Shown here: positions 1-64,000 of the stretch, piece after piece
How positions within the stretch are numbered: position 1 is the first letter of the stretch
How the letters are laid out: each line of letters begins with the position of its first letter
DNA from: Thermodesulfobacteriota bacterium
GTDB lineage: Bacteria > Desulfobacterota > Desulfobulbia > Desulfobulbales > JBFMBH01
Assembly (NCBI GenBank): GCA_040755095.1
Contig: JBFMBH010000003.1
Span: forward strand, 20,143-84,142
Direction of reading: 5' to 3'
Length of the DNA stretch: 64,000 bases
Translations under genes and position numbers: made by a program
The notes under the pieces: model-generated
Told to the model about the DNA's origin: nothing
Database searches by the model: none
The model's input: only the letters and a program-made list of their open reading frames with translations

Positions 1-595
1 AACCCCAGTCAGGATCCTACCGCCCGGCGGGTGCTGACTGTGGCAGCCGCGGACCGGAGGGTGGAGGCCATGGCCGGCCATGTCTCCGGGCTCCTGGGCA
101 CCGGTGGCATGCGCAGCAAGATCCTGGCGGCGCGCATGGTGTCCGCCCGGGGCGGCGCCTCCTTCATCGGCCCGGGGCGCGAGCCGGGCGTCATCCGCCG
201 TCTCTTTGCCGGCGAGGCGGTGGGCACCTTCTTCCTGCCCCAGGCCACCCGGCTGGCGGGCCGCAAGCACTGGATCGCCTTCGTGCTGCGGCCCAAGGGG
301 GCGCTGGTCCTGGATGCCGGCGCCCGCCAGGCCCTGGTCGGCGGCGGCCGGAGCCTCCTGCCCTCCGGCATCCGCGAGGTGCTGGGCCGGTTCGGGGTGG
401 GTGCGCCGGTGCAGTGCCTGGACGAGGCCGGCACGGCCTTTGCCATCGGCCTCGTCAACTACACCAGCTCCGACATCAGCCGCATTCTGGGCCAGCACTC
501 CTCCAGGATCGAGGAGATCCTGGGCTTCACCTACAGCGACGAGGTCATCCACCGGGACAACCTCGTCCTTCTCCCGGGCAAGGAGATGAAGAGCC

Positions 596-609
<14 letters not shown>
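1..609 (+). CDS. proB: glutamate 5-kinase, C-terminal part (5' end lies outside the window)
   Basis: Frame 1 is open from nt 1. Translation contains [12 protein letters not shown] and a PUA-like tail ([12 protein letters not shown]...[12 protein letters not shown]). Overlaps the proA start by 14 nt. Confidence 0.9.
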
Positions 610-1852
<1,243 letters not shown>

Positions 1853-1859
1853 GCAGGCG

Positions 1860-2606
1860 ATGGCCGGGGCGCAGCCGGGGGCCGGACAGCGGCTGGGCAT
1901 CCTGGGCGGCACCTTCGACCCGGTCCACCAGGGCCATCTCCATGTTGCCCGGGCGGCCCAGACCGCCCTGTCCCTGGATGCGGTCTGGCTGATCCCCGCC
2001 GCCGGGCCGCCGCACAAGCCAAGCCAGCCCCGGGCCCCCTTCGCCGACCGGCTGGCCATGCTGGAGCTGGCTGTGACCGGCGAGCCGGGCCTTGTGGCCT
2101 GTGGCATCGAGGCCGAGCGGCCGAGCCCCTCCTACACCATCGACCTTTTGGCCGCGCTCCGGGGCCGGCTCGGCCCCGGGCCGGAGCTCTTCTTCCTCCT
2201 GGGCGCCGACGCCTTTGTGGAGATCGGCAGCTGGAAGGCCTATGCCCTTCTGCCCGCCCAGGCACACCTGGTGGTCTTCCCCCGGCCGCCGGTGGCGCCG
2301 CAGGAGGTCGAGGCGGCCATCGCTGCCGTCTTTCCCGCCTTCCGGCGGCGATCCGGGGAGAGCGTCTGGACGGCGGCCGGGGTGCCCGGCCGCATCCGGC
2401 TCTTGGCCGGCCCGCCGCTCGCTGTCTCCTCCAGCCAAGTCCGGCAGAGGATCAGCGCCGGTCTGCCGGTGTCCGATCTCCTGCCCGCTGCGGTGGCGGC
2501 TCATATCGTGGCCCACGGTCTCTACCTCGCCCACCCGGCTTTGACATTGCCCCCCGCGTCCGGCTATGGTACGGGCAGGCCAGCCGGGGGGGACGACGAG
2601 CCATGA
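1860..2606 (+). CDS. nadD: nicotinate-nucleotide adenylyltransferase
   Basis: GILGGTFDPVHQGHL (HxGH nucleotidyltransferase motif) and SSSQVRQRI near the C-terminus. Conserved proBA-nadD gene order. Confidence 0.9.
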   Translation: MAGAQPGAGQRLGILGGTFDPVHQGHLHVARAAQTALSLDAVWLIPAAGPPHKPSQPRAPFADRLAMLELAVTGEPGLVACGIEAERPSPSYTIDLLAALRGRLGPGPELFFLLGADAFVEIGSWKAYALLPAQAHLVVFPRPPVAPQEVEAAIAAVFPAFRRRSGESVWTAAGVPGRIRLLAGPPLAVSSSQVRQRISAGLPVSDLLPAAVAAHIVAHGLYLAHPALTLPPASGYGTGRPAGGDDEP

Positions 2607-3109
2607 GCCACGGATTTCGCACCGGATTCGAACAGCTGATTGTCGCCCTGGCAGGCCAGGTACGGGCCTGCTATGGCCCGAGCCTCTGGGCCTTTGTCGT
2701 TTTCGGCTCCGTGGCCCGGGGGGTGCCCCGCCCGGATTCCGACCTGGACTGTCTGATCGTGGCTGATCCGCTGCCTGCCGGGCGGGTGTCCCGGGTGGTG
2801 GCCTTTGAGGCCGGCGTCGAGGATCCCCTGGCGCCGGCCCTGGTGTCGCTCCGGAGCCGCTTTGGCATCTCCCCGGCCCTGTCGCCGATCATCAAAACCC
2901 CGGCTGAGGTTGCCGCCGGCAGCCCGCTTTTCCTGGACATGGTGGAGGCGTCGGACATCCGTTACGATCGGGAGGGCTTTTTCGCCGGCTATCTGGCGTC
3001 CTTGGGCCAGCGGCTGCTCGCTCTCGGCGCCCGCAAGGTGGCGTTGGGCAGCGCCTGGTACTGGCTGCTCACACCCAGTCTGGTGCCCGGGGAGGTCATC
3101 GAATTGTGA
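2603..3109 (+). CDS. minimal nucleotidyltransferase (MNT) family protein, putative antitoxin of a HEPN/MNT pair
   Basis: FGSVARGVPRPDSDLDCLIV matches the GSxxRG...DxD polymerase-beta-type NTase motif. ATGA overlap with the nadD stop. Confidence 0.8.
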   Translation: MSHGFRTGFEQLIVALAGQVRACYGPSLWAFVVFGSVARGVPRPDSDLDCLIVADPLPAGRVSRVVAFEAGVEDPLAPALVSLRSRFGISPALSPIIKTPAEVAAGSPLFLDMVEASDIRYDREGFFAGYLASLGQRLLALGARKVALGSAWYWLLTPSLVPGEVIEL

Positions 3110-3531
3110 CCTCCCTGACGCTGGCCCGGAGCTACCTAGTGAAGGCTACCAAGCGGCTCAAGATCCTGGATGTGCTCTTGGGGGAGGAGGCTTACTCCGA
3201 CGTGGTGCGGGAGGCCCAGGAGATTGTGGAGCTGGCTCAGAAGGCGATGCTGCGGCACCGGGGGATCGATCCGCCCAAGTGGCACGACGTGGGGCCGATC
3301 CTCCTGGAGCATGCGGACCGCTTCACGGACCTTCATCCCGACCAGCTGGCCCGCCTGGCCCGCATCTCCCGCTGGCTGCGCAAGGAGCGGGAGCTGTCCT
3401 TCTATGGAGATATCGATTTCCTGCCCACTGAGGCCTACAGCCTCGACGATGCCCAGCGCGCCATGGCCGATGCCCGGTTCACCGTCGCGATCGCCTCCGG
3501 CCTCATCCCTTCCCCCCCCTGTGCCAGTTAG
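3106..3531 (+). CDS. HEPN domain protein, putative toxin partner of the MNT
   Basis: 141-aa all-helical product. GTGA overlap with the MNT gene. KAMLRHRGIDPPKWHDV and RKERELSFYGD resemble HEPN (PF05168-type) partners of MNT genes. Confidence 0.72.
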   Translation: MTSLTLARSYLVKATKRLKILDVLLGEEAYSDVVREAQEIVELAQKAMLRHRGIDPPKWHDVGPILLEHADRFTDLHPDQLARLARISRWLRKERELSFYGDIDFLPTEAYSLDDAQRAMADARFTVAIASGLIPSPPCAS

Positions 3532-3577
3532 GACAGGGGGCGCCGTCCCGGCCCCCGGTTCTTCCTCGCCTCCCCCT

Positions 3578-5152
3578 TTACGGCCGCTTAGCCGCCCCTT
3601 TGGGGCAGCTGACCCGTCCGAGGTCCCGCTGGTGGTCGAAATCCGCATCCCGGTCCGGGGTGTGGCAGCTCTGGCAGATGATGGCCGCCGGTCGCCGCTC
3701 TGGCCGGCTGCCGGCGGGGGCGGTGGCGTGCGCCCGGCCGGGGCCGTGGCAGGCCTCACAGCCCACCGGCTGCAGATCAGCGGCCAGGCTGAGGAGGGCC
3801 TGGTCATCCGGCCCGGCGGCATAGGTGACGTGGCACGGCAGGCAGTCCAGGTTGCGGTCCTGTCCTTTGGCCTTCAGGGTTTCGAAGGCCTGGGCGTGCC
3901 GGGTGGCACGCCAGAAGCTGGTCTGGGCCGGGTGGCAGTCTGCACAGCGTTTCCAGCCCGCGTGGTCCTCGGGCTGGGCCGCCAGAAGCTGCAGCAGGGC
4001 CTGCAGCTCGGCGGGGGTGCCCTCGCCGCCGGCAGCGGGCAGCTGGGCTGAAAGCAGCTGCGCCAGATCGACGCCGCCGGCGCCAAAGGGCGAGGCCGCC
4101 GCGCCCGGCCCGGCTGGGGGGCCGGCCGGCGGCGGCGCCGGTGCCGGGGCTGGCGGGGCCTGCGCCGCAGCGGCATTGGCCGCGGCCACCTTGACCTTGA
4201 GGTCTTCAACGATGGCCAAGACCTCCGGGTCGTCCGGTCCCTGCTTCTCCAGGGCGGTCACCCCGTGCTGCCAGGAGCCCTCGCCAGGCGCCGCCGGCCC
4301 CGGCGCCCCGGCTCGCCAGGCCTTGGCCTTGGCCGGCCAGCTCACCGTGAGCTGGCCCAGGTACTTGCCCCGGGGGGCGACCCGGGTCAGGAGGGCGCTG
4401 CCCAGGGGCTGCGGCGCCCCGGCCGCTGCCGGCTGGCCAGCCTGGACGATCAGCCGGATCTCGGGCACGGCCGCGGCCAACGCCTCCAGCTCGGTTGCCG
4501 CCAGGTCGGTGAGCAGGATCAGGAAGTCGTTCCGGCTGGCCAGCTCCTTGGCCAGGGGCGGCAGGACTTGCCGCCAGGGCCGGATCTCCACCCCCTCTCC
4601 CCCCACCAGGGCGCCGGTCACCGGTGCGGTCAGGCCGATCACCGCCACCCGGCAGCCCCCCACCTTCTTCTCCCGGCTGGCCGGGAACACCGGCTTGCCG
4701 CTGGCCCGGCGCACCAGGGAGGCGGACAGCCACGGCAGGGGGATCCGCTTGGCCAGGGCCTCCAGGAAATCGACCCCGGCGGCCAGGTCGTTTCTCGCCA
4801 CGGCCACGGCATCGAAGGCCATGCGGCGGTAGGCCTCCGCAATCCCCTCCGCGGTGACCGTCTCCTGGGCCCGGCGGTTGGCGGCCACGGCCGGACCCTT
4901 GAACAGCAGCCCGCCGGCATCCACGGTCAGGGTCTCGATGCCGGCCTCGCGGCGCAGCCGGGCAAGCTGATACGCCTTTTTGGACAGACCGCCCAATTGT
5001 GCGGACTTTCAGCCGCAGGGCTCGGTCTCGCCGTTGACGTCGTTGGCGTAGAAGACCGCGAAGTCGGCTGCCAGGGTGTGGGCCGGCAGGCCGGCCACCA
5101 GGAGGAGCAGCGCGAACGAGCATGCAGGCCACGTCAAGAAAGAGGGTCTCAT
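3578..5152 (-). CDS. exported 5'-nucleotidase/metallophosphoesterase-like protein fused to a tetrahaem cytochrome c domain; contains an in-frame TGA (5011..5009) read here as candidate selenocysteine
   Basis: ORFs 5009..5215 and 3578..4996 share one frame and are separated by one TGA. Signal peptide MRPSFLTWPACSFALLLLVAGLPAHTLA from ATG 5152. Four CXXCH motifs (CADCH, CLPCH, CEACH, CQSCH) at the C-terminus. The downstream part has no ATG or signal peptide of its own. Confidence 0.6.
4980..4996 (-). promoter_or_regulatory. SECIS-like hairpin 3' of the in-frame UGA
   Basis: The mRNA can form 5'-UUGGGC[GGUCU]GUCCAA-3', a 6-bp stem including one G.U pair. It starts 13 nt after the UGA, and the loop G-U falls at +23/+24 from the U of UGA. 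Confidence 0.4.
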
Positions 5153-5183
5153 CGAGGTCGTCCTGCCAGGGGTTGAGGGTGGA

Positions 5184-6521
5184 TCAGCTGCGCCGCTCCG
5201 GCCCCGGGCGGCCACCGGTCGACCGGCGTGCCAGAAGGGCCCGCCACTTGGTCAGGCGCTCCCGGATCACCGCCTCGTGGCCCCGGTTGGTGGGCTCGTA
5301 CCAGTGCTCGGCGGGGAGGCCTTCCGGCAGGTGGGCCTGGGGCACCAGAGCGTCCGGGGCATCGTGGGCGTACTGGTACCCGGCGCCGTAGCCCAGGTCC
5401 GCCATGAGCCGGGTAGGGGCGTTGCGCAGATGTAAAGGTACCGGCAGACTGCCGGTCTTGTCGAGCACCGCTCGCACCCGGCCCAACGCCCGGTAGACGG
5501 CGTTGCTCTTGGGGGCGGTGGCGAGATACACGGCGCACTGGGCCAGGGCCAGCTCGCCTTCCGGGCTGCCCAGCATCTGGAAGGCCTCCCGGGCGGCCAC
5601 TGCCAGCATCAGGGCCTGGGGCTCGGCGTTGCCCACGTCCTCGGAGGCGAAGCGGATGAGCCGGCGGGCGATGAACAAGGGATCCTCGCCTGCCGCCAGC
5701 ATCCGGGCCAGCCAGTACAGGCCGGCATCCGGATCGGAGTCCCGCAAGGACTTGTGCAGGGCCGAGATGAGGTTGTAATGCTCCTCGCCGGCCCGGTCGT
5801 ACCGGAAGCCCTTTCTCTGACTCGCCTCTTCCACCAGAGCCGGGGTGATGGTGCGGCCGCCGTCGGCATCCGGCTCGGCCAGGGCCACGGCCACCTCCAG
5901 GGTGTTGAGCAGCCGGCGGCCGTCACCGTCGGCCAACCGCAAAAGGTGCGCGCGGCCGTCCCCGGCAAAGCGCACCAGCTCCTGCCCAAGGCCATGCTCC
6001 CGGTCCTGGAGGGCTCGGGTGAGCAGCCGGTCGAGATCCGTTTCCGCCAGCGGGGAGAGGACCAGCACCCGGCTCCGGGAGAGCAGGGGGGCGATGACAT
6101 GGAAGGACGGGTTCTCGGTGGTGGCGCCGATGAGGGTGAGGAGGCCACTCTCCACGTGGGGGAGGAAGGCGTCCTGCTGGGCCTTGTTGAAGCGGTGGAT
6201 CTCATCCACGAAGAGGACGGTGCGTACCCCTTCTTGCTGGCGCTTTTCGGCTGCGGCCACGAGCTGCCGGATCTCTTTGACCCCGGCCAGGACCGCCGAG
6301 AAGGCGACAAAGGCGGCGTCCACGTGCTGGGCCAGAAGCAGGGCCAGGGTGGTCTTGCCGCAGCCGGGGGGGCCCCAGAGGAGGAGAGAAGGGAGCTGGC
6401 GGGAGGTGACGAGCCGGCCCAGGATGCGGTTCGGGCCCAGGAGATGCTCCTGGCCGACGAGATCGGCCAGGTCCCGCGGCCGCATGCGCTCGGCCAGGGA
6501 CGCCGCGGGCAGGCCGGGCAT
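5184..6521 (-). CDS. rarA: replication-associated recombination protein A (AAA+ ATPase)
   Basis: LLWGPPGCGKTTLA Walker A, LFVDEIHRFNKAQQD, and a C-terminal MgsA domain (HYNLISALHKSLRDSDPDAGLYWLARML). Confidence 0.95.
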   Translation of the reverse strand: MPGLPAASLAERMRPRDLADLVGQEHLLGPNRILGRLVTSRQLPSLLLWGPPGCGKTTLALLLAQHVDAAFVAFSAVLAGVKEIRQLVAAAEKRQQEGVRTVLFVDEIHRFNKAQQDAFLPHVESGLLTLIGATTENPSFHVIAPLLSRSRVLVLSPLAETDLDRLLTRALQDREHGLGQELVRFAGDGRAHLLRLADGDGRRLLNTLEVAVALAEPDADGGRTITPALVEEASQRKGFRYDRAGEEHYNLISALHKSLRDSDPDAGLYWLARMLAAGEDPLFIARRLIRFASEDVGNAEPQALMLAVAAREAFQMLGSPEGELALAQCAVYLATAPKSNAVYRALGRVRAVLDKTGSLPVPLHLRNAPTRLMADLGYGAGYQYAHDAPDALVPQAHLPEGLPAEHWYEPTNRGHEAVIRERLTKWRALLARRSTGGRPGPERRS

Positions 6522-6525
6522 GGGG

Positions 6526-7848
6526 CTAGCGTGCCACCATGGCCCGCATCATATCGGCGGAGTTCTCGGCATGGTTGGCGATCTTGCCGATGATGTCAAC
6601 GGTGGTCAGCTGGTGGTGCAAAAGAATCGGCTCGGTAACCGTCTTGAAGACCAGGTGCTTGAGGCTCATTTCCATGGCATCGGCCTCATGCTCCACCGTG
6701 CGGATGGCGGAGATGATCTCCTTGACCCGTTTGCGCTCCACTTCGTCGCTGCTCCGGAAGAAGTCCCGGCCGGTCCGGATCATCTCGGGCAGCATCTGCA
6801 CCGCCTCGATGCATTTCGCCAGCAGGGCATGCACACCTTTGGTCAGCTCCGGGGTGAAGCCCTTGTCCACCAGAGACAGCCAGTCCACCAGGGTCTGAGC
6901 GTCGTCAGCAATCCGGTCCTGCTCCTTGACGTAGGCAAAGAGCTCGAACTTGTCGATGGGCATGATGATGCCCTTGGGCAGGTGGCCGCGGACGTTGCGC
7001 TTGACCGCGTCCGCCTCGTGCTCCTTCTGGTTGACCTGGGCGGCCAGCTGGTTGAACCGGGGCATCTCGCCGGCGGTGTACTGCGCGAGGGCCTGGCCGG
7101 CCAGGCTTACGCACTGGAGCACAATGCGGGCATGCTTTTCCAGGGCCTCCAGGGGGGCACGGGTGACCACGGGCTCGGGCAGCTGCTCCAGCCGCTGGTG
7201 GCGGATCTGCTGGCCGGCCACCAGGTAGACCACGTCCTCGGCGATGTTGGTAGCCTGGTCGGCGATCCGCTCCAGGTTGAGGGCCACCACCGTGGCGTGG
7301 ACCGCGGCGGTGATCACCTCCGGCTTGGCCTGCATGGCTTGCAGGAGCTGGGCCTGGATCGCCTCGCACAGGGCATCCGCATCCTCATCCAGCTGCCGCA
7401 CGGATTTGGCCAGGGCGGTGTCCTGGCTGACAAAGCTGTTGATCGCCTTTTCCATCATGTTGCGGGCCGTGGCGGCAAAACGCTGGAAGGCCTCCAGCTC
7501 CAGGGGCTGGCGATGGCCTGCGGCAACGATGCGCCGGGTCCGTTTGCAGATGTTCACGGCCCGGTCACCGACCCGTTCCAGCTCGTGGGCGATAGACAGG
7601 GCCGAAGTGATGAAGCGCAGGTCGGCCCCCATGGGCTGCTGCAGGGCCAGGATCTTGATGGCCTGGTCCCGGATCTCGATCTCCAGCATGTCGACCTGAT
7701 CGTCCTGGGCCCGTACCCGCTCAGCCAGTGTGTCGTCCAGCTTGGTGAAGGCGATCATCGCGGTCTGCAACGACTCCTCCACCAGGGACGACATCTTGAG
7801 AATACTGGTGTTGAGCTCGGTGATCCACTGTTGCGTGCGGGTAGCCAT
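6526..7848 (-). CDS. PhoU-domain protein fused to a DUF47 (PhoU-like, TIGR00153-type) domain
   Basis: The N-terminal half carries two PhoU repeats (DDQVDMLEIEIRDQ...ELERVGDRAVNI; EDADALCEAI...NLERIADQATNIAEDV). The C-terminal half has DUF47-like KEHEADAVKRNV and VEHEADAMEMSL helices. Start chosen at MATRTQQW (ATG 7848). Confidence 0.8.
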   Translation of the reverse strand: MATRTQQWITELNTSILKMSSLVEESLQTAMIAFTKLDDTLAERVRAQDDQVDMLEIEIRDQAIKILALQQPMGADLRFITSALSIAHELERVGDRAVNICKRTRRIVAAGHRQPLELEAFQRFAATARNMMEKAINSFVSQDTALAKSVRQLDEDADALCEAIQAQLLQAMQAKPEVITAAVHATVVALNLERIADQATNIAEDVVYLVAGQQIRHQRLEQLPEPVVTRAPLEALEKHARIVLQCVSLAGQALAQYTAGEMPRFNQLAAQVNQKEHEADAVKRNVRGHLPKGIIMPIDKFELFAYVKEQDRIADDAQTLVDWLSLVDKGFTPELTKGVHALLAKCIEAVQMLPEMIRTGRDFFRSSDEVERKRVKEIISAIRTVEHEADAMEMSLKHLVFKTVTEPILLHHQLTTVDIIGKIANHAENSADMMRAMVAR

Positions 7849-8015
7849 GGCAGTCCGAATGGTCGCAGAGACGCTGGGGGCGGAAAGAGTCGCGCAGCCC
7901 GCCGGCATGAGGCCGCGGGTACGCTCATTCAATACCGAATGGATGGAGGTTGGCAAGCAAATCTTGGCCGCCGTCTTCCCGGAAGGCGGCGGCCGATCGG
8001 AGCTTTCCCGCGGCG

Positions 8016-9372
8016 TTACGAAAGCTCCGGCAGCCTGGCCAGGGCCTCGCGGATCTTGTCTTCGGGATAGGCGTAGTCCACGAGCTTGCCGGCCAGATAA
8101 TCCGCGTAGGCAGCCAGATCCAGGTAGCCGTGGCCGCTCAGGTTGAAGAGGATGACCCGCTCTTTGCCCTCCTCCCTGGCCTTGAGTGCCTCATCTACCG
8201 CGGCCCGGATGGCGTGCGAGCTTTCCGGAGCAGGGATGATCCCCTCTGCCTTGGCAAACAGCACCGCGGCCTCGAAACAGGCGGTCTGGCCGTAGGCCTT
8301 CGCTTCGATGAGCCCGTCGTGCACCAGCTGGCTCACCAGGGGCGAGTCACCGTGGTAGCGCAGGCCGCCGGCGTGGATGCCGGGAGGCATGAAGTCGTGG
8401 CCCAGGGTGTACATGCTCAGGAGCGGGGTTAGGCCGACCACGTCGCCAAAGTCATAGCGGAACTGCCCCCTGGTCAAGGTCGGGCAGGAGGCGGGCTCCA
8501 CAGCCATCACCCGGACCAGCTTGCCGGCGATGCGGTCGGCGATGAAGGGAAAGGCAAGACCAGCCAAGTTGCTGCCGCCACCACAGCAGCCGATGACCAC
8601 GTCCGGATAGTCCCCGGCAATGGCCAGCTGCTTTTTGGCCTCCAGGCCGATGATGGTCTGATGCATGCACACATGGTTGAGCACCGAGCCCAGGGCGTAG
8701 TTGGTGTCGTCGTGGGTGGCGGCATCCTCCACCGCCTCCGAGATGGCGATGCCCAGGCTGCCCGGGCTATCGGGGTCCTTGGCCAGGATCTGACGGCCAG
8801 CGTTGGTCTGATCCGAGGGGCTGGGATGGACGGTGCCGCCCCAGGTCTCCATGGCGATGCGGCGATACGGCTTCTGGTCGTAGCTGACCCGTACCATGTA
8901 GACGGTGACGGTCAGTCCGAACATCTGACCGGCCAAGGACATGGCGGAGCCCCATTGGCCGGCGCCTGTCTCGGTGGCGATGCGGCGGATCCCCGCCTGC
9001 TGGTTGTAGTAGGCCTGGGGAATGGAGGTGTTGGGCTTGTGGCTGCCGGCCGGGCTCACCCCCTCATACTTGTAGTAGATCCGGGCCGGGGTGCCCAGAG
9101 CGGCCTCCAGGCTGCGGGCGCGGTGCAAGGGCGATGGCCGCCACAGGGCGTACTTCTCCAGAACCGGCTCCGGGATGTCGATCCAGCGCTGGGAGGAGAC
9201 CTCCTGCTCGATGAGGGCCATGGGGAAGATCGGGGTCAGATCCTGCGGGCCGCAGGGCTTTTGGGTGGCCGGATGCAGGGGGGGCTTGGGCAGGTTGGGC
9301 ATGTCCGCCATGACGTTGTACCACTGTCTGGGGATCTCCTCCTCCGGTAACACGATCTTCATCCGGCTCATG
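8016..9372 (-). CDS. TrpB-like PLP-dependent enzyme (tryptophan synthase beta-chain family, TrpB2 type)
   Basis: PAGSHKPNT (PLP lysine region), [11 protein letters not shown] and a long TrpB2-type N-terminus. Start MSRMKIV at 9372, preceded by an AGGAGA Shine-Dalgarno sequence. Confidence 0.9.
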
Positions 9373-9596
9373 GCATATCTCCTGCTCCGATAGGGTGTCT
9401 GGCCATAGGCGGCGTCGCCCGCGGTGTCAAGCCCAAGCACTTTACCAACCGCCTGTGGTCGCTGCAACGCGGAAAAAACGCGACCCGGGGCAGGAAGGGA
9501 TCGACAGGCAGGGCCGGCCTCGGCCAGAATGGGCTGGCGGTCGGGGCGGTCGGCCCAGAAGACGTCCAATCCCGAATTTTGGAAGGAGGAGCGAGC

Positions 9597-9917
9597 ATGC
9601 ACGAGGCGACCCTGCGCAAGTGGCACCGGACGCTGGGCATTGGCCTGGCCATTTTTGTGATCGTGCAGGCAGGAAGCGGTGCCCTTCTGTCTGCCGAGCA
9701 GCTCTTGGGCGGGCATGGGGATCATGTCGAGCCGGCTGCCGGCGAGCTGCCGCAGGAGATGGAGGTGGAGGTCACGGAGGGGCTGCACTACGGCGGCGGC
9801 CCGGTTGGCGCCGCCTATCGCCTGCTCCTGGGCCTCGGTCTGACCGGCATGGCGGGCTCGGGCAGTGTCATCTATTGGCAAGCCCGGGGCAGGCTGCGTC
9901 GGGCCCGCCGTCCATAA
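9597..9917 (+). CDS. small membrane protein, PepSY-associated-TM-helix-like
   Basis: GGAGGAG Shine-Dalgarno sequence 6 nt before ATG 9597. [26 protein letters not shown] and a C-terminal TM ([19 protein letters not shown]). Confidence 0.45.
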
Positions 9918-9920
9918 ACG

Positions 9921-9954
9921 ACAAGGCCCCTTCCCGGCAGGGAAGGGGCCTTGT
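9921..9954. terminator. bidirectional stem-loop between convergent genes
   Basis: Perfect 15-bp inverted repeat ACAAGGCCCCTTCCC-GGCA-GGGAAGGGGCCTTGT between the stops at 9917 (+) and 9981 (-). Confidence 0.6.
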
Positions 9955-9980
9955 GTGAAGGACGCCCGAAGGATAGTCGG

Positions 9981-10184
9981 TCAGGAGATCTTGGTGACGT
10001 TGGCGGCCTGCGGCCCCTTGGCACCCTGGACAACCTCGAAGCGCACCTTCTCGCCCTCCGCCAGGCTCCGATAGCCGGTGCCCTGGATGGAGGAGAAGTG
10101 CACAAAGACGTCCGGCCCGTTCTCCTGCTCGATGAATCCATAACCCTTGGAATCGTTGAACCACTTCACCTTGCCTTCTGCCAT
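9981..10184 (-). CDS. csp: cold-shock protein (CspA family)
   Basis: [33 protein letters not shown] contains the RNP1/RNP2 motifs. 67 aa. Confidence 0.95.
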
Positions 10185-10264
10185 ACGAACCACCTATGCC
10201 TTGCTGGGATGTATCACTGGGCCCCAGGGCTGGAGCCCGCCTCGGGAAGGAAGCCCCCTTCCCC

Positions 10265-10305
10265 AAAAAAAATACCGCACAGAGCACTGAAATGGCCCGT
10301 GCGGT
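10265..10305 (-). terminator. terminator-like hairpin plus U8 tract inside the csp 5' leader (possible attenuator)
   Basis: Minus strand reads ACCGCAC-(18 nt)-GUGCGGU-A-UUUUUUUU, about 80 nt upstream of the csp start codon. Confidence 0.35.
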
Positions 10306-10530
10306 TCGTCTGACGTCATGGAGTCTTGGCTGAAGAAGAATTCGGCAAGCCGCACTGCTCCTTACTTCAGGCAGCTTAGCCGATAGCTTCCGAGAAAGCA
10401 ATGGCAAAATTCCAACGGCATCCTGGTAGATGGAGGCTTGACACCCGTTTCCGGGTATGCTACCAGCTTGACGCGAACCCGTGGCAGTCATTCGCGGATG
10501 TCCCAGAGCCAAGCCCACCAGGAGGTGCTC

Positions 10531-11040
10531 ATGGAAACCCTGGCCGCAATCGCTGGCCGCCGCAGCATCCGCCGGTACCAGGAGCGGCCGGTTCCGGAGG
10601 CGATGGTGGAGGCGCTCCTGGCCGCGGCCATGCAGGCGCCGTCGGCGGGCAACGCCCAGCCCTGGCATTTTGTGGTGATCACCGACCGGACGCTTCTTGG
10701 CCAGGTACGGCAGATCAACCCGTACGCCGCCATGGCCGGCCATGCTCCCCTGGCCATCCTGGTCTGTGCGGAGCTGGCTTGCGAGCGCTTCCCTGGCAAC
10801 TGGGTTCTGGACTGTGCGGCGGCTGTGGAAAATCTGCTCCTGGCGGCCCAGGATCTGGGACTGGGGGCGGTCTGGACGGGCATCTATCCCGAGCGGGCAC
10901 GTATGGACGGCTTCCGGCTGCTGTTCGGGCTGCCCGAGGGGGTGCTGCCCCACACCCTGGTGCCGGTGGGGTTCCCGGATCAGGCGCTGCCCGCCGAGCA
11001 GCGGTTTCGGCCGGAGCGGGTGCACCGGGACCGCTGGTGA
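10531..11040 (+). CDS. nitroreductase family protein
   Basis: RRSIRRYQERPVP and APSAGNAQPWHFVVI motifs. AGGAGG Shine-Dalgarno sequence 5 nt before ATG 10531. Confidence 0.85.
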   Translation: METLAAIAGRRSIRRYQERPVPEAMVEALLAAAMQAPSAGNAQPWHFVVITDRTLLGQVRQINPYAAMAGHAPLAILVCAELACERFPGNWVLDCAAAVENLLLAAQDLGLGAVWTGIYPERARMDGFRLLFGLPEGVLPHTLVPVGFPDQALPAEQRFRPERVHRDRW

Positions 11041-11066
11041 ACGTGCCGACAAAGGAGGGACTGACC

Positions 11067-11570
11067 ATGAGGCGGTGGCAGAAACTGGTGCTCCAAGCAA
11101 GCCGGGGCCGGTGGCTCCGGCTGCTGGCCCTGGCGCTCTTTCTGGTCCCCTGGCCGGCGCAGGCGTCGGACCTGGCGGGCTGGGAGAAGGACAGCCCATA
11201 CCAGCGCCTGTACAAGCCGGCAGAGGTGGACAAGATCAAGGTCACCGTCGTGCGGCGGCAGGAGGTGGTGCCGATACCGGGCATGGCACCAGGGCTTGCC
11301 CTGGTGGTCACGGAAGGAGGGGAAGCCACCTTCCTGGTGCACCTGGGGCCCAAGTCCTATCTCGACCGGCAGCCCCTGGCAGTGGCGCCGGGCGACACGG
11401 TCAAGATCCGTGGCGTCTGGGCGGAGATCGGCGGCCAGGAGGTCTTCATGGCGGCCAAGATCAAGAAGGACGACGGCTACCAGTACAAGCTGCGGCTGAC
11501 CAGCGATGGCCGGCCTTTCTGGTCCCTCAGTCCGGAAGAGCGGGCCCGGGAGGCCGCAGCCGCCGACTGA
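11067..11570 (+). CDS. secreted hypothetical protein
   Basis: AAAGGAGGGA Shine-Dalgarno sequence. Signal peptide LRLLALALFLVPWPAQA. The beta-rich body (TFLVHLGPKSYLDRQPLAVAPGDTVKIRG) was not assigned to a family. Confidence 0.5.
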   Translation: MRRWQKLVLQASRGRWLRLLALALFLVPWPAQASDLAGWEKDSPYQRLYKPAEVDKIKVTVVRRQEVVPIPGMAPGLALVVTEGGEATFLVHLGPKSYLDRQPLAVAPGDTVKIRGVWAEIGGQEVFMAAKIKKDDGYQYKLRLTSDGRPFWSLSPEERAREAAAAD

Positions 11571-11622
11571 CCTGCCGGCCAAGCCGGCGCAAGACCCCAA
11601 CTCCCTTTCCAAGGCCATCCCC

Positions 11623-12513
11623 ATGCTGGTTCGTGACATCCTTGCCCGGACGAAGATCGCCTTCAGCTACGAGTTCTTCCCGCCCAAGACGGACGCCCAG
11701 AGTGAGCAGCTGTTCCACGCCATCGCACAGCTCATGCCCTTGCAGCCGTCCTACGTCAGCGTCACCTACGGGGCCGGCGGCTCCACCCGGGATCGCACCC
11801 ATCAGCTGGTCGTCCGGCTGCAGACCGAGACCGACCTCACCGTGGTCTCGCATCTGACCTGTGTCGGCTCCACCCAGGACGAGATCGCCCAGATCCTGGA
11901 GCGGTATGCGGTCCACGGGATCGAGAACATTCTGGCCTTGCGGGGCGATCCGCCTCGGGGGCAGAGCGGCTGGACGCCCGCCGGCAACGGCTTTCCCCAT
12001 GCCTGCGACCTGGTGCGCTTCATCAAGGAGCGTTTTCCCCAGATGGGGGTAGGGGTGGCCGGCTTCCCGGAAGGGCATCCGGAGACCCCCAACCGGCTGC
12101 AGGAAATCGAATTCCTGAAGGCCAAGGTGGACGCCGGCGCCGACTACATCGTCTCCCAGCTGTTCTTCGACAACCGGGATTTCTACGACTTCTGCGAGCG
12201 TTGTGAGCTGGCCGGCATCCGGGTGCCGGTTCTGGCCGGCATCATGCCCATCACCACCCGGCACGGCATGGTGCGCATTGCCGAGCTGGCGGCCGGCGCC
12301 CGCCTGCCAGCCCGGCTGCTCAAGTCGGTGGCCCGGGCCGAGAGCGACGAGTACGTGGAGAAGGTGGGCGTGCATTGGGCCACCGAGCAGGTCCGGGATC
12401 TCGTCTACCATGGGGTCCGGGGCATCCACTTCTACACCCTCAACGCCTCCCGGGGGACCCTCAAGATCTATGAGTCCCTGGGGGTCCGGGATTCGGCGCA
12501 GCTCCTGGCCTAG
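11623..12513 (+). CDS. metF: methylenetetrahydrofolate reductase
   Basis: FSYEFFPPKT, VTYGAGGSTR, HLTC, GFPEGHPE and DYIVSQLFFD motifs. Confidence 0.9.
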   Translation: MLVRDILARTKIAFSYEFFPPKTDAQSEQLFHAIAQLMPLQPSYVSVTYGAGGSTRDRTHQLVVRLQTETDLTVVSHLTCVGSTQDEIAQILERYAVHGIENILALRGDPPRGQSGWTPAGNGFPHACDLVRFIKERFPQMGVGVAGFPEGHPETPNRLQEIEFLKAKVDAGADYIVSQLFFDNRDFYDFCERCELAGIRVPVLAGIMPITTRHGMVRIAELAAGARLPARLLKSVARAESDEYVEKVGVHWATEQVRDLVYHGVRGIHFYTLNASRGTLKIYESLGVRDSAQLLA

Positions 12514-12522
12514 GGCAGGACC

Positions 12523-14013
12523 ATGCCTCGTCCTCCTGTGGTGGAAAGGCTTGACACCCTCACCGCCGAATTGACCGATCTTTACGGCATCGAGGCCCTC
12601 CTGCAGTGGGATCAGGAGGTGGGGCTCCCTGCCCGGGCGGTGCATGATCGGGCCCAGCAGCTGGCCACGATGCGCACCGTCATCCACCGGCGGGAGACGG
12701 ATCCGGAGCTGCGGCGGCTGGTGGAGGAGGCCCAGGGCCTGGATGATCTTCCGGACGCGGACCGGGGCCTGGTGCGGCTGGTGGGCCGCCTGGTCCGCCA
12801 GGCCAGCCTGCTGCCCGAGGACTTCGTGGCCGAGCTGGCCCGCACGACCTCGGCGGCCTTCGCCGTCTGGGTGGAGGCCCGGCAGCGGGCCGATTTTGCC
12901 CATTTTGCCCCCCACCTGGCGACAATCGTGGCGCTGTGCCGCCAGAAGGCCGAGCTCCTGGGCTTTCCGGAGCATCCCTACGACGCCCTCCTGGACCTCC
13001 ACGAGGAAGGGTTGACCACCCGGGCGGTGACCGAGCTTTTCGCCGGCCTGGGCCCGCGCCTGGCCGCCATGCTGGCCCGTGCGGCCAACCAGCCCCGGAC
13101 CAGGCTTGCCCTGTCGCCCCCCTTCACGGTGCCCCTGCAGGAGGCCTTTGCCGAGCGGCTTCTGGCCCGCATCGGCTTCGATTTCCAGCGGGGCCGGCAA
13201 GACCGCTCCGCCCATCCGTTTTCCACCACCATCGGCCACCACGACCGCCGGGTCACCAACCGTTACCGCCCCGACTCCATCGAGTTCGTGCTCAGCGCCC
13301 TCCATGAAGGGGGACATGCCCTCTACGAGCAGGGCATCAGCGATGCGCTGGCCCGCTCGCCCCTGGACCAGGGGGTCTCCCTGGGCATCCACGAGTCCCA
13401 GTCCCGGTTGTGGGAGAACATCATCGGTCGCAGCCGGCCATTCTGGGAGGGCCTGTTCCCGGACCTGGTCGCCTTCTTCGCCCCCCGCTTCGACGGTCTG
13501 GACCTGGAAACCTTCCTTGCCGCCATCAACGCCGTGGCGCCCGGCCCGATCCGGGTGGAGGCCGACGAGGTCAGCTACAATCTGCACATCCTGGTGCGGT
13601 TTGAGCTGGAAAAGGCGCTGGTGGAAGGGAGTCTGGCGGTGGCCGACCTGCCGGCGGTCTGGAACGAGCGCTACCGGCAGCTCCTGGGCGTGGCGGTGGA
13701 CGATGACGCCCAGGGCGTTCTCCAGGACGTGCACTGGTCCCACGGCAGCTTCGGCTATTTCCCCACCTACACCCTGGGCAATCTCGCCGCGGCCCAGTTC
13801 TGGCAAGCCTACCAGGAGGTCGATCCCGACCCGAATGCCACCCTCAGGCAGGGGCAGCTGGGACGGATCCGGGAATGGCTGGCGGCGGCCATCCACCGCC
13901 ACGGGGCGATCTATCCCCCGGATGAGCTCCTGCGGCGGGTCACCGGCCAGCCCCTCACCACCGGGCCGTTCCTGGGGTACCTGGCCGGCAAGTACCCGGA
14001 TCTTGTGCCCTGA
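12523..14013 (+). CDS. carboxypeptidase Taq-like metallopeptidase (M32)
   Basis: HEGGHALYEQG zinc motif, plus the family-typical IHESQSRLWEN, DVHWSHGSFGYFPTYTLG and IRVEADEVSYNLHI. Confidence 0.9.
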   Translation: MPRPPVVERLDTLTAELTDLYGIEALLQWDQEVGLPARAVHDRAQQLATMRTVIHRRETDPELRRLVEEAQGLDDLPDADRGLVRLVGRLVRQASLLPEDFVAELARTTSAAFAVWVEARQRADFAHFAPHLATIVALCRQKAELLGFPEHPYDALLDLHEEGLTTRAVTELFAGLGPRLAAMLARAANQPRTRLALSPPFTVPLQEAFAERLLARIGFDFQRGRQDRSAHPFSTTIGHHDRRVTNRYRPDSIEFVLSALHEGGHALYEQGISDALARSPLDQGVSLGIHESQSRLWENIIGRSRPFWEGLFPDLVAFFAPRFDGLDLETFLAAINAVAPGPIRVEADEVSYNLHILVRFELEKALVEGSLAVADLPAVWNERYRQLLGVAVDDDAQGVLQDVHWSHGSFGYFPTYTLGNLAAAQFWQAYQEVDPDPNATLRQGQLGRIREWLAAAIHRHGAIYPPDELLRRVTGQPLTTGPFLGYLAGKYPDLVP

Positions 14014-14034
14014 ATTCCGGTCCGTTGCCTTCCT

Positions 14035-14745
14035 ATGGATCTTCTGGCCGCCGAGTCCCGCTCCCTGCCGGCGATCTTCTCCCTGTCTTTCCTGGTGGCC
14101 CTGACCGGCGCCATGGCCCCAGGGCCGCTTCTGACCTACACCATCGTCCGCGCGATTGGCAGCCACCACGGCTATCTCATGGGGCTGTGGATCGTCCTTG
14201 GCCATGCCGCACTGGAGCTGGCCCTGATTGCCGGTCTTCTGTGGGGGCTCGCCCTGTTCCTGGCCCAGGCAGCGGTGGTGCGGGCCATTGGGGTGGCGGG
14301 CGGTTTCGTCCTGATCCTGTTTGGGGCTGGGCTGTTGCGGGATGTGGCGGCGGGCCGCATCGCCACCGATCTCGCGGCCGTGGAAGAGGGAGGCGCCACG
14401 GCAGGCCGTTGGGGCAGGGCCAACCCTGTTCTGGGCGGGGCGGTAATCTCCATGGCCAACCCGTACTGGTGGGTGTGGTGGGCCAGCATCGGCGCCGCCT
14501 TCATGAGCCAGTTCGGGGTCTCCTTTGACAGCTGGCCCACCCTCGCCGTCTTCTTCCTGGGGCACGAGGCCGGCGATCTCGCCTGGTACCTGGTGGTCTC
14601 GGCCGGGGCTTTCTGGGGCCGGCAGCGGCTGAGCCGGCGGGCCTACCACGCCGTCCTGGTCTGCTGCGGCCTGTTCATGATCGGCTTCGGGCTCTACCTC
14701 GGCGTGGTCCCATTCCTGGCCGGGCCGGTCACGGCGGCCGGCTGA
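14035..14745 (+). CDS. LysE/RhtB family amino-acid exporter
   Basis: About 6 TM segments. N-terminal LTGAMAPGPLLTYTI is typical of the LysE family. Confidence 0.8.
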   Translation: MDLLAAESRSLPAIFSLSFLVALTGAMAPGPLLTYTIVRAIGSHHGYLMGLWIVLGHAALELALIAGLLWGLALFLAQAAVVRAIGVAGGFVLILFGAGLLRDVAAGRIATDLAAVEEGGATAGRWGRANPVLGGAVISMANPYWWVWWASIGAAFMSQFGVSFDSWPTLAVFFLGHEAGDLAWYLVVSAGAFWGRQRLSRRAYHAVLVCCGLFMIGFGLYLGVVPFLAGPVTAAG

Positions 14746-14765
14746 GCACCTGGCGCTGGCCTTGT

Positions 14766-15074
14766 TCAGGCCGGCAGCCGGATGCGCTCTTCGGGATCAC
14801 GATCCGGATTGGCTCGGTACAGAAGGATGGTGCGGCCCAGGACCTGGGCGACGCCGGCCGCACACCGCTGGGCCAGTTCGTCGGCCAGCGGCCGGCGGCC
14901 GGCGCTGCACCCCGCCTGCACCCTGATCTTGATCAGCTCGTGCGCGGTCAGGTTGGCCTCGATGGCGGCGAGCACCGCCGGGGTCAGGCCCTGGGTGCCG
15001 ATCATCACCGCCGGCTGCAGATGGTGGCCCAGGGCCCGCAGATGGCGAGCCTGTCTGCCAGTCAAGGTTGTCAT
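14766..15074 (-). CDS. yhbY: YhbY-like CRM-domain RNA-binding protein
   Basis: LTGRQARHLRALGHHLQPAVMIGTQGLT...ELIKIRV. AAGGAGGAGGAAG Shine-Dalgarno sequence before ATG 15074. Confidence 0.8.
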   Translation of the reverse strand: MTTLTGRQARHLRALGHHLQPAVMIGTQGLTPAVLAAIEANLTAHELIKIRVQAGCSAGRRPLADELAQRCAAGVAQVLGRTILLYRANPDRDPEERIRLPA

Positions 15075-15104
15075 GGTCTTCCTCCTCCTTCGTAGGCTGC
15101 CGCC

Positions 15105-16085
15105 ATGCCCCGCGAGATCACTCACTGGCTGATCGCCCAGGCGGCGGCCAACCGCCTGGCTGACACCCCTTTGGGCGAGGCCGCCGGTCGCTGTCCCGAC
15201 CTCCTGGTCCTGGGCGCCCTGGCCCACGACGCCCTTCTCTTTCCCCACTGCCTGCCGGGTGGCCGGAGCTTCCGTTTCCTGGCCCACCGCCTGCACGGGC
15301 TGGCGGGAGAGGATACGTATCCCGTCCTCCGGGCGGCTGTTGCTGCTGCCGCCGTGGCCGGCCATGACCGGCCGGGACTGCTCGCCTTCCTCGCTGGCCT
15401 TGCCTCCCATGTAGCGGCCGACGCCGTCTTCCATCCGCTGGTCTTCTATCTGACCGGGGACTACCATGCCCCGGATCGGCGGCTGCGGGCTCTGGCTGCC
15501 CAGCGGCACCATCGCCTGGAGGGCCTGCTGGATCTCGTTCTCATCGGCGGCCCAGCCCAGGCCAGGCATTACCGGCTCCTGGCCTGCTGGCAGCGCCAGC
15601 GCCGCCGGCTGGGCGACCTCCTTGCCACCATCCTCCGGCACCTGGACCCGCAGCTGCCGCCCGAGCCGGCTGCGGCCGCCATGGTGGCCGGTCTGGGCTG
15701 CTTTGGCCTGGTGCACGCCGTGTGCGTCCGCCCCTTGCCGGCCCGGCTCCTGCACGGGCTCTGCCCGCGGGCGCCCCTGCCCCTGCGGGACGGGCTGTCC
15801 CTGGCCTACGCCCCCCAGCTGTGGGCCGGACGGGGGCTTTGGCAGGGGTCGCTCTCCTTCTGCCACCCGGTGACCGGCGAGCCCGGGCAGGTCGAGACCC
15901 GGGAGCTGGTGGCCGAGGCGGTCCGGCGCAGTGAGCTTCTGGGGCGCCGTCTTGCCCAAGCCATGACGGGCGGCGCCAGCGACCCGCTGCCGGAGCAGGG
16001 CCCGTCCCTGGAGACGGGGCTGGCCGGCGTGCCCCGGCAGGCCATGCGCTTCTTCGGCGGCCGCCGCCTGCCGGCGCTGGGCTAG
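15105..16085 (+). CDS. hypothetical protein, possibly zinc-dependent phospholipase C-like
   Basis: N-terminal THWLIA, GALAHD and HVAADAVFHP resemble the PLC/P1-nuclease-type metal-ligand pattern. The family call is tentative. Confidence 0.4.
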   Translation: MPREITHWLIAQAAANRLADTPLGEAAGRCPDLLVLGALAHDALLFPHCLPGGRSFRFLAHRLHGLAGEDTYPVLRAAVAAAAVAGHDRPGLLAFLAGLASHVAADAVFHPLVFYLTGDYHAPDRRLRALAAQRHHRLEGLLDLVLIGGPAQARHYRLLACWQRQRRRLGDLLATILRHLDPQLPPEPAAAAMVAGLGCFGLVHAVCVRPLPARLLHGLCPRAPLPLRDGLSLAYAPQLWAGRGLWQGSLSFCHPVTGEPGQVETRELVAEAVRRSELLGRRLAQAMTGGASDPLPEQGPSLETGLAGVPRQAMRFFGGRRLPALG

Positions 16086-16383
16086 CTCGGCGGCGCCCCC
16101 CCCAACAACGGGGCGGCACGGCATGCATACCGGATCTGCGGGCAGCAGTGCAAAGGGAAAATCCGGCCGGCGCGGACCAGGGCGCAGCGTGCACCGGCGT
16201 TTAGACCAAAATACGGAATGCGCTTATGGAAAAATGAACGTGCAACAAGTATAGTGACGGCCAACCCATAGCAGCGCCGTCCCGTGACCGCAGGGGCAGT
16301 TGGCGTGGCGGCAGGGAAATCGACCTAAACGGCCCGTTCATCAAAGCTGGTCCACAAAATTGACGTCAACCGGGGAGGATAAC

Positions 16384-17607
16384 ATGAAGAGATCGACCTA
16401 TCGTCGCAGTCTGGCCCGGCCCCTGGTCGGCGTCCTGGTGCTCGGTGGCGTGCTGGCGGTGGCGGGCTCGACCGGGGCCCAGGTGACTGGCCGGTGCTCC
16501 AACTGCCACACCATGCACAACAGCCAGGACGCCAGTCCCATGACCCTGAACGAGAGCGCGACCCCCAACCCCATGCTCACCCGGGGCGACTGCATGGGCT
16601 GCCACGCCTCGGGCACCAACCAGAAGATGTGGAACATCGATGGGGTCACCTTCATCCCCCAGGTCTTTCATACCGATGCCAGCGGTGACTTGGCCGGCGG
16701 CAACTTCGCCTACATCAACGATACCAAGGCCGGGGGCATCGGCGACGGGGATAATCGGGGCCACAATGTCATCGACATCTTCGGGCCGGGCTCGGATGAC
16801 AACCTGAGCGTGGTGCCCGGTGGCATCCTGCAGTACTACCATGACCAGAACGTCACCGACCTGACCCTGACCTGCGCCGGGGAGAACGGCTGCCACGGCG
16901 AGCGGGTATGGAACTCCGGCGTCACCGGCCTGGCGGCCCTGAAGGGCGCCCACCACGGCAACACCGACGGCGCCTGCAATCCCCCCCTGGACAACCCCAC
17001 CGTCGGCGACAGCTACCGCTTCCTGCTGGGGGTCAAGGGCTACGAGAACCAGACCAGCGGCCAGAAGTGGCAGAACGTCAGCGCCTCCAGCCACAACGAG
17101 TATTTCGGCCAGGCGGTCCCCAACGTCATGCATTGCTCCGGCGGCACCGGCAGCTGCCACTTTCCTGGCGGCCCCATCCGGCCCCGCAACCAGACGATCA
17201 GCGGCTTCTGCGGCACCTGCCACGGCAACTTCCACACCCTGAAGCCGCCCACCAGCGACGGCAGCGAGAGCAGTGACGGCCAGTCCATGGGCATCGGTCC
17301 TGCCGTCACCTCGCCCTTCCGCCGCCATCCCACCGATATCGTGATCAACCGCCTGGGGGCGGGCAGCGAGTATTCCCAGTACACCACGTACAACGTCAAC
17401 GCGCCGGTCGGCCGGACCACCGTTCTTTCCGCCCCGAGCGCCGTCGTCACCCCGGCCTCGGACACGGTCACCTGCCTGTCCTGCCACATGGTCCACGCCA
17501 GCCCCTATCCGGACATGCTGCGCTGGAACTACGATGCGCTGCAGGCCCACAGCGGCAGCAACACCAACGGCTGCTTCATCTGCCACACCACCAAGGACGA
17601 CGTGTAG
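16384..17607 (+). CDS. secreted multihaem c-type cytochrome
   Basis: GGAGG Shine-Dalgarno sequence and a signal peptide (LVGVLVLGGVLAVAGSTGA). Five CXXCH motifs (CSNCH, CMGCH, CGTCH, CLSCH, CFICH) plus two longer-spaced C-X5/6-CH motifs (CAGENGCH, CSGGTGSCH). Confidence 0.85.
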   Translation: MKRSTYRRSLARPLVGVLVLGGVLAVAGSTGAQVTGRCSNCHTMHNSQDASPMTLNESATPNPMLTRGDCMGCHASGTNQKMWNIDGVTFIPQVFHTDASGDLAGGNFAYINDTKAGGIGDGDNRGHNVIDIFGPGSDDNLSVVPGGILQYYHDQNVTDLTLTCAGENGCHGERVWNSGVTGLAALKGAHHGNTDGACNPPLDNPTVGDSYRFLLGVKGYENQTSGQKWQNVSASSHNEYFGQAVPNVMHCSGGTGSCHFPGGPIRPRNQTISGFCGTCHGNFHTLKPPTSDGSESSDGQSMGIGPAVTSPFRRHPTDIVINRLGAGSEYSQYTTYNVNAPVGRTTVLSAPSAVVTPASDTVTCLSCHMVHASPYPDMLRWNYDALQAHSGSNTNGCFICHTTKDDV

Positions 17608-17654
17608 GCCTCTTCATTGCCCCGCTTGCGGGGCGTGGGGCTTGAAGCTCAAGG

Positions 17655-17689
17655 CCGGTTCCGCCACCGCGGCGGAACCGGTTTTTTTT
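17655..17689 (+). terminator. rho-independent terminator of the cytochrome gene
   Basis: Perfect 11-bp stem CCGGTTCCGCC-ACCGC-GGCGGAACCGG followed by T8. Confidence 0.85.
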
Positions 17690-17758
17690 CGTGGGGCCGG
17701 TTGCCTCCGGAGGCCCTGCCGCCAGCTCTTGACAGGCCGGAAGCGCCCGGGCTATGGG

Positions 17759-18013
17759 AAGGGCAGCGCCCAGAAGCGGTTCGCCGAGGAGGCCGGCCTT
17801 GGCGATCTGCAATACCTGTCGGATCACGCCTCCGGGGCGTGGGCCAGGGCGGTTGGGCTTTTGAGCGGGGATCTGGGTCTCCTGGCCCGGGCAGTGGTCG
17901 TGGTGGATCGGCAAGGGAAGGTCCGTTATCTGCAGGTCGTGCCCGAGATGACGCATCTGCCGGACATGGAAGGCGCCTTTCAAAAGGCCCGGGCGTTGAG
18001 CCTCGAGCCCTGA
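17759..18013 (+). pseudogene. tpx: thiol peroxidase (Tpx) C-terminal remnant
   Basis: AQKRFAEEAGLGDLQYLSD...GLLARAVVVVDRQGKVRYLQVVPEMTHLPDMEGA matches the C-terminal half of Tpx. The N-terminal half with the peroxidatic Cys is absent, and there is no in-frame ATG. Confidence 0.6.
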
Positions 18014-18165
18014 GCCGGCGGCTCTTTCCTGGACAGGCCCGGGCCGGGACATGGCTTAGGCGAAAATGCGCCCTTGTCCCATGGAGTCCCGGGCAGCGGA
18101 ATGCTAATCTGACTGCAGAGCTTCATATCTGCCTCAGCCAAGGGAAACCGACCAAGGAGGATTCC

Positions 18166-18288
18166 ATGCTCGCCGCCCTGCTCGAAAGCCCTGCCTTCTA
18201 TTTCGGCCTGTATATCCTGTCCACAGCCGGCTTGACCCTGTTCTGGCGCAACCTGGCCAAAGGCCGCGCGCCCCGTTCCATCCGCTGA
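18166..18288 (+). CDS. 40-aa single-TM peptide (paralogue 1)
   Basis: AAGGAGG Shine-Dalgarno sequence 6 nt before the ATG. Product is MLAALLESPAFYFGLYILSTAGLTLFWRNLAKGRAPRSIR. A hairpin follows downstream. Confidence 0.45.
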   Translation: MLAALLESPAFYFGLYILSTAGLTLFWRNLAKGRAPRSIR

Positions 18289-18597
18289 TCCTCCGCTTTC
18301 CCCTGCCTCGGGCATCGCGGCTCCCCTCGTGCCGCGGTGCCCTTCTTCTCCGGTCTCCCTGTTGTCCTCGGTTCTCCTGGTTTCAGAGTGATTGTGCTCT
18401 GTGTCGAGCCGTCCTGACCGGCGGTGCCTAGGGCGTTTAGTGCCTACTATCCGATATTTCAGCAAAAAATGAACGCGGCGCCAATAGTGTTTCCGGCAGC
18501 GAAGGCTTATAGTGACAGCATGGATCATCGAGGTGGCTGGCCCGCTGCCAGGCCAGCCGGTAAGAAGACAGCGAAAATCCAACGTGAGGAAGAGGCC

Positions 18598-18717
18598 ATG
18601 GAGCTGACGATCTGGATGGTTTGTTTGCGGGATATCGGTATCTATGGGATTCTGGTGGCTGGCTTGACCGGTCTGTGGGCATGTTATGGCCGCAGGCGGA
18701 TCCAGGCGGCCTGCTGA
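18598..18717 (+). CDS. 39-aa single-TM peptide (paralogue 2)
   Basis: GAGGAAGAGG Shine-Dalgarno sequence. Product is MELTIWMVCLRDIGIYGILVAGLTGLWACYGRRRIQAAC. Shares the G-h-Y-x4-AGLT-x-h-W core with the 18166 peptide and is followed by a terminator. Confidence 0.45.
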   Translation: MELTIWMVCLRDIGIYGILVAGLTGLWACYGRRRIQAAC

Positions 18718-18739
18718 CCCAGCTTTCTGCCCTCCCCGG

Positions 18740-18780
18740 CCCCCTCGTGGTCAGGCTCGCCTGCCACGAGGGGGCTTTTT
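18740..18780 (+). terminator. rho-independent terminator after the small ORF
   Basis: CCCCTCGTGG-(13 nt)-CCACGAGGGG followed by CTTTTTGTTGT. Confidence 0.55.
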
Positions 18781-18800
18781 GTTGTGAGCCATCCGAACGG

Positions 18801-18830
18801 TTGACGTCCCTGACTGATCCGGCCGATAAT
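18801..18830 (+). promoter_or_regulatory. sigma70-like promoter upstream of usp
   Basis: TTGACG-18 nt-GATAAT. Confidence 0.35.
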
Positions 18831-18963
18831 CGGGCCAGGACCGGCTGTGCTCGGGGCGGGGGAGGGCCCCCGATCCCGGCGGGGGGCACTGGTGCCGGTT
18901 CGGCACTGCCCCGCCTCGGGGTGCGCGGGGCGACAACCCTGGCTAACAAGGGAGGTAGAGGTG

Positions 18964-19428
18964 ATGGCTACAACCAGCGAGGGGGCTTGTTCGTTACTGG
19001 GGTCTGGAGGAATGGTGGTGGCAACCGACGGCTCGGCATGCAGCCAGGCGGCCGTCAACGAGGCGCTCAGTTTGGCGGCAGGCTGCAAGGGCCGGCTGAC
19101 CGTGCTGTCCGTGGTGGAGATCAATGCCGAGTCCGCGGCCCTGGCGCCTCAGTGGATGGCGAAGATGGAGGCCGAGGCCGAGCAGCATCTGAGTGCGGTG
19201 AAGGCCCAGGCGGCGGGGGCAGGGGTGGAGTGCGAAACGGTGCTCGTCCGCAGCGACGAGCCTTACCGGGCCATCGTGGACGAAGCCAGCCAGCGCAAGG
19301 CGGATCTCGTCATCATGGGCAGCCATGGCCGCTCCGGCCTCAGCCGGCTGCTCATGGGCAGCGTCACGGCCCGGGTGGTGGGCCACGCGCCCTGCAAGGT
19401 TCTTATCGTTCCCCATGCCGGCGCCTGA
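18964..19428 (+). CDS. universal stress protein (UspA family)
   Basis: GGAGG Shine-Dalgarno sequence. DLVIMGSHGRSGLSRLLMGSVTARVVGHAPCKVLIV is the Usp ATP-binding tail. Confidence 0.85.
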   Translation: MATTSEGACSLLGSGGMVVATDGSACSQAAVNEALSLAAGCKGRLTVLSVVEINAESAALAPQWMAKMEAEAEQHLSAVKAQAAGAGVECETVLVRSDEPYRAIVDEASQRKADLVIMGSHGRSGLSRLLMGSVTARVVGHAPCKVLIVPHAGA

Positions 19429-19624
19429 CCCGGTCACCGCTCATCCTCGTGGGGCGGCTCGCCCGGAGCTGGTGGTCAGAGTCGAGACCGCTGCTCCAGA
19501 CGGGCCGCCCGTCCGTCCGTCCCCGATCCTCGTAGCTGCCGAGTCCGCTTGGCTGTGCTGCCGGCTCCCGCGGGTGCCGGGGGGCAGCCCGTGGGCCGGC
19601 GCCCTGATCGCCGCTTGACCCTCC

Positions 19625-20770
19625 ATGCCGGGCCGCGCGTCCTATCCGGTGGCCATCGCCACCAGGAACCTGCTGCACGACCGGGTGCGCCTGGCCATCA
19701 CTTTGGTGGGCATCGCCTTCTCGGTGGTCCTCATCCTCATCCAGGTAGGGGTCTACCTGGGCATGATGGCCAACACCGCCAGCATCATCGAGCATGCGGA
19801 CGGCGATATCTGGATCACCGCCCGCAACAACCGCAACTTCGATTTTTCGCTCCCCTTTCCCGAGTACCGGGAGAACAAGGCCAAGGCGGTCCAGGGCGTA
19901 GCCTGGGTCAAGAAGCTCATCCTGGTCTGGTCTCTCATGAAGCTCAAGGAGGGGGGGAGCGAGAACGTGGAGGTGGTGGGCTTCGACCCGGACTCCGGCC
20001 TCGGCGGCCCCTGGGAGATGGTGGCGGGCGAGATCCGGGAGGTGAAGTACCACCGGGGGGTGATCGTCGACGAGTCCAGCTTCTCCAAGCTCGGCGAGAT
20101 GCGTATCGGCGACGACCGGGAGATCCTGGGCCTCCGAGTGCGGGTGGTGGGCATCTGCCGGGGGGCGAAGCGGATCACCACGGCGCCCATTCTCTTCGCT
20201 TCCTACAAGACCGCCCAGCAGCTCAACCCCCGGGCCGAGGAGCGGACCGTCTTCCTGGTGGTGGGGGTGGCCCCAGGCGAGGACACCGCAGCCGTCCGGG
20301 ATCGGCTCCGCCGGGTGATGAGCCTGGAGGACGTTTACACCGCCGGCGAGTTCTCCTGGCTGACCATGAAGTACTGGACCCTCAACACCGGCATGGGGGT
20401 GGGCTTCGGCTTCACCATCCTCATGGGGATCATCGTTGGCACCGTCATCGTCAGCCAGACCATCTACAGCGCCACCATCGAGCACCTGCGGGAGTTCGGC
20501 ACCCTGAAGGCCCTGGGGGCAGCCAACCGGACCGTCTACGGGATCATCGTCCGCCAGGCCTTGTTGAGTGGGCTCTTGGGCTTCGGGATCGGCGTGGCCA
20601 TCAATGCCCTCGTTGCCACCCTTTACCAGCGGACGGGCCTGTTGATCGTCCAGCCCTGGCAGCTCTTTGTCACGGATTTCGCCCTTACCCTGGCCATCTG
20701 CGTCACAGCTTCCCTGATCTCGGTGCGCCGGGCCATGCAGGTGGACCCCATGGAGGTCTTCCGGGCATGA
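19625..20770 (+). CDS. ABC exporter permease, FtsX/MacB/DevC-like
   Basis: N-terminal TM segment, a periplasmic domain of about 220 aa, and a C-terminal FtsX-type 3-TM bundle. Confidence 0.85.
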   Translation: MPGRASYPVAIATRNLLHDRVRLAITLVGIAFSVVLILIQVGVYLGMMANTASIIEHADGDIWITARNNRNFDFSLPFPEYRENKAKAVQGVAWVKKLILVWSLMKLKEGGSENVEVVGFDPDSGLGGPWEMVAGEIREVKYHRGVIVDESSFSKLGEMRIGDDREILGLRVRVVGICRGAKRITTAPILFASYKTAQQLNPRAEERTVFLVVGVAPGEDTAAVRDRLRRVMSLEDVYTAGEFSWLTMKYWTLNTGMGVGFGFTILMGIIVGTVIVSQTIYSATIEHLREFGTLKALGAANRTVYGIIVRQALLSGLLGFGIGVAINALVATLYQRTGLLIVQPWQLFVTDFALTLAICVTASLISVRRAMQVDPMEVFRA

Positions 20771-21456
20771 GCCAGGTGGCCCTGGCCATCGACGCCGTGA
20801 GCAAGGTGTACAACAGCGGCGTCGCCCGGGTGCTGGCGGTGGAGGCCGCCAGCGCCGCCTTTGCCACCGGCTCCATCACCGCGATCATGGGGCCGTCGGG
20901 CAGCGGCAAGACGACGCTCCTGTCCATCCTTGGTCTCATCCTGCGCCCCAGCTCCGGCCGGGTGCAGCTCTTGGGTCAGGATGTCACCGGTTTGGACGAA
21001 GGCCAGCTGCCAGCCTTGCGCCGGACCCACATCGGGTTCATCTTCCAATCCTTCAACCTGTTCTCGGCCCTCAGCGCCCTGGACAATGTCCTGGTCGCCC
21101 TGCAGATCAAGGGCGTCGGCCGCCGGCAGGCCGTGGCCCGGGCCCAGGAGGCCCTGGCCAGGGTGGGGCTGGCGTCCCGGGTGGGCTTTCTGCCCCGGGA
21201 TCTGTCCGGGGGAGAGAAGCAGCGGGTGTCCATCGCCCGGGCCATCGCCGCTGATGCGCCGATCATTCTCGCCGACGAGCCCACCGCCAATCTCGATTCC
21301 CGGACCGGCATGACCATCGTCGATCTGCTCTCCGATCTGGCCCGGGAGCAGGCCAAGACCGTGGTGGTGGTCACCCACGACCTGCGCCTGCAGGAGCACG
21401 TGGATCGCGTCCTTTTCATGGAAGACGGCCTGCTCAAGGAGGGAGCCCATGGTTGA
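20767..21456 (+). CDS. ABC transporter ATP-binding protein (MacB/LolD/DevA-like)
   Basis: GPSGSGKTT Walker A, LSGGEKQRVSIARA signature and ILADEPT Walker B. ATGA overlap with the permease gene. Confidence 0.9.
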   Translation: MSQVALAIDAVSKVYNSGVARVLAVEAASAAFATGSITAIMGPSGSGKTTLLSILGLILRPSSGRVQLLGQDVTGLDEGQLPALRRTHIGFIFQSFNLFSALSALDNVLVALQIKGVGRRQAVARAQEALARVGLASRVGFLPRDLSGGEKQRVSIARAIAADAPIILADEPTANLDSRTGMTIVDLLSDLAREQAKTVVVVTHDLRLQEHVDRVLFMEDGLLKEGAHG

Positions 21457-22465
21457 GCGCCGCTGGTGTCTTCTTGTGGCCACCGTGGCAACCTTCTTCG
21501 GCGCTTGCGGCCAGTCGCCCCAGGAGCAGCCGAACCCGGCCGAGCGGCCGCTCATCACCGCGGTCTATGCTTACGGCATTGTCGAGGCCCGCCGCCACTC
21601 CACCCTGTCGGCCAAGTTTCCGGGCAAGCTGGAGCGCATCCTGGTGGCAGAAGGGGAGCCGGTGGCGGAGGGCCAGGTGCTGGCGGTGTTCGAGGCCCGG
21701 GAGCTCCAGGCCGCCGCCGCCTCCGCCGAGGCGGCCGTGAAGGTGGTCGAGGCCCAGCTGGCTGAGGCCCGGGCTGGCGCCCGAGCCCAGGAGCTGATCC
21801 TGGCCCGGGAGCGCCTGCGGGAAACGGAGGCTGTGCTGGCCAAGGCGGAGCTGGACTGGACCCGGGCGCAAGGGTTGCATCACCGGGAGGCTATGGCTGA
21901 CGAGGCCTGGGAGACGGCTCGCCTCGGCCGGCAGCGGGCCGAGGCCGGCCGCAATGCCGCCCGGGCCGCCCTGGCCCTGCTGGAGGAGGGGACCAGACCG
22001 GAAGCCCTGGCGGTGCTCGAGCGGCAGCTGGCGGCAGCCCAGGCCCGGTTGCAGGAGGCCCGCACCGCCCTGGGCAACGCCCGCCTGACGGCGCCGTTTG
22101 CCGGCATCGTCACCCGCAAGCACCGGGAGGAAGGGGAGGCCATGGACATCGGTCTGCCGGTCCTGGATGTAGCCACTGTGGGCGACCGCTACATCCGGGC
22201 CGAGGTGGACGAGACCGACATCGGCCGGCTGCGGCTGGAACAGCCGGTGCACGTGAGCGCCGACGGCTTCCCCGGCCTGGAGCTGGCCGGCACGGTGCGA
22301 AAGATCCAGTCCCAGATGGGCGCCAAGCGCCTCATCCCCACCGATCCGGCCAAGATCGTCGACTACAAGGTCCTGGAGGTGGAGATCTCCCTCCCCGCCG
22401 ACTGCCCCTATCCCCTCAAGCTGCCGGTCAACGTCCGCATCAGCCTGGAGCCGCCGCCCAGGTAA
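21449..22465 (+). CDS. HlyD-family periplasmic adaptor lipoprotein
   Basis: Lipobox FFGAC, a long coiled-coil (AQLAEARAGA...), and beta-barrel motifs (LTAPFAGIVT; VDETDIGRL). Confidence 0.8.
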   Translation: MVERRWCLLVATVATFFGACGQSPQEQPNPAERPLITAVYAYGIVEARRHSTLSAKFPGKLERILVAEGEPVAEGQVLAVFEARELQAAAASAEAAVKVVEAQLAEARAGARAQELILARERLRETEAVLAKAELDWTRAQGLHHREAMADEAWETARLGRQRAEAGRNAARAALALLEEGTRPEALAVLERQLAAAQARLQEARTALGNARLTAPFAGIVTRKHREEGEAMDIGLPVLDVATVGDRYIRAEVDETDIGRLRLEQPVHVSADGFPGLELAGTVRKIQSQMGAKRLIPTDPAKIVDYKVLEVEISLPADCPYPLKLPVNVRISLEPPPR

Positions 22466-22701
22466 GAGGGTATCAGGGGCCCGCAGGGCACCTTGCCGGG
22501 ACGCGAAGTGCTGGGCAGGAGGGGAGCGTGATTTTCCGATCGCCGGATTTCCCTCTGGACGGCAAAGATTCCTCCTGTCGGGTCCGCGCCAGCTCGGCAC
22601 GAGCACAGTGGTCCTCCAGGCCCTTGTGCCACGGCCAAGGCGGGAAACGGTGGGGACCGCAGCCGGTGGAGCGGGCGGGGCTACCGTTGGCGGGAATTCC
22701 T

Positions 22702-22731
22702 TTGACGTGCTTTCTCTCTGGCCATTATAGT
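22702..22731 (+). promoter_or_regulatory. sigma70-like promoter of the phd-relE pair
   Basis: TTGACG-18 nt-TATAGT, 67 nt upstream of ATG 22798, in a locally AT-richer patch. Confidence 0.45.
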
Positions 22732-22797
22732 GGTCATGAAAATGCCTCAGTCGCTTCGAGGCGCTGCTGTGGGAGAAACCGTCAGCGAGGTGTGGCC

Positions 22798-23061
22798 ATG
22801 CAGACCATTCAGGAATTCGTTCCCGTGACCCAGGCCAAGACAAGGCTGTTGGACATGATCAGGGCGATTCGTGACTCCGACGACGCCATTGCCATCACCA
22901 GGAATGGGGTGCCAGCCGCGGTCTTGATCAGCATGGACAAGTTCGAGGGGCTCCTGGAAACCATCGAGATCCTGGCCGACGACCAGGCACGGGAAGAATT
23001 GCGGCGATCCCGCGAGGACGCTCGACAGGGGCGCCTCGTGGATATGGAGGATGTCCTCTGA
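22798..23061 (+). CDS. Phd/YefM family antitoxin
   Basis: VPVTQAKTRLLDMIRAI...AIAITRNGVPAAVLISMDKFEGLLETIEIL. Confidence 0.85.
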   Translation: MQTIQEFVPVTQAKTRLLDMIRAIRDSDDAIAITRNGVPAAVLISMDKFEGLLETIEILADDQAREELRRSREDARQGRLVDMEDVL

Positions 23062-23351
23062 TGCCCTATCGCGTCCGCCTTACGGAAACGGTCCGGGCAG
23101 CGGTCGCGCATTTTCATCCGGAGTTGAAGGAACTTACCAGGAGGGCACTGGCGGAGCTGGCCGAAAATCCTCTTCTCGGTAAGGAGCTGCAAGAGGAACT
23201 GGCAGGCTACTTTTCCTACCGGTTCAAAAGGTACCGGGTGATTTACACCGTGGATGACGGGGACGGAACCGTTGTCGTCCATCTGGTCTGGCATCGCCGA
23301 AACGTCTACGAACTCTTGGAGCGTATCGCCCGCCCCGAGGGGCGGACATGA
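23061..23351 (+). CDS. RelE/ParE family toxin
   Basis: 1-nt overlap (TGATG) with the antitoxin gene. 96 aa. YRFKRYRVIYTVDDGDGTVVVHLVWHRRNVY is typical of RelE/ParE. Confidence 0.8.
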   Translation: MPYRVRLTETVRAAVAHFHPELKELTRRALAELAENPLLGKELQEELAGYFSYRFKRYRVIYTVDDGDGTVVVHLVWHRRNVYELLERIARPEGRT

Positions 23352-23561
23352 GGGCGCCCTGCGGCAAAGGGGGGTACGGCGTGCGGGGCGCCGGTGTTCC
23401 ATGGTCAGCCGGGACAGGGATCCTCACCGTGTGCTCCCGTGACCCGGAGAACACATGCTTGCCGTCGGTCGCGAAGCCGATGCTCGCAACCGGGGGCAGA
23501 TCCCCTGCTCAATCATTTTGCTCCTTGCGCTATACAAAATGACATGTCGCGCTGTTGTGCG

Positions 23562-23770
23562 ATGTATATCGCAAGACAGCTTGAGCAAGAAGTCCGGGCA
23601 TCGCTGGCGAGCGGGAAGGTGACTCTCGTCCTGGGGGCACGCCAGGTTGGGAAGACCACCCTGGTCGAGGAGACCTTGCGGGGCGAGAACGTCAAGTTTC
23701 TCAACTTCGACGTGGAGATCGACAAGGCCCGTTTTCTGGCCGCGGCATCCCTGGCACCGGCCGAGGCGCC
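23562..23770 (+). pseudogene. N-terminal stub of an AAA-family ATPase (DUF4143-type ATP-binding protein)
   Basis: MYIARQLEQEVRASLASGKVTLVLGARQVGKTTLVEE has a Walker A motif. Similarity is then lost into a Pro/Arg/Ala-rich read-through, whereas full-length relatives are about 400 aa. Confidence 0.5.
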
Positions 23771-23972
23771 CCCCGGAACCGGTGGCCGGACGGCGTGTCG
23801 TCCACGGCGGCCCCGAAGGAAGGCCAGCGCCAGCAGCCGGGCCGGCGGCAGGCCTGGCTGCAAATCTCGCCCCGCCGCCCCGGTGAAATGGTGTTGTAGC
23901 CCCTGGGCAAATCGGCTATGAATAGGCCTCCCGACCCTTCCCCCAGTCCCATCTCGCCACCAGGAGGCAGCC

Positions 23973-25988
23973 ATGAGCACGGCGCACCCGTCCCCGGAAC
24001 TCGTCCAAGAGGCCGTCAACACCATCCGCTTCCTGGCCGTGGATGCGGTGGAGAAGGCCAAGTCCGGCCATCCTGGCATGCCCATGGGCGCGGCCGCCAT
24101 GGCCTATACCCTGTGGCACCGCTTCCTGCGTCACAACCCGGCGGATCCCGCCTGGCCGAACCGGGACCGCTTCGTGCTCTCGGCCGGGCATGGCTCCATG
24201 CTTCTCTATAGCCTCCTGCATCTCACCGGCTACGACCTGTCCCGGGAGGACTTGGCCGCCTTCCGGCAATGGGGCAGCAAGACCCCGGGACATCCTGAGC
24301 ACGGCCATACCCCCGGCGTCGAGACCACCACCGGCCCCCTGGGCCAGGGCCTGGCCACGGCCGTGGGCATGGCCATGGGCCGCCAGTATCTGAACCGCCT
24401 TTTTGCCACGGCCGGCGGGCCGCTCTTCGACTACCGGATCTTCGGTATTGTGGGGGACGGGGATCTCATGGAGGGGGTGGCCTCCGAGGCCGCCTCCCTG
24501 GCCGGTCACCTGGGCCTGGATGCCCTGTGCTTCCTGTATGACGACAACCGGATCACCATCGAGGGCGGCACCGATCTGGCCTTCAGCGAGGATGTGCGGG
24601 CCCGTTTCCTCGCTTACGGCTGGCAGGTGGAGACGGTGGCGGACGGCAACGATGTGGAGGAGGTGGCCGCGGCCCTGACCAGGGTGCTGGCCAGCCCGGG
24701 CAAGCCATCCCTGGTCATGGTGCGCACCCATATCGGCTTTGGCTCGCCAGCCAGGATGGATTCCCCTGACGCCCATGGCGCGCCCCTGGGGCCGGAAGAG
24801 AGCCGCCGCACCAAGGAGGCCCTGGGCTGGCCCCTGGAGCCGACCTTTCTGGTGCCAGCGGCGGTGGCTGCCCACCTGGGGCAGGCCCGGGAGAATGGCC
24901 AGCGCTGGCAGGCCCAGTGGCAGGAGCGGCTTGCCGCCGTGCTGGCCGCCGATGCCGAGGCCGCCGCCCTCTGGCAGCGGCTTATGGCCGGTGAGCTGCC
25001 GGCTGGCTGGGAGGCCAGGCTGCCGGATTTCGCCGGCGTCGCCAAGCTGGCCACCCGCCAGGCCTCCGGCCAGGTGATCAATGCCCTGGCCCCGGTGCTG
25101 CCGGAGCTTCTGGGCGGCTCCGCCGATCTGGCCCCGTCCAACAACACCGCTATCAAGGGGGGGGGGGATTTCACCCGCACCGCGGCCGGCCGGGTGCTGC
25201 GCTTCGGCGTCCGGGAGCATGCCATGGCCGCCTGCCTCAACGGCCTGGCCCTGTCCGGCCTGCTCATTCCCTTTGGCGGCACCTTTTTGGTTTTTTCGGA
25301 CTACATGAAGCCGGCTATGCGCCTGTCGGCCCTGATGGGGCAGCGGGTGATCTACATCCTTACCCATGATTCCATCGGTCTGGGGGAGGATGGCCCGACC
25401 CACCAGCCCATCGGCCAGCTGGCCGCGCTGCGCGCTATGCCCAATCTGGTGGTGATCCGGCCGGCGGATGCCCGGGAGACGGCGGCGGCCTGGCGGGTAG
25501 CCCTCGGCCGGCGGCAGGGGCCCACGGCCCTCATCCTCTCCCGGCAGGCCTTGCCGGTGCTGGACGGGACCAGCTATCCGGCCGCCGGGGCCGTGGAGCG
25601 GGGCGCATACATCCTGGCCGAGGCTGGAAGCGGCAGCCCGGCTCTTATCCTCCTGGCCACCGGCAGCGAGGTGGCTCTGGCCCTGGAAGCGCGCAGCGTC
25701 CTGGAAGGGGAGGGGGTCCCCACCCGGGTGGTCTCCATGCCCTCCTGGGAGCTTTTTGATGCCCAGCCGCCGGACTACCGGCAGGCGGTGCTGCCGCCCG
25801 CGGTGCGCAGCCGGCTGGCGGTGGAAGCGGCATCGACCCTGGGCTGGGAGCGCTACGTCGGCCTGGACGGCGCGGTCCTGGGCATGACCACCTTCGGGGC
25901 CTCGGCGCCCGGGCCGGTGCTCCTGGAGCGGTTCGGGCTTACGGTGGCCGGGGTGGTGGCCCGGGCGAAATCCGTTCTCCAGGGCTAG
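23973..25988 (+). CDS. tkt: transketolase
   Basis: [20 protein letters not shown] and [16 protein letters not shown]. 671 aa. Confidence 0.97.
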
Positions 25989-26191
25989 CCCCGGCGCCGC
26001 GGCCCGTTGCCAGCGGCCACGGCATGTGAAGAGGCCCGGCCAGCTGGGGTTCAAAATGGGAAAAAAATTCAAACGGATAGCTCACAAGAGCTGCCTTGAC
26101 ACCGGTCGGGGAAAGCTGCTAGCGTAGGAAAAATGACGACCAAGAGGCCATCGAGGACGGATCCCAGCCAACGCGCCACCTCGGATCGTCG

Positions 26192-27022
26192 ATGCCCAGA
26201 CCCGCATCTTCCCCGGCCGCCGCCTCTGCTGGCCAGCGCCGGATTGTTTTTGCCAATCGCAAGGGAGGCAGCGGCAAGACCGCAACCGCGGTCAACGTGG
26301 CTGCTGGCCTGTCCCGGCTGGGCCACCGGGTGCTCCTGGTGGATTGCGATCCCCAGGCCCACGCCAGCCTGTCCCTGGGCTGGTCTCCCTTCGGCCGCCA
26401 TCCCACCCTCTACGATCTTCTGACCGATCCGGACCTGCCCCTGGCGCAGGTGCTGAAGCCCTCGGCCGAGGCGCCCCAGCATCTGGTCATCCTGCCCGCC
26501 TCCAGCCAGCTGGCCGGGCTGGAGGTGGAAGGCGGCTCGGCGCCGGAGTGGCGCTCCCGCCTCGCCACGCTGCTCATGGCCAGCCGCGAGACCGCCGCTT
26601 TCGACTATCTCCTGCTGGACGTGCCGCCTACGGTGGGGCTGTTCACGATCATGGCCATGCTGGTGGCCCGGGAGGCGGTGATTCCGGTCCAGGCCCATTT
26701 TCTGGCCCTGGAGGGCCTGGCGGAGATGGTGCGCTTCGTCTACCAGATCAACGCCAGCGTCAATCCGGACCTCGTCATCTCCGGTATCCTACCTACCTTC
26801 TATGTGGGCAGCACCCGGCTGGCCCGCAAGGTGGTAGCCGAGCTGAAGGCCAACTTCGGCTCCGGACTGGTGATGCCCGCCATCCACCAGAACGTGCAGC
26901 TGGCCGAGGCACCCAGCTTCGGCCAGTCCATCTTCCGCTATGCCCCCCGCTCGGCCGGTGCCCGGGACTACCAGGCGGCGGTGAGCTGGCTGGCGACCGG
27001 GCCGGGCCGGAGGCCGGCATGA
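26192..27022 (+). CDS. ParA/MinD-family ATPase heading the chemosensory operon
   Basis: Deviant Walker A NRKGGSGKTATAVN, LLVDCDPQAHAS and LLLDVPP. Confidence 0.85.
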   Translation: MPRPASSPAAASAGQRRIVFANRKGGSGKTATAVNVAAGLSRLGHRVLLVDCDPQAHASLSLGWSPFGRHPTLYDLLTDPDLPLAQVLKPSAEAPQHLVILPASSQLAGLEVEGGSAPEWRSRLATLLMASRETAAFDYLLLDVPPTVGLFTIMAMLVAREAVIPVQAHFLALEGLAEMVRFVYQINASVNPDLVISGILPTFYVGSTRLARKVVAELKANFGSGLVMPAIHQNVQLAEAPSFGQSIFRYAPRSAGARDYQAAVSWLATGPGRRPA

Positions 27023-27402
27023 AGGGCGCCGGCGGCCAGCAACCCCGGGGGGGAGAGCGCCGGGGGGATGCCCTGGGCGTCAGCCTCGCGGAGCTGTTGC
27101 GGCAGAAGCATGCCGGCCCGTTGCCCGGGCAGGAGGAGCCGGCCGCTCGCTTTCTGGCCGCCGGGATCGAATCGCTGCGTGTCGCTGATCCCTTTGCCGC
27201 CTTGAAGCCCCTGTTTGCGGCCCTGGCCCTGGATCCCGGCCTGGCCAAGGCGGCCAACAACCTGGCCGTGGCCTTCTGGCAGCTGGGCTGTCCGGATCTG
27301 GCCCGGACCTGCGCCCGGGAGGCCCTGCGTATCGATCCCGACAACCGGCGGGCCAAGGCGCATCTGGCCTTTCTGACTGCAGAGGATGCGGCCGATGACT
27401 GA
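27019..27402 (+). CDS. TPR-like helical protein
   Basis: ATGA overlap with the parA-like stop. AANNLAVAFWQLGCPDLARTCAREALRIDPDNRRAKAHL is a TPR-type repeat. Confidence 0.45.
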   Translation: MKGAGGQQPRGGERRGDALGVSLAELLRQKHAGPLPGQEEPAARFLAAGIESLRVADPFAALKPLFAALALDPGLAKAANNLAVAFWQLGCPDLARTCAREALRIDPDNRRAKAHLAFLTAEDAADD

Positions 27403-28882
27403 GCAGGAGGCGACCCCGATCATCGGCATCGATCTGGGCACCACCAACAGCCTGGTGGCGGTGCCCAGCCGCCAGGGGCCGGTGATCGTCGCCAATGAGC
27501 GGGGTGAGCGCATGACGCCGTCGGTGGTGGCGGTGCACCCCGGTCAGGTCCTGGTGGGGGAGCTGGCTCGCTCCCAGGCGGTACTCAACCACGCGGTCAC
27601 CGTCACCCTGGCCAAGCGCGCCATGGGCAGCCGGCAGATCTGGCGGCTCCAGGATGAGGACTGGACGCCGGAGCGGGTCTCGGCCGCCATTCTGACCTCC
27701 CTGCGCCGCACCGCCGAGGACTATCTCGGCGTACCGGTGCGCGAGGCGGTGATCACCGTGCCGGCCTATTTCAACGACCGGCAGCGGCAGGCCACCTTGC
27801 AAGCCGGCGAGGCGGCAGGCCTTACGGTGGTGAAGCTCATGAACGAGCCCACCGCCGCGGCCCTGATGTATGGCCTGGAGCACGGTGCGGATGACCGGCT
27901 TCTGGTCTTCGACCTGGGCGGTGGCACCCTGGACATCACCCTGATCGAGATCCGGGAACACGCCTTCGTCGTCCGCCAGGTGGGCGGGGCCACCGACCTG
28001 GGGGGCAGCGACTTCGACGCCCTGCTGGTGGAGGAGCTGCGCGAGGTCTTCCGGCAGGAGCATGGCCTCGATCTGGCTGCCGATCCGGTGGCTCGCCAGC
28101 AACTGGTCCTGCAGGCGGAGCGGGCGAAGCGGGATCTGTCCTCCGCGCTGGAGGCCCGGGTGATGATCCCCTACGTGACCATCACTCCCGCGGGCCCGCT
28201 GCACCTCGATCTGCCCCTGACCCGGGCCCGGGCCGAGCTGCTGTTCACCCCGCTGCTGGACCGGATACGCGCCATCCTCGCCGAAACCCTGGCTGCCGCC
28301 GGGGTGGCCGCCGGCTGGGTCAACACCGTGATCATGGTGGGCGGGGCCAGCCGGATGCCCTGCGTGCGCCGGCTGCTGACCGAGCTCCTGCCGCCTGCGG
28401 TGACGGTGCGCCAGGACCTCAATCCCGAGGAGATCGTCGCCCTGGGGGCCGGACTTCTGGCCGGGGTGCTGGCTGGCACCTACCCGGAGATCCCTTTCCG
28501 GGACGTCACCGCCCATGATCTGGGCATCGAGGACGATGCCGGCGAGCTGGTGACCCTGATCCCCCGAGGCACCGCCTACCCGGTGGAGCGGCTGCGGGTC
28601 TTCACCACCACCCGCGACCACGAGACCGCGGTCACCATCCATGTCCTGGAGCGGGGCGAGCCCGGTGCCGAGCCGGTCACCCTGGCCTGGTTCGGCCTGG
28701 AGAGCCTGCCGCCCGCCCAGGCCGGCACCCTGGACATCGGTGTCACCTTTGCGATCGACGGGCACGGCATCCTGCGGGTGCGGGCCGTGGAGGAGACAAG
28801 CGGCGTCCGGGCCGAGATCCAGGTCAGCCGCTACGGAGCAGGACGAGCGTACGAGGAGCGCGAGATGATGCAGGAGGCGTGA
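27386..28882 (+). CDS. Hsp70-family ATPase lacking the C-terminal helical lid
   Basis: [30 protein letters not shown] and MVGGASRMP, plus a beta-sandwich segment, ending at 498 aa. The start may instead be ATG 27395, which has an AGAGGA Shine-Dalgarno sequence. Confidence 0.85.
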
Positions 28883-31197
28883 AGGCCGGGTGCACCCAGA
28901 AGGGGCAGCCTTTTCATCACAGAAGATGCGATCCGCAAGAGGGAGGGATGACAGCGATGGCGAGGAAGCTTGCACGGCCGGCAGGAAGGACAGGCATTCG
29001 GGTCAAGGCGGAGGGGGACGACATGCTGGTGAAGAAGGAGCACCAGGACAAGCGGGTGGCCCAGGAGAAGGTGCGGGCCCGCACCCTGGCCAAGCAGCAG
29101 GCCAATGCCGAGCGTCTGGCCGCCGCCTCGGAGGAGCTGTCGGCGGCCATCGAGGAGTCCAACGCCGCGTCGGCGCAGCTCAATGATCTCATGGGCGGGG
29201 TCGCGGCGGCGGCGGAGAAGATGAACCAGATCGCCACCCATCTCCAGGAGGCGGCCCAGACCACCAGCCGGTCGGTGGGGGAGGTGCGGACGATCACCGA
29301 GCAGTACGACGCCAAGAACGAGGATGTGGACAAGAAGACGGTGGACACCACCCGGGCCATCTCCGAGCTGGCCGGCTCGGTGGACGCCACCACCAAGCGG
29401 GTGCTGGACTCCGCCACGGTCATCAACCAGCTCAAGACCAAGGCGGAGAACATCAGCGGCATCGTCCAGGTGGTGACCCGGATTGCCGACCAGACCAATC
29501 TTCTGGCCCTGAACGCGGCCATCGAGGCGGCCCGGGCCGGGGATCACGGCAAGGGCTTTGCCGTGGTGGCCGACGAGGTGCGGACCCTGGCCGAGGTTTC
29601 GGAGAGCTCGGCCCACAAGATCAAGGATGTCATTGACGACGCCCTCAATCAGGTGGCCCGGGTGGTCTCTTCGGTCTCGGCCTTCGAGAGCATCTCGGCC
29701 ACCAACAAGCGCAAGACCGGGGTGATCGCCGGCGCCTGCAACAACATCCGCCACCAGTCCTCCCAGATCACGGCCGCGGTGCGTCAGATCAAGCAGATTT
29801 CCATCCAGGTCGCGGAGCGGGCCGATCAGACCTGCGGCAATGTCAGCACCATGGTGGGCGCCGCGGAGCAGATCGCCGCCTCCTGCGACCAGATCCGCCA
29901 GAGCACCAGCGAGCAGGTGAAGGCCTTCTCCGAGGCGTCGGCGGCCGCCAACGATCTGGCCACCATGGCCGATGACCTCAAGAGCTCGGTGGACATCAGC
30001 AAGTCCGCCGAGGAGGTGGCCGCCGCCGCCGAGGAGCTGGCCGCCACCGTGGAGGAGATGGACAACTCCGCCGATGAGATCGAGCGGGCCATCAGCGAGG
30101 TGGCCAAGGGCTCCCGGTCCATGGCCGACACCCTGGGCGAGGTGAGCGGCCTGGCCAACACCACCCTCGCTGATCTGGCGGCAGGGGATGCCATCTGGGA
30201 GGAGATCGCCGGCAAGGGGCGGGGCATCCAGCAGGAGCTGGAGCACATCAAATGTCTCGACCATCTCCTTTATATCGAGGCCCTGGAGAAGGCCATCACC
30301 GACAACACCCCCTTCAAGGGCCAGCTCGATCCCCACAAGTGCGCCTTTGGCTGCTGGTACGACCATTACCAGCCGGAGGACGGGGAGGAGCAGCTGGCCT
30401 ACGACGAGATCCGGGAGCATCATGACGCCGTGCACCACGGCGCCCGGGATGTGGTCCGGGCCATGGCCGACGGCCGTCTGGACGAATGCCGCGCCATCCT
30501 CGACTCGAAGATCCGGCCGGCGGTGGAGCAGTTCCGCCGCATCTTCGAGCGCTTCCACCACGGCATCGAGATGGTCACCGATGGCATCAAGAACACCATC
30601 AAGAACAACCAGGCGATCATGGAGGAGATGGCGGTCCTGGACAAGGAGTTCTCCAAGGTCAACAAGATCGTGGACACCATCACCAACGTCGCCATCCAGA
30701 CCAACATGCTGGCGGTGAACGGCCATATCGAGGCGGCCCGGGCCGGGGAGTTCGGCCGCGGCTTCTCGGTGGTGGCCGGCGACATCCGCTCCCTGGCCAA
30801 CGAGAGTGCGGACAACGCCGAGAAGATGCGGGAGATCCTGGACGATGTCCGGGACCAGATCGCCCTGGCCAAGGGGGACATCGCCAACATCAGCACCATG
30901 ATCCAGGTGCAGATCGAGCGGGCCAACGTGGCGGTGGAGGCCCTGGTGGAGATCTCCCGGCTGATCCGGGAAACCCGGGCCAGCCAGGGCTTGGCCCTCG
31001 TCCGCATGAAGGATGCCCACGCCGCGGCGGACAGCACCAACCGCCTGGTGGAGGACAGCGCCCAGGCGGTGGAGGTGCTGGTGCAAAACAGCGAGCAGTC
31101 CGGCCATGCGGCAGCCGAGCAGATCAAAGGCATCAAGGAGATTGCGCTCACCGCCGAGGACGTGGCCAGCCTGGCCGACGAGATGCAAAACGCCTAA
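28879..31197 (+). CDS. soluble methyl-accepting chemotaxis protein with two signalling-tip motifs flanking a CZB zinc-binding domain
   Basis: No TM segment. Tip 1 is [38 protein letters not shown]. The CZB-like domain reads DHLLYIE...[11 protein letters not shown]...HHDAVHH. Tip 2 is [37 protein letters not shown]. Start is uncertain: GTG 28879 (GTGA overlap), ATG 28948 or ATG 28957. Confidence 0.85.
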
Positions 31198-31222
31198 AGG
31201 GTCGACCGCTTGAGGTGCCGAT

Positions 31223-32842
31223 ATGGCTGAGACCAGCGTGCAAGCTGCCGGCGCGGGCGAATCCCAGCTCGTCTGTTTCCGGCTGGCGGAAGAGGAGTTC
31301 GGGGTGGACATCACCCAGGTCCGGGAGATCGTGCGGCTTCCGGCCATCACCCACATCCCCCTCACGCCGGACTATGTCCGGGGGGTGGCCAACCTGCGGG
31401 GCGCGGTGCTGCCGGTCATCGACTGCCGCCGCCGTTTCGGCTTGCCGGTGATGCCGGCCACGGAGCGGACCCGGGTTCTGGTCCTGGACGTGTCCGGGAT
31501 GATCGCCGGCATGGTGGTGGACGGGGTAAGTGAGGTGATGCGGGTCCCGCAGGGCGCCGTGGACCCGCCGCCGCCGGCCACCCAGGGCGGTATCACCGGC
31601 GACTTCCTGGCCGGGGTCATCAAACTGGACACCGGCCGCCGGCTGGTGCTCCTGATCCGGCCCGAAGAGGTGCTGGCTGTGGAGGCCGGTACCGCGGAGG
31701 GGACGGCCAGCCGCCCGGCGGCCCTGGCCCATGGCAGCGGCCGGCCGGCGGCGGCCACCGCCAAGGTGGCGGAGCGGCAGCTGGTCTCTTTTGCCGTCGC
31801 CGACGAGGAGTATGCCTTTGACATCGGGGTGGTGAAGGAGATCCTGCGCCACGGGGAGATCACCGCCCTGCCCGGGGCGCCGCCGGCGGTCCGGGGCCTG
31901 GTGACAGTCCGGGAGCAGCTCCTGCCGATCCTGGACCTGCGGATCCTCCTGGGCCTGGCTCCGGCGGACGGGGACGAGCAGCGGATCCTGGTGGTGGAGG
32001 GCGATGGCCCATCCATGGGCCTCATGGTGGACCGGGTGAAAGAGGTCCTGCGGGTGCCCTTGGACGAGATCCAGGCCGTGGACGATCTGGCCATGCGCAC
32101 CAGCGAGCTGGACGCCGTGGCCCGCCTCGACGACGGCCGCCGTCTCATCCTCATCCTCGATGTCAACCGGCTGGCGGGCATCGAGGCAGTCGGCGAGCTG
32201 ATGGAGGACACGGCGCCGGCCGCCGGGGAGACCGCAGGCCCCACCAGAGGGGCGGATCTGTCCGAGGAGCAGCTGGTCACCTTCGTGGTGGGTGGCGAGG
32301 AGTACGGCATCCGCATCACCCAGATCCGGGAGATCAACCGCCTGGGTCAGGTGACCCGGCTGCCCAAGGCGCCCGCCTTTCTGGCCGGGGTCACCAACCT
32401 CCGGGGGCAGGTCATCCCGCTCATCGACCTGCGGACCTGGTTCGATCTCGCGGACCGCAGCGTCAGCGACCGGACCCGGATCATCATTGTGGACCTGGAC
32501 GGCCAGCGCACGGGCTTCATCGTCGACCAGGTCAACGAGGTGCTGCGCATCCCCGGCGCCCAGATCGAGGCGACGCCGGCCCTCCTGGAGACCCGGGTGG
32601 ACCGGGAGCAGCGAGCCTTCATCACCGGCATCGGCAAGCTCGATGCCGGCAAGCGCATGGTCCTCATCCTGGATGTCAGCCGCATGCTGACCGCCGGCGA
32701 GCAGCAGGCCCTGGCAGCCCTGTCCGCGGCCAGCAGCGCGGCGCCGGCCTCCCCGATGACCGCCAAGCCGAAGCCGGCCCGCAAAAGCGGCGCCAAGAAG
32801 ACCAGGGCCAGGGCCGAGGACGCCATGGCCATCGACGACTGA
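31223..32842 (+). CDS. triple CheW-domain scaffold protein
   Basis: Three CheW modules: QLVCFRLAEEEFGVDITQVREIV, QLVSFAVADEEYAFDIGVVKEIL and QLVTFVVGGEEYGIRITQIREIN. A Ser/Ala/Lys-rich tail follows. Confidence 0.85.
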   Translation: MAETSVQAAGAGESQLVCFRLAEEEFGVDITQVREIVRLPAITHIPLTPDYVRGVANLRGAVLPVIDCRRRFGLPVMPATERTRVLVLDVSGMIAGMVVDGVSEVMRVPQGAVDPPPPATQGGITGDFLAGVIKLDTGRRLVLLIRPEEVLAVEAGTAEGTASRPAALAHGSGRPAAATAKVAERQLVSFAVADEEYAFDIGVVKEILRHGEITALPGAPPAVRGLVTVREQLLPILDLRILLGLAPADGDEQRILVVEGDGPSMGLMVDRVKEVLRVPLDEIQAVDDLAMRTSELDAVARLDDGRRLILILDVNRLAGIEAVGELMEDTAPAAGETAGPTRGADLSEEQLVTFVVGGEEYGIRITQIREINRLGQVTRLPKAPAFLAGVTNLRGQVIPLIDLRTWFDLADRSVSDRTRIIIVDLDGQRTGFIVDQVNEVLRIPGAQIEATPALLETRVDREQRAFITGIGKLDAGKRMVLILDVSRMLTAGEQQALAALSAASSAAPASPMTAKPKPARKSGAKKTRARAEDAMAIDD

Positions 32843-32968
32843 CCGCAGCAGCCCTGGTCGCTCCACAGGTCTTCCAGGTCCCACAGGTCGTCCCAGGGGC
32901 CGCATGAGGCCGGAACGCCGGGACCGAACGGGCCTGCAGCCTTTGCGACACACCCTGAGGAGACAAAC

Positions 32969-34063
32969 ATGCCAGCCCAGATCCGGGTTCTCATCGCCGA
33001 CGACTCCGCGCTCATGCGGCGCGTGTTGCGGGAGATCCTGGAGACCGATCCCAGGGTGGAGGTGGTGGGCGCGGCCCGGGACGGGGTGGACCTTCTGGAC
33101 AAGGCCGCCCGTCTGAAGCCGGATGTCATCACCCTGGACATCAACATGCCCAACATGGACGGCCTTACCGCCCTGGGGCACCTGGTGCGGGACGGGCTGG
33201 GACAGGTGGTCATGGTGTCGTCCCTGACCCAGGCCGGGGCCGAGGCGACCTTGAAGGCCCTGGAGATGGGCGCCTTCGACTGCGTGGCCAAGCCGGGGGG
33301 CACGGTCTCCGCCAACCTGACGGTGGTGAGCGACGAGCTGTTGCGCAAGGTGCGGGCCGCGGCCAGCGCCGGCACGGTGGTGCGCCTGGCCCGACCGCGC
33401 AAGCGGCCTGGCCTGGCAGCAGAGCCCGTCCGGCCGGCCGCGCCCGTGCCCCAGCGCAGCCGGCCAGCGCCGTCCGTGCCGCCGGTGGGCCACAAGGCGG
33501 TCGCCATCGGCATCTCCACCGGCGGGCCGAAGACGATCCTGGATGTGCTGCCGGCCCTGCCCGCCGATCTGCCGGCCGCGGTGTTCATGGTCCAGCACCT
33601 GCCGCCCAGCTTCACCGCCTCCTACGCCGAGCGCCTGGATCGCTGCTGCCGGATGCGCTGCCTGGAGGCGCAAAGCGGCATGGTGGTCCAGCCCGGCACC
33701 ATCTACCTGGGCCAGGGCGGCCGCCATCTCACCGTGGCCCGCCGGACCACCGGCGAGGTGGTGATCCGCACCCCCTCCCGGCCGGAGCATGCCTTCATGC
33801 CCTCGGTGGACGTGATGATGGAGTCGATTCTCGGGGTCTACGGCCAGGACACCGTGGGGGTGCTCATGACCGGCATGGGCGATGACGGGGCGAAGGCCAT
33901 GGCCGCCATCCACCAGGCGGCGGGCGTCACCATTGCGGAAAGCGAGGAGAGCGCCGTGGTCTGGGGGATGCCCGGCGCGGCAGTGGCCCTCAATGCCGTC
34001 CAGCTCCTGGCCGGCAGCTGGGAGATGGCCCGTGAGATCATCAAAGCGGTGCAGGGCCGGTGA
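32969..34063 (+). CDS. cheB: chemotaxis response regulator protein-glutamate methylesterase
   Basis: Receiver domain (RVLIADDSALMRR...DVITLDINMPNMDG) plus a CheB esterase domain (GISTGGP, VQHLPP, TGMGDDGA). Confidence 0.95.
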   Translation: MPAQIRVLIADDSALMRRVLREILETDPRVEVVGAARDGVDLLDKAARLKPDVITLDINMPNMDGLTALGHLVRDGLGQVVMVSSLTQAGAEATLKALEMGAFDCVAKPGGTVSANLTVVSDELLRKVRAAASAGTVVRLARPRKRPGLAAEPVRPAAPVPQRSRPAPSVPPVGHKAVAIGISTGGPKTILDVLPALPADLPAAVFMVQHLPPSFTASYAERLDRCCRMRCLEAQSGMVVQPGTIYLGQGGRHLTVARRTTGEVVIRTPSRPEHAFMPSVDVMMESILGVYGQDTVGVLMTGMGDDGAKAMAAIHQAAGVTIAESEESAVVWGMPGAAVALNAVQLLAGSWEMAREIIKAVQGR

Positions 34064-34098
34064 TGCTGGACCCGGCTCTGGCATGCGCCTGACCAGTT

Positions 34099-34938
34099 AT
34101 GCGACTCGATCTGGCGGATTTCCTCAAGATCCGGGACCTGATCCATGCCCAGACCGGGATCGCCTTTGACGAGAACAAGCTCCTCTTCGTCAAAAAGCGG
34201 CTGCAGATCCGCATGGAGGCCTGTCGCACGGAGACCGCCCTGGAGTATCTGCGCCTGCTCAAGTTCGGCGATCCCCGGGGGGAGGAGCTGCAGGCCTTCA
34301 TCAACCTGCTCACGACCAACGAGACGTATTTCTTCCGGGAGTTCAATCAGCTGGTGGTGTTCGCCGAGCAGTGCCTGCCGGAGCTGGCCGCCCGGCGGGC
34401 CTCCATGAAGAACCGCCGCCTGCGGCTGTGGTCGGCGGGCTGCTCCACCGGCGAGGAGCCATACACCCTGGCCATCATCCTGCGGGAGATGCTGGAGGAG
34501 CCGGACAGCTGGCTGCTCGATGTCCTGGCCACGGACATCGACACCCGGGTGCTGAACACCGCCCGCAAGGGCCTCTATGACCGGCGGGCGGTGAAGGAGA
34601 TGCCGCCGGAGTACCTGGACCAGTGGCTGACCCGCACCAGGACCGGCCAGTACCGGGTGCACCCGATCCTGCGCCACATGTGCCGTTTCGAGCACCTCAA
34701 TATGCACCAGGACAGCCAGATGGCCCGGGTGGTGAATGTGGACTTCATCTTCTGCCGCAACGTCCTGATCTACTTCGATGACCTGGCACGGCAGAAGGTG
34801 GTGGCCCACTTCTTCGAGAGCCTCAATCCGGGCGGCTACATCTTTCTGGGCCATTCGGAATCCATGAGCCGGATCTCCAACGCCTTCAGGGCGATCCGCC
34901 GGGGCGGCATGATTCTGTATCAGAAGCCCTGGCTCTAG
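34099..34938 (+). CDS. cheR: chemotaxis protein methyltransferase
   Basis: TTNETYFFRE, LRLWSAGCSTGEEPYTLAI and IFCRNVLIYFD. Confidence 0.92.
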   Translation: MRLDLADFLKIRDLIHAQTGIAFDENKLLFVKKRLQIRMEACRTETALEYLRLLKFGDPRGEELQAFINLLTTNETYFFREFNQLVVFAEQCLPELAARRASMKNRRLRLWSAGCSTGEEPYTLAIILREMLEEPDSWLLDVLATDIDTRVLNTARKGLYDRRAVKEMPPEYLDQWLTRTRTGQYRVHPILRHMCRFEHLNMHQDSQMARVVNVDFIFCRNVLIYFDDLARQKVVAHFFESLNPGGYIFLGHSESMSRISNAFRAIRRGGMILYQKPWL

Positions 34939-34978
34939 ACGGCTGGCGGCAGCCTACGGGCGAGACAACAGGACAACC

Positions 34979-37534
34979 ATGGCCGAGACGATCACCATCA
35001 GCTTGCAGGCCAGCGAGCTGGATCTCCTCAGGGAGTTCCTCCTGGAGGGCCAGGACCTCCTGGCCCAGGTGGAGGACGAGATCCTGCGTCTGGAAGACGG
35101 AGACGCGGGCCAGGATGCCCTGGTCCAGGGGATCTTCCGCAGCGTGCACACCATCAAAGGCACCTCCGGCTTTTTTGGCCTGGCGGCGGCCGAGCGCCTC
35201 GGCCACCGGCTGGAGGCGCTCCTGGACCTGGTCCGGGGGCACCGGGTGCAGGTGACCCCGGACGTGGCGGACTGCCTCCTGGGCGGGGTGGATCGTCTGA
35301 AGAAGCTCCTGGCCGAGGCGGCATCGGCGGCCAGCCAGGCCCGGGAGGAGGGCGGCAACGCCGTCCTGGCCATGACCGATCTGGCGGTGCAAGACGTCCT
35401 GGACTGGCTGGAGGGCGAGATCGACAAGGGCAAGGCGGCAGCGCCGGCGGCCCCGGCCGCCGTTGTTGCCGCTCCGGCCGTCGCGGCTTCCGGCGAGCCC
35501 TTCCCGGAGCTGCCCGCCGAGCTGCTTGCCGAGTTTCTGGCCGAGGCCAACGGGCACCTGGAGGCCATGGAGGGCCTGTTGAAGGCCGCTCAGGCCGGCA
35601 GCATGGCCGATGACGGGCCGGATGCCATCTTCCGCTACCTGCACACAGTGAAGGGCAACAGCGGCATGGTGCTGGCCCACTTCGACCGGGAGAGCGACCG
35701 GGAGCGGCACGTTCTGGCCGGGGCTCGGGACTTGGCCCACGCGGCCGAGCATCTGGTGCAGCAGCGCCGGGCCACCGCCAGCCGCCTTTCGCCCAGCGAG
35801 GTGGAGATCCTCTTCCAGGTCCGGGACACCCTGGTCCAGCTCCTGGAGCGCCTGGCGGCCGGCGATGCCATCGGGTTCCCGGTCCGGGAGCTGGTGGAGC
35901 ACTGCCGGGCCGCGGCCGAAGGCCGGGCGCCGGCCGGATCCTCGGCCACGGGCTCGCCTTTGGGCCGGCTGTTGACCAGGCTGGAGCATGACCTGGCCGG
36001 CATGCTCACCGTCACGGATCGGGAACAGGCCCTGGCCCGGATCCGCGAAACCCTGCAAGACATCGCTGGTGTGGCCATGAGCACCGGCGACCGGGACCTC
36101 AAGAAGAAGATCGGCGAGGCCCTCACCGTGGCCGAGTTTCTGTGCCAGGACAGCAGCGAGGAGAGTATGCGCCTCTGCCTGCCGGATCTGGTGGCCTTCA
36201 GCCAGGAGGTGCGCCAGGCCGTGCCTCGTCTGGCAGCGGTGACCGTCGCGCCGGCGCCGGCACTGGCACCGGCCCAGGGCCGCCCGGCCGCCACCCCGGA
36301 AGCAGCCACCGCCGGCGAGCGGGAGCAGGCAGCGGTGATCCGGGTGCCTTCCGAGCGCCTGGACCAGCTCATGAACCTGGTGGGCGAGCTTCTCGTGGGC
36401 CGCAATGCCTTGGCCTACCTGGCCCGCTCCATCGCGGTCGACGATGGCCGGCCAGATATCGGCCAGAAGGTCAAGGAGCATTGTGTTGGGCTTTCCCATA
36501 TCGGCGAGGAGCTGCAGGCGGCGGTCATGGCCATGCGCATGACCCCGGTCCAGCATGTCTTTGCCCGATTTCCTCGCCTGGTGCGGGACCTGTCCCGCCG
36601 GCTGGGCAAGGCCATGCGTCTCGAGGTCTCGGGCGGCGAGACCGAGCTGGACAAGACGGTCATCGAGGCCCTGGGCGACCCCCTGGTGCACCTCATCCGC
36701 AACGCCGCTGACCACGGCCTGGAGCCGACCGAGGCGCGGATCGCGGCCGGCAAGCCGGCCGAGGGGGTCATCCGCCTCCATGCCGCCCAACGGGGCCAAT
36801 CGGTGCTGGTCCAGATCACGGACGACGGCCGGGGGCTCAACAGCGCCGCCATCCGCAAGAAGGCCCTGGCCAACGGCCTCTATGACCAGACCCAACTGGA
36901 GCGCATGAGCGAGGACGAGCTGGCCAACCTGATCTTTGCCCCAGGCCTGTCCACCGCTGGCTCGGTCTCGGAGGTCTCGGGCCGGGGGGTGGGCATGGAC
37001 GTGGTGCGCCGGGGCATCGAGCGGATCGGCGGCAGCGTCCAGGTGGCAAGTCGGCCCGGCCTGGGCTGCACCATCACCATGCGGCTGCCGCTCACCCTGA
37101 CCGTCAGCCGGGGTCTTGAGGTGGCCGTGGCGGGCGAGCGCTTCTACCTGCCCCTCGATGTCATCGTCGAGACCGTGAAGGTGGACCGGGAGCGCTTCCA
37201 CCGGCACCGCCGGGAGACGATGGTGGCCATCCGGGGCGACATCCTGGTGGTGCACGACCTGGCAGCCCTCTTGGACCTGCCGGCGGCGGAGCGGGGAGCC
37301 CTGCCGGCCCAGGTGCCGCTGGTCATCATCCGGGCGGGCGACCGGCGGGAGGCCGTCCGGGTGGACGAATTCTTCCGGGAGGGGGAGTTTGTCCTGAAGC
37401 CCCTGCCCAAGGCCCTGGGCCGGATGCCCTGGATCATGGGCAGCACCATCACCCCCACCGGTCAGGTGATCCTGATTCTCGACGCCGCCAAGCTCTTGAC
37501 CAGCCCGAGCACCCCCCCTGGAGCGCCCGCATGA
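34979..37534 (+). CDS. cheA: CheA histidine kinase with two Hpt (P1) domains
   Basis: Hpt 1 is FRSVHTIKGTSGFFG and Hpt 2 is FRYLHTVKGNSGMV. Kinase core has DPLVHLIRNAADHG, DDGRGL and GRGVGMDVV. C-terminal CheW-like P5 domain. Confidence 0.9.
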   Translation: MAETITISLQASELDLLREFLLEGQDLLAQVEDEILRLEDGDAGQDALVQGIFRSVHTIKGTSGFFGLAAAERLGHRLEALLDLVRGHRVQVTPDVADCLLGGVDRLKKLLAEAASAASQAREEGGNAVLAMTDLAVQDVLDWLEGEIDKGKAAAPAAPAAVVAAPAVAASGEPFPELPAELLAEFLAEANGHLEAMEGLLKAAQAGSMADDGPDAIFRYLHTVKGNSGMVLAHFDRESDRERHVLAGARDLAHAAEHLVQQRRATASRLSPSEVEILFQVRDTLVQLLERLAAGDAIGFPVRELVEHCRAAAEGRAPAGSSATGSPLGRLLTRLEHDLAGMLTVTDREQALARIRETLQDIAGVAMSTGDRDLKKKIGEALTVAEFLCQDSSEESMRLCLPDLVAFSQEVRQAVPRLAAVTVAPAPALAPAQGRPAATPEAATAGEREQAAVIRVPSERLDQLMNLVGELLVGRNALAYLARSIAVDDGRPDIGQKVKEHCVGLSHIGEELQAAVMAMRMTPVQHVFARFPRLVRDLSRRLGKAMRLEVSGGETELDKTVIEALGDPLVHLIRNAADHGLEPTEARIAAGKPAEGVIRLHAAQRGQSVLVQITDDGRGLNSAAIRKKALANGLYDQTQLERMSEDELANLIFAPGLSTAGSVSEVSGRGVGMDVVRRGIERIGGSVQVASRPGLGCTITMRLPLTLTVSRGLEVAVAGERFYLPLDVIVETVKVDRERFHRHRRETMVAIRGDILVVHDLAALLDLPAAERGALPAQVPLVIIRAGDRREAVRVDEFFREGEFVLKPLPKALGRMPWIMGSTITPTGQVILILDAAKLLTSPSTPPGAPA

Positions 37535-37965
37535 GCCCGCAACAGACCCATGTCCTCATCGTCGACGACGAGCCCGACATCCTCGATGCCCTCCGCTGCT
37601 ATCTGGAGGTGGCGGGCGACTACCGGATCAGCACCGAGAGCGATCCGCTGCGGGCCCTGGAGCTCCTGGGCCGGGAGCGGGTGGACGTGGTGCTCTCGGA
37701 CATCAATATGCCGGGCATGAGCGGTATCGAGCTGTTGCGCCGGATCAAGACCGAGCAGCCCCTGCTGCAGGTGGTCATGATGACCGCCTTCTCCACGGTG
37801 GACAAGGTCATGGAATGCGTGCAGGCCGGTGCCGCCGACTACATCCTGAAGCCGTTGACCGACATGGAGGCGGCAGCACAGATCATCGACGAGGCGGCCA
37901 GAAGGGTGCAGCGCTGGCGCCGCACCTTTCTGGCCACCATGCGTAGTGGGCGGGGGGCAGACTGA
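37531..37965 (+). CDS. cheY: CheY-like single-domain response regulator
   Basis: VLIVDDEPD...DVVLSDINMPGMSGIELL...TAFS...DYILKP. ATGA overlap with cheA. Confidence 0.85.
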   Translation: MSPQQTHVLIVDDEPDILDALRCYLEVAGDYRISTESDPLRALELLGRERVDVVLSDINMPGMSGIELLRRIKTEQPLLQVVMMTAFSTVDKVMECVQAGAADYILKPLTDMEAAAQIIDEAARRVQRWRRTFLATMRSGRGAD

Positions 37966-38381
37966 TGGACCAGGGAACGTGCCGGATCATGGTGGTGGAT
38001 GACGAGCCGGAGGTCAGCCAGAGCCTGGCCTCCACCTTGAGCTTGCTCACCGGCCAGGCGGTGGAGCCGTACGAGGATCCGTATCTGGCCCTGCAGGCCT
38101 TTCTGAAGATGCCCTACGATCTGGTGATCACGGACATCAGCATGCCGCGCATTGACGGCTACGAGCTCATCCGTCGCATGCGCGCCCTGATGCCGGCCTG
38201 CGATTTCATCGTCGTCACCGCCCACCGGAACGCGGAGACGGTGCAGCGGGCCCGGGTGGCGGGTGCGGCGCGCCTGTTCTTCAAGCCGGTGGATGTGGCG
38301 GCCCTGGAGGCCGCGGTGGGTGAGACCATGGCGCGGCATGACTACTGGGCCAGGCTTCTGGCCTCGGTAACCGGGGGGTGA
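37965..38381 (+). CDS. second single-domain response regulator
   Basis: IMVVDDEPE...DLVITDISMPRIDGYELI...VTAH...FFKP. TGATG overlap with the preceding gene. Confidence 0.8.
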   Translation: MDQGTCRIMVVDDEPEVSQSLASTLSLLTGQAVEPYEDPYLALQAFLKMPYDLVITDISMPRIDGYELIRRMRALMPACDFIVVTAHRNAETVQRARVAGAARLFFKPVDVAALEAAVGETMARHDYWARLLASVTGG

Positions 38382-38385
38382 CGCC

Positions 38386-40551
38386 ATGCCTGCCTCGATC
38401 AGTGCCGATCTCACCGCCGATTTCATCCAGGAGGGGCTGACCCTGGTGGATGACGCCCTGGAGCTGGTGCAGCCGGATGGCTGTCCGGCCGCCTCGGTGA
38501 ACGGTCTCTTCCGTTGCCTGCACACCCTCAAGGGTACCAGCGCCATCCTGGAGCTGGTGGCCCTGTCCGAGTTCGTCCACCGCTTCGAGGACTTTGTTCG
38601 CGATCGCCAGGGAAAGGGGGAGGGCCTGACCCCGGCCGAGGCGGAGGTGACCCGGCAGGGCCTGTTTCTGCTCCAGGAGGCGGTGGGGGCGGCCGGCACC
38701 GAGCCGCTCATGGTGGAGAGGCCGCCCTTCCGGGACTTCCTGCAGGCCCTGCAGCAGCTCAAGGTGGAGCAGGCCAGCATGGCCTGCCTGGACGGCCTGC
38801 TCGGCCAGCTGCGGCAGAGTCTGGCCGCGGTGTCCGGGGTGGGAGCCCAGGCCAGTCTGCTGGTCCCGATCATCGAGGCCACGGAGGCGGCCCTGGGCAA
38901 GATCCGGAGCACCCGGGCCCGGGTGGTGCTGCCGGTGGATCACCTGGCGGTGGAGGCGGTGACCCTGGCGGGCGAGGACGTCACCGCCCTGGTCTGCCGG
39001 CAGCTGGCCGCCCTGGAGCAGGTGGCCCAGCACGGCAAGACCGCCTTCGCCAGTCTCGATGTGCACGCCCTCAACGGCGATGTCGCCGGTCTCAAGGCCC
39101 TCCTGGCCGAGGGCGATTTCCTCCTGGACTGGGACGTCATCCTGGACCTGTGTGACATCTCGCCGGAGGTGGTCAGCGAGGCGGTGAAGCGGCTGTGGGA
39201 GGAAGGGGTGCTGCGGGAGGGCCAGGTGACCATGCGGTCCGGGACCCTGGTCGCCCAGGCGGCGGCCGGGCCGGCTGCGCCGGCCGAGATGTCGCCGGCC
39301 GAGGCCGGGGGTGCCCTCCCGGCCGCCGAGCCGGCCGGCGGCCGCGGCGAGCACGATCCGGAGTTCTTCCGGGTCTCGGGACGGATTCTCGACGAGATCG
39401 CGGCCGGAGTCGGCTCCCTGGTCGCGGACCGCAACGCCCTGGAGAACCTGGTCAGCGAGCTGGGCAGCCTGATCCCGCCCCGCTACCGGCGCCTGCTCCA
39501 GGACAGCTCCGGCGACCTGGACCGCCACGTCAACAGCCTGGAGCGACGGGTGACCAGCCTCACCAGCCGGCGCCTCAGCGAGCTTTACCAGCGGCTACCC
39601 GCCCTCATCAAACAGTTGTCCGAGGCCTGCGGCAAATCAGTGCTCCTCGAGACCACCGGCGGTGAGATCGAGGTGCCCCGCTCCTTCCTGAAGATCCTGG
39701 GCGACCCCCTGGTGCATCTGGTGCGCAACGCCGTGGACCACGGCTTCGAGTCCCCCAGGGATCGGCTGGCCGCCGGCAAGGACCAGCAGGGTCTTTTGGC
39801 GATCTGGGCCCGGCGGGAGGATGAGCGGCTGATCCTGACCGTGGCGGACGACGGCCGGGGTCTGGACTGCGCCGCCATCCGGCGGAAGGCCGTGGAGCGG
39901 GGGCTGATCCCGGCGGCCGCCGACCTGGACGATGCCGCCATCCGAGCCCTCATCTTCGCCCCGGGCTTCTCCACGGCCGAGGCCGTGACCAAGGTCTCCG
40001 GCCGGGGCGTGGGCATGGACGTGGTGCGGGCGGCCATCGAGGGCAGCGGCGGCCGGATCCAGATCGAGTCCGAGCCGGGGCGGGGCACCACCTTCGAGCT
40101 GGTGGTGCCGGTCATCTCCGGCAACCGGACCCGGGACATCCTGCTGGTGCAGGTGGGCAGCCAGGTCTTTGGCGTCGATTACCGCTGCCTGGTGGAGGTG
40201 CTGGATGCCAGCCAGCGCGTCCTGCACGGCCATCGGGACCGGCGCTTCTTCGCCTGGCGCGGCCAGCTGCTGCCCTTTGTCGACCTGGCGGTGCACCTGG
40301 GCGAGGTGGCGGCCGGCGGCGGTGGCGACGGACTGGCCGCCATCCGCATCCTGGTGGTGGAGGATGAATACGGTCGTCGCCTGGCCTGCGGGGTGCAAGG
40401 GATCCAGCACAAGGTCAAGGTGGTGGTGACCCCCTTCGGCCACGGCCTGTTGAAGGCCCATCCCATCCTGAGCGGCACCGCGGTGGTCGGCACCGGCGAG
40501 CCCCGCCTGGTGCTGGAGTTCCGGGATGTGTCCCTCTTCCTCGCCCCCTAG
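38386..40551 (+). CDS. second complete CheA-type histidine kinase
   Basis: Hpt is FRCLHTLKGTSAIL. Kinase core has DPLVHLVRNAVDHG, DDGRGLD and GRGVGMDVV. C-terminal CheW-like domain. Confidence 0.85.
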   Translation: MPASISADLTADFIQEGLTLVDDALELVQPDGCPAASVNGLFRCLHTLKGTSAILELVALSEFVHRFEDFVRDRQGKGEGLTPAEAEVTRQGLFLLQEAVGAAGTEPLMVERPPFRDFLQALQQLKVEQASMACLDGLLGQLRQSLAAVSGVGAQASLLVPIIEATEAALGKIRSTRARVVLPVDHLAVEAVTLAGEDVTALVCRQLAALEQVAQHGKTAFASLDVHALNGDVAGLKALLAEGDFLLDWDVILDLCDISPEVVSEAVKRLWEEGVLREGQVTMRSGTLVAQAAAGPAAPAEMSPAEAGGALPAAEPAGGRGEHDPEFFRVSGRILDEIAAGVGSLVADRNALENLVSELGSLIPPRYRRLLQDSSGDLDRHVNSLERRVTSLTSRRLSELYQRLPALIKQLSEACGKSVLLETTGGEIEVPRSFLKILGDPLVHLVRNAVDHGFESPRDRLAAGKDQQGLLAIWARREDERLILTVADDGRGLDCAAIRRKAVERGLIPAAADLDDAAIRALIFAPGFSTAEAVTKVSGRGVGMDVVRAAIEGSGGRIQIESEPGRGTTFELVVPVISGNRTRDILLVQVGSQVFGVDYRCLVEVLDASQRVLHGHRDRRFFAWRGQLLPFVDLAVHLGEVAAGGGGDGLAAIRILVVEDEYGRRLACGVQGIQHKVKVVVTPFGHGLLKAHPILSGTAVVGTGEPRLVLEFRDVSLFLAP

Positions 40552-40563
40552 TGCCCGCCCGCC

Positions 40564-44034
<3,471 letters not shown>

Positions 44035-44039
44035 CCTCC

Positions 44040-45266
44040 ATGTCTCTTGAGCAGGAAAAGCCTCGAATCCTGATCGTCGATGATGTGCCCGAGAACGTCC
44101 ACGTGCTGGCCCGGGCGCTCCGGGATCGCTACCACCTGTCGGCGGCCACCGGGGGTCAGGAGGCCCTGGCGCTGGCAGCCGGCGACAACCGTCCGGACCT
44201 GATCCTTCTCGATATCATCATGCCGGACATGGACGGCTACGAGGTCTGCCGGCGTCTCAAGGCCGCCGAAGCGATTCGGGATATCCCGGTCATCTTCGTC
44301 ACCGGGCTGGGGGATGGGGAGGACGAATCCTATGGCCTGGAGCTGGGGGCGGTGGATTACATCACCAAGCCCATCAACCTGTCGGTGCTGCGGGCCCGGG
44401 TGAGCACCCAGCTGGCCCTCCAGGCCCAGCGCCGGGAGCTGGCCCAGGCCAACTGGCAGCTGCGGCAGGAGATGGAGGAGCGCCGGCGGCTGGAGCAGCA
44501 GCTGGCGGTCCAGCGGGAGCGGGAGGCCCGCCAGGCGGCGATGATCCATTCCGGTCGCCTGGCGGCCCTGGGTGAGATGGCCGCCTCCATGGCCCACGAG
44601 ATCGGCCAGCCCCTGTCGGTGATGAGCCTTACCGTCCAGACGTGGGCCTTGTTGCACCAGCGGGGCCGGCTGACCCTGGAGCAGGTGATGGCCGAGCTGC
44701 CCAAGCTCATCGGCAGTCTCAAGCGGGTGGATGGCCTCATCGAGCATGTACGGACCTTCGGCCGCAAGGCCGGGGAGCCTGCCGACGTGAGCCTGACTGC
44801 GGTGGCCCTGGACGCCGTTGGCCTGTGCCGGCACCAGTTCAAGACCCACGGCATCGTTCTCGCCGAGCACCTGCCGGAGGAGGTGCCGCCGGTGCGGGCG
44901 GTGGCGGCGGAGCTCGAGCAGGTGGTGCTCAATCTCCTGTCCAACGCCCGGCACGCGGTGGAGGATCGCCGGGACCGGGAAGGCACCAGCCCGTGGGTAG
45001 AGATCCGGGTGGAGCCGGCCGCGGACCGGGTTTCCCTATTCGTGGCCGACAACGGTGGCGGGGTGCCGGAGGACAAGGCCGAGCTGATCTTCGACCCGTT
45101 CTTCACCACCAAGCCTTCCTCCCAGGGTACCGGGCTGGGCCTGGCCATCAGCATGCAGGTGATGGAGAAGTTCGGCGGGCTGGTGCTGCACAACCGGCCC
45201 GGGGAGGGCGCCACCTTCGAGCTCTGGGTGCGGCGGACGGGCAACGCTCCGGAGGCTGCTGGCTGA
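44040..45266 (+). CDS. receiver-histidine kinase fusion (REC-HisKA-HATPase)
   Basis: ILIVDDVPEN...DLILLDIIMPDMDG, then GEMAASMAHEIGQPL and GTGLGLAIS. An alternative TTG start at 44031 would overlap the upstream stop. Confidence 0.85.
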   Translation: MSLEQEKPRILIVDDVPENVHVLARALRDRYHLSAATGGQEALALAAGDNRPDLILLDIIMPDMDGYEVCRRLKAAEAIRDIPVIFVTGLGDGEDESYGLELGAVDYITKPINLSVLRARVSTQLALQAQRRELAQANWQLRQEMEERRRLEQQLAVQREREARQAAMIHSGRLAALGEMAASMAHEIGQPLSVMSLTVQTWALLHQRGRLTLEQVMAELPKLIGSLKRVDGLIEHVRTFGRKAGEPADVSLTAVALDAVGLCRHQFKTHGIVLAEHLPEEVPPVRAVAAELEQVVLNLLSNARHAVEDRRDREGTSPWVEIRVEPAADRVSLFVADNGGGVPEDKAELIFDPFFTTKPSSQGTGLGLAISMQVMEKFGGLVLHNRPGEGATFELWVRRTGNAPEAAG

Positions 45267-45360
45267 AGGCCTGCGGCCGGAGCCGGGAAGGGCGGGAAAA
45301 AAGGGCGGGCGGCCCGCATCCGGACCGCCCGCGTGGAAAAACGTAGCGTGCTGCGCGGCC

Positions 45361-45606
45361 TTACTTCTTCTTGCCTGCCGCCGCCCGCTTCGAGGCCTTC
45401 AACGGGTTGATCTTGGTGGCTGTGGTGAGCACGGCCGGCTTGGCATGGGTGGCGAAGTTGCACAGGCCCAGCCGCCACTTGGCAGCAGGGTCGGCATAGC
45501 TGCGGCAGTAGCGATTCTCCTCGACGTTGACGATGCGGTCGCAGCCCTCGCACTTGTCGACAATGGTCTTGAAGCAGCCTGAGGTGTACATGCTGGTGTC
45601 GGACAT
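45361..45606 (-). CDS. PxxKW-family cysteine-rich small protein
   Basis: 81 aa with five Cys (CFKTIVDKCEGCD...YCRSYADPAAKWRLGLCNF) and a Lys-rich tail. GAGGAGG Shine-Dalgarno sequence upstream of MSDTSMY. Confidence 0.6.
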   Translation of the reverse strand: MSDTSMYTSGCFKTIVDKCEGCDRIVNVEENRYCRSYADPAAKWRLGLCNFATHAKPAVLTTATKINPLKASKRAAAGKKK

Positions 45607-45880
45607 GGTGACCATAACCTCCTCTTTGGCGTCCGGCCCGAACAGCGGGCATCCCGGCAGGGGATGATGAACGGCCGGCCGGCGTTGGGCATGTTGGGGT
45701 GGCCGAAACGAAGCTCCAAAAGATAGACAGTGAGGGTCAGGCTGTCAACGGCAAATCCAGGACACCCGTCAACGGGTACCGTCCACGTTTGTCCCGAATG
45801 ACGGATTGATCCTTCCTCCGTCCAAGACGGATGACCGGCGTCTGCGCCGGCTTGCCGGTGGCGCGGTCCGACCGCAGCCA

Positions 45881-45909
45881 TTGTCAGCGCCAGACCCATG
45901 AGCTAGAAT
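45881..45909 (+). promoter_or_regulatory. sigma70-like promoter upstream of pilC
   Basis: TTGTCA-17 nt-TAGAAT, 54 nt before ATG 45963. Confidence 0.4.
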
Positions 45910-45962
45910 CAACGCCATCTGAACCGGCCGTTGCGGTCGCGAGGTTCTTTAAGAGGAACGCG

Positions 45963-48555
<2,593 letters not shown>

Positions 48556-48574
48556 GAGCGGAGGAGGACGCAGC

Positions 48575-48868
48575 ATGACCCTCACCAAGGCGGATCTGGC
48601 GCATCGGATCTTTGACAGCCATGAGGCCATCAGCAAAGGGCAGGCGGTGGCAGCCGTGGAGATGCTGCTGGAGGCCATGAAGGGTTGCCTGGAGAAGGGG
48701 GATGATCTTCTGATCAGCGGCTTCGGCAAGTTCCGGGTCCGCGGCAAGAGGGCACGCCGGGGCCGCAACCCCCAGACCGGCGAGGAGCTTATGCTCACCT
48801 CCAGGAACGTGGTCACCTTCCGGCCTTCGGGCATCCTGCGGGACCGGCTCAACAGCGAGCAGCCCTGA
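48575..48868 (+). CDS. ihfA: HU/IHF-family DNA-binding protein, IHF-alpha-like
   Basis: GGAGGAGG Shine-Dalgarno sequence. LTKADLA...ISGFGKFRVRGKRARRGRNPQTGEELMLTSRNVVTFRPS. Confidence 0.75.
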   Translation: MTLTKADLAHRIFDSHEAISKGQAVAAVEMLLEAMKGCLEKGDDLLISGFGKFRVRGKRARRGRNPQTGEELMLTSRNVVTFRPSGILRDRLNSEQP

Positions 48869-48977
48869 GGCGGCCAGCCTGCCGGGACAGGGGTCGTGAC
48901 GGGCCATCCGCGGACGCCGGGGGGCCCGTTCGTCTTTTGCCAGCAGGCTTTTGGCAACGGGCAGGAGCGGGGGAGCG

Positions 48978-49778
48978 ATGAGGTCGGCTGGCCCTGGCAC
49001 CGGTATCCTGAGCGCCCTGGCTTGGCGGCTTGGCACGGGCTTTCTCGGCAGCCTGGAGACCCTGGGCGGCATGGCCCTGATGCTCGCCCAGGGCCTGGCC
49101 TGGAGCGTGCGGCCACCGTGGCGGCCCCGCCTTTTCCTGCGCCAGATGGCCGGCATCGGGGTGCACTCCACCCTGGTGGTGCTGCTCACCGGCATCTTCG
49201 CCGGCATGGTGCTCGCCCTGCAGGGCTACTATGGCTTCAAGAAGTTCGGCGGCGAGAGCCTTTTGGGGGCCACAGTGGCCCTGTCCCTGACCCGGGAGCT
49301 GGGGCCGGTTCTGACCGGCCTTATGGTCACCGCCCGGGCCGGCTCGGCCATGGCCGCCGAGCTGGGCACCATGCGGGTGACCGAGCAGATCGACGCCCTG
49401 GCCGTGATGGCGGTGCACCCGGTGCAGTACCTGGTGTCGCCCCGGCTGGTGGCCTCCGTGGTCATGCTGCCGCTCCTCACCGGGCTGGTGGATCTCATCG
49501 GTATCGGCGGTGGCTACTTTGTGGGCGTGGTCCTCCTCAGGATCAACCCCGGCATCTTCATGAGCAACATCCGGGAGTTTCTGGTCCTGGAGGACATCAC
49601 CCAGGGCCTGGTGAAGGCCGCGGTCTTCGGTGGCCTCATGGGGATGATCGGCTGCTTCCACGGCTTTTTTGCCGGCGAGGGCGCCGAGGGTGTCGGCCGG
49701 GCCACCACCCGGGCCGTGGTCCACACCGCGGTGGCGATCCTGGCCATGGATTACATCCTGACCTCGCTCCTTTTCTGA
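48978..49778 (+). CDS. mlaE: MlaE-type ABC permease (lipid asymmetry/toluene tolerance family)
   Basis: TRELGPVLTGLMVTARAGSAMAAELGTMRVTEQIDAL is the MlaE signature. About 5 TM segments. Confidence 0.85.
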   Translation: MRSAGPGTGILSALAWRLGTGFLGSLETLGGMALMLAQGLAWSVRPPWRPRLFLRQMAGIGVHSTLVVLLTGIFAGMVLALQGYYGFKKFGGESLLGATVALSLTRELGPVLTGLMVTARAGSAMAAELGTMRVTEQIDALAVMAVHPVQYLVSPRLVASVVMLPLLTGLVDLIGIGGGYFVGVVLLRINPGIFMSNIREFLVLEDITQGLVKAAVFGGLMGMIGCFHGFFAGEGAEGVGRATTRAVVHTAVAILAMDYILTSLLF

Positions 49779-49787
49779 CCGCCACCC

Positions 49788-50549
49788 ATGATCGTCATCG
49801 AGGATCTGCACAAGACCTTCCGTGGCCACCACGTCCTTTCGGGGGTGAATCTGGCGGTCCAGCCGGCAGCCACCACGGTGATCATCGGCCGCAGCGGCGG
49901 CGGCAAGAGCGTGCTCCTCAAGCACCTCATCGGCCTCATGCGGCCGGACCGGGGCCGGATCCTGGTGGACGGTGTGGAGCTGACCCGGGCGGACGGCCGG
50001 CAGCTGGCGGCCTTGCGCCGGCGGTTCGGGGTGCTGTTCCAGGATGCCGCCCTCTTCGACTCCATGACCGTGCTGGACAACGTGGCCTTTCCCCTCCTGG
50101 AGCATACGCGGCTTGCTCGGCGGCAGGCCAGGGAGCTGGCCCGGCAGCGCCTGGCCGACGTGGGCCTTGGGACCATGGGGGACAAGATGCCCTCCCAGCT
50201 TTCCGGCGGCATGCGCAAGAGAGTGGGGCTGGCCCGGGCCCTGGCCCTGGATCCGGAGATCCTCTTCTTCGACGAGCCCACCACCGGCCTCGACCCCATC
50301 ATGAGCGGCGCCATCGAGCGGCTGATCATCCGCACCCAGGCCAGCCTGCAGCTGACCTCGGTCATCATCAGCCACGACCTGCCGTCGGTCTTCCGCATGG
50401 CCCACACCGTGGCCATGCTCCACGACGGTCGCATCATCGCCGCTGGCACCCCGTTGGAGATCCAGGCCAGTCCCGAGCCGGTGGTCCAGGATTTCCTGGC
50501 CGGCCGGGCGCCCGAGGAGGTGGCCATGACAGACCCGAGCGAGGCATGA
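49788..50549 (+). CDS. mlaF: MlaF-type ABC ATPase
   Basis: GRSGGGKS Walker A, LSGGMRKRVGLARAL signature and LFFDEPTTGLDP. Confidence 0.9.
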   Translation: MIVIEDLHKTFRGHHVLSGVNLAVQPAATTVIIGRSGGGKSVLLKHLIGLMRPDRGRILVDGVELTRADGRQLAALRRRFGVLFQDAALFDSMTVLDNVAFPLLEHTRLARRQARELARQRLADVGLGTMGDKMPSQLSGGMRKRVGLARALALDPEILFFDEPTTGLDPIMSGAIERLIIRTQASLQLTSVIISHDLPSVFRMAHTVAMLHDGRIIAAGTPLEIQASPEPVVQDFLAGRAPEEVAMTDPSEA

Positions 50550-51625
50550 CCATGCAGGACAACGCAGCGACCCTGGCGGTCAAGGTGGGGGCCTTTGTGC
50601 TGGTGGCCCTGGCGGCCCTGGTGTATCTCAGCATCACCTTCACCGGCGTCACCAGCGGCCGGCGGGTCGGCTACGCCCTGCAGGCCACCTTCGACGATGT
50701 CTCCGGCCTGGTGGAGGATGCCTCGGTGCGGATGGCGGGCATCGAGGTGGGCCGGGTGCAGCGGATTACCCTGGAAGAGGGGCGAGCCCGGGTGGGGCTC
50801 TTCATCTACGACGAATTCCGCGTGCCGGCGGATGTCCAGGCCGTGATCCGGACCCGGGGCATGCTGGGGGACCGCTACCTGCAGCTCCTGCCCGGCCTGC
50901 AGGCAGAGCCCTTCCTGGCCGCAGGCAGCGAGATCGGCCGCACCTCGTCGCCGGTCACCTTCGATGAGCTGGTCCAGGAGGCGGCGCCGGTTCTGAAAGA
51001 CATCCGCTCCATCGCCTCGGTGGTCAACGATACGGCCCAGAGCGTGCTGGGCGACGAGGAGAGCCGGCAGGCGGTCCGGAGCACCCTGGCCAACCTCCGG
51101 GACCTCACCGCCAGCATCAACCGCATCAGTGCCGGCGTCGAGGCCGGTCAGGGAACCCTGGGCCTCCTGGTCACCGACGACTCCTTGTTCCGCCAGGCCA
51201 AGGGCTTCCTGGACCGCTTCACCACCCTGGCCACCCGCCTCGATTCCACGGAGGGCACCCTGGGCCGGCTGCTCACGGACGATGCCCTGTACGTCGATCT
51301 GCGGGACATGGCCCGGGAGGCACGCCAGGTGGCCGGCGGTCTCAACACCGTGGTGGCGCGTCTCAACCAGGGGGAGGGCTTTCTGGGCAAGATGATCCGG
51401 GACGAGGGCCTCTACGGGCGGCTGGCCAATGCGGTCAGCGACCTGGAGGCGACCCTGGCCGCGGTGCGCAGCGGCCAGGGCACCCTGGGCAAGCTGGTCA
51501 CCGATCCTTCCCTCTACGACGAGACCAAGGCAGCGGTCCAGAACGTCAACCGGGCCTCCACGGGTCTTCAGGAGCAGCTGCCGGTGAGCGTCCTGGGCAC
51601 GGTGGTGGGTGTGGCCATCCAGTGA
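50546..51625 (+). CDS. mlaD: MlaD/MCE-domain protein with a long helical C-terminus
   Basis: N-terminal TM segment. MCE domain (ATFDDVSGLVEDASVRMAGIEVGRV) and repeated GTLG(R/K)L helical motifs. ATGA overlap with mlaF. Confidence 0.85.
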   Translation: MTMQDNAATLAVKVGAFVLVALAALVYLSITFTGVTSGRRVGYALQATFDDVSGLVEDASVRMAGIEVGRVQRITLEEGRARVGLFIYDEFRVPADVQAVIRTRGMLGDRYLQLLPGLQAEPFLAAGSEIGRTSSPVTFDELVQEAAPVLKDIRSIASVVNDTAQSVLGDEESRQAVRSTLANLRDLTASINRISAGVEAGQGTLGLLVTDDSLFRQAKGFLDRFTTLATRLDSTEGTLGRLLTDDALYVDLRDMAREARQVAGGLNTVVARLNQGEGFLGKMIRDEGLYGRLANAVSDLEATLAAVRSGQGTLGKLVTDPSLYDETKAAVQNVNRASTGLQEQLPVSVLGTVVGVAIQ

Positions 51626-53073
51626 TGCGGATGCCGGCGGCCCGCGCCGCCCTGGTCCTGGCGCTGGCCTTGCTCGCTCCGGCCTGTGGCGCCAGCCGCC
51701 AGCAGGGAGCCGGCCAGCCGCTGCTGCCGGCGGCGGCGCCAGGGCTCGACATCTGCCGCAACGAGGCGGTGGCGCCGCCCCTGGTCAGCCGTCTCCACTG
51801 CCCGGGTCGCCCCACCCTGGTGGTCGCACCCCTCTTGTCCTGGTCCCGGCAGCCGGATACCTCGGGTACCCAGGATACGATCCGTTTCCTCTATCCCCTG
51901 GGACGGTGGCAGGACGGTCCGGCCGGCCAAGAGCTTACCTTCATTCCGGCGGTGGACGCCGCCTGGCCGGCGACCGCGGACCAGGCGGCCGCTGCCAGCA
52001 CCTTCTTTCCCCTGTTCTGGGGCCGCACCGCTGGCGGGGAGCGTTACGGCGGCCTCTTTCCGGTGGCTGGCGAGCTCAAAGACCGCTTCAACGCCGGCCG
52101 GATCCGCTTTGCCCTCTGGCCGCTGTGGAGTGAGGTCCGCACCGGGGACAACGCGAAGACCCACCTGCTGTGGCCCGTGGTGAGCTATGCCCAGGGGCCG
52201 GACCAGTCGGGCTGCAAGCTGTGGCCCCTGGGCGGGCGTTTCGAGAAGACCGGCCGCTCCCGTTCCTGGTTTGCTCTCTGGCCCCTCTTGTCGGGCTCCC
52301 AGGAGCTGGAGGGCGAACGGGTACGGGGGGAGCGGCTTGCCGTCTTTCCTTTCTACGGCACGGCCTGGAGCGGCAGCCGCCAGGAGACCTGGTGGCTGTG
52401 GCCCTTCTTCTCCTGGACCGAGGATCCCGGCCAGGGCTGGACCAGCCGGGATCTCCTGTGGCCCCTGGTGCGGATCAGCGACGGCCCGGACCGGCGGCTG
52501 CGCCGCTACTGGCCCCTGTGGAGCGAGAGCGACGCGCCCGGCCGCCGGGAGTCTTTTCTGCTGTGGCCCTTCTTTTCCCGCAGCCAGGAGGAGCTGACCG
52601 GCGGGGTGCGGATGACCACGGCCAGCGGCCTGCTCATTGCCCGGCACCGCCAGCACCTGGCTGCCGGCTCCGGCCAGGTGCTGGCCACAGACGACCTCCT
52701 CTGGCCCCTGTTCCGGGACACCTCGGCCCAGGGCTGGCGCCGCCTCCGGGTGCTGGACCCCTTCTCGATCCTGGGGGACGGCTTCGACCTTCATTACGGC
52801 GGTCTCTTCCGGGTGGTCGATCTCGTGACCGGTCCGGACGAGTTGGTGCAGCTCGACCTTCTCTTCGGCCTCGCCGGCTACGAGCGGGAGCCGGCCCGGG
52901 CCCGCTGGCGTCTGGCCTACCTGTTCGACCTTAGGCGGGGTGCCGACTGGGACTCCTGGAGCCTCGCCCTCCTGGGCGGCCTGTGGCAGCACTGGCAGGG
53001 GCCGGACCAGGGCGGAGGACAGCTCCTCCATCTCTTCCGCTACGGCGACTCCCGCACCTCTCCTGGGCCGTGA
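51622..53073 (+). CDS. lipoprotein with repeated hWPh motifs, coupled to mlaD
   Basis: Signal peptide and lipobox LALALLAPAC. Nine copies of [LWY]WP[LFV], e.g. FALWPLW, HLLWPVV, KLWPLG, WLWPFF and LLWPLV. Start overlaps the mlaD stop (GTG 51622 or ATG 51625). Confidence 0.6.
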   Translation: MMRMPAARAALVLALALLAPACGASRQQGAGQPLLPAAAPGLDICRNEAVAPPLVSRLHCPGRPTLVVAPLLSWSRQPDTSGTQDTIRFLYPLGRWQDGPAGQELTFIPAVDAAWPATADQAAAASTFFPLFWGRTAGGERYGGLFPVAGELKDRFNAGRIRFALWPLWSEVRTGDNAKTHLLWPVVSYAQGPDQSGCKLWPLGGRFEKTGRSRSWFALWPLLSGSQELEGERVRGERLAVFPFYGTAWSGSRQETWWLWPFFSWTEDPGQGWTSRDLLWPLVRISDGPDRRLRRYWPLWSESDAPGRRESFLLWPFFSRSQEELTGGVRMTTASGLLIARHRQHLAAGSGQVLATDDLLWPLFRDTSAQGWRRLRVLDPFSILGDGFDLHYGGLFRVVDLVTGPDELVQLDLLFGLAGYEREPARARWRLAYLFDLRRGADWDSWSLALLGGLWQHWQGPDQGGGQLLHLFRYGDSRTSPGP

Positions 53074-53133
53074 CGGCCTGGGGCCGGGCTTTTTCTTTTG
53101 ACAGCTGCTGGGTGGGTTTTTTAGAGTGCCGGT

Positions 53134-53595
53134 ATGCCCCGATCCTCCCGCCGGCGTCCCTGGGGCGCCATCCTCGTCCTCGGCGCCATTCTGGTGCCGG
53201 TCGGCCCGGCCTGGGCCATGCAGAGCCATGGGGGCATGGAGGGGCTGGTGGGCCATCAGATTGGCCATCTCCTCTTCATCGCTGGCCTGGCCTTCATCCT
53301 CCACGTGAGCCGCAAGCCCGGCATGGTGACGGCCGGGGGCGGACGGTTCCGCCTCTTCCTGTGGCTGCTCCTGATCTGGAATCTGGTGACGGGCCTCGGC
53401 CACGGGATGGAGCTGCGGGTCCGGCCGGAGCAGCTTCTGGCCGCCGGCGGCCGGACCGTGGCCTTCGTGGTCCGGGATCCGGGTGACGTCCTCTACTATC
53501 TGGGCCGGCTCGATCATCTGGTCCTGGTGCCGGCCATGCTGGCCCTCTTCCTGGCCCTTCGCCGCTGGCGGCAGGCCGACCAGGCACAGCCATGA
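53134..53595 (+). CDS. hypothetical membrane protein
   Basis: Signal/TM segment plus about 3 further TM segments, with His-containing loops (HGGMEGLVGHQIGH; GLGHGME). Its stop overlaps the start of the following kinase gene (ATGA). Confidence 0.45.
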   Translation: MPRSSRRRPWGAILVLGAILVPVGPAWAMQSHGGMEGLVGHQIGHLLFIAGLAFILHVSRKPGMVTAGGGRFRLFLWLLLIWNLVTGLGHGMELRVRPEQLLAAGGRTVAFVVRDPGDVLYYLGRLDHLVLVPAMLALFLALRRWRQADQAQP

Positions 53596-55514
53596 TCCTG
53601 CCCTGGTGGCCGGTGATCTGGACCGACATCCTGGGCTGCCTGGCTGTGCTCGGCCTGGCCGGGGCGTGCTGGCGGGCGGCCTGGATCTGGTACGGGCGGC
53701 GGCCGGCCGACGTTTTCCGGCACTACCTCTTCCTGCTCACCGTGACCATTGTCGTCTTCGCCTGCTCCCGGTCGGTGGGCCACCTGCTCAAGCAGCTCCT
53801 GTTCTACACCGGCCACCGGGACTGGTGGGCGCTCATCGAGCCCCACAGCGGAGCGGTGAATACCGCCAGCTTTGTCGTGGTCTTCGTCCTCTCCATCGGC
53901 TTTCAGCGGCTGAAGCGCATCCAGGCGGCGGCCGAGGAGGCGGCCTTCACGGTGGCCAGCGCCCGGGCCGAGGTGGCGGCGGTCCGGGAGCGGGAAACCG
54001 CCCTGGCAGCCATCTTCGATGCCATGGCGGATGTGGTCTACATCATCGACGCCCAGTACCGGATCCGCTTCTTCAACCGGCGCCTGCGGGAGTGGCTGCC
54101 GAACCTGGCCGAGGGCGACCTGTGCCATGACGCCCTCATGGGTGGCGAGGAGCCCTGCCCGGGCTGCAAGCTGCACGGCACCATCGACCGGGCCGCCAAA
54201 CAGCAGTATGAGCGGTTCCTGCCCGGTCTTGGCCGCCTGTTCAGCATTGTCAGCATTCCGCTCACCTGGGGCAGCGGTGAGACGGTCTGTCTCAATGTGG
54301 CCCGGGACATCACCGAGGAGCGGAAGCTGGCCGAGCAGCTGCTCCACGCCCAGCGCATGGAGTCCATCGGCACCCTGGCCGGGGGGCTGGCCCACGACCT
54401 CAACAACACCCTGACTCCCATCCTGGGCAATGCCGAGCTGGCCCTGCGCCGTCTCGACTCCGACTCCCCCCTGGTGCCTCGCCTGCAGGAGATCAAGGAC
54501 GGCGCCCGGCGGGCCGCGGATCTGGTACGCCGCATCCTGGCCTTCAGCCGCCGCCAGGATCTCCATCCCCGGACCCTGGACGCGAACCTGCTCATCCGGA
54601 ATCTGGCCGGCATGCTGCGCCGCCTGGTGGAAGAGAATATCGAGCTGGAGATGGATCTGGCTGCCACGCCGGCGGTGGTGATCGCCGATCCTGGCCAACT
54701 GGAGCAGATCCTGGTCAACCTGGTGGTCAACGCCCGGGACGCCACAGGGGGGGGCGGCACCATCCAGATTGGCACCCGTCAGGCTGCGGGGGTGGGCCAC
54801 CCCTGTCGCAGCTGCGGGCAGCCGATCACCGGCGAGCAGGTGGCCATCTCGGTGGCCGATTCCGGCTCCGGGATCCCGGCCGCTATCCAGGACCGGATCT
54901 TCGAGCCCTATTTCACCACCAAGGGCCTCAACCAGGGCACCGGCCTGGGGCTGGCCATGGTGCACGGCAGCGTCCACCAGCACGGCGGGCACCTGGGGCT
55001 GGCGAGCGAGCAGGGCATGGGTACGGTGGTCACGGTCTGGCTGCCCGCAGCCGGGCAGCCGGCCGCACCGGGGCCCTTCATCCGGCCGGTCGAGCCGGAC
55101 AGCCTGGCCGGGGGCTCAGAGGTCATCCTGGTGGTGGAGGATCATGCGCCGCTCCGGGAGTTGGTCCGGGAGGTGCTGCAGGGGTATGGCTACCGGGTGC
55201 TGGCTGCGGAAGACGGCGAGACCGCCCTGCGCCTGTACCAGGAGCAGGGCGGGGCGGTGGATCTGGTGCTCAGTGACCTGGTGATGCCCGGCATGGACGG
55301 CCGGGAGCTGGTGGCGCGGCTGCGGCAGCAGGAGCCGGGCCTGCGCTGTCTGTTCATGTCCGGCTACACGGATAGCCGCCTCCACGGCGACGAGGCCGAG
55401 GATGCGGATGACCTCCTCCCCAAGCCCTTCCTGCCCGGCCAGCTGGCAGCCCGGGTGCGCCAGGCCCTCAATGGCCAGGCCCCGGGGGAAAGCCGCGGCC
55501 AGGCCAGCCACTAG
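53592..55514 (+). CDS. membrane-bound hybrid sensor kinase (TM-PAS-HisKA-HATPase-REC)
   Basis: About 4 TM segments. PAS with LCHDALMGGEEPCPGCKLHG. H-box MESIGTLAGGLAHDLNN, G-box GTGLGLAMV and a C-terminal receiver (ILVVEDHAPL...DLVLSDLVMPGMDG). Confidence 0.85.
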   Translation: MILPWWPVIWTDILGCLAVLGLAGACWRAAWIWYGRRPADVFRHYLFLLTVTIVVFACSRSVGHLLKQLLFYTGHRDWWALIEPHSGAVNTASFVVVFVLSIGFQRLKRIQAAAEEAAFTVASARAEVAAVRERETALAAIFDAMADVVYIIDAQYRIRFFNRRLREWLPNLAEGDLCHDALMGGEEPCPGCKLHGTIDRAAKQQYERFLPGLGRLFSIVSIPLTWGSGETVCLNVARDITEERKLAEQLLHAQRMESIGTLAGGLAHDLNNTLTPILGNAELALRRLDSDSPLVPRLQEIKDGARRAADLVRRILAFSRRQDLHPRTLDANLLIRNLAGMLRRLVEENIELEMDLAATPAVVIADPGQLEQILVNLVVNARDATGGGGTIQIGTRQAAGVGHPCRSCGQPITGEQVAISVADSGSGIPAAIQDRIFEPYFTTKGLNQGTGLGLAMVHGSVHQHGGHLGLASEQGMGTVVTVWLPAAGQPAAPGPFIRPVEPDSLAGGSEVILVVEDHAPLRELVREVLQGYGYRVLAAEDGETALRLYQEQGGAVDLVLSDLVMPGMDGRELVARLRQQEPGLRCLFMSGYTDSRLHGDEAEDADDLLPKPFLPGQLAARVRQALNGQAPGESRGQASH

Positions 55515-55619
55515 CCGCGGCCGCCCCGGGTTGCATTTCCCTGGCCGAGCTGGTAGGCTACCCCACTTTCGTTACCCGGAAAGACGAACCGTCGAAGGCC
55601 CAACAAGGAATCCTGAAGC

Positions 55620-56693
55620 TTGAAGGGACACACCACGAAATCCCTGGCCGAGATCGCTGCCCTGGTGGGGGGCGAGCTGGCGGGCCCTGGCGACCTGCAT
55701 GTGCGGGCGGTGCAGGACCTGGCGTCTGCCCGGGAGGGGGAGATCACCTTTGTGACCAGCCGCCGGCTGCTGCCGCTTCTGGCGACCAGCCGGGCGTCGG
55801 CGGTGATCGTTGCCGCCGACCTGCCGGACGTGGACCGGCCGGCGATCCGGGTCCACGACCCCTATCTGGCGGTGGCCATCCTGCAGAGCCTGTTCGTGCT
55901 GCGGCCCTTCCGCAGCCTGGGGGTGAGCCCGCAAGCCCAGGTGGGGGCGGAGTGTGTCATCCCGGCCGCGGTCACCATCCACCCCTTCGCGGTCCTGGGG
56001 GACCGGGTGGAGCTGGGGGAGCGGGTGACCATCCATCCCGGGGCCGTGCTGGGCGACGACGTCCGGATTGGCGACGACTCGGTCCTCCATGCCGGCGTCT
56101 TTGTGGGCGAGCGCTCGGTGATCGGCAGCCGGGTGGTGATCCATCCCGGAGCGGTGATCGGTGCCGACGGCTTCGGCTATGCCCGGGCGGACGACAAGGC
56201 GGTGAAGATCCCCCAGGTGGGGATGGTGCAGATTGACGATGACGTGGAGGTCGGGGCCGGCGTTTGCATCGACCGGGCCACCTTCGGCCGTACCTGGATC
56301 CGGCAAGGCGCCAAGGTGGACAATCTGGTGCAGATCGGCCACAACGTGACCGTGGGCGAGGACGCCGTCCTGGTGGCCCAGGCTGGCATCGCCGGCTCCG
56401 CCACCCTGGGCCGCGGCGTGATCCTGGCTGGCCAGGCCGGGGTGAGCGGCCACGTCACCCTGGGGGACGGCGTGACCGTTGGACCCAAGGCCGGGGTCCA
56501 CGACCACCAGCCGGACGGTGCCACGGTCTCGGGGGTGCCAGCCATTCCCCACCGGGAATGGCTGCGGGCCGCCGCCGCCTACCGCCGGCTGCCGGAGCTG
56601 GTCAAAGAGGTCCGGGAGCTGCGCCGGCGGGTGGCCGAGCTGGAGGAGCGGCTGGCCGATCGCGGCAGCAGCCACGACATAAGGGGTATCTGA
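55620..56693 (+). CDS. lpxD: UDP-3-O-acylglucosamine N-acyltransferase
   Basis: LAEIAALVGGEL N-terminal domain, a left-handed beta-helix hexapeptide run and GADGFGYA. TTG start. Confidence 0.9.
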   Translation: MKGHTTKSLAEIAALVGGELAGPGDLHVRAVQDLASAREGEITFVTSRRLLPLLATSRASAVIVAADLPDVDRPAIRVHDPYLAVAILQSLFVLRPFRSLGVSPQAQVGAECVIPAAVTIHPFAVLGDRVELGERVTIHPGAVLGDDVRIGDDSVLHAGVFVGERSVIGSRVVIHPGAVIGADGFGYARADDKAVKIPQVGMVQIDDDVEVGAGVCIDRATFGRTWIRQGAKVDNLVQIGHNVTVGEDAVLVAQAGIAGSATLGRGVILAGQAGVSGHVTLGDGVTVGPKAGVHDHQPDGATVSGVPAIPHREWLRAAAAYRRLPELVKEVRELRRRVAELEERLADRGSSHDIRGI

Positions 56694-57139
56694 TGGAGCT
56701 TGCAGGCACCACCGTGGATCATATCGGCATTCTGAACCTGCTGCCGCACCGCTACCCGCTGCTCCTGGTGGACCGCATCCTGGAGTGGGAGAAGGACCAG
56801 CGCATCCGGGCCCTCAAGAACGTCACCATCAACGAGCCGTTCTTTCAAGGCCATTTCCCGGGCACGCCCATCATGCCCGGGGTCCTGATCCTGGAGGGCA
56901 TGGCCCAGGCCGGGGTGGTCCTGGCCTATCTGTCCACCGGCGACGAGTTCGTTGGCCGACTGCCCTATTTCGCCGGCATGGACGCGGTGCGCTTCCGCCA
57001 GCCGGTGGTGCCCGGCGACCAGTTGGTCTTTTCTCTTGCGGTCCAGCGCCGCAAGGCCAAGCTGTGGAAGCTGGCGGGTCAGGCCTTTGTCCAGGACAAG
57101 CTGGTGACCGAGGCCGAGCTCATGGCCGTCTTCTCCTGA
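56693..57139 (+). CDS. fabZ: 3-hydroxyacyl-ACP dehydratase
   Basis: LPHRYPLLLVDRI and EPFFQGHFPGTPIMPGVLILEGMAQ. Confidence 0.95.
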   Translation: MELAGTTVDHIGILNLLPHRYPLLLVDRILEWEKDQRIRALKNVTINEPFFQGHFPGTPIMPGVLILEGMAQAGVVLAYLSTGDEFVGRLPYFAGMDAVRFRQPVVPGDQLVFSLAVQRRKAKLWKLAGQAFVQDKLVTEAELMAVFS

Positions 57140-57259
57140 CGGCCCTTCTCTTCGTACTGTCCTTTCGCATCCCGCGCTGCCGGAGCCGCCAGGCTTATGC
57201 CGGCGCGCCGGCATCGTCAACCTGGCGGTCCCCTTGACCCCACAGCCCGAAAGGCCGTC

Positions 57260-58060
57260 ATGCCCATCCATCCCACAGCCATTGTTGATCCCGGCGCCGA
57301 GCTGGACCCCAGCGTCACCGTGGGGCCCTTGGCGGTCATCGAGGCCGGCGTCGTGGTGGGGCCGGAGACCACCATCGGCGCCCACAGCGTGCTCTCCGGC
57401 CCCACCGTCATCGGTGCCCGCAACCTCATCGGTCCTTTTTGCACCGTGGGCGCTGCCCCCCAGGACCTCAAGTACGGCGGCGAGCCCACCCGGCTGACCA
57501 TCGGCAACGACAACCAGATCCGGGAGTACGCCAGCATTCATCGGGGAACGGTGGATGGCCTGGGCGAGACCAGGATCGGTGACCACAACTTCCTCATGGC
57601 CTACAGCCACGTGGCCCACGACTGCGAGCTGGGCAGCCATGTGGTGATGGCCAATGCCGCCACCCTGGGCGGGCATGTGCAGGTGGCCGACCGGGCGATC
57701 CTGGGCGGCCTGGTGGCGGTGCACCAGTTCTGCCGGGTGGGGCGCTTCGCCTTTGTGGGCGGCCTGTCCGGGGTGAGCTTGGACGTGCCGCCCTTTGTCC
57801 GGGTCAGCGGCATCCGGGGCGGCATGCGGGTGAGCAGCATCAACGTCGTCGGCCTCCGGCGGGCCGGCTTCCCGGAGGAGACGGTCACCTCTTTGCGCCA
57901 GGCGCATCGGATCATCTTCCGCCGGCCGGAGCTTCTTCTGGAGGCAGCCCTGGAGGAGGCCCTGGCAACGGCCCCTGGCTGCGCCGAGGTGGCGGAGCTG
58001 GTGGCCTTCTTCCGTTCCTCCCGCCGGGGGGTGATCCGCAGGAACGGCGGTGACGACTAG
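57260..58060 (+). CDS. lpxA: UDP-N-acetylglucosamine O-acyltransferase
   Basis: IHPTAIVDPGAEL, hexapeptide repeats, and a C-terminal helical domain (GLRRAGF...LRQAHRIIF). Confidence 0.93.
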   Translation: MPIHPTAIVDPGAELDPSVTVGPLAVIEAGVVVGPETTIGAHSVLSGPTVIGARNLIGPFCTVGAAPQDLKYGGEPTRLTIGNDNQIREYASIHRGTVDGLGETRIGDHNFLMAYSHVAHDCELGSHVVMANAATLGGHVQVADRAILGGLVAVHQFCRVGRFAFVGGLSGVSLDVPPFVRVSGIRGGMRVSSINVVGLRRAGFPEETVTSLRQAHRIIFRRPELLLEAALEEALATAPGCAEVAELVAFFRSSRRGVIRRNGGDD

Positions 58061-58892
58061 GATCGGCATCATCGCCGGCCGGGGCCGTTTTCCGCACCTC
58101 TTTGCCGAGGCGGCCCGCCGCCAGGGCTGCCAGGTGGTGGTGGTCGCCCATCAGGGCGAATCGGCCCCGGATCTGGCCGACTATGCCGACCGCATCCACT
58201 GGGTGCGCCTGGGCCAGTTGGGGCGGATCATCGAGGTGCTGCGCCAGGAGGAGGTCGAAGAGGCGGTGCTCCTGGGCGCCATCACCAAGACCAGCATCTG
58301 GCGGGACATCCGGCCGGACCTGCGGGGGCTGGCGCTGTGGGGCCGGATCGACCGCCGCCAGGACGACGCCATCCTGCGGGCGGTGGCAGCGGAGCTGGAA
58401 AAGGAGGGGATCCGGATCGTCGAATCCACCCGCTATCTTGGCCATCTGCTCTTCCCGGCCGGCCAGCTGACCAGAAGGGGCCTTGCCGCCGCCGAGCTGG
58501 CGGATGTGCGCTTCGGCTGGCAGATGGCCAAGGCGATCGGGGCGCTCGATATCGGCCAGACCGTGGTGGTGCGGGATCGCACCGTGCTGGCCGTGGAGGC
58601 CATCGAGGGCACCGATGCCGCCATCCGCCGGGGCGGCAGCCTGGGCCGCCAGGAGGTGGTGGTGGTCAAGGTCAAGAAGCCGCAGCAGGATTTCCGCTTC
58701 GATCTGCCAGCCATCGGCGTGCAAACCATGACCACCATGCAGGAGAGCGGCGCCCGGGTGCTGGCGGTGGAGGCCGGCCAGTCCCTGTTCTTCGAGCGGG
58801 AAGAGGCCCTGGCCCTGGCCGATCAGGCGGGCCTTACGGTGGTGGGGCTCACCGCCGGTGCCGGCGGCCTCCCTTTGCTGCCGGCAGCGTGA
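58050..58892 (+). CDS. lpxI: UDP-2,3-diacylglucosamine hydrolase LpxI (DUF1009)
   Basis: IGIIAGRGRFP, DIGQTVVVRDRTVLAVEAIEGTDAAIRR and FDLPAIGVQT match my recollection of Caulobacter LpxI. GTG start overlaps the lpxA end. Confidence 0.85.
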   Translation: MTTRIGIIAGRGRFPHLFAEAARRQGCQVVVVAHQGESAPDLADYADRIHWVRLGQLGRIIEVLRQEEVEEAVLLGAITKTSIWRDIRPDLRGLALWGRIDRRQDDAILRAVAAELEKEGIRIVESTRYLGHLLFPAGQLTRRGLAAAELADVRFGWQMAKAIGALDIGQTVVVRDRTVLAVEAIEGTDAAIRRGGSLGRQEVVVVKVKKPQQDFRFDLPAIGVQTMTTMQESGARVLAVEAGQSLFFEREEALALADQAGLTVVGLTAGAGGLPLLPAA

Positions 58893-58935
58893 CCGGCCCG
58901 TCGGCCCGCCTCCACCGCCGGGAGCCAAGACCGTC

Positions 58936-59823
58936 ATGAAGGCCATGATCCTGGCCGCCGGCTTCGGTACCCGTCTGGCCCCCCACAGCCTCGTTCTGCC
59001 CAAGCCCCTGTTTCCAATCCTCAATCGGCCGCTTCTCGCCATCACCATCGAGCAGCTCAGGCAGGCCGGGGTGGATGAGATCATCGTCAACGCCCACCAC
59101 TTGGCCGGCCAGATCCAGGCAGCGCTGTCCGGCCTTGCCGGCGTTACCGTGTTGCAGGAAGACGCTATTCTCGGCACCGGCGGTGGCCTCAGGAACGCCC
59201 TGCCCATCCTGGGCCGGCAGCCGGTGCTGGTGGTGAACGCCGACATCGCCCACACGTTGGACCTGTCCAGCCTGGCGGCTCGCCACCTCGCCTCCGGGGC
59301 GGCGGTCTCCATGGTGCTCCAGGACCAGGACCGCTTCCGGGTGGTGGCGGTGGACGAGGCAGACCGGGTGCTGGCTTTCGGCCCGGCGGCCGAGGGCGCC
59401 CGCCGCCTGGCCTACACCGGTGTCCAATTCCTCTGGCCCGAGATCCTGGACGCCATGCCGGCGGGCGTCCATGCCGAGCTCATCCCCTGGTATCAGGCCG
59501 CCATCGCCCGGGGCGTGCCCATCCAGGGTTTGGTGGCCGCCGGCCATTTCTGGACCGATATCGGCACCCCCGTCGACTACCTGGACCTCCACGCCCGGTT
59601 GCTCACCGGCCGCCTGAGCGCGCCGCATCTGCCCCGGCCGGGCGGCAGCCCCCATCTCGGCCCAGGCTGCCAGCTGGCGTCCGGCGTCACCGTGGCCGAC
59701 TGGGCCTGCCTGGGCGCCGGGGTCACCGTGGGGGCCGGGGCGAGCCTGGCCCGGGTGGTGGTCTGGGCTGGCGTTGCCATTGCGGCGGGGGCGCAGCTGG
59801 CGGATGCCATCGTTTCGGGTTGA
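58936..59823 (+). CDS. murU: sugar-1-phosphate nucleotidyltransferase, MurU-like
   Basis: MKAMILAAGFGTRLAPHSLVLPKPLFPI has the G-x-G-T-R-L NTP-transferase motif. Adjacent to an AmgK-like kinase gene. Confidence 0.65.
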   Translation: MKAMILAAGFGTRLAPHSLVLPKPLFPILNRPLLAITIEQLRQAGVDEIIVNAHHLAGQIQAALSGLAGVTVLQEDAILGTGGGLRNALPILGRQPVLVVNADIAHTLDLSSLAARHLASGAAVSMVLQDQDRFRVVAVDEADRVLAFGPAAEGARRLAYTGVQFLWPEILDAMPAGVHAELIPWYQAAIARGVPIQGLVAAGHFWTDIGTPVDYLDLHARLLTGRLSAPHLPRPGGSPHLGPGCQLASGVTVADWACLGAGVTVGAGASLARVVVWAGVAIAAGAQLADAIVSG

Positions 59824-60000
59824 AGGCTTCCTGAAGACCGGCGGCGCCCATCGACCGAAACGACCGGTGGCCGGGGAGGGGAGCGTCCCCGCCCGAAGCG
59901 GGCGTCGCAACGTACCGGCACCGGGCGCCTGTGTCTGGCCCCGCCGGGGGATGAATCCCCCGGCTACCATTGCTGCTCTCGCTTCGCGAGGCGTGAAGCC

Positions 60001-61056
60001 ATGCTGTCGCCTGCCATCATTCGCTTTCTGAAGGACCAGGGGCTCTGGGGGCCGGAGGCATGCACGTGCCAGGGACTGCGGGGGGATGGCTCCGGCCGGC
60101 CGTTCTTCCGGCTGCTGGCCCACGGTCGGCCGCCGGTGGTGCTGGTGCTGCCGGATCCGGACCAGCCCCGGGGGCTGGCCGAGGCGGCGGCGAGCCTCGC
60201 CATCGGCCGCCACCTGGCTGCCGCCGGGGTGCCAGTGCCGCGGATTCTGGCCGCGGAGCCCCCTGCGGGCTGGATCGTCTTTCAGGATCTGGGGGACCGG
60301 CACCTGGCCACCGCAGTGGCGCAGGCCTCCTCCCGGGATCAGGTGCTGGGCTGGTACCGCTCGGCCGTCGAGATCCTCCTGGCCCTCCAGATCGATGGCT
60401 GGGCGGGCTTTGATCCGGCCTGGTCCTGGGACACCCCTTTGTTCGACCGGGACCTCATGCGGCGCCGCGAGGCAGACTACTTTCTGGAGCGGTTTTGGCA
60501 AGGCTATCTCGGCCAACCAACGGTGCCGGACGGGGTGGCCGGGGAGCTGGATCGGTTGGCCGATCGGGCCAGCGAGGCGTCCACGGATTTTCTCGTGCAC
60601 CGGGACTTCCAGTCCCGCAATCTGATGCTGACCCCGGAGGGCGCGCTCGCGGTCATCGACTTCCAAGGCGCCCGCCAAGGGCCCCGGGCCTATGACCTGG
60701 CGAGCCTGCTCCTTGACCCCTATGTGGAGCTGCCGGTGGCCGAGCAGGAGGAGCTCCTGGACTTCTATGGCCTGAGGGCGGCCGCCCGGGGCCGGCCGGT
60801 ACCGCCAGACTTCCGGGTCGAGCTCAGCCATCTCGCCCTGCAGCGGAACCTGCAGATCCTGGGCGCCTTCGGCTTTCTGGTCAAGGTGCGGGGCAAGGGC
60901 TTTTTCAAGGCGTCTATTCCGGGGGCGGTCCGCTCCCTCAATCGCCTCCTGACCTGGCCGGAGCTGTCGGCATTCCCCCGGCTGCGCGGTCTGGCCGAAG
61001 AGATCCCGGCCCTCCTGGCCAGCGCCGGCACCCATCCAGAGGGAGAGTTGCCATGA
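60001..61056 (+). CDS. amgK: aminoglycoside-phosphotransferase-fold kinase, AmgK-like (anomeric MurNAc/GlcNAc kinase)
   Basis: HRDFQSRNLM catalytic loop and IDFQGARQGPRAYDLASLL. Confidence 0.6.
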   Translation: MLSPAIIRFLKDQGLWGPEACTCQGLRGDGSGRPFFRLLAHGRPPVVLVLPDPDQPRGLAEAAASLAIGRHLAAAGVPVPRILAAEPPAGWIVFQDLGDRHLATAVAQASSRDQVLGWYRSAVEILLALQIDGWAGFDPAWSWDTPLFDRDLMRRREADYFLERFWQGYLGQPTVPDGVAGELDRLADRASEASTDFLVHRDFQSRNLMLTPEGALAVIDFQGARQGPRAYDLASLLLDPYVELPVAEQEELLDFYGLRAAARGRPVPPDFRVELSHLALQRNLQILGAFGFLVKVRGKGFFKASIPGAVRSLNRLLTWPELSAFPRLRGLAEEIPALLASAGTHPEGELP

Positions 61057-62396
61057 GCCACAGCGTCTGCCCCATTGTCGCCCTGGTGGGCCGGCCCAAT
61101 GTCGGCAAGTCCACGTTGTTCAACCGCCTCACCCGCTCCAACCGGGCCATCGTCGATCCGACCCCCGGGGTGACCCGGGACCGGGCCTACGAGGTGGTGC
61201 GCTGGGAGGATCGGGACGTCATCCTGGTGGACACCGGCGGCATCGAGCCGGCGGCTGGTGACGATTTTTCCGCCCAGGTCACCGGCCAGACCAGGCAGGC
61301 GGTGGCGGAGGCCGACCTGGTCGTCCTCATTCTGGATGGCCGGGAGGGCGCCTTGCCCCAGGACCACCGCATCGCCGGCGAGCTGCGCCGTACCGGCAAG
61401 CCCCTCCTGGTGGCGGTGAACAAGATCGACGGCCCGGAGATGGAAGAGGCCGGGCTTGGCGCCTGCTATGAGCTGGGGATCGGCGAGCTGGTGCCCATCT
61501 CCGCCGAGCACGGCTACGGGATCCGGAGCCTGCTGGAGACCTTGCGCTCCCGGCTGCCCGCGGCCGGCACCGAGCCGCCCCTGCCGGCGGCGACCATCCG
61601 CGTCGCCTGCGTCGGCCGGCCCAATGTGGGCAAGTCCTCCCTGGTCAACCGCCTGCTGGGCGAGGAGCGGATGATCGTCTCCCAGGTGCCGGGCACCACC
61701 CGGGACTCGGTGGATACCCTCCTGGTCCGGGACGAGCAGGCCTATCTTCTGGTGGACACCGCCGGCATCCGCCGCCGGGGCAAGGTGCAGGAGAAGCTGG
61801 AGAAGTTCAGCGTCCTCAAGAGCCTGCAATCCCTGGCCCGGGCGGACATCGCCCTGGTGCTCCTGGATGCCGGCGAGGGCATCACCGACCAGGACACCCG
61901 GGTGATCGGCCATGCCCTGGAGCGGGGCCGGGCCTTGATCATCCTCATCAACAAATGGGATCTGCTGCGCAACGACCCTGCCGGCCAGCGGCGGCTGCGG
62001 GACGAGCTGGACCGCCAGACCGCCTTCGTGGACTACGTGCCCCGGCTCTTCATCTCCGCCCTCACCGGCAAGGGGGTGGGCGAGATCCTGCCGGCGGTGC
62101 AGAAGGTCTTCCGCCAGTTCAACGCCCATTTCGGCACCGGTCCCTTGAACCGCCTGCTCAAAGAGGCGGTGGCGGCCCACAGCCCGCCCCTCCACCAGGG
62201 CCGCCGGCTGCGCCTCTACTACACCACCCAGACCGACACCCGGCCGCCCACCTTCACCGTCTTCGCCAACCAGCCGGACGGCATCCACTTCTCCTACCAT
62301 CGCTTCCTGGTCAACCGCTTCCGGGAGGGCCTGGGTCTTTCCGACTGCCCGGTGCGGGTCCTCTTGCGGGAGCGGCCCCGGCGCCAGCGGCCGTAA
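61053..62396 (+). CDS. der: ribosome-associated GTPase Der/EngA
   Basis: Two G domains (GRPNVGKSTLFN and GRPNVGKSSLVN) and a KH-like C-terminus. ATGA overlap with the upstream gene. Confidence 0.95.
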   Translation: MSHSVCPIVALVGRPNVGKSTLFNRLTRSNRAIVDPTPGVTRDRAYEVVRWEDRDVILVDTGGIEPAAGDDFSAQVTGQTRQAVAEADLVVLILDGREGALPQDHRIAGELRRTGKPLLVAVNKIDGPEMEEAGLGACYELGIGELVPISAEHGYGIRSLLETLRSRLPAAGTEPPLPAATIRVACVGRPNVGKSSLVNRLLGEERMIVSQVPGTTRDSVDTLLVRDEQAYLLVDTAGIRRRGKVQEKLEKFSVLKSLQSLARADIALVLLDAGEGITDQDTRVIGHALERGRALIILINKWDLLRNDPAGQRRLRDELDRQTAFVDYVPRLFISALTGKGVGEILPAVQKVFRQFNAHFGTGPLNRLLKEAVAAHSPPLHQGRRLRLYYTTQTDTRPPTFTVFANQPDGIHFSYHRFLVNRFREGLGLSDCPVRVLLRERPRRQRP

Positions 62397-64000
62397 GACT
62401 GCCCAGCAGAGACCGGCTGATGGGCGGGAGGCGGTCGGCTGGCCGGCGCCCGCCCTTTTCCCGGAGGGTCTTCCGGACCAAAGCCAGGAGCCCGGCGGCG
62501 GCAAAAGGCTTCTGGATATACCCGGAGAAGAAGCCTGTCTTCCGGGTCATCTCCTCGCTGATGGCCTCGTGGTGGCCGGTGCACAGGATCACCGGCAGCT
62601 CCGGCCGGATGGCGAGCAGGCGTCTTGCCAGCTCGATGCCGCTGTATCCCGGCATGCTGAGGTCGGTGACGACCAGATCCACCCCGGATGGATTCCGGCA
62701 GAAGAAGGAGAGCGCTTCCCGCCCCCCGGTGAAGGCGAGCACCGTGAATCCCGCCTTCTCCAACAGCCCCCGGATGACCGTGACCACCTTCTCGTCGTCA
62801 TCCACCGCCATGATCCTTCCGGCCTCGGACAGCCGGGGAACGGTCCGGTCTTCTTCGGCCGGCGCCGGCCGGAAGGACTCTTTCGGCACATGGACCGGCA
62901 GATAGATCCGGAAGGTCGCGCCAGCCCCGACCTCGCTGGACACCGCAATATGCCCTTTGAGGTTCCGGACGATGCCGGACACAACCGCCAGGCCCAGCCC
63001 GGTGCCCTCACCAGCGGCCTTGGTGGTGAAATACGGGTCGAAGATCCGGGCCCGGGTGGTCGCGTCCATGCCATGGCCGGTATCGGCCACCTCCAGCAGC
63101 AGATAATCACCCAGTGGGCAGCCGCTGCCCTGGAGCACGGCATCCTCCTGGAGGGTGACCCTGCGCAGGGAGACCGCCAGGGTGCCGCCCGCCTCCCGCA
63201 TCGCATGAAAGGCGTTGGTGCACAGGTTCATGATGACCTGATGCACCTGGGTGGGATCGGCCAGCACCAGGTCGGTGGCCGCCACGTGCTGCCTGATGAC
63301 GATGGAGGGCGGCAGGGAGGCCCGCAGCAGCTTCAGGGCCTCCTTGATGATGAGCGATACCTGCAGGGGCTTCAGCTCCTGCGCGGTTCGGCGGCTGAAG
63401 GTCAGGATCTGTCTGACCAGATCCTTGGCCCGCTGGGCTGATTCCAGCACCACCTCCAGGTATTCCCGCGCCTTCGGCGAATTGTCCGGCAGTCCCAGGG
63501 CGAGCTCGGCATAGCCGAAGATGCCGACCAGGATGTTGTTGAAGTCGTGCGCGATGCCGCCGGCCAAGGTGCCGATGGCTTCCATCTTCTGGGCCTGCAG
63601 GAGCTCCCTTTCCAGCTCCTTGCGTGCCGAGACGTCGCGATTGGAGACGCGGAATCCCAGGAAGGAGCCGTCATCGCCCAGCACGGGCTGGCAGGTGTGC
63701 TCGATGTGGCGGATCCTGCCATCCGCGCCACGGATACGCAGCTCCTGCTCGCGGGCACGCCGTTCGGCCATGGCTTCGAGGCGGTGGGCCTCCCAGGCCG
63801 GGCGGTCTTCCTCCAGGACAATGCCGTGCAGGAGGCCAGGGTTGCTCCGGAACATCTCCGGAGGATAGCCGGTGACGCGCTCGCAGGACGGGGAGATGTA
63901 GCGCAGCCCGCCGTCCGGTCCTTCCCAGTATTCCCAGGCATAGGTGAAATCCGCCACGGTGCGGTAGCGGAACTCGGCCTCGCGCAACGCCTCCTCGGTC
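62311..64000 (-). CDS. PAS-HisKA-HATPase-REC hybrid sensor kinase (5' end outside window)
   Basis: The frame stays open to the window edge. PAS (FTYAWEYWEGPDGG), H-box MEAIGTLAGGIAHDFNN, G-box GTGLGLAVV and a receiver (IMAVDDDEKV...DLVVTDLSMPGYSG). Confidence 0.85.
   Translation of the reverse strand, partial: TEEALREAEFRYRTVADFTYAWEYWEGPDGGLRYISPSCERVTGYPPEMFRSNPGLLHGIVLEEDRPAWEAHRLEAMAERRAREQELRIRGADGRIRHIEHTCQPVLGDDGSFLGFRVSNRDVSARKELERELLQAQKMEAIGTLAGGIAHDFNNILVGIFGYAELALGLPDNSPKAREYLEVVLESAQRAKDLVRQILTFSRRTAQELKPLQVSLIIKEALKLLRASLPPSIVIRQHVAATDLVLADPTQVHQVIMNLCTNAFHAMREAGGTLAVSLRRVTLQEDAVLQGSGCPLGDYLLLEVADTGHGMDATTRARIFDPYFTTKAAGEGTGLGLAVVSGIVRNLKGHIAVSSEVGAGATFRIYLPVHVPKESFRPAPAEEDRTVPRLSEAGRIMAVDDDEKVVTVIRGLLEKAGFTVLAFTGGREALSFFCRNPSGVDLVVTDLSMPGYSGIELARRLLAIRPELPVILCTGHHEAISEEMTRKTGFFSGYIQKPFAAAGLLALVRKTLREKGGRRPADRLPPISRSLLGSLTAAGAGAAPARGPAPGSRKDPGPPGSG

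Follow-up and report, generated by a model that had tools for sequence, protein, structure and literature searches.

The minus-strand gene at 3578..5152 very probably codes for a periplasmic member of a known selenoprotein family, UshA-like PCGU, made by recoding of an in-frame UGA as selenocysteine (Sec). The gene lies in a stretch of 64,000 nt, hereafter the window, from a Thermodesulfobacteriota bacterium (Desulfobulbales; JBFMBH01; contig JBFMBH010000003.1, positions 20,143-84,142, assembly GCA_040755095.1). The family is already known, from bioinformatics, and belongs to sulfur-cycling Desulfobulbia; the window gene is a divergent, high-G+C addition to it. It should be annotated as one 524-residue selenoprotein instead of the public 472-residue fragment that starts at TTG 4996.

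Gene structure and reading frame

On translation, the minus-strand frame from ATG 5152..5150 to TAA 3580..3578 comprised 524 sense codons and a stop, with the TGA at 5011..5009 (codon 48) as its sole interruption, directly 3' of ...NDVNGETEPCG. The proposal of the first-pass annotation that two minus-strand ORFs in the same frame, split by this single TGA, form one 524-codon frame was thereby confirmed. The read-through product matched the NCBIfam equivalog NF041198 (UshA_like_PCGU, "UshA-like (seleno)protein") with an E-value of 2.1e-133 and 445.6 bits, for a cut-off of 275. The features of the gene and of its 5' part are the following:

3578..5152, minus strand: predicted complete CDS of the UshA-like PCGU selenoprotein, 524 codons + TAA, Sec as codon 48 (translation and NF041198 match)
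5161..5164, minus strand: Shine-Dalgarno-like AGGA, 8 nt 5' of the ATG (read from the sequence)
5069..5152, minus strand: signal peptide, residues 1-28, ending in AHTLA before AD (sequence features; putative cleavage site)
5009..5017, minus strand: Cys46-Gly47-Sec48 (TGC GGC TGA), predicted CxU redox motif; C and G invariant, UGA 5011..5009 conserved

The product begins with MRPSFLTWPACSFALLLLVAGLPAHTLA followed by ADF and reads FAVFYANDVNGETEPCG-[UGA]-KSAQLGGLSKKAYQL around the UGA. By inspection, its N-terminus is a typical Sec-type signal peptide, as had been noticed before, and the N-termini of the orthologues are equivalently hydrophobic. Further lesions were absent and the coding signature was intact on both sides of the TGA, in line with the earlier preference for recoding over gene decay. 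TGA terminates 13 of the 24 window genes, including rarA, whose stop (5186..5184) lies just upstream, and is thus otherwise a stop codon here.

The database entries for the window protein and for the retrieved homologues are called as if the TGA separated two genes, one for a 47-aa secreted peptide ending at the TGA, the other for a 472-aa protein, cytoplasmic or leaderless, with TTG 4996 as its start. Several observations make this arrangement exceedingly improbable. We read no ribosome-binding site upstream of TTG 4996, whose lack of a Shine-Dalgarno sequence had already been remarked upon; the AGGA at 5164..5161 precedes ATG 5152 instead. At a conserved Leu/Met column, the corresponding "start" of the orthologues is TTG, CTG (an unusual start codon), ATG or GTG. 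In a profile alignment, the upstream peptide, FYSNDVxGExEPCG, aligned with motif I of 5'-nucleotidases; it supplies the first beta-strand as well as this motif, and the alignment with 5'-nucleotidases continues across the UGA. Finally, the signal peptide is on the upstream piece only, while the attachment of c-type haems, for which the downstream piece carries the sites, requires export. The view of the first-pass annotation that neither half is sensible alone is borne out by the first beta-strand, motif I and signal peptide upstream, and by a downstream half devoid of ribosome-binding site and export signal.

The close database homologues that we fetched (12 of the top 21) all begin with (M/L)GGLSKKA, just past the UGA, and the remaining matches of this group have similar lengths. 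These starts are an artefact of gene-caller truncation.

Conservation of the UGA codon

Orthologous loci were drawn from a genome-contig collection with one genome per species. A scan of this collection with the single protein gave no confirmed relative, whereas an alignment-based scan succeeded and provided 79 loci. TGA occupies the Sec column in 78 of them and TGC (Cys) in the remaining one. In the orthologues, an open and conserved reading frame extends to either side of the UGA, and the Cys and Gly that precede it are invariant, in agreement with the Cys-Gly-UGA arrangement pointed out in the first-pass annotation. All the records among these loci that name a lineage are from Desulfobulbia/Thermodesulfobacteriota, some others being titled just Pseudomonadota, Proteobacteria or "bacterium". 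One of the search patterns was [ML]GGLSKKA[YF], and the conservation of GGLSKKA at the amino-acid level is thus partly due to ascertainment because the pattern contained it; synonymous sites are not biased in this way.

An in-frame UGA kept across orthologues, with Cys in a single one at the same column, is the pattern of a bacterial selenoprotein. Together with a hairpin constrained at the nucleotide level (see below), it supports the earlier interpretation that the UGA is a genuine Sec codon, which would join both ORFs into a single exported phosphoesterase-like and tetrahaem protein.

The SECIS-like hairpin

The hairpin that had been suggested 3' of the UGA, UUGGGC[GGUCU]GUCCAA at 4996..4980, was recovered as the minimum-free-energy fold and is conserved across orthologues. 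It starts 12-13 nt 3' of the UGA:

4980..4996, minus strand: predicted SECIS core hairpin, +16..+32 from the U of UGA, stem UUGGGC/GUCCAA (conservation and pairing)
4990..4986, minus strand: SECIS loop GGUCU (G22 G23 U24 C25 U26), identical to E. coli fdhF in sequence and spacing

As a single sequence this fold was not significant, with unremarkable z-scores of -0.66 (71 nt) and -1.73 (26 nt); the significance of the hairpin comes from the comparison with 78 related loci. In these, the 14-nt stretch +17..+30 past the UGA hardly differs in nucleotide sequence, synonymous sites included, and the flanks vary freely. The third codon positions in the hairpin are almost fixed (+18 G 78/78, +21 C 75/78, +24 U 69/78, +27 G 76/78, +30 C 77/78), as against an entropy of mostly 1.2-1.9 bits at flanking third positions. 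The helix was paired in 92% of cells versus 28-62% in slid controls, and RNAalifold retained the pairs 18-21/27-30. Covariation was minimal because the stem is almost invariant: both sides changed in just two pairs and the score barely exceeded that of shuffles, so that the case for the RNA is built on conservation at synonymous sites. The core codons are rare in the window, where TTG makes up 5.8% of the Leu codons, GGT 8.3% of those for Gly and AAA 10.8% of those for Lys. Although the identity of the protein to its nearest relative does not exceed 47%, the core is unchanged, which suggests ongoing selection in this lineage. In two divergent members (L073 and L064), the GGUCU loop is kept on stems that are different and stronger.

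We took the SECIS determinants (a loop G/U, and an apical loop at a distance of about 20-25 nt from the UGA) from PMC8659212, and found here a stem-loop 3' of the UGA with GGUCU at +22..+26 and a conserved loop G/U. U17 and G23, which SelB contacts in E. coli (PMC8659212), are invariant across orthologues, and U24 is largely conserved. Of 5426 E. coli genomes, 5419 carry the fdhF sequence TGACACGGCCCATCGGTTGCAGGTCTGCACC..., with GGUCUG at +22..+27 as in the window; the loop G-U of the window at +23/+24 had thus been correctly placed in the fdhF register. In both RNAs the hairpin starts 12-13 nt past the UGA and GGUCU stands at +22..+26 in the apical loop (preceded by A21 in fdhF). The two differ in their stems (UUGGGC/GUCCAA here, GGUUGC/GCACC in fdhF), in U17, which is predicted to be paired here and is bulged in fdhF, in the size of the loop (5 nt here versus 6, or 4, in fdhF) and in the absence here of a conserved extended lower helix: the lower helix that we considered by eye (+4..+15 with +33..+45) was not supported by RNAalifold. 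No Rfam family reached its gathering score over the window, and around the UGA there were chance-level matches alone at E-values up to 10. Altogether, these comparisons support a hairpin under nucleotide-level constraint, with a loop matching that of fdhF.

Sec machinery and alternative readings of the UGA

ARAGORN detected no tRNA in the 64-kb window, Rfam gave no match there, and selA, selB and selD were absent from NCBIfam scans of 30 window ORFs, a subset of the total. With neither sel genes nor tRNA-Sec found in these scans of the window, the capacity of the organism to decode Sec is presumed. Five other in-frame TGA codons of the window have a coding signal on both sides, none of them in a recognisable Sec context; three are at or adjoining the boundaries of called genes and two are at 14011..14013 and 59821..59823 on the plus strand.

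The failure to find Sec machinery in the window, together with the non-significance of the hairpin taken alone, would fit a pseudogene or a sequencing or assembly error, that is, a nonsense codon in a once-Cys gene that gives no full-length protein. This reading is effectively refuted by the comparative data, and we regard its chances as negligible: 78 of 79 independent assemblies, each from a different species, share this TGA, the frame has no further lesions and an intact coding signature on both sides, the 14-nt downstream core is conserved at synonymous sites, and in the NCBI curation the family counts as a selenoprotein. That no Sec genes were seen in the window would also fit a UGA decoded otherwise, by near-cognate Trp or Cys insertion or by programmed read-through with the hairpin as a mere stimulator. 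We judge this very unlikely, as the loop agrees in both sequence and register with the one that SelB binds in fdhF, U17 and G23 are invariant, the sole sense variant encodes Cys, which classically alternates with Sec, the codon forms a CxU motif beside an invariant Cys, and the family is both curated and published as a selenoprotein. Sec insertion remains our preferred reading.

Domain architecture

Downstream of the signal peptide, the product can be divided as follows:

4253..5065, minus strand: N-domain, about residues 30-300, 5'-nucleotidase/SoxB metallophosphatase fold (PDB profile search, AF2, Foldseek)
5044..5030, minus strand: degenerate metal motif NDVNG of the N-domain
4924..4910, minus strand: degenerate metal motif VDAGG of the N-domain
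4798..4775, minus strand: degenerate metal motif ARNDLAAG of the N-domain
3965..4183, minus strand: Pro/Ala/Gly-rich linker, residues 324-396 (64% P/A/G; pLDDT <50 in the model)
3581..3964, minus strand: C-terminal cytochrome c554-like tetrahaem domain (PF13435; four CXXCH)
3946..3932, minus strand: CXXCH site CADCH
3844..3830, minus strand: CXXCH site CLPCH
3760..3746, minus strand: CXXCH site CEACH
3676..3662, minus strand: CXXCH site CQSCH

A profile search against the PDB assigned the N-domain to 5'-nucleotidases (E 2e-21), and Foldseek to SoxB (1.5e-13) and UshA (about 1e-12). The AF2 model used covers residues 53-524, i.e., it starts beyond Sec48, and its pLDDT exceeds 90 in the N-domain, which has the metallophosphatase fold; Pfam Metallophos gave no match to the protein. 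The window protein thus shares with UshA/5'-nucleotidase and the thiosulfohydrolase SoxB the calcineurin-like metallophosphatase fold of this domain, the framework motifs "EP...GG(L/V)a+" and "LSAN" and presumably a periplasmic location. It differs from them in its Cys-Gly-Sec in the loop after motif I, and in the dimetal ligands. In the alignment to 3ivd, 2z1a and 5h7w, ND(V) stands for NDxH (DxH being replaced by D/N-x-(V/I/N)), GN or GG for GD and xxDL for GNHE, and the positions aligned to the later HxG and GGHxH motifs have lost their His. At the first Asp position of motif I, about 54% of the members have Asp and 45% have Asn. The degeneracy of the metal-ligand motifs extends to the whole family, which supports the suspicion, voiced earlier for NDVNG, that the phosphoesterase site is probably non-catalytic. 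Neither Pfam nor NCBIfam matched the C-terminal substrate-binding domain of 5'-nucleotidases, which is replaced here by the linker and the haem domain.

The four haem sites listed in the first-pass annotation (CADCH, CLPCH, CEACH and CQSCH) are all located in the C-domain, and all their Cys and His are invariant in 21 homologues. The domain matched PF13435 (E 2.1e-14, 54.7 bits versus a gathering threshold of 20.8) and, in the PDB, 6i5b and the cytochrome c554 1bvb (E 7.6e-16 for the latter); its model confidence is low (pLDDT 35-70). With PF13435 above threshold and four CXXCH in a c554-like spacing, it is of the cytochrome c554 type and resembles both 6i5b and the Nitrosomonas protein (1bvb/1ft5), from which it differs by its fusion to a selenoprotein domain and by having no link to hydroxylamine oxidation.

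Proposed mechanism and function

Translation would start at ATG 5152 and reach the UGA at 5011..5009, where the SECIS at 4996..4980, 13 nt downstream, would recruit SelB-GTP-Sec-tRNA(Sec); its GGUCU loop has G23 and U24 placed as in fdhF. Sec would be inserted as residue 48 and translation would run on to TAA 3578. The pre-protein would then be exported through its Sec-type signal peptide, and the four c-type haems attached in the periplasm after export. The mature protein would consist of a first domain with the 5'-nucleotidase/SoxB fold, having lost the dimetal phosphoesterase site and carrying Cys-Gly-Sec just past what is left of motif I, in the loop behind the first beta-strand, and of a second, cytochrome c554-like tetrahaem domain.

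The most likely chemistry, which we propose with low confidence, would be that of a thiol/selenol redox centre exchanging electrons with the haem chain in a periplasmic oxidoreductase. Its substrate may possibly, and with similarly low confidence, be inorganic sulfur or another chalcogen species. The PCGU protein was found here almost solely in Desulfobulbia-type genomes. Because of this taxonomic distribution, the similarity to the SoxB fold, the CxU motif and the haem domain, one could imagine an uncharacterised type of periplasmic enzyme, in which a metal-less SoxB/5'-nucleotidase scaffold with Cys-Gly-Sec wired to four c-type haems would act on sulfur or chalcogen species (e.g., polysulfide, thiosulfate or selenite) and serve sulfur disproportionation or sulfide oxidation; we consider this full scenario speculative and rather unlikely. 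The conserved neighbours, rarA and a DHH/PpaC-like gene, are both housekeeping genes and gave no hint of function. At the family level, the fdhF-identical sequence and register of the SECIS loop, the degenerate metal site and the conserved synteny with rarA may aid characterisation.

Relationship to known families

The first-pass annotation suggested that this architecture was new among selenoprotein families. This part of it did not hold: the family is curated as NF041198, named after its PCGU motif, and UshA-like proteins (COG0737) with a CxU motif are catalogued as a selenoprotein family in PMC2398784, PMC9312934 and PMC13188914. The earliest listing that we verified is in the 2008 GOS paper; PMC1976440 does not mention the family.

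The window protein resembles NF041198 in its length (524 aa for a 519-position model), in the PCG-U motif (EPCG-TGA in the window, the conserved column having U or C), in the succession of an UshA-like N-terminal region and a C-terminal multihaem (CXXCH) region, and in a Sec codon placed as in 78 orthologous loci. It departs from the family by its divergence (at most 47% identity to any relative found, in a genome of 68.7% G+C) and by a Pro/Ala/Gly-rich linker where most members carry, between the two domains, a helical insert of about 70 residues.

A distant match was obtained with NF049981, the UshA-like selenoprotein family 2 (CxxU), covering residues 33-124 and with them the Sec region (E 4.4e-06). 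The score of 26 bits is far from the cut-off of 140, the spacing of CxxU is different and the model is shorter (262 positions). Two of the loci found (L067 and L069) have a PCGG-U spacing and are otherwise similar to family 1.

Reading frame and family of the PCGU gene

The PCGU gene (window 3578..5152), a UshA-like candidate for selenocysteine (Sec) insertion, and the features discussed with it are as follows.

5164..5161, minus strand: AGGA, 8 nt before the ATG of the PCGU gene (read from the sequence)
ATG 5152..5150 to TAA 3580..3578, minus strand: frame of the PCGU gene (translation)
3965..4183, minus strand: linker of 73 residues, 64% Pro/Ala/Gly, between the two domains of the window's protein
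5184..6521, minus strand: rarA, upstream of the PCGU gene (ORF scan)

Upon translation, the sole interruption of the frame was TGA 5011..5009, at codon 48. At its N-terminus the product has a typical signal peptide (MRPSFLTWPACSFALLLLVAGLPAHTLA|AD); it reads FAVFYANDVNGETEPCG-[UGA]-KSAQLGGLSKKAYQL... around the Sec position and is closed by four CXXCH sites (residues 403, 437, 465, and 493). The two same-frame pieces joined across the UGA by the first-pass annotation (5009..5215 and 3578..4996) are both present in the ORF list, and minimum-free-energy folding gives its proposed Sec insertion hairpin (SECIS), UUGGGC[GGUCU]GUCCAA at 4996..4980. This observation was exact, but significance cannot come from a single sequence: on its own the hairpin does not stand out, at z = -0.66 (71 nt) or z = -1.73 (26 nt).

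Scanned against NCBIfam with X at the UGA, the read-through protein matched the equivalog NF041198, "UshA_like_PCGU, UshA-like (seleno)protein" (E 2.1e-133; 445.6 bits, curated cut-off 275), whose name carries the PCGU motif present in the window's protein; the sole Pfam hit was PF13435, a cytochrome c554 domain at the C-terminus (residues 403-470, E 2.1e-14). In 2008 a Global Ocean Sampling analysis gave "UshA-like, COG0737, CxU" as one of the major selenoprotein families (PMC2398784), and the UshA-like family also appears in two prokaryotic selenoproteome reviews (PMC9312934; PMC13188914), the later of which connects it to NF041198; equating the 2008 family with NF041198 rests on these reviews. 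The architecture had thus been catalogued before, and the novelty that the first-pass annotation implied was not borne out: the window's gene belongs to a known, curated selenoprotein family.

Conservation of the UGA column

The protein search yielded 30 relatives, and 12 of the 20 close ones were fetched. All 12, together with P0001 (the database entry of the window's own protein, a 472-residue fragment starting at TTG 4996), start at (M/L)GGLSKKA, five codons past the UGA column, a signature of systematic gene-calling truncation. Scanning one genome per species with an alignment then provided 79 loci; one of the scan's two patterns was [ML]GGLSKKA[YF], so that amino-acid conservation is inflated there, synonymous-site conservation not. 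The records that name a lineage all indicate Desulfobulbales, Desulfobulbia or Thermodesulfobacteriota (the genera include Desulfocapsa, Desulfurivibrio, Desulfobulbus, Desulfoprunum, and Desulfobia), and some are titled merely Pseudomonadota, Proteobacteria or "bacterium".

The N-terminus was covered in 78 loci, giving 79 sequences with the window. In the homologue alignment that the first-pass annotation had proposed as a check, TGA follows PCG in 78/79 sequences and TGC (Cys) in one, L036:5986-6036, from the Desulfurivibrio sp. SURF_16 MAG. On either side of the UGA the frame stays open and is conserved. The alignment with 5'-nucleotidases runs straight across the UGA, with the upstream peptide (F/L)YSNDVxGExEPCG at their first strand and motif I. 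For practical purposes these comparisons exclude a pseudogene, a sequencing error and two separate genes. Elsewhere in the window TGA is an ordinary stop, ending 13 of the 24 genes, including rarA (5186..5184) just upstream. Two of the 78 TGA sequences, the Desulfobulbus-type L067:5986-6036 and L069:5986-6036, read PCGG-TGA, i.e., CxxU instead of CxU spacing, with the SECIS core unchanged.

The SECIS hairpin

Counting the U of UGA as +1, positions +17 to +30 were almost invariant in nucleotides among the 78 UGA-containing sequences. The third codon positions of the hairpin were near-fixed (+18 G in 78/78, +21 C in 75/78, +24 U in 69/78, +27 G in 76/78, +30 C in 77/78), and entropy was ~1.2-1.9 bits at most third positions before the UGA, from +6 to +15 and beyond +39. 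Such a pattern reflects selection on RNA, not protein. The helix 16-21/27-32 was paired in 92% of cells, compared with 28-62% when the 3' arm was slid by one to three columns, and RNAalifold kept the pairs 18-21/27-30; true covariation was minimal because the stem hardly varies. Together with the TGA column, this RNA-level conservation upholds the main inference of the first-pass annotation, genuine Sec recoding joining both ORFs, and supports SECIS-dependent Sec insertion at codon 48, giving one exported pre-protein of 524 residues.

A divergent subgroup (L062:715-765, L064:255-305, L073:5986-6036, and L074:5986-6036) kept the GGUCU loop on different, G+C-rich stems, which were stronger in the two that were folded (7 bp in L073, 8 bp in L064) and are made possible by Arg-Arg codons replacing Lys-Lys (peptide GGLPRRA). 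None of the GGUCU loop, Ser codon and SKKA(Y/F)Q motif survives in the Cys form L036, for which no SECIS-type hairpin was predicted; this single case is consistent with relaxed RNA constraint.

The core of the window's copy contains rare codons (TTG, 5.8% of Leu; GGT, 8.3% of Gly; AAA, 10.8% of Lys) in a genome of 68.7% G+C. Since these were kept in a protein that shares no more than 47% identity with the relatives found, the lineage is maintaining the SECIS element, an indirect argument for Sec decoding by the window's organism.

The sequence 3' of the E. coli fdhF UGA was confirmed in 5419/5426 genomes. The window carries the same GGUCUG at +22..+27, with identical letters and UGA distance. 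The minimal E. coli SECIS spans nucleotides 15 to 31, with U17, G23, and U24 as conserved determinants and U17 and G23 as SelB contacts (PMC8659212); PCGU family sequences all have U17 and G23, and 88% of them have U24. The PCGU hairpin nevertheless differs from that of fdhF by its stem sequence, by a U17 predicted to be paired instead of bulged and by the absence of a conserved lower helix.

Domains and possible function

A profile of 17 N-terminal domains, Sec position included, matched 5'-nucleotidases (E 2e-21 to 1e-17) and SoxB (E 1e-12) in the PDB. Compared with 5'-nucleotidases, the dimetal site is degenerate in the alignment: NDxH is replaced by ND(V/I/N...), with Asp (~54%) or Asn (45%) at the motif I Asp position, GD by GN or GG, and GNHE by xxDL; the later His residues are absent except in the divergent subgroup, which kept THxG. 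Cys-Gly-Sec falls in the loop that connects motif I to the first helix, as GGLSKKA is aligned with GG(V/W)ar. Homology with UshA-type structures would place this loop close to the former metal pocket. The AlphaFold2 model, which spans residues 53-524 and hence lacks Sec48, has pLDDT >90 through most of the N-domain, low values in the linker and moderate to low ones in the haem domain; its closest structural matches were SoxB (1.5e-13) and E. coli UshA (~1e-12).

The C-terminal domain matched cytochrome c554 (1bvb, E 7.6e-16) and the multihaem protein 6i5b (E 1.1e-23), and the four CXXCH sites kept every Cys and His in 21 homologues. Most homologues have a helical insert of ~70 residues (KKxELDG...EIxxL...STFxNxFIAL) between the domains, unlike the window's copy.

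From established knowledge, SelB-GTP-Sec-tRNA(Sec) would bind the hairpin, the pre-protein would be exported by the Sec pathway and the haems would be attached in the periplasm. Very tentatively, Cys46/Sec48 could be a redox centre exchanging electrons with the four haems of a periplasmic oxidoreductase. Its substrate may be a sulfur or chalcogen species, as suggested solely by the resemblance of the fold to SoxB, by the CxU motif and by a distribution centred on Desulfobulbia.

Gene neighbourhood and other features of the window

In 53/79 loci the gene immediately upstream of the UshA-like gene is rarA, and 44/79 have a DHH/PpaC-like gene on its downstream side, encoded on the opposite strand. 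The window kept rarA but has, past the 3' end of the PCGU gene and on the opposite strand, small unassigned ORFs followed by nadD and proA. The rarA and DHH/PpaC-like neighbours represent conserved housekeeping synteny, not a functional operon. Neither tRNA genes, nor Rfam matches, nor a second selenoprotein candidate were found in the 64-kb window, and selA, selB, and selD were not among the 30 ORFs scanned, a subset of those in the window.

An uninterrupted ORF of 476 aa at 6526..7956 (minus strand) combines a full PhoU (residues 42-251) with a TIGR00153/DUF47-like half (268-475) and represents a fusion protein or some unusual arrangement. The 1040-aa ORF at 11527..14649 (minus strand) had no NCBIfam match, has an odd codon-position composition (GC1 0.87, GC3 0.71) and is overlapped by a long plus-strand frame. 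A large chemotaxis/signalling cluster at 28519..45266 (plus strand) includes an MCP, a triple-CheW protein, CheB, CheR, two CheA-like kinases, and hybrid histidine kinases. Finally, the matches to a TrpB-like enzyme (residues 172-610 of 8016..9881, minus strand) and to YhbY (residues 387-475 of 14766..16223, minus strand) each lie at the end of a far longer open frame, whose mechanically assigned start is probably well upstream of the real one.

Follow-up and report, generated by a model that had tools for sequence, protein, structure and literature searches.

The window, by which we mean the whole 64-kb stretch of DNA that was analyzed, contains 13 co-directional genes in one che string, with a trio encoding a ParA-family ATPase, a small adaptor protein and a lidless Hsp70 at its head (Table 1). 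The three open reading frames lie where the initial annotation had placed them, and the receptor, triple CheW, CheB, CheR and CheA that it listed after the trio were recovered by Pfam. Start and stop codons of neighboring genes overlap within the trio, including the ATGA already described at the parA stop and adaptor start. Two Hsp70 starts were considered, ATG 27386 (498 aa) and ATG 27395 (495 aa), and the 495-aa form is the one in the public collection (P0001). The cheW3 gene starts 25 nt past the end of dosM, and intergenic gaps in the operon tail (38386..45266) range from -4 to 12 nt. No terminator signal above chance was found on the + strand inside 26192-45266. A candidate promoter was read by eye in the tkt-parA gap and may consist of TTGACA (26096-26101), an 18-nt spacer and TAGCGT (26120-26125); a sigma-70 consensus promoter scan picked up no site, this pair included.

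Table 1. Coordinates of the che string and the gap 5' of it in the window.
Feature	Position	Strand	Basis
tkt-parA gap, 203 nt, putative promoter inside	25989..26191	+	Read by eye from sequence
ParA/MinD-family ATPase, Soj-like, 276 aa, deviant Walker A RKGGSGKT	26192..27022	+	Pfam AAA_31, CbiA; PDB Soj 1wcv
Adaptor, 127 aa: disordered N-terminus (aa 1-40), two TPR repeats + capping helix (aa 42-125)	27019..27402	+	Pfam TPR_1, AF2, Foldseek
Lidless Hsp70, 495 aa: NBD + SBD-beta, substrate cleft and linker remodeled	27395..28882	+	Pfam, NCBIfam, alignments, AF2
DosM-type soluble receptor, 746 aa, two signaling hairpins, CZB between	28957..31197	+	Pfam MCPsignal x2, CZB
CheW3, three CheW domains on one protein	31223..32842	+	Pfam CheW, 3 stretches, E=7e-111
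CheB, REC + methylesterase	32969..34063	+	Pfam
CheR methyltransferase	34099..34938	+	Pfam
CheA: two Hpt stretches, dimerization domain, HATPase_c, CheW-like domain	34979..37534	+	Pfam
Two single-domain response regulators	37531-37965, 37965-38381	+	Pfam
Second CheA-like kinase, no dimerization domain detected	38386-40551	+	Pfam
HAMP-PAS-HK-REC-Hpt hybrid kinase	40564-44034	+	Pfam
REC-HK kinase, last gene of operon tail	44031-45266	+	Pfam

The receptor start was determined from ribosome-binding site spacing and orthologue N-termini. A GGGAGGG site lies 9 nt 5' of ATG 28957, and more than 40 receptor orthologues start with 'MA(K/R)KLxxP' exactly at the matching position, so ATG 28957 was taken as the start, and GTG 28879 and ATG 28948 were ruled out on the same grounds. 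The spacing between the Hsp70 and receptor genes is therefore 74 nt, and the GTGA overlap that had been suggested there was dropped. The Pfam MCPsignal match of the receptor falls into two stretches, with hairpin tips at nt 29500-29541 and 30706-30747 (aa 182 and 584), and a CZB domain lies between the hairpins at about nt 30262-30456; the initial annotation had overlooked both the double signaling domain and the insert. CZB inserts in DosM are rare. No TM segment was found in the receptor (maximum 19-residue Kyte-Doolittle hydropathy, 0.95), as expected of a purely cytoplasmic protein. Its N-terminal peptide ([17 protein letters not shown]) is conserved across loci, and the pattern MAKKLxxP...TGIxVK is invariant among trio-type loci, whereas most DosM representatives outside such loci start with 'MALVK'.

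A DosM with two signaling domains and a triple CheW are features unique to the F9 class (PMC9321776, PMC7534058). Judged by domain content and gene order, with a double-hairpin cytoplasmic DosM and the CheW3 gene beside it, the che system of the window is of this known class. In Vibrio cholerae F9, DosM and CheW3 build sandwich arrays in the cytoplasm, which are extended lattices without membrane support (PMC7534058). The locus had been put forward as a candidate for an undescribed system; that claim does not hold for the che class, but it stands for the trio, as no paper describing a ParA-adaptor-Hsp70 cassette, or an Hsp70 in a che operon, was found in the literature search. The trio, not the che system, is what is new.

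In support of its earlier assignment as a ParA/MinD ATPase, the first protein of the trio matched Pfam AAA_31 (E=4e-38) and CbiA (E=3e-20), has the family fold and the deviant Walker A motif (KGGxGK[ST]), and its closest solved structure was Thermus thermophilus Soj (1wcv, E=5e-47), a chromosomal protein. ParA-family positioning of chemoreceptor arrays is known from PpfA/TlpT (Rhodobacter sphaeroides) and ParC/ParP (Vibrio), and positioning of a cytoplasmic array would be the natural reading of the ParA encoded here.

The adaptor has both the repeat profile and the helical-hairpin fold of TPR proteins. Residues 76-109 matched Pfam TPR_1 (28.8 bits, cut-off 27.8), and the AF2 model, which superposed on a consensus TPR (1na3) in Foldseek with an rmsd of 0.9 Å, comprises five helices at 42-125 (pLDDT >93), that is, two confident TPRs and a cap. 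Residues 1-40 are disordered in the model, with pLDDT <50 at residues 1-21 and a short helix at 23-29. In this low-pLDDT region lies a motif (LxxLL(R/K)QK / LGxGLDxLL) that is shared across phyla, in contrast to the variable linker. By inspection we take LGxGLDxLL to be Spo0J/ParB-like; no search matched the N-terminus to ParB, the peptide having no match in the PDB (single sequence and 15-sequence profile) or in NCBIfam, and a literature search with ParB motif strings yielding nothing relevant. No ParB gene was present in any fetched locus. With a basic, disordered, ParB-like N-terminus followed by two TPRs, the adaptor looks, from its sequence, like the partner of ParA. ParA partner proteins in general act via a positively charged, disordered N-terminus (PMC10241942), and there are two candidate ParA-contacting peptides at this locus, the N-termini of the adaptor and of DosM. 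The basic peptide, and the occurrence of the same TPR module fused to REC-NMT1_2 proteins, make a ParA/adaptor pair plus Hsp70 a better reading than the TPR/Hsp70 pair originally suggested.

The translation of the third gene contains the Hsp70 motifs [20 protein letters not shown] and MVGGASRMP, and the Pfam HSP70 match stops at profile position 514 of 599. The AF2 model (pLDDT 89.2, pTM 0.88) consists of the NBD and SBD-beta and agrees with ATP-state DnaK (4b9q/5nro) at 1.9 Å; past residue 479 the model adds just one 13-residue helix, at low confidence (pLDDT about 35), and the alignment ends where the canonical DnaK lid (SBD-alpha) begins. As in DnaK, the catalytic residues D8, K70, E171, D194 and T199 are invariant (clade alignment A1), and the hydrophobic pocket (I401/F426/V436/I438) is retained in the lidless clade. 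The hydrophobic VLLL interdomain linker of DnaK and its cleft residues L397, T403, G405, I418 and A429 are all replaced by clade-specific residues, and changes fixed in the clade relative to 84 DnaKs were L397H, T403D, 404 D/H/N, I418Y and A429V/T/I. These fixed cleft changes suggest, at the sequence level, one dedicated client. Conservation of a C-terminal tail, RRGxxLxVL-COOH, is limited to the Firmicutes and Spirochaete branch, the tail being variable or absent in Desulfobacterota, and a universal dock between the TPRs and the Hsp70 tail is therefore unlikely and was rejected.

To establish whether the trio belongs with the che genes, which had been named beforehand as the refuting test, gene order was compared among relatives, and the same order recurred across dozens of genomes. 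In all of 9 contigs found via Hsp70 or ParA homologues, a ParA, a protein of 120-183 aa, an Hsp70 of ~500 aa, a DosM of ~645 aa and a multi-CheW protein were encoded in that order. Among 52 species-representative genome blocks, DosM was directly 3' of the lidless Hsp70 in 40/45, and ParA was 5' of it in 31/33 genomes with that side visible. Carriers comprise about 50 species from three phyla (Syntrophomonadaceae, Desulfobacterota, Spirochaetes). One carrier, Syntrophomonas wolfei, is cultured. The pairwise identity matrices of ParA, Hsp70 and DosM correlate (r = 0.82-0.94), a correlation that shared descent alone could give. A few loci are without ParA or adaptor (L102, L057), and related lidless Hsp70s occur outside a che context in three Nitrospinota/Nitrospirae genomes. 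In table S6 of the F9 survey, the clusters of S. wolfei and S. lipocalidus are written [RYA...DosMW3BYXX], with the trio as three unnamed dots; those dots before DosM are absent from the other 70 species, and 70/72 surveyed F9 systems work without the trio.

These data bear on whether the adjacency is incidental, with a decaying or housekeeping dnaK paralogue lying by chance beside a che operon. Identity of 42-48% to canonical DnaK is what such a paralogue might show, but the synteny survey contradicts this explanation, which we consider extremely improbable: the lidless Hsp70s form a distinct clade (at least 34 clusters, about 480-530 aa) in which catalytic residues are invariant and cleft changes fixed, about 50 genomes of three phyla share the same neighbors, start and stop codons in the trio overlap, and the scores fall under the NCBIfam cut-offs for DnaK (483.3 bits vs. 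648; 474.8 vs. 822.55) and HscA (359.6 bits vs. 620). Clade conservation and synteny together rule out a broken dnaK (pseudogene) as well as a housekeeping DnaK.

We propose that the trio is a conserved accessory cassette of the F9 cytoplasmic sandwich array, serving as an array positioning and coupling module, and give this reading a probability of roughly 0.45. Its observed base is domain content, gene order across phyla, ATPase residues, cleft changes and terminal peptides; all contacts between the proteins, the binding of ParA to the nucleoid and the direction in which the module acts are what we infer. The adaptor would touch ParA through its Spo0J/ParB-like N-terminus and activate the ATPase, and it would carry cargo on its two-TPR domain. 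Spacing and segregation of the array would be the task of the pair, the role that PpfA/TlpT and ParC/ParP have for other arrays. With less certainty than for ParA and the adaptor, the lidless Hsp70 would be a specialized ATPase for a single client and no general chaperone. It would bind a specific basic array peptide, most likely the invariant DosM N-terminus, and act as an ATP-regulated coupling or remodeling element linking the array with the ParA/adaptor pair. A more elaborate version, which is possible but doubtful, has the Hsp70 recruited as a fixed subunit: an ATP-driven clamp that would tie the lattice, through the DosM N-peptide, to a ParA gradient via a ParB-mimicking TPR adaptor, making a chaperone the cargo coupler of a three-component ParA system. 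The contact could also make the protein-folding state of the cell readable to the array.

The fate of a DosM-Hsp70 contact would differ if the Hsp70 were instead the sensory input of the array. By analogy with chaperone-titration models, in which BiP controls Ire1 and DnaK controls sigma-32, it would be bound to DosM at rest and be removed by proteins that are unfolded or that compete in some other way, changing kinase output, while ParA and the adaptor would only position the array. The trio-type DosM of other loci (~645 aa) is without a sensor domain, as this would have it; the F9 literature predicts unidentified sensory proteins feeding these arrays (PMC9321776), V. cholerae expresses its F9 system under stress (PMC7534058), and Hsp70-like proteins, Myxococcus xanthus StkA (PMC4319316) and a Nostoc protein (PMC9239167), act genetically with chemosensory pathways. 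We nevertheless think a sensory role unlikely: the fixed, partly acidic, clade-specific cleft substitutions point to one ligand rather than to broad sampling of unfolded proteins, the DosM of the window already has its own CZB sensor, and the Hsp70 co-occurs with ParA and the adaptor, for which a pure sensor would have no use.

A lattice chaperone acting independently of ParA was also considered, that is, an Hsp70 dedicated to assembly or disassembly of the DosM/CheW3 lattice, folding the double hairpin or splitting lattices into heritable units, much as Hsc70 uncoats clathrin. Intact ATPase residues, the presence of SBD-beta, the position of the gene immediately 5' of dosM, and a client that is an extended lattice without membrane support would all suit this role. 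It is improbable in our view, since most F9 systems in the survey table assemble without a dedicated Hsp70, its close association with ParA and the adaptor points to a single functional module, and the window holds no J-domain partner gene for targeting; in agreement with the initial annotation, which had reported no dnaJ or grpE beside the Hsp70, no DnaJ or GrpE domain was found in any open reading frame called across the window.

The positioning and coupling reading would have consequences in three fields. The architecture of F9 arrays has been solved, but not their function, inputs or placement, and the cassette beside dosM supplies specific candidates for their placement and perhaps their input. 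If the reading is true, the ParA field would gain a partner of a new type, in which a TPR domain bears a ParB-like peptide, and with it a third ATPase that was not expected. Work on Hsp70s gains a bacterial member that is naturally lidless, has a remodeled cleft and lacks a J-protein gene nearby; it may be the second single-client Hsp70 after HscA. As S. wolfei is cultured and F9 arrays are described as easily reconstituted in vitro (PMC9321776), the idea is testable.

Among known systems, HscA is a specialized bacterial Hsp70 for Fe-S clusters, with a substrate domain adapted to the peptide of a single client, IscU. The Hsp70 of the window would resemble it in being specialized and presumably in having a single client; HscA, however, has a lid and the J-protein HscB, whereas the Hsp70 described here is without a lid and without a J partner nearby. 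The eukaryotic TPR co-chaperones Hop, SGT, FKBP52 and Tom70/71 bind the C-terminal tails of Hsp70/Hsp90. The TPR model of the adaptor superposes on such proteins (e.g., SGT 2vyi, FKBP52 1qz2), although TPR matches are generic, and the tail of the lidless Hsp70 is not EEVD and lacks conservation in the branch to which the window belongs. In M. xanthus StkA/SglK and the Nostoc DnaK1 system, Hsp70-family proteins act with chemosensory-type pathways, as the candidate may do here; as far as the titles and abstracts of those reports go, genetics led to both, type IV pili and polysaccharide are the outputs, and neither a ParA nor a TPR adaptor is mentioned.

Closest in overall content is V. cholerae F9 (cluster I: DosM, CheW3, CheA1), which shares the soluble double-hairpin receptor, the triple CheW, and CheB/CheR/CheA/CheY in one cluster, and the order DosM-W3-B-R-A of the window agrees with published F9 gene orders. 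The ParA/adaptor/Hsp70 trio 5' of dosM is missing from V. cholerae and from 69 more of the surveyed species, and the CZB domain inside DosM and the three additional kinases at the operon end are further differences from V. cholerae. Fetched F9 loci have a HEAT-repeat protein gene, unnamed in F9 orders, between cheB and cheR, which the window does not. With PpfA/TlpT and ParC/ParP, the window has in common a ParA-family ATPase gene within a che operon. As a general principle, partners of such ATPases make contact through a charged N-terminal peptide (PMC10241942), and the conserved basic adaptor N-terminus is the putative counterpart in the window. The putative partner, encoded directly after parA, is a small TPR protein without a CheW domain, rather than a ParP with a CheW-like array-integration domain, as in ParC/ParP, or the receptor alone, and the ParA cassette of the window is set apart from both systems by its third component, the Hsp70.

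The three genes that the initial annotation had described upstream of the receptor, encoding a ParA, a TPR-like protein (the adaptor) and an Hsp70, were borne out by the ORF listing and profile searches. Among solved structures, the ParA was closest to Thermus thermophilus chromosomal Soj (1wcv, E=5e-47). An ATGA overlap joins the adaptor start to the ParA stop, and the Hsp70 start lies within the end of the TPR gene (8-nt overlap). From parA to the REC-HK gene (end 45266), 13 co-directional genes are separated by gaps of -8 to 126 nt, and + strand hairpins in this string were not above chance in a terminator scan; the arrangement fits one operon without proving it. A strong hairpin, GC-rich in that 11 of its 12 pairs are G-C and with its T-run on the minus strand, lies 39 nt 3' of the last kinase gene and may be the operon end or the terminator of a convergent transcript. 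The receptor was assigned to ATG 28957, 9 nt 3' of a GGGAGGG ribosome-binding site, with its N-terminus MA(K/R)KLxxP at the equivalent residue in >40 orthologues. GTG 28879 was ruled out by the ribosome-binding site position and the orthologue N-termini, and ATG 28948 is too near that site; the GTGA overlap between Hsp70 and receptor proposed earlier is thus replaced by a 74-nt gap.

Coordinates of the trio and associated features (window positions unless a homologous locus, L, is named)
Feature	Position	Remarks
ParA	26192-27022	Pfam AAA_31 + CbiA; deviant Walker A RKGGSGKT
Adaptor (127-aa TPR ORF)	27019-27402	Above Pfam TPR_1 threshold
Hsp70	Start ATG 27395 (or 27386)	Pfam HSP70 match ends at profile position 514 of 599
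DosM receptor	28957-31197	
CZB domain	30262-30456	
cheB-cheR interval	34063-34099	
Operon tail	37531-45266	
GC-rich hairpin	45305-45332	
Phd/YefM-ParE toxin-antitoxin pair	22795-23351	Just 5' of tkt
Nucleotidyltransferase/HEPN pair	2603-3531	Close to window start
REC-NMT1_2 with C-terminal TPR module	L006 8066-9952	
REC-NMT1_2 with C-terminal TPR module	L007 4260-6029	
REC-NMT1_2 with C-terminal TPR module	L008 5453-7216	

The che system belongs to a known class, F9, whose unique features are a receptor with a double signalling domain (DosM) and a triple CheW (PMC9321776). The window receptor has two MCPsignal stretches (Pfam) with hairpin tips at aa 182 and 584, no hydrophobic segment was found in it by hydropathy scan, and the following gene encodes a single protein with three CheW domains. 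In Vibrio cholerae, F9 forms purely cytoplasmic two-layered arrays, with DosM holding the layers together (PMC7534058). A chemoreceptor zinc-binding (CZB) domain lies between the two hairpins of the window DosM; CZB was present in only 2 of 78 DosM proteins of the published F9 survey (PMC9321776), and three CZB-sized representatives among the homologues (P0124-P0126, 744-747 aa) look like further CZB-bearing DosM. At L006, CZB is located within the multi-CheW protein, not DosM. Most F9 clusters have a HEAT-repeat gene between cheB and cheR, whereas the window has none. The operon tail encodes two REC proteins, a second CheA-like kinase (no dimerisation domain detected), a HAMP-PAS-HK-REC-Hpt hybrid kinase and the REC-HK.

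Gene context was examined for 7 Hsp70 and 2 ParA homologues. All 9 contexts shared one gene order, with parA first and then genes for a small protein (120-183 aa), the Hsp70 (~500 aa), DosM (~645 aa) and multi-CheW, except that one contig stops at Hsp70. On longer contigs CheB, a HEAT protein, CheR, CheY and CheA were in the same cluster, mostly 3' of multi-CheW, and on two contigs the cluster genes other than CheB were placed 5' of parA. A DNA pattern for the Hsp70 linker motif D...H.LG(I/V/L)ED..G was used to scan 185,579 species-representative genomes; 103 blocks matched and 52 encoded a lidless Hsp70, a lower bound because the protein form of the pattern fits ~30 of 34 clade members (stricter form, 28). 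DosM was found 3' of the lidless Hsp70 in 40/45 blocks, and ParA 5' in 31/33, with the respective side visible; the association with che genes, which the initial annotation had suggested checking, therefore holds in relatives. This synteny contradicts an incidental adjacency of trio and che genes, which carries the least weight among the alternatives. At two Desulfobacterales loci an additional gene, for an AAA ATPase, lies directly 3' of Hsp70, and two loci lack ParA or adaptor, or are frame-shifted. Pairwise identities of ParA, Hsp70 and DosM correlate (r = 0.82-0.94, 20 complete loci), suggesting that the genes diverge together, although shared descent alone could give the same correlation.

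By record names, 24 carriers belong to the Firmicutes; most of these are Syntrophomonadaceae, among them the cultured Syntrophomonas wolfei subsp. methylbutyratica. The others were 23 Desulfobacterota/'Deltaproteobacteria', 2 Spirochaetes and 3 Nitrospinota/Nitrospirae. The last three MAGs (L023, L096, L103) encode lidless Hsp70s of ~510-535 aa that form a separate subgroup, keep the linker motif H.LG.ED and end in ...KRRLLEEMRA; no che genes were found beside them within the few visible kilobases. Desulfobacterota carriers include Ca. Magnetoglobus multicellularis and Ca. Magnetomorum HK-1 (set L001, L027, L033, L034, L076; P0014; P0280), and many of the Desulfobacterota MAGs (names nDJH, nJC1, nHGR, nTS) are presumably bins of a magnetotactic-bacteria study.

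The window Hsp70 scored below the curated NCBIfam cut-offs for both DnaK and HscA. In a search of 5.8 billion proteins the top block comprised 34 clusters (480-523 aa, 44-64% identity; the window's own protein is P0001, 100%), followed by canonical DnaKs at 41-48% identity, nearly all >=600 aa. In the alignment the whole clade ends at the DnaK lid start, which agrees with the missing helical lid noted initially, and E. coli positions D8, K70, E171, D194 and T199 (catalytic) are invariant. A broken gene, or the truncated dnaK pseudogene raised earlier, was ruled out on these grounds; conservation indicates that the Hsp70 is a natural variant. An AlphaFold model from the clade alignment (pLDDT 89, pTM 0.88; C-terminal 13-residue helix low-confidence) superposed at 1.9 A on ATP-state, domain-docked DnaK (4b9q, 5nro). 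As had been claimed for the adjacent genes, no DnaJ or GrpE domain was found by Pfam in any called ORF of the 64-kb window. It is unusual for a natural bacterial Hsp70 to lack the lid, to have no J-protein gene close by and to keep a fixed partner in the genome.

The substrate cleft of the clade (34) was compared with 84 canonical DnaKs. The clade carries L397H (33/34), T403D (34/34) and I418Y (34/34), D/H/N at arch position 404 vs. K/L/M, a polar residue for G405 and V/T/I for A429, and the interdomain linker VLLL is replaced by a hydrophobic-x-(F/L)-x alternation. The central hydrophobic pocket (I401, F426, V436, I438) is kept. A kept pocket behind an altered, then fixed, entrance would suit one dedicated ligand and not a general chaperone. 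The C-terminus RRGxxLx(V/I)(L/I) is shared by the Firmicutes and Spirochaete branch, and is variable or absent in Desulfobacterota. All trio-type DosM begin MA(K/R)KLxxP...TG(I/L)xVK, and most other DosM representatives begin MALVK.

In an alignment of the adaptors across loci, a conserved motif lies in the basic N-terminus, the linker that follows is variable and acidic or proline-rich, and the C-terminal domain is again conserved. The motif is K(K/R)xLG(M/I/K)GLD(L/V)LL in Syntrophomonadaceae and weaker in Desulfobacterota (TL(E/Q)DLL(R/N)QK; window version LGVSLAELLRQK). We take it to resemble closely the Soj-activating peptide at the N-terminus of chromosomal Spo0J/ParB; searches of the PDB (sequence, profile) and NCBIfam with the adaptor peptide did not recover this likeness. 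In the AlphaFold model residues 1-21 and 33-38 are of low confidence, the motif is a short helix, and a confident two-TPR bundle matching consensus TPRs is followed by a capping helix. The N-terminus fits the rule that ParA partners generally work via a positively charged, disordered N-terminus (PMC10241942), and the adaptor looks like ParA's partner. The TPR/Hsp70 pair envisaged at first is accordingly better split into ParA with adaptor, plus Hsp70. REC-NMT1_2 proteins (~590-630 aa), whose genes lie 5' of parA in some Desulfobacterales, carry this TPR module too, at their C-terminal end; at Desulfobulbia-type loci this fusion takes the small adaptor's place between parA and hsp70, which suggests that the TPR behaves as a shared docking module. 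P0293 (45% identity), one of the nearest ParA relatives not belonging to the trio, has cheA directly 3' in another che-like cluster and neither adaptor nor Hsp70, so che-linked ParAs of this lineage also occur without Hsp70.

The best-supported reading, in which every contact is inferred, is that ParA and adaptor would together position the F9 array as a ParA-type pair, with the Hsp70 as an ATPase that serves a single client and acts in coupling or remodelling the array. Hsp70 contact would most plausibly be through the DosM N-terminal peptide, whose basic character would suit the partly acidic cleft entrance. The weightiest alternative is that the Hsp70 would be a titratable sensor, followed by a lattice assembly/disassembly factor acting independently of ParA. 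The original observation was confirmed with one start codon corrected, and its interpretation is partly supported.

F9 arrays have no known placement or input mechanism, which raises the interest of the trio. The F9 survey gives gene orders for 72 species, and that of Syntrophomonas wolfei and Syntrophothermus lipocalidus is written [RYA...DosMW3BYXX] (PMC9321776). The three dots fall where Syntrophomonadaceae loci have ParA, adaptor and Hsp70, and occur in 0/70 of the remaining species (PMC9321776), so the trio, left unnamed there, is an accessory of one F9 subclade. In a full-text search of one literature library, in which Hsp70 or DnaK was combined with chemosensory, CheW, ParA, F9 or DosM, the trio was not described; within the candidate undescribed system first proposed, the che class is a known one and the trio is a conserved accessory cassette. 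The nearest precedents in that library are genetic links to chemosensory-type pathways of the Hsp70-like StkA in Myxococcus (PMC4319316) and of the DnaK system in Nostoc (PMC9239167).
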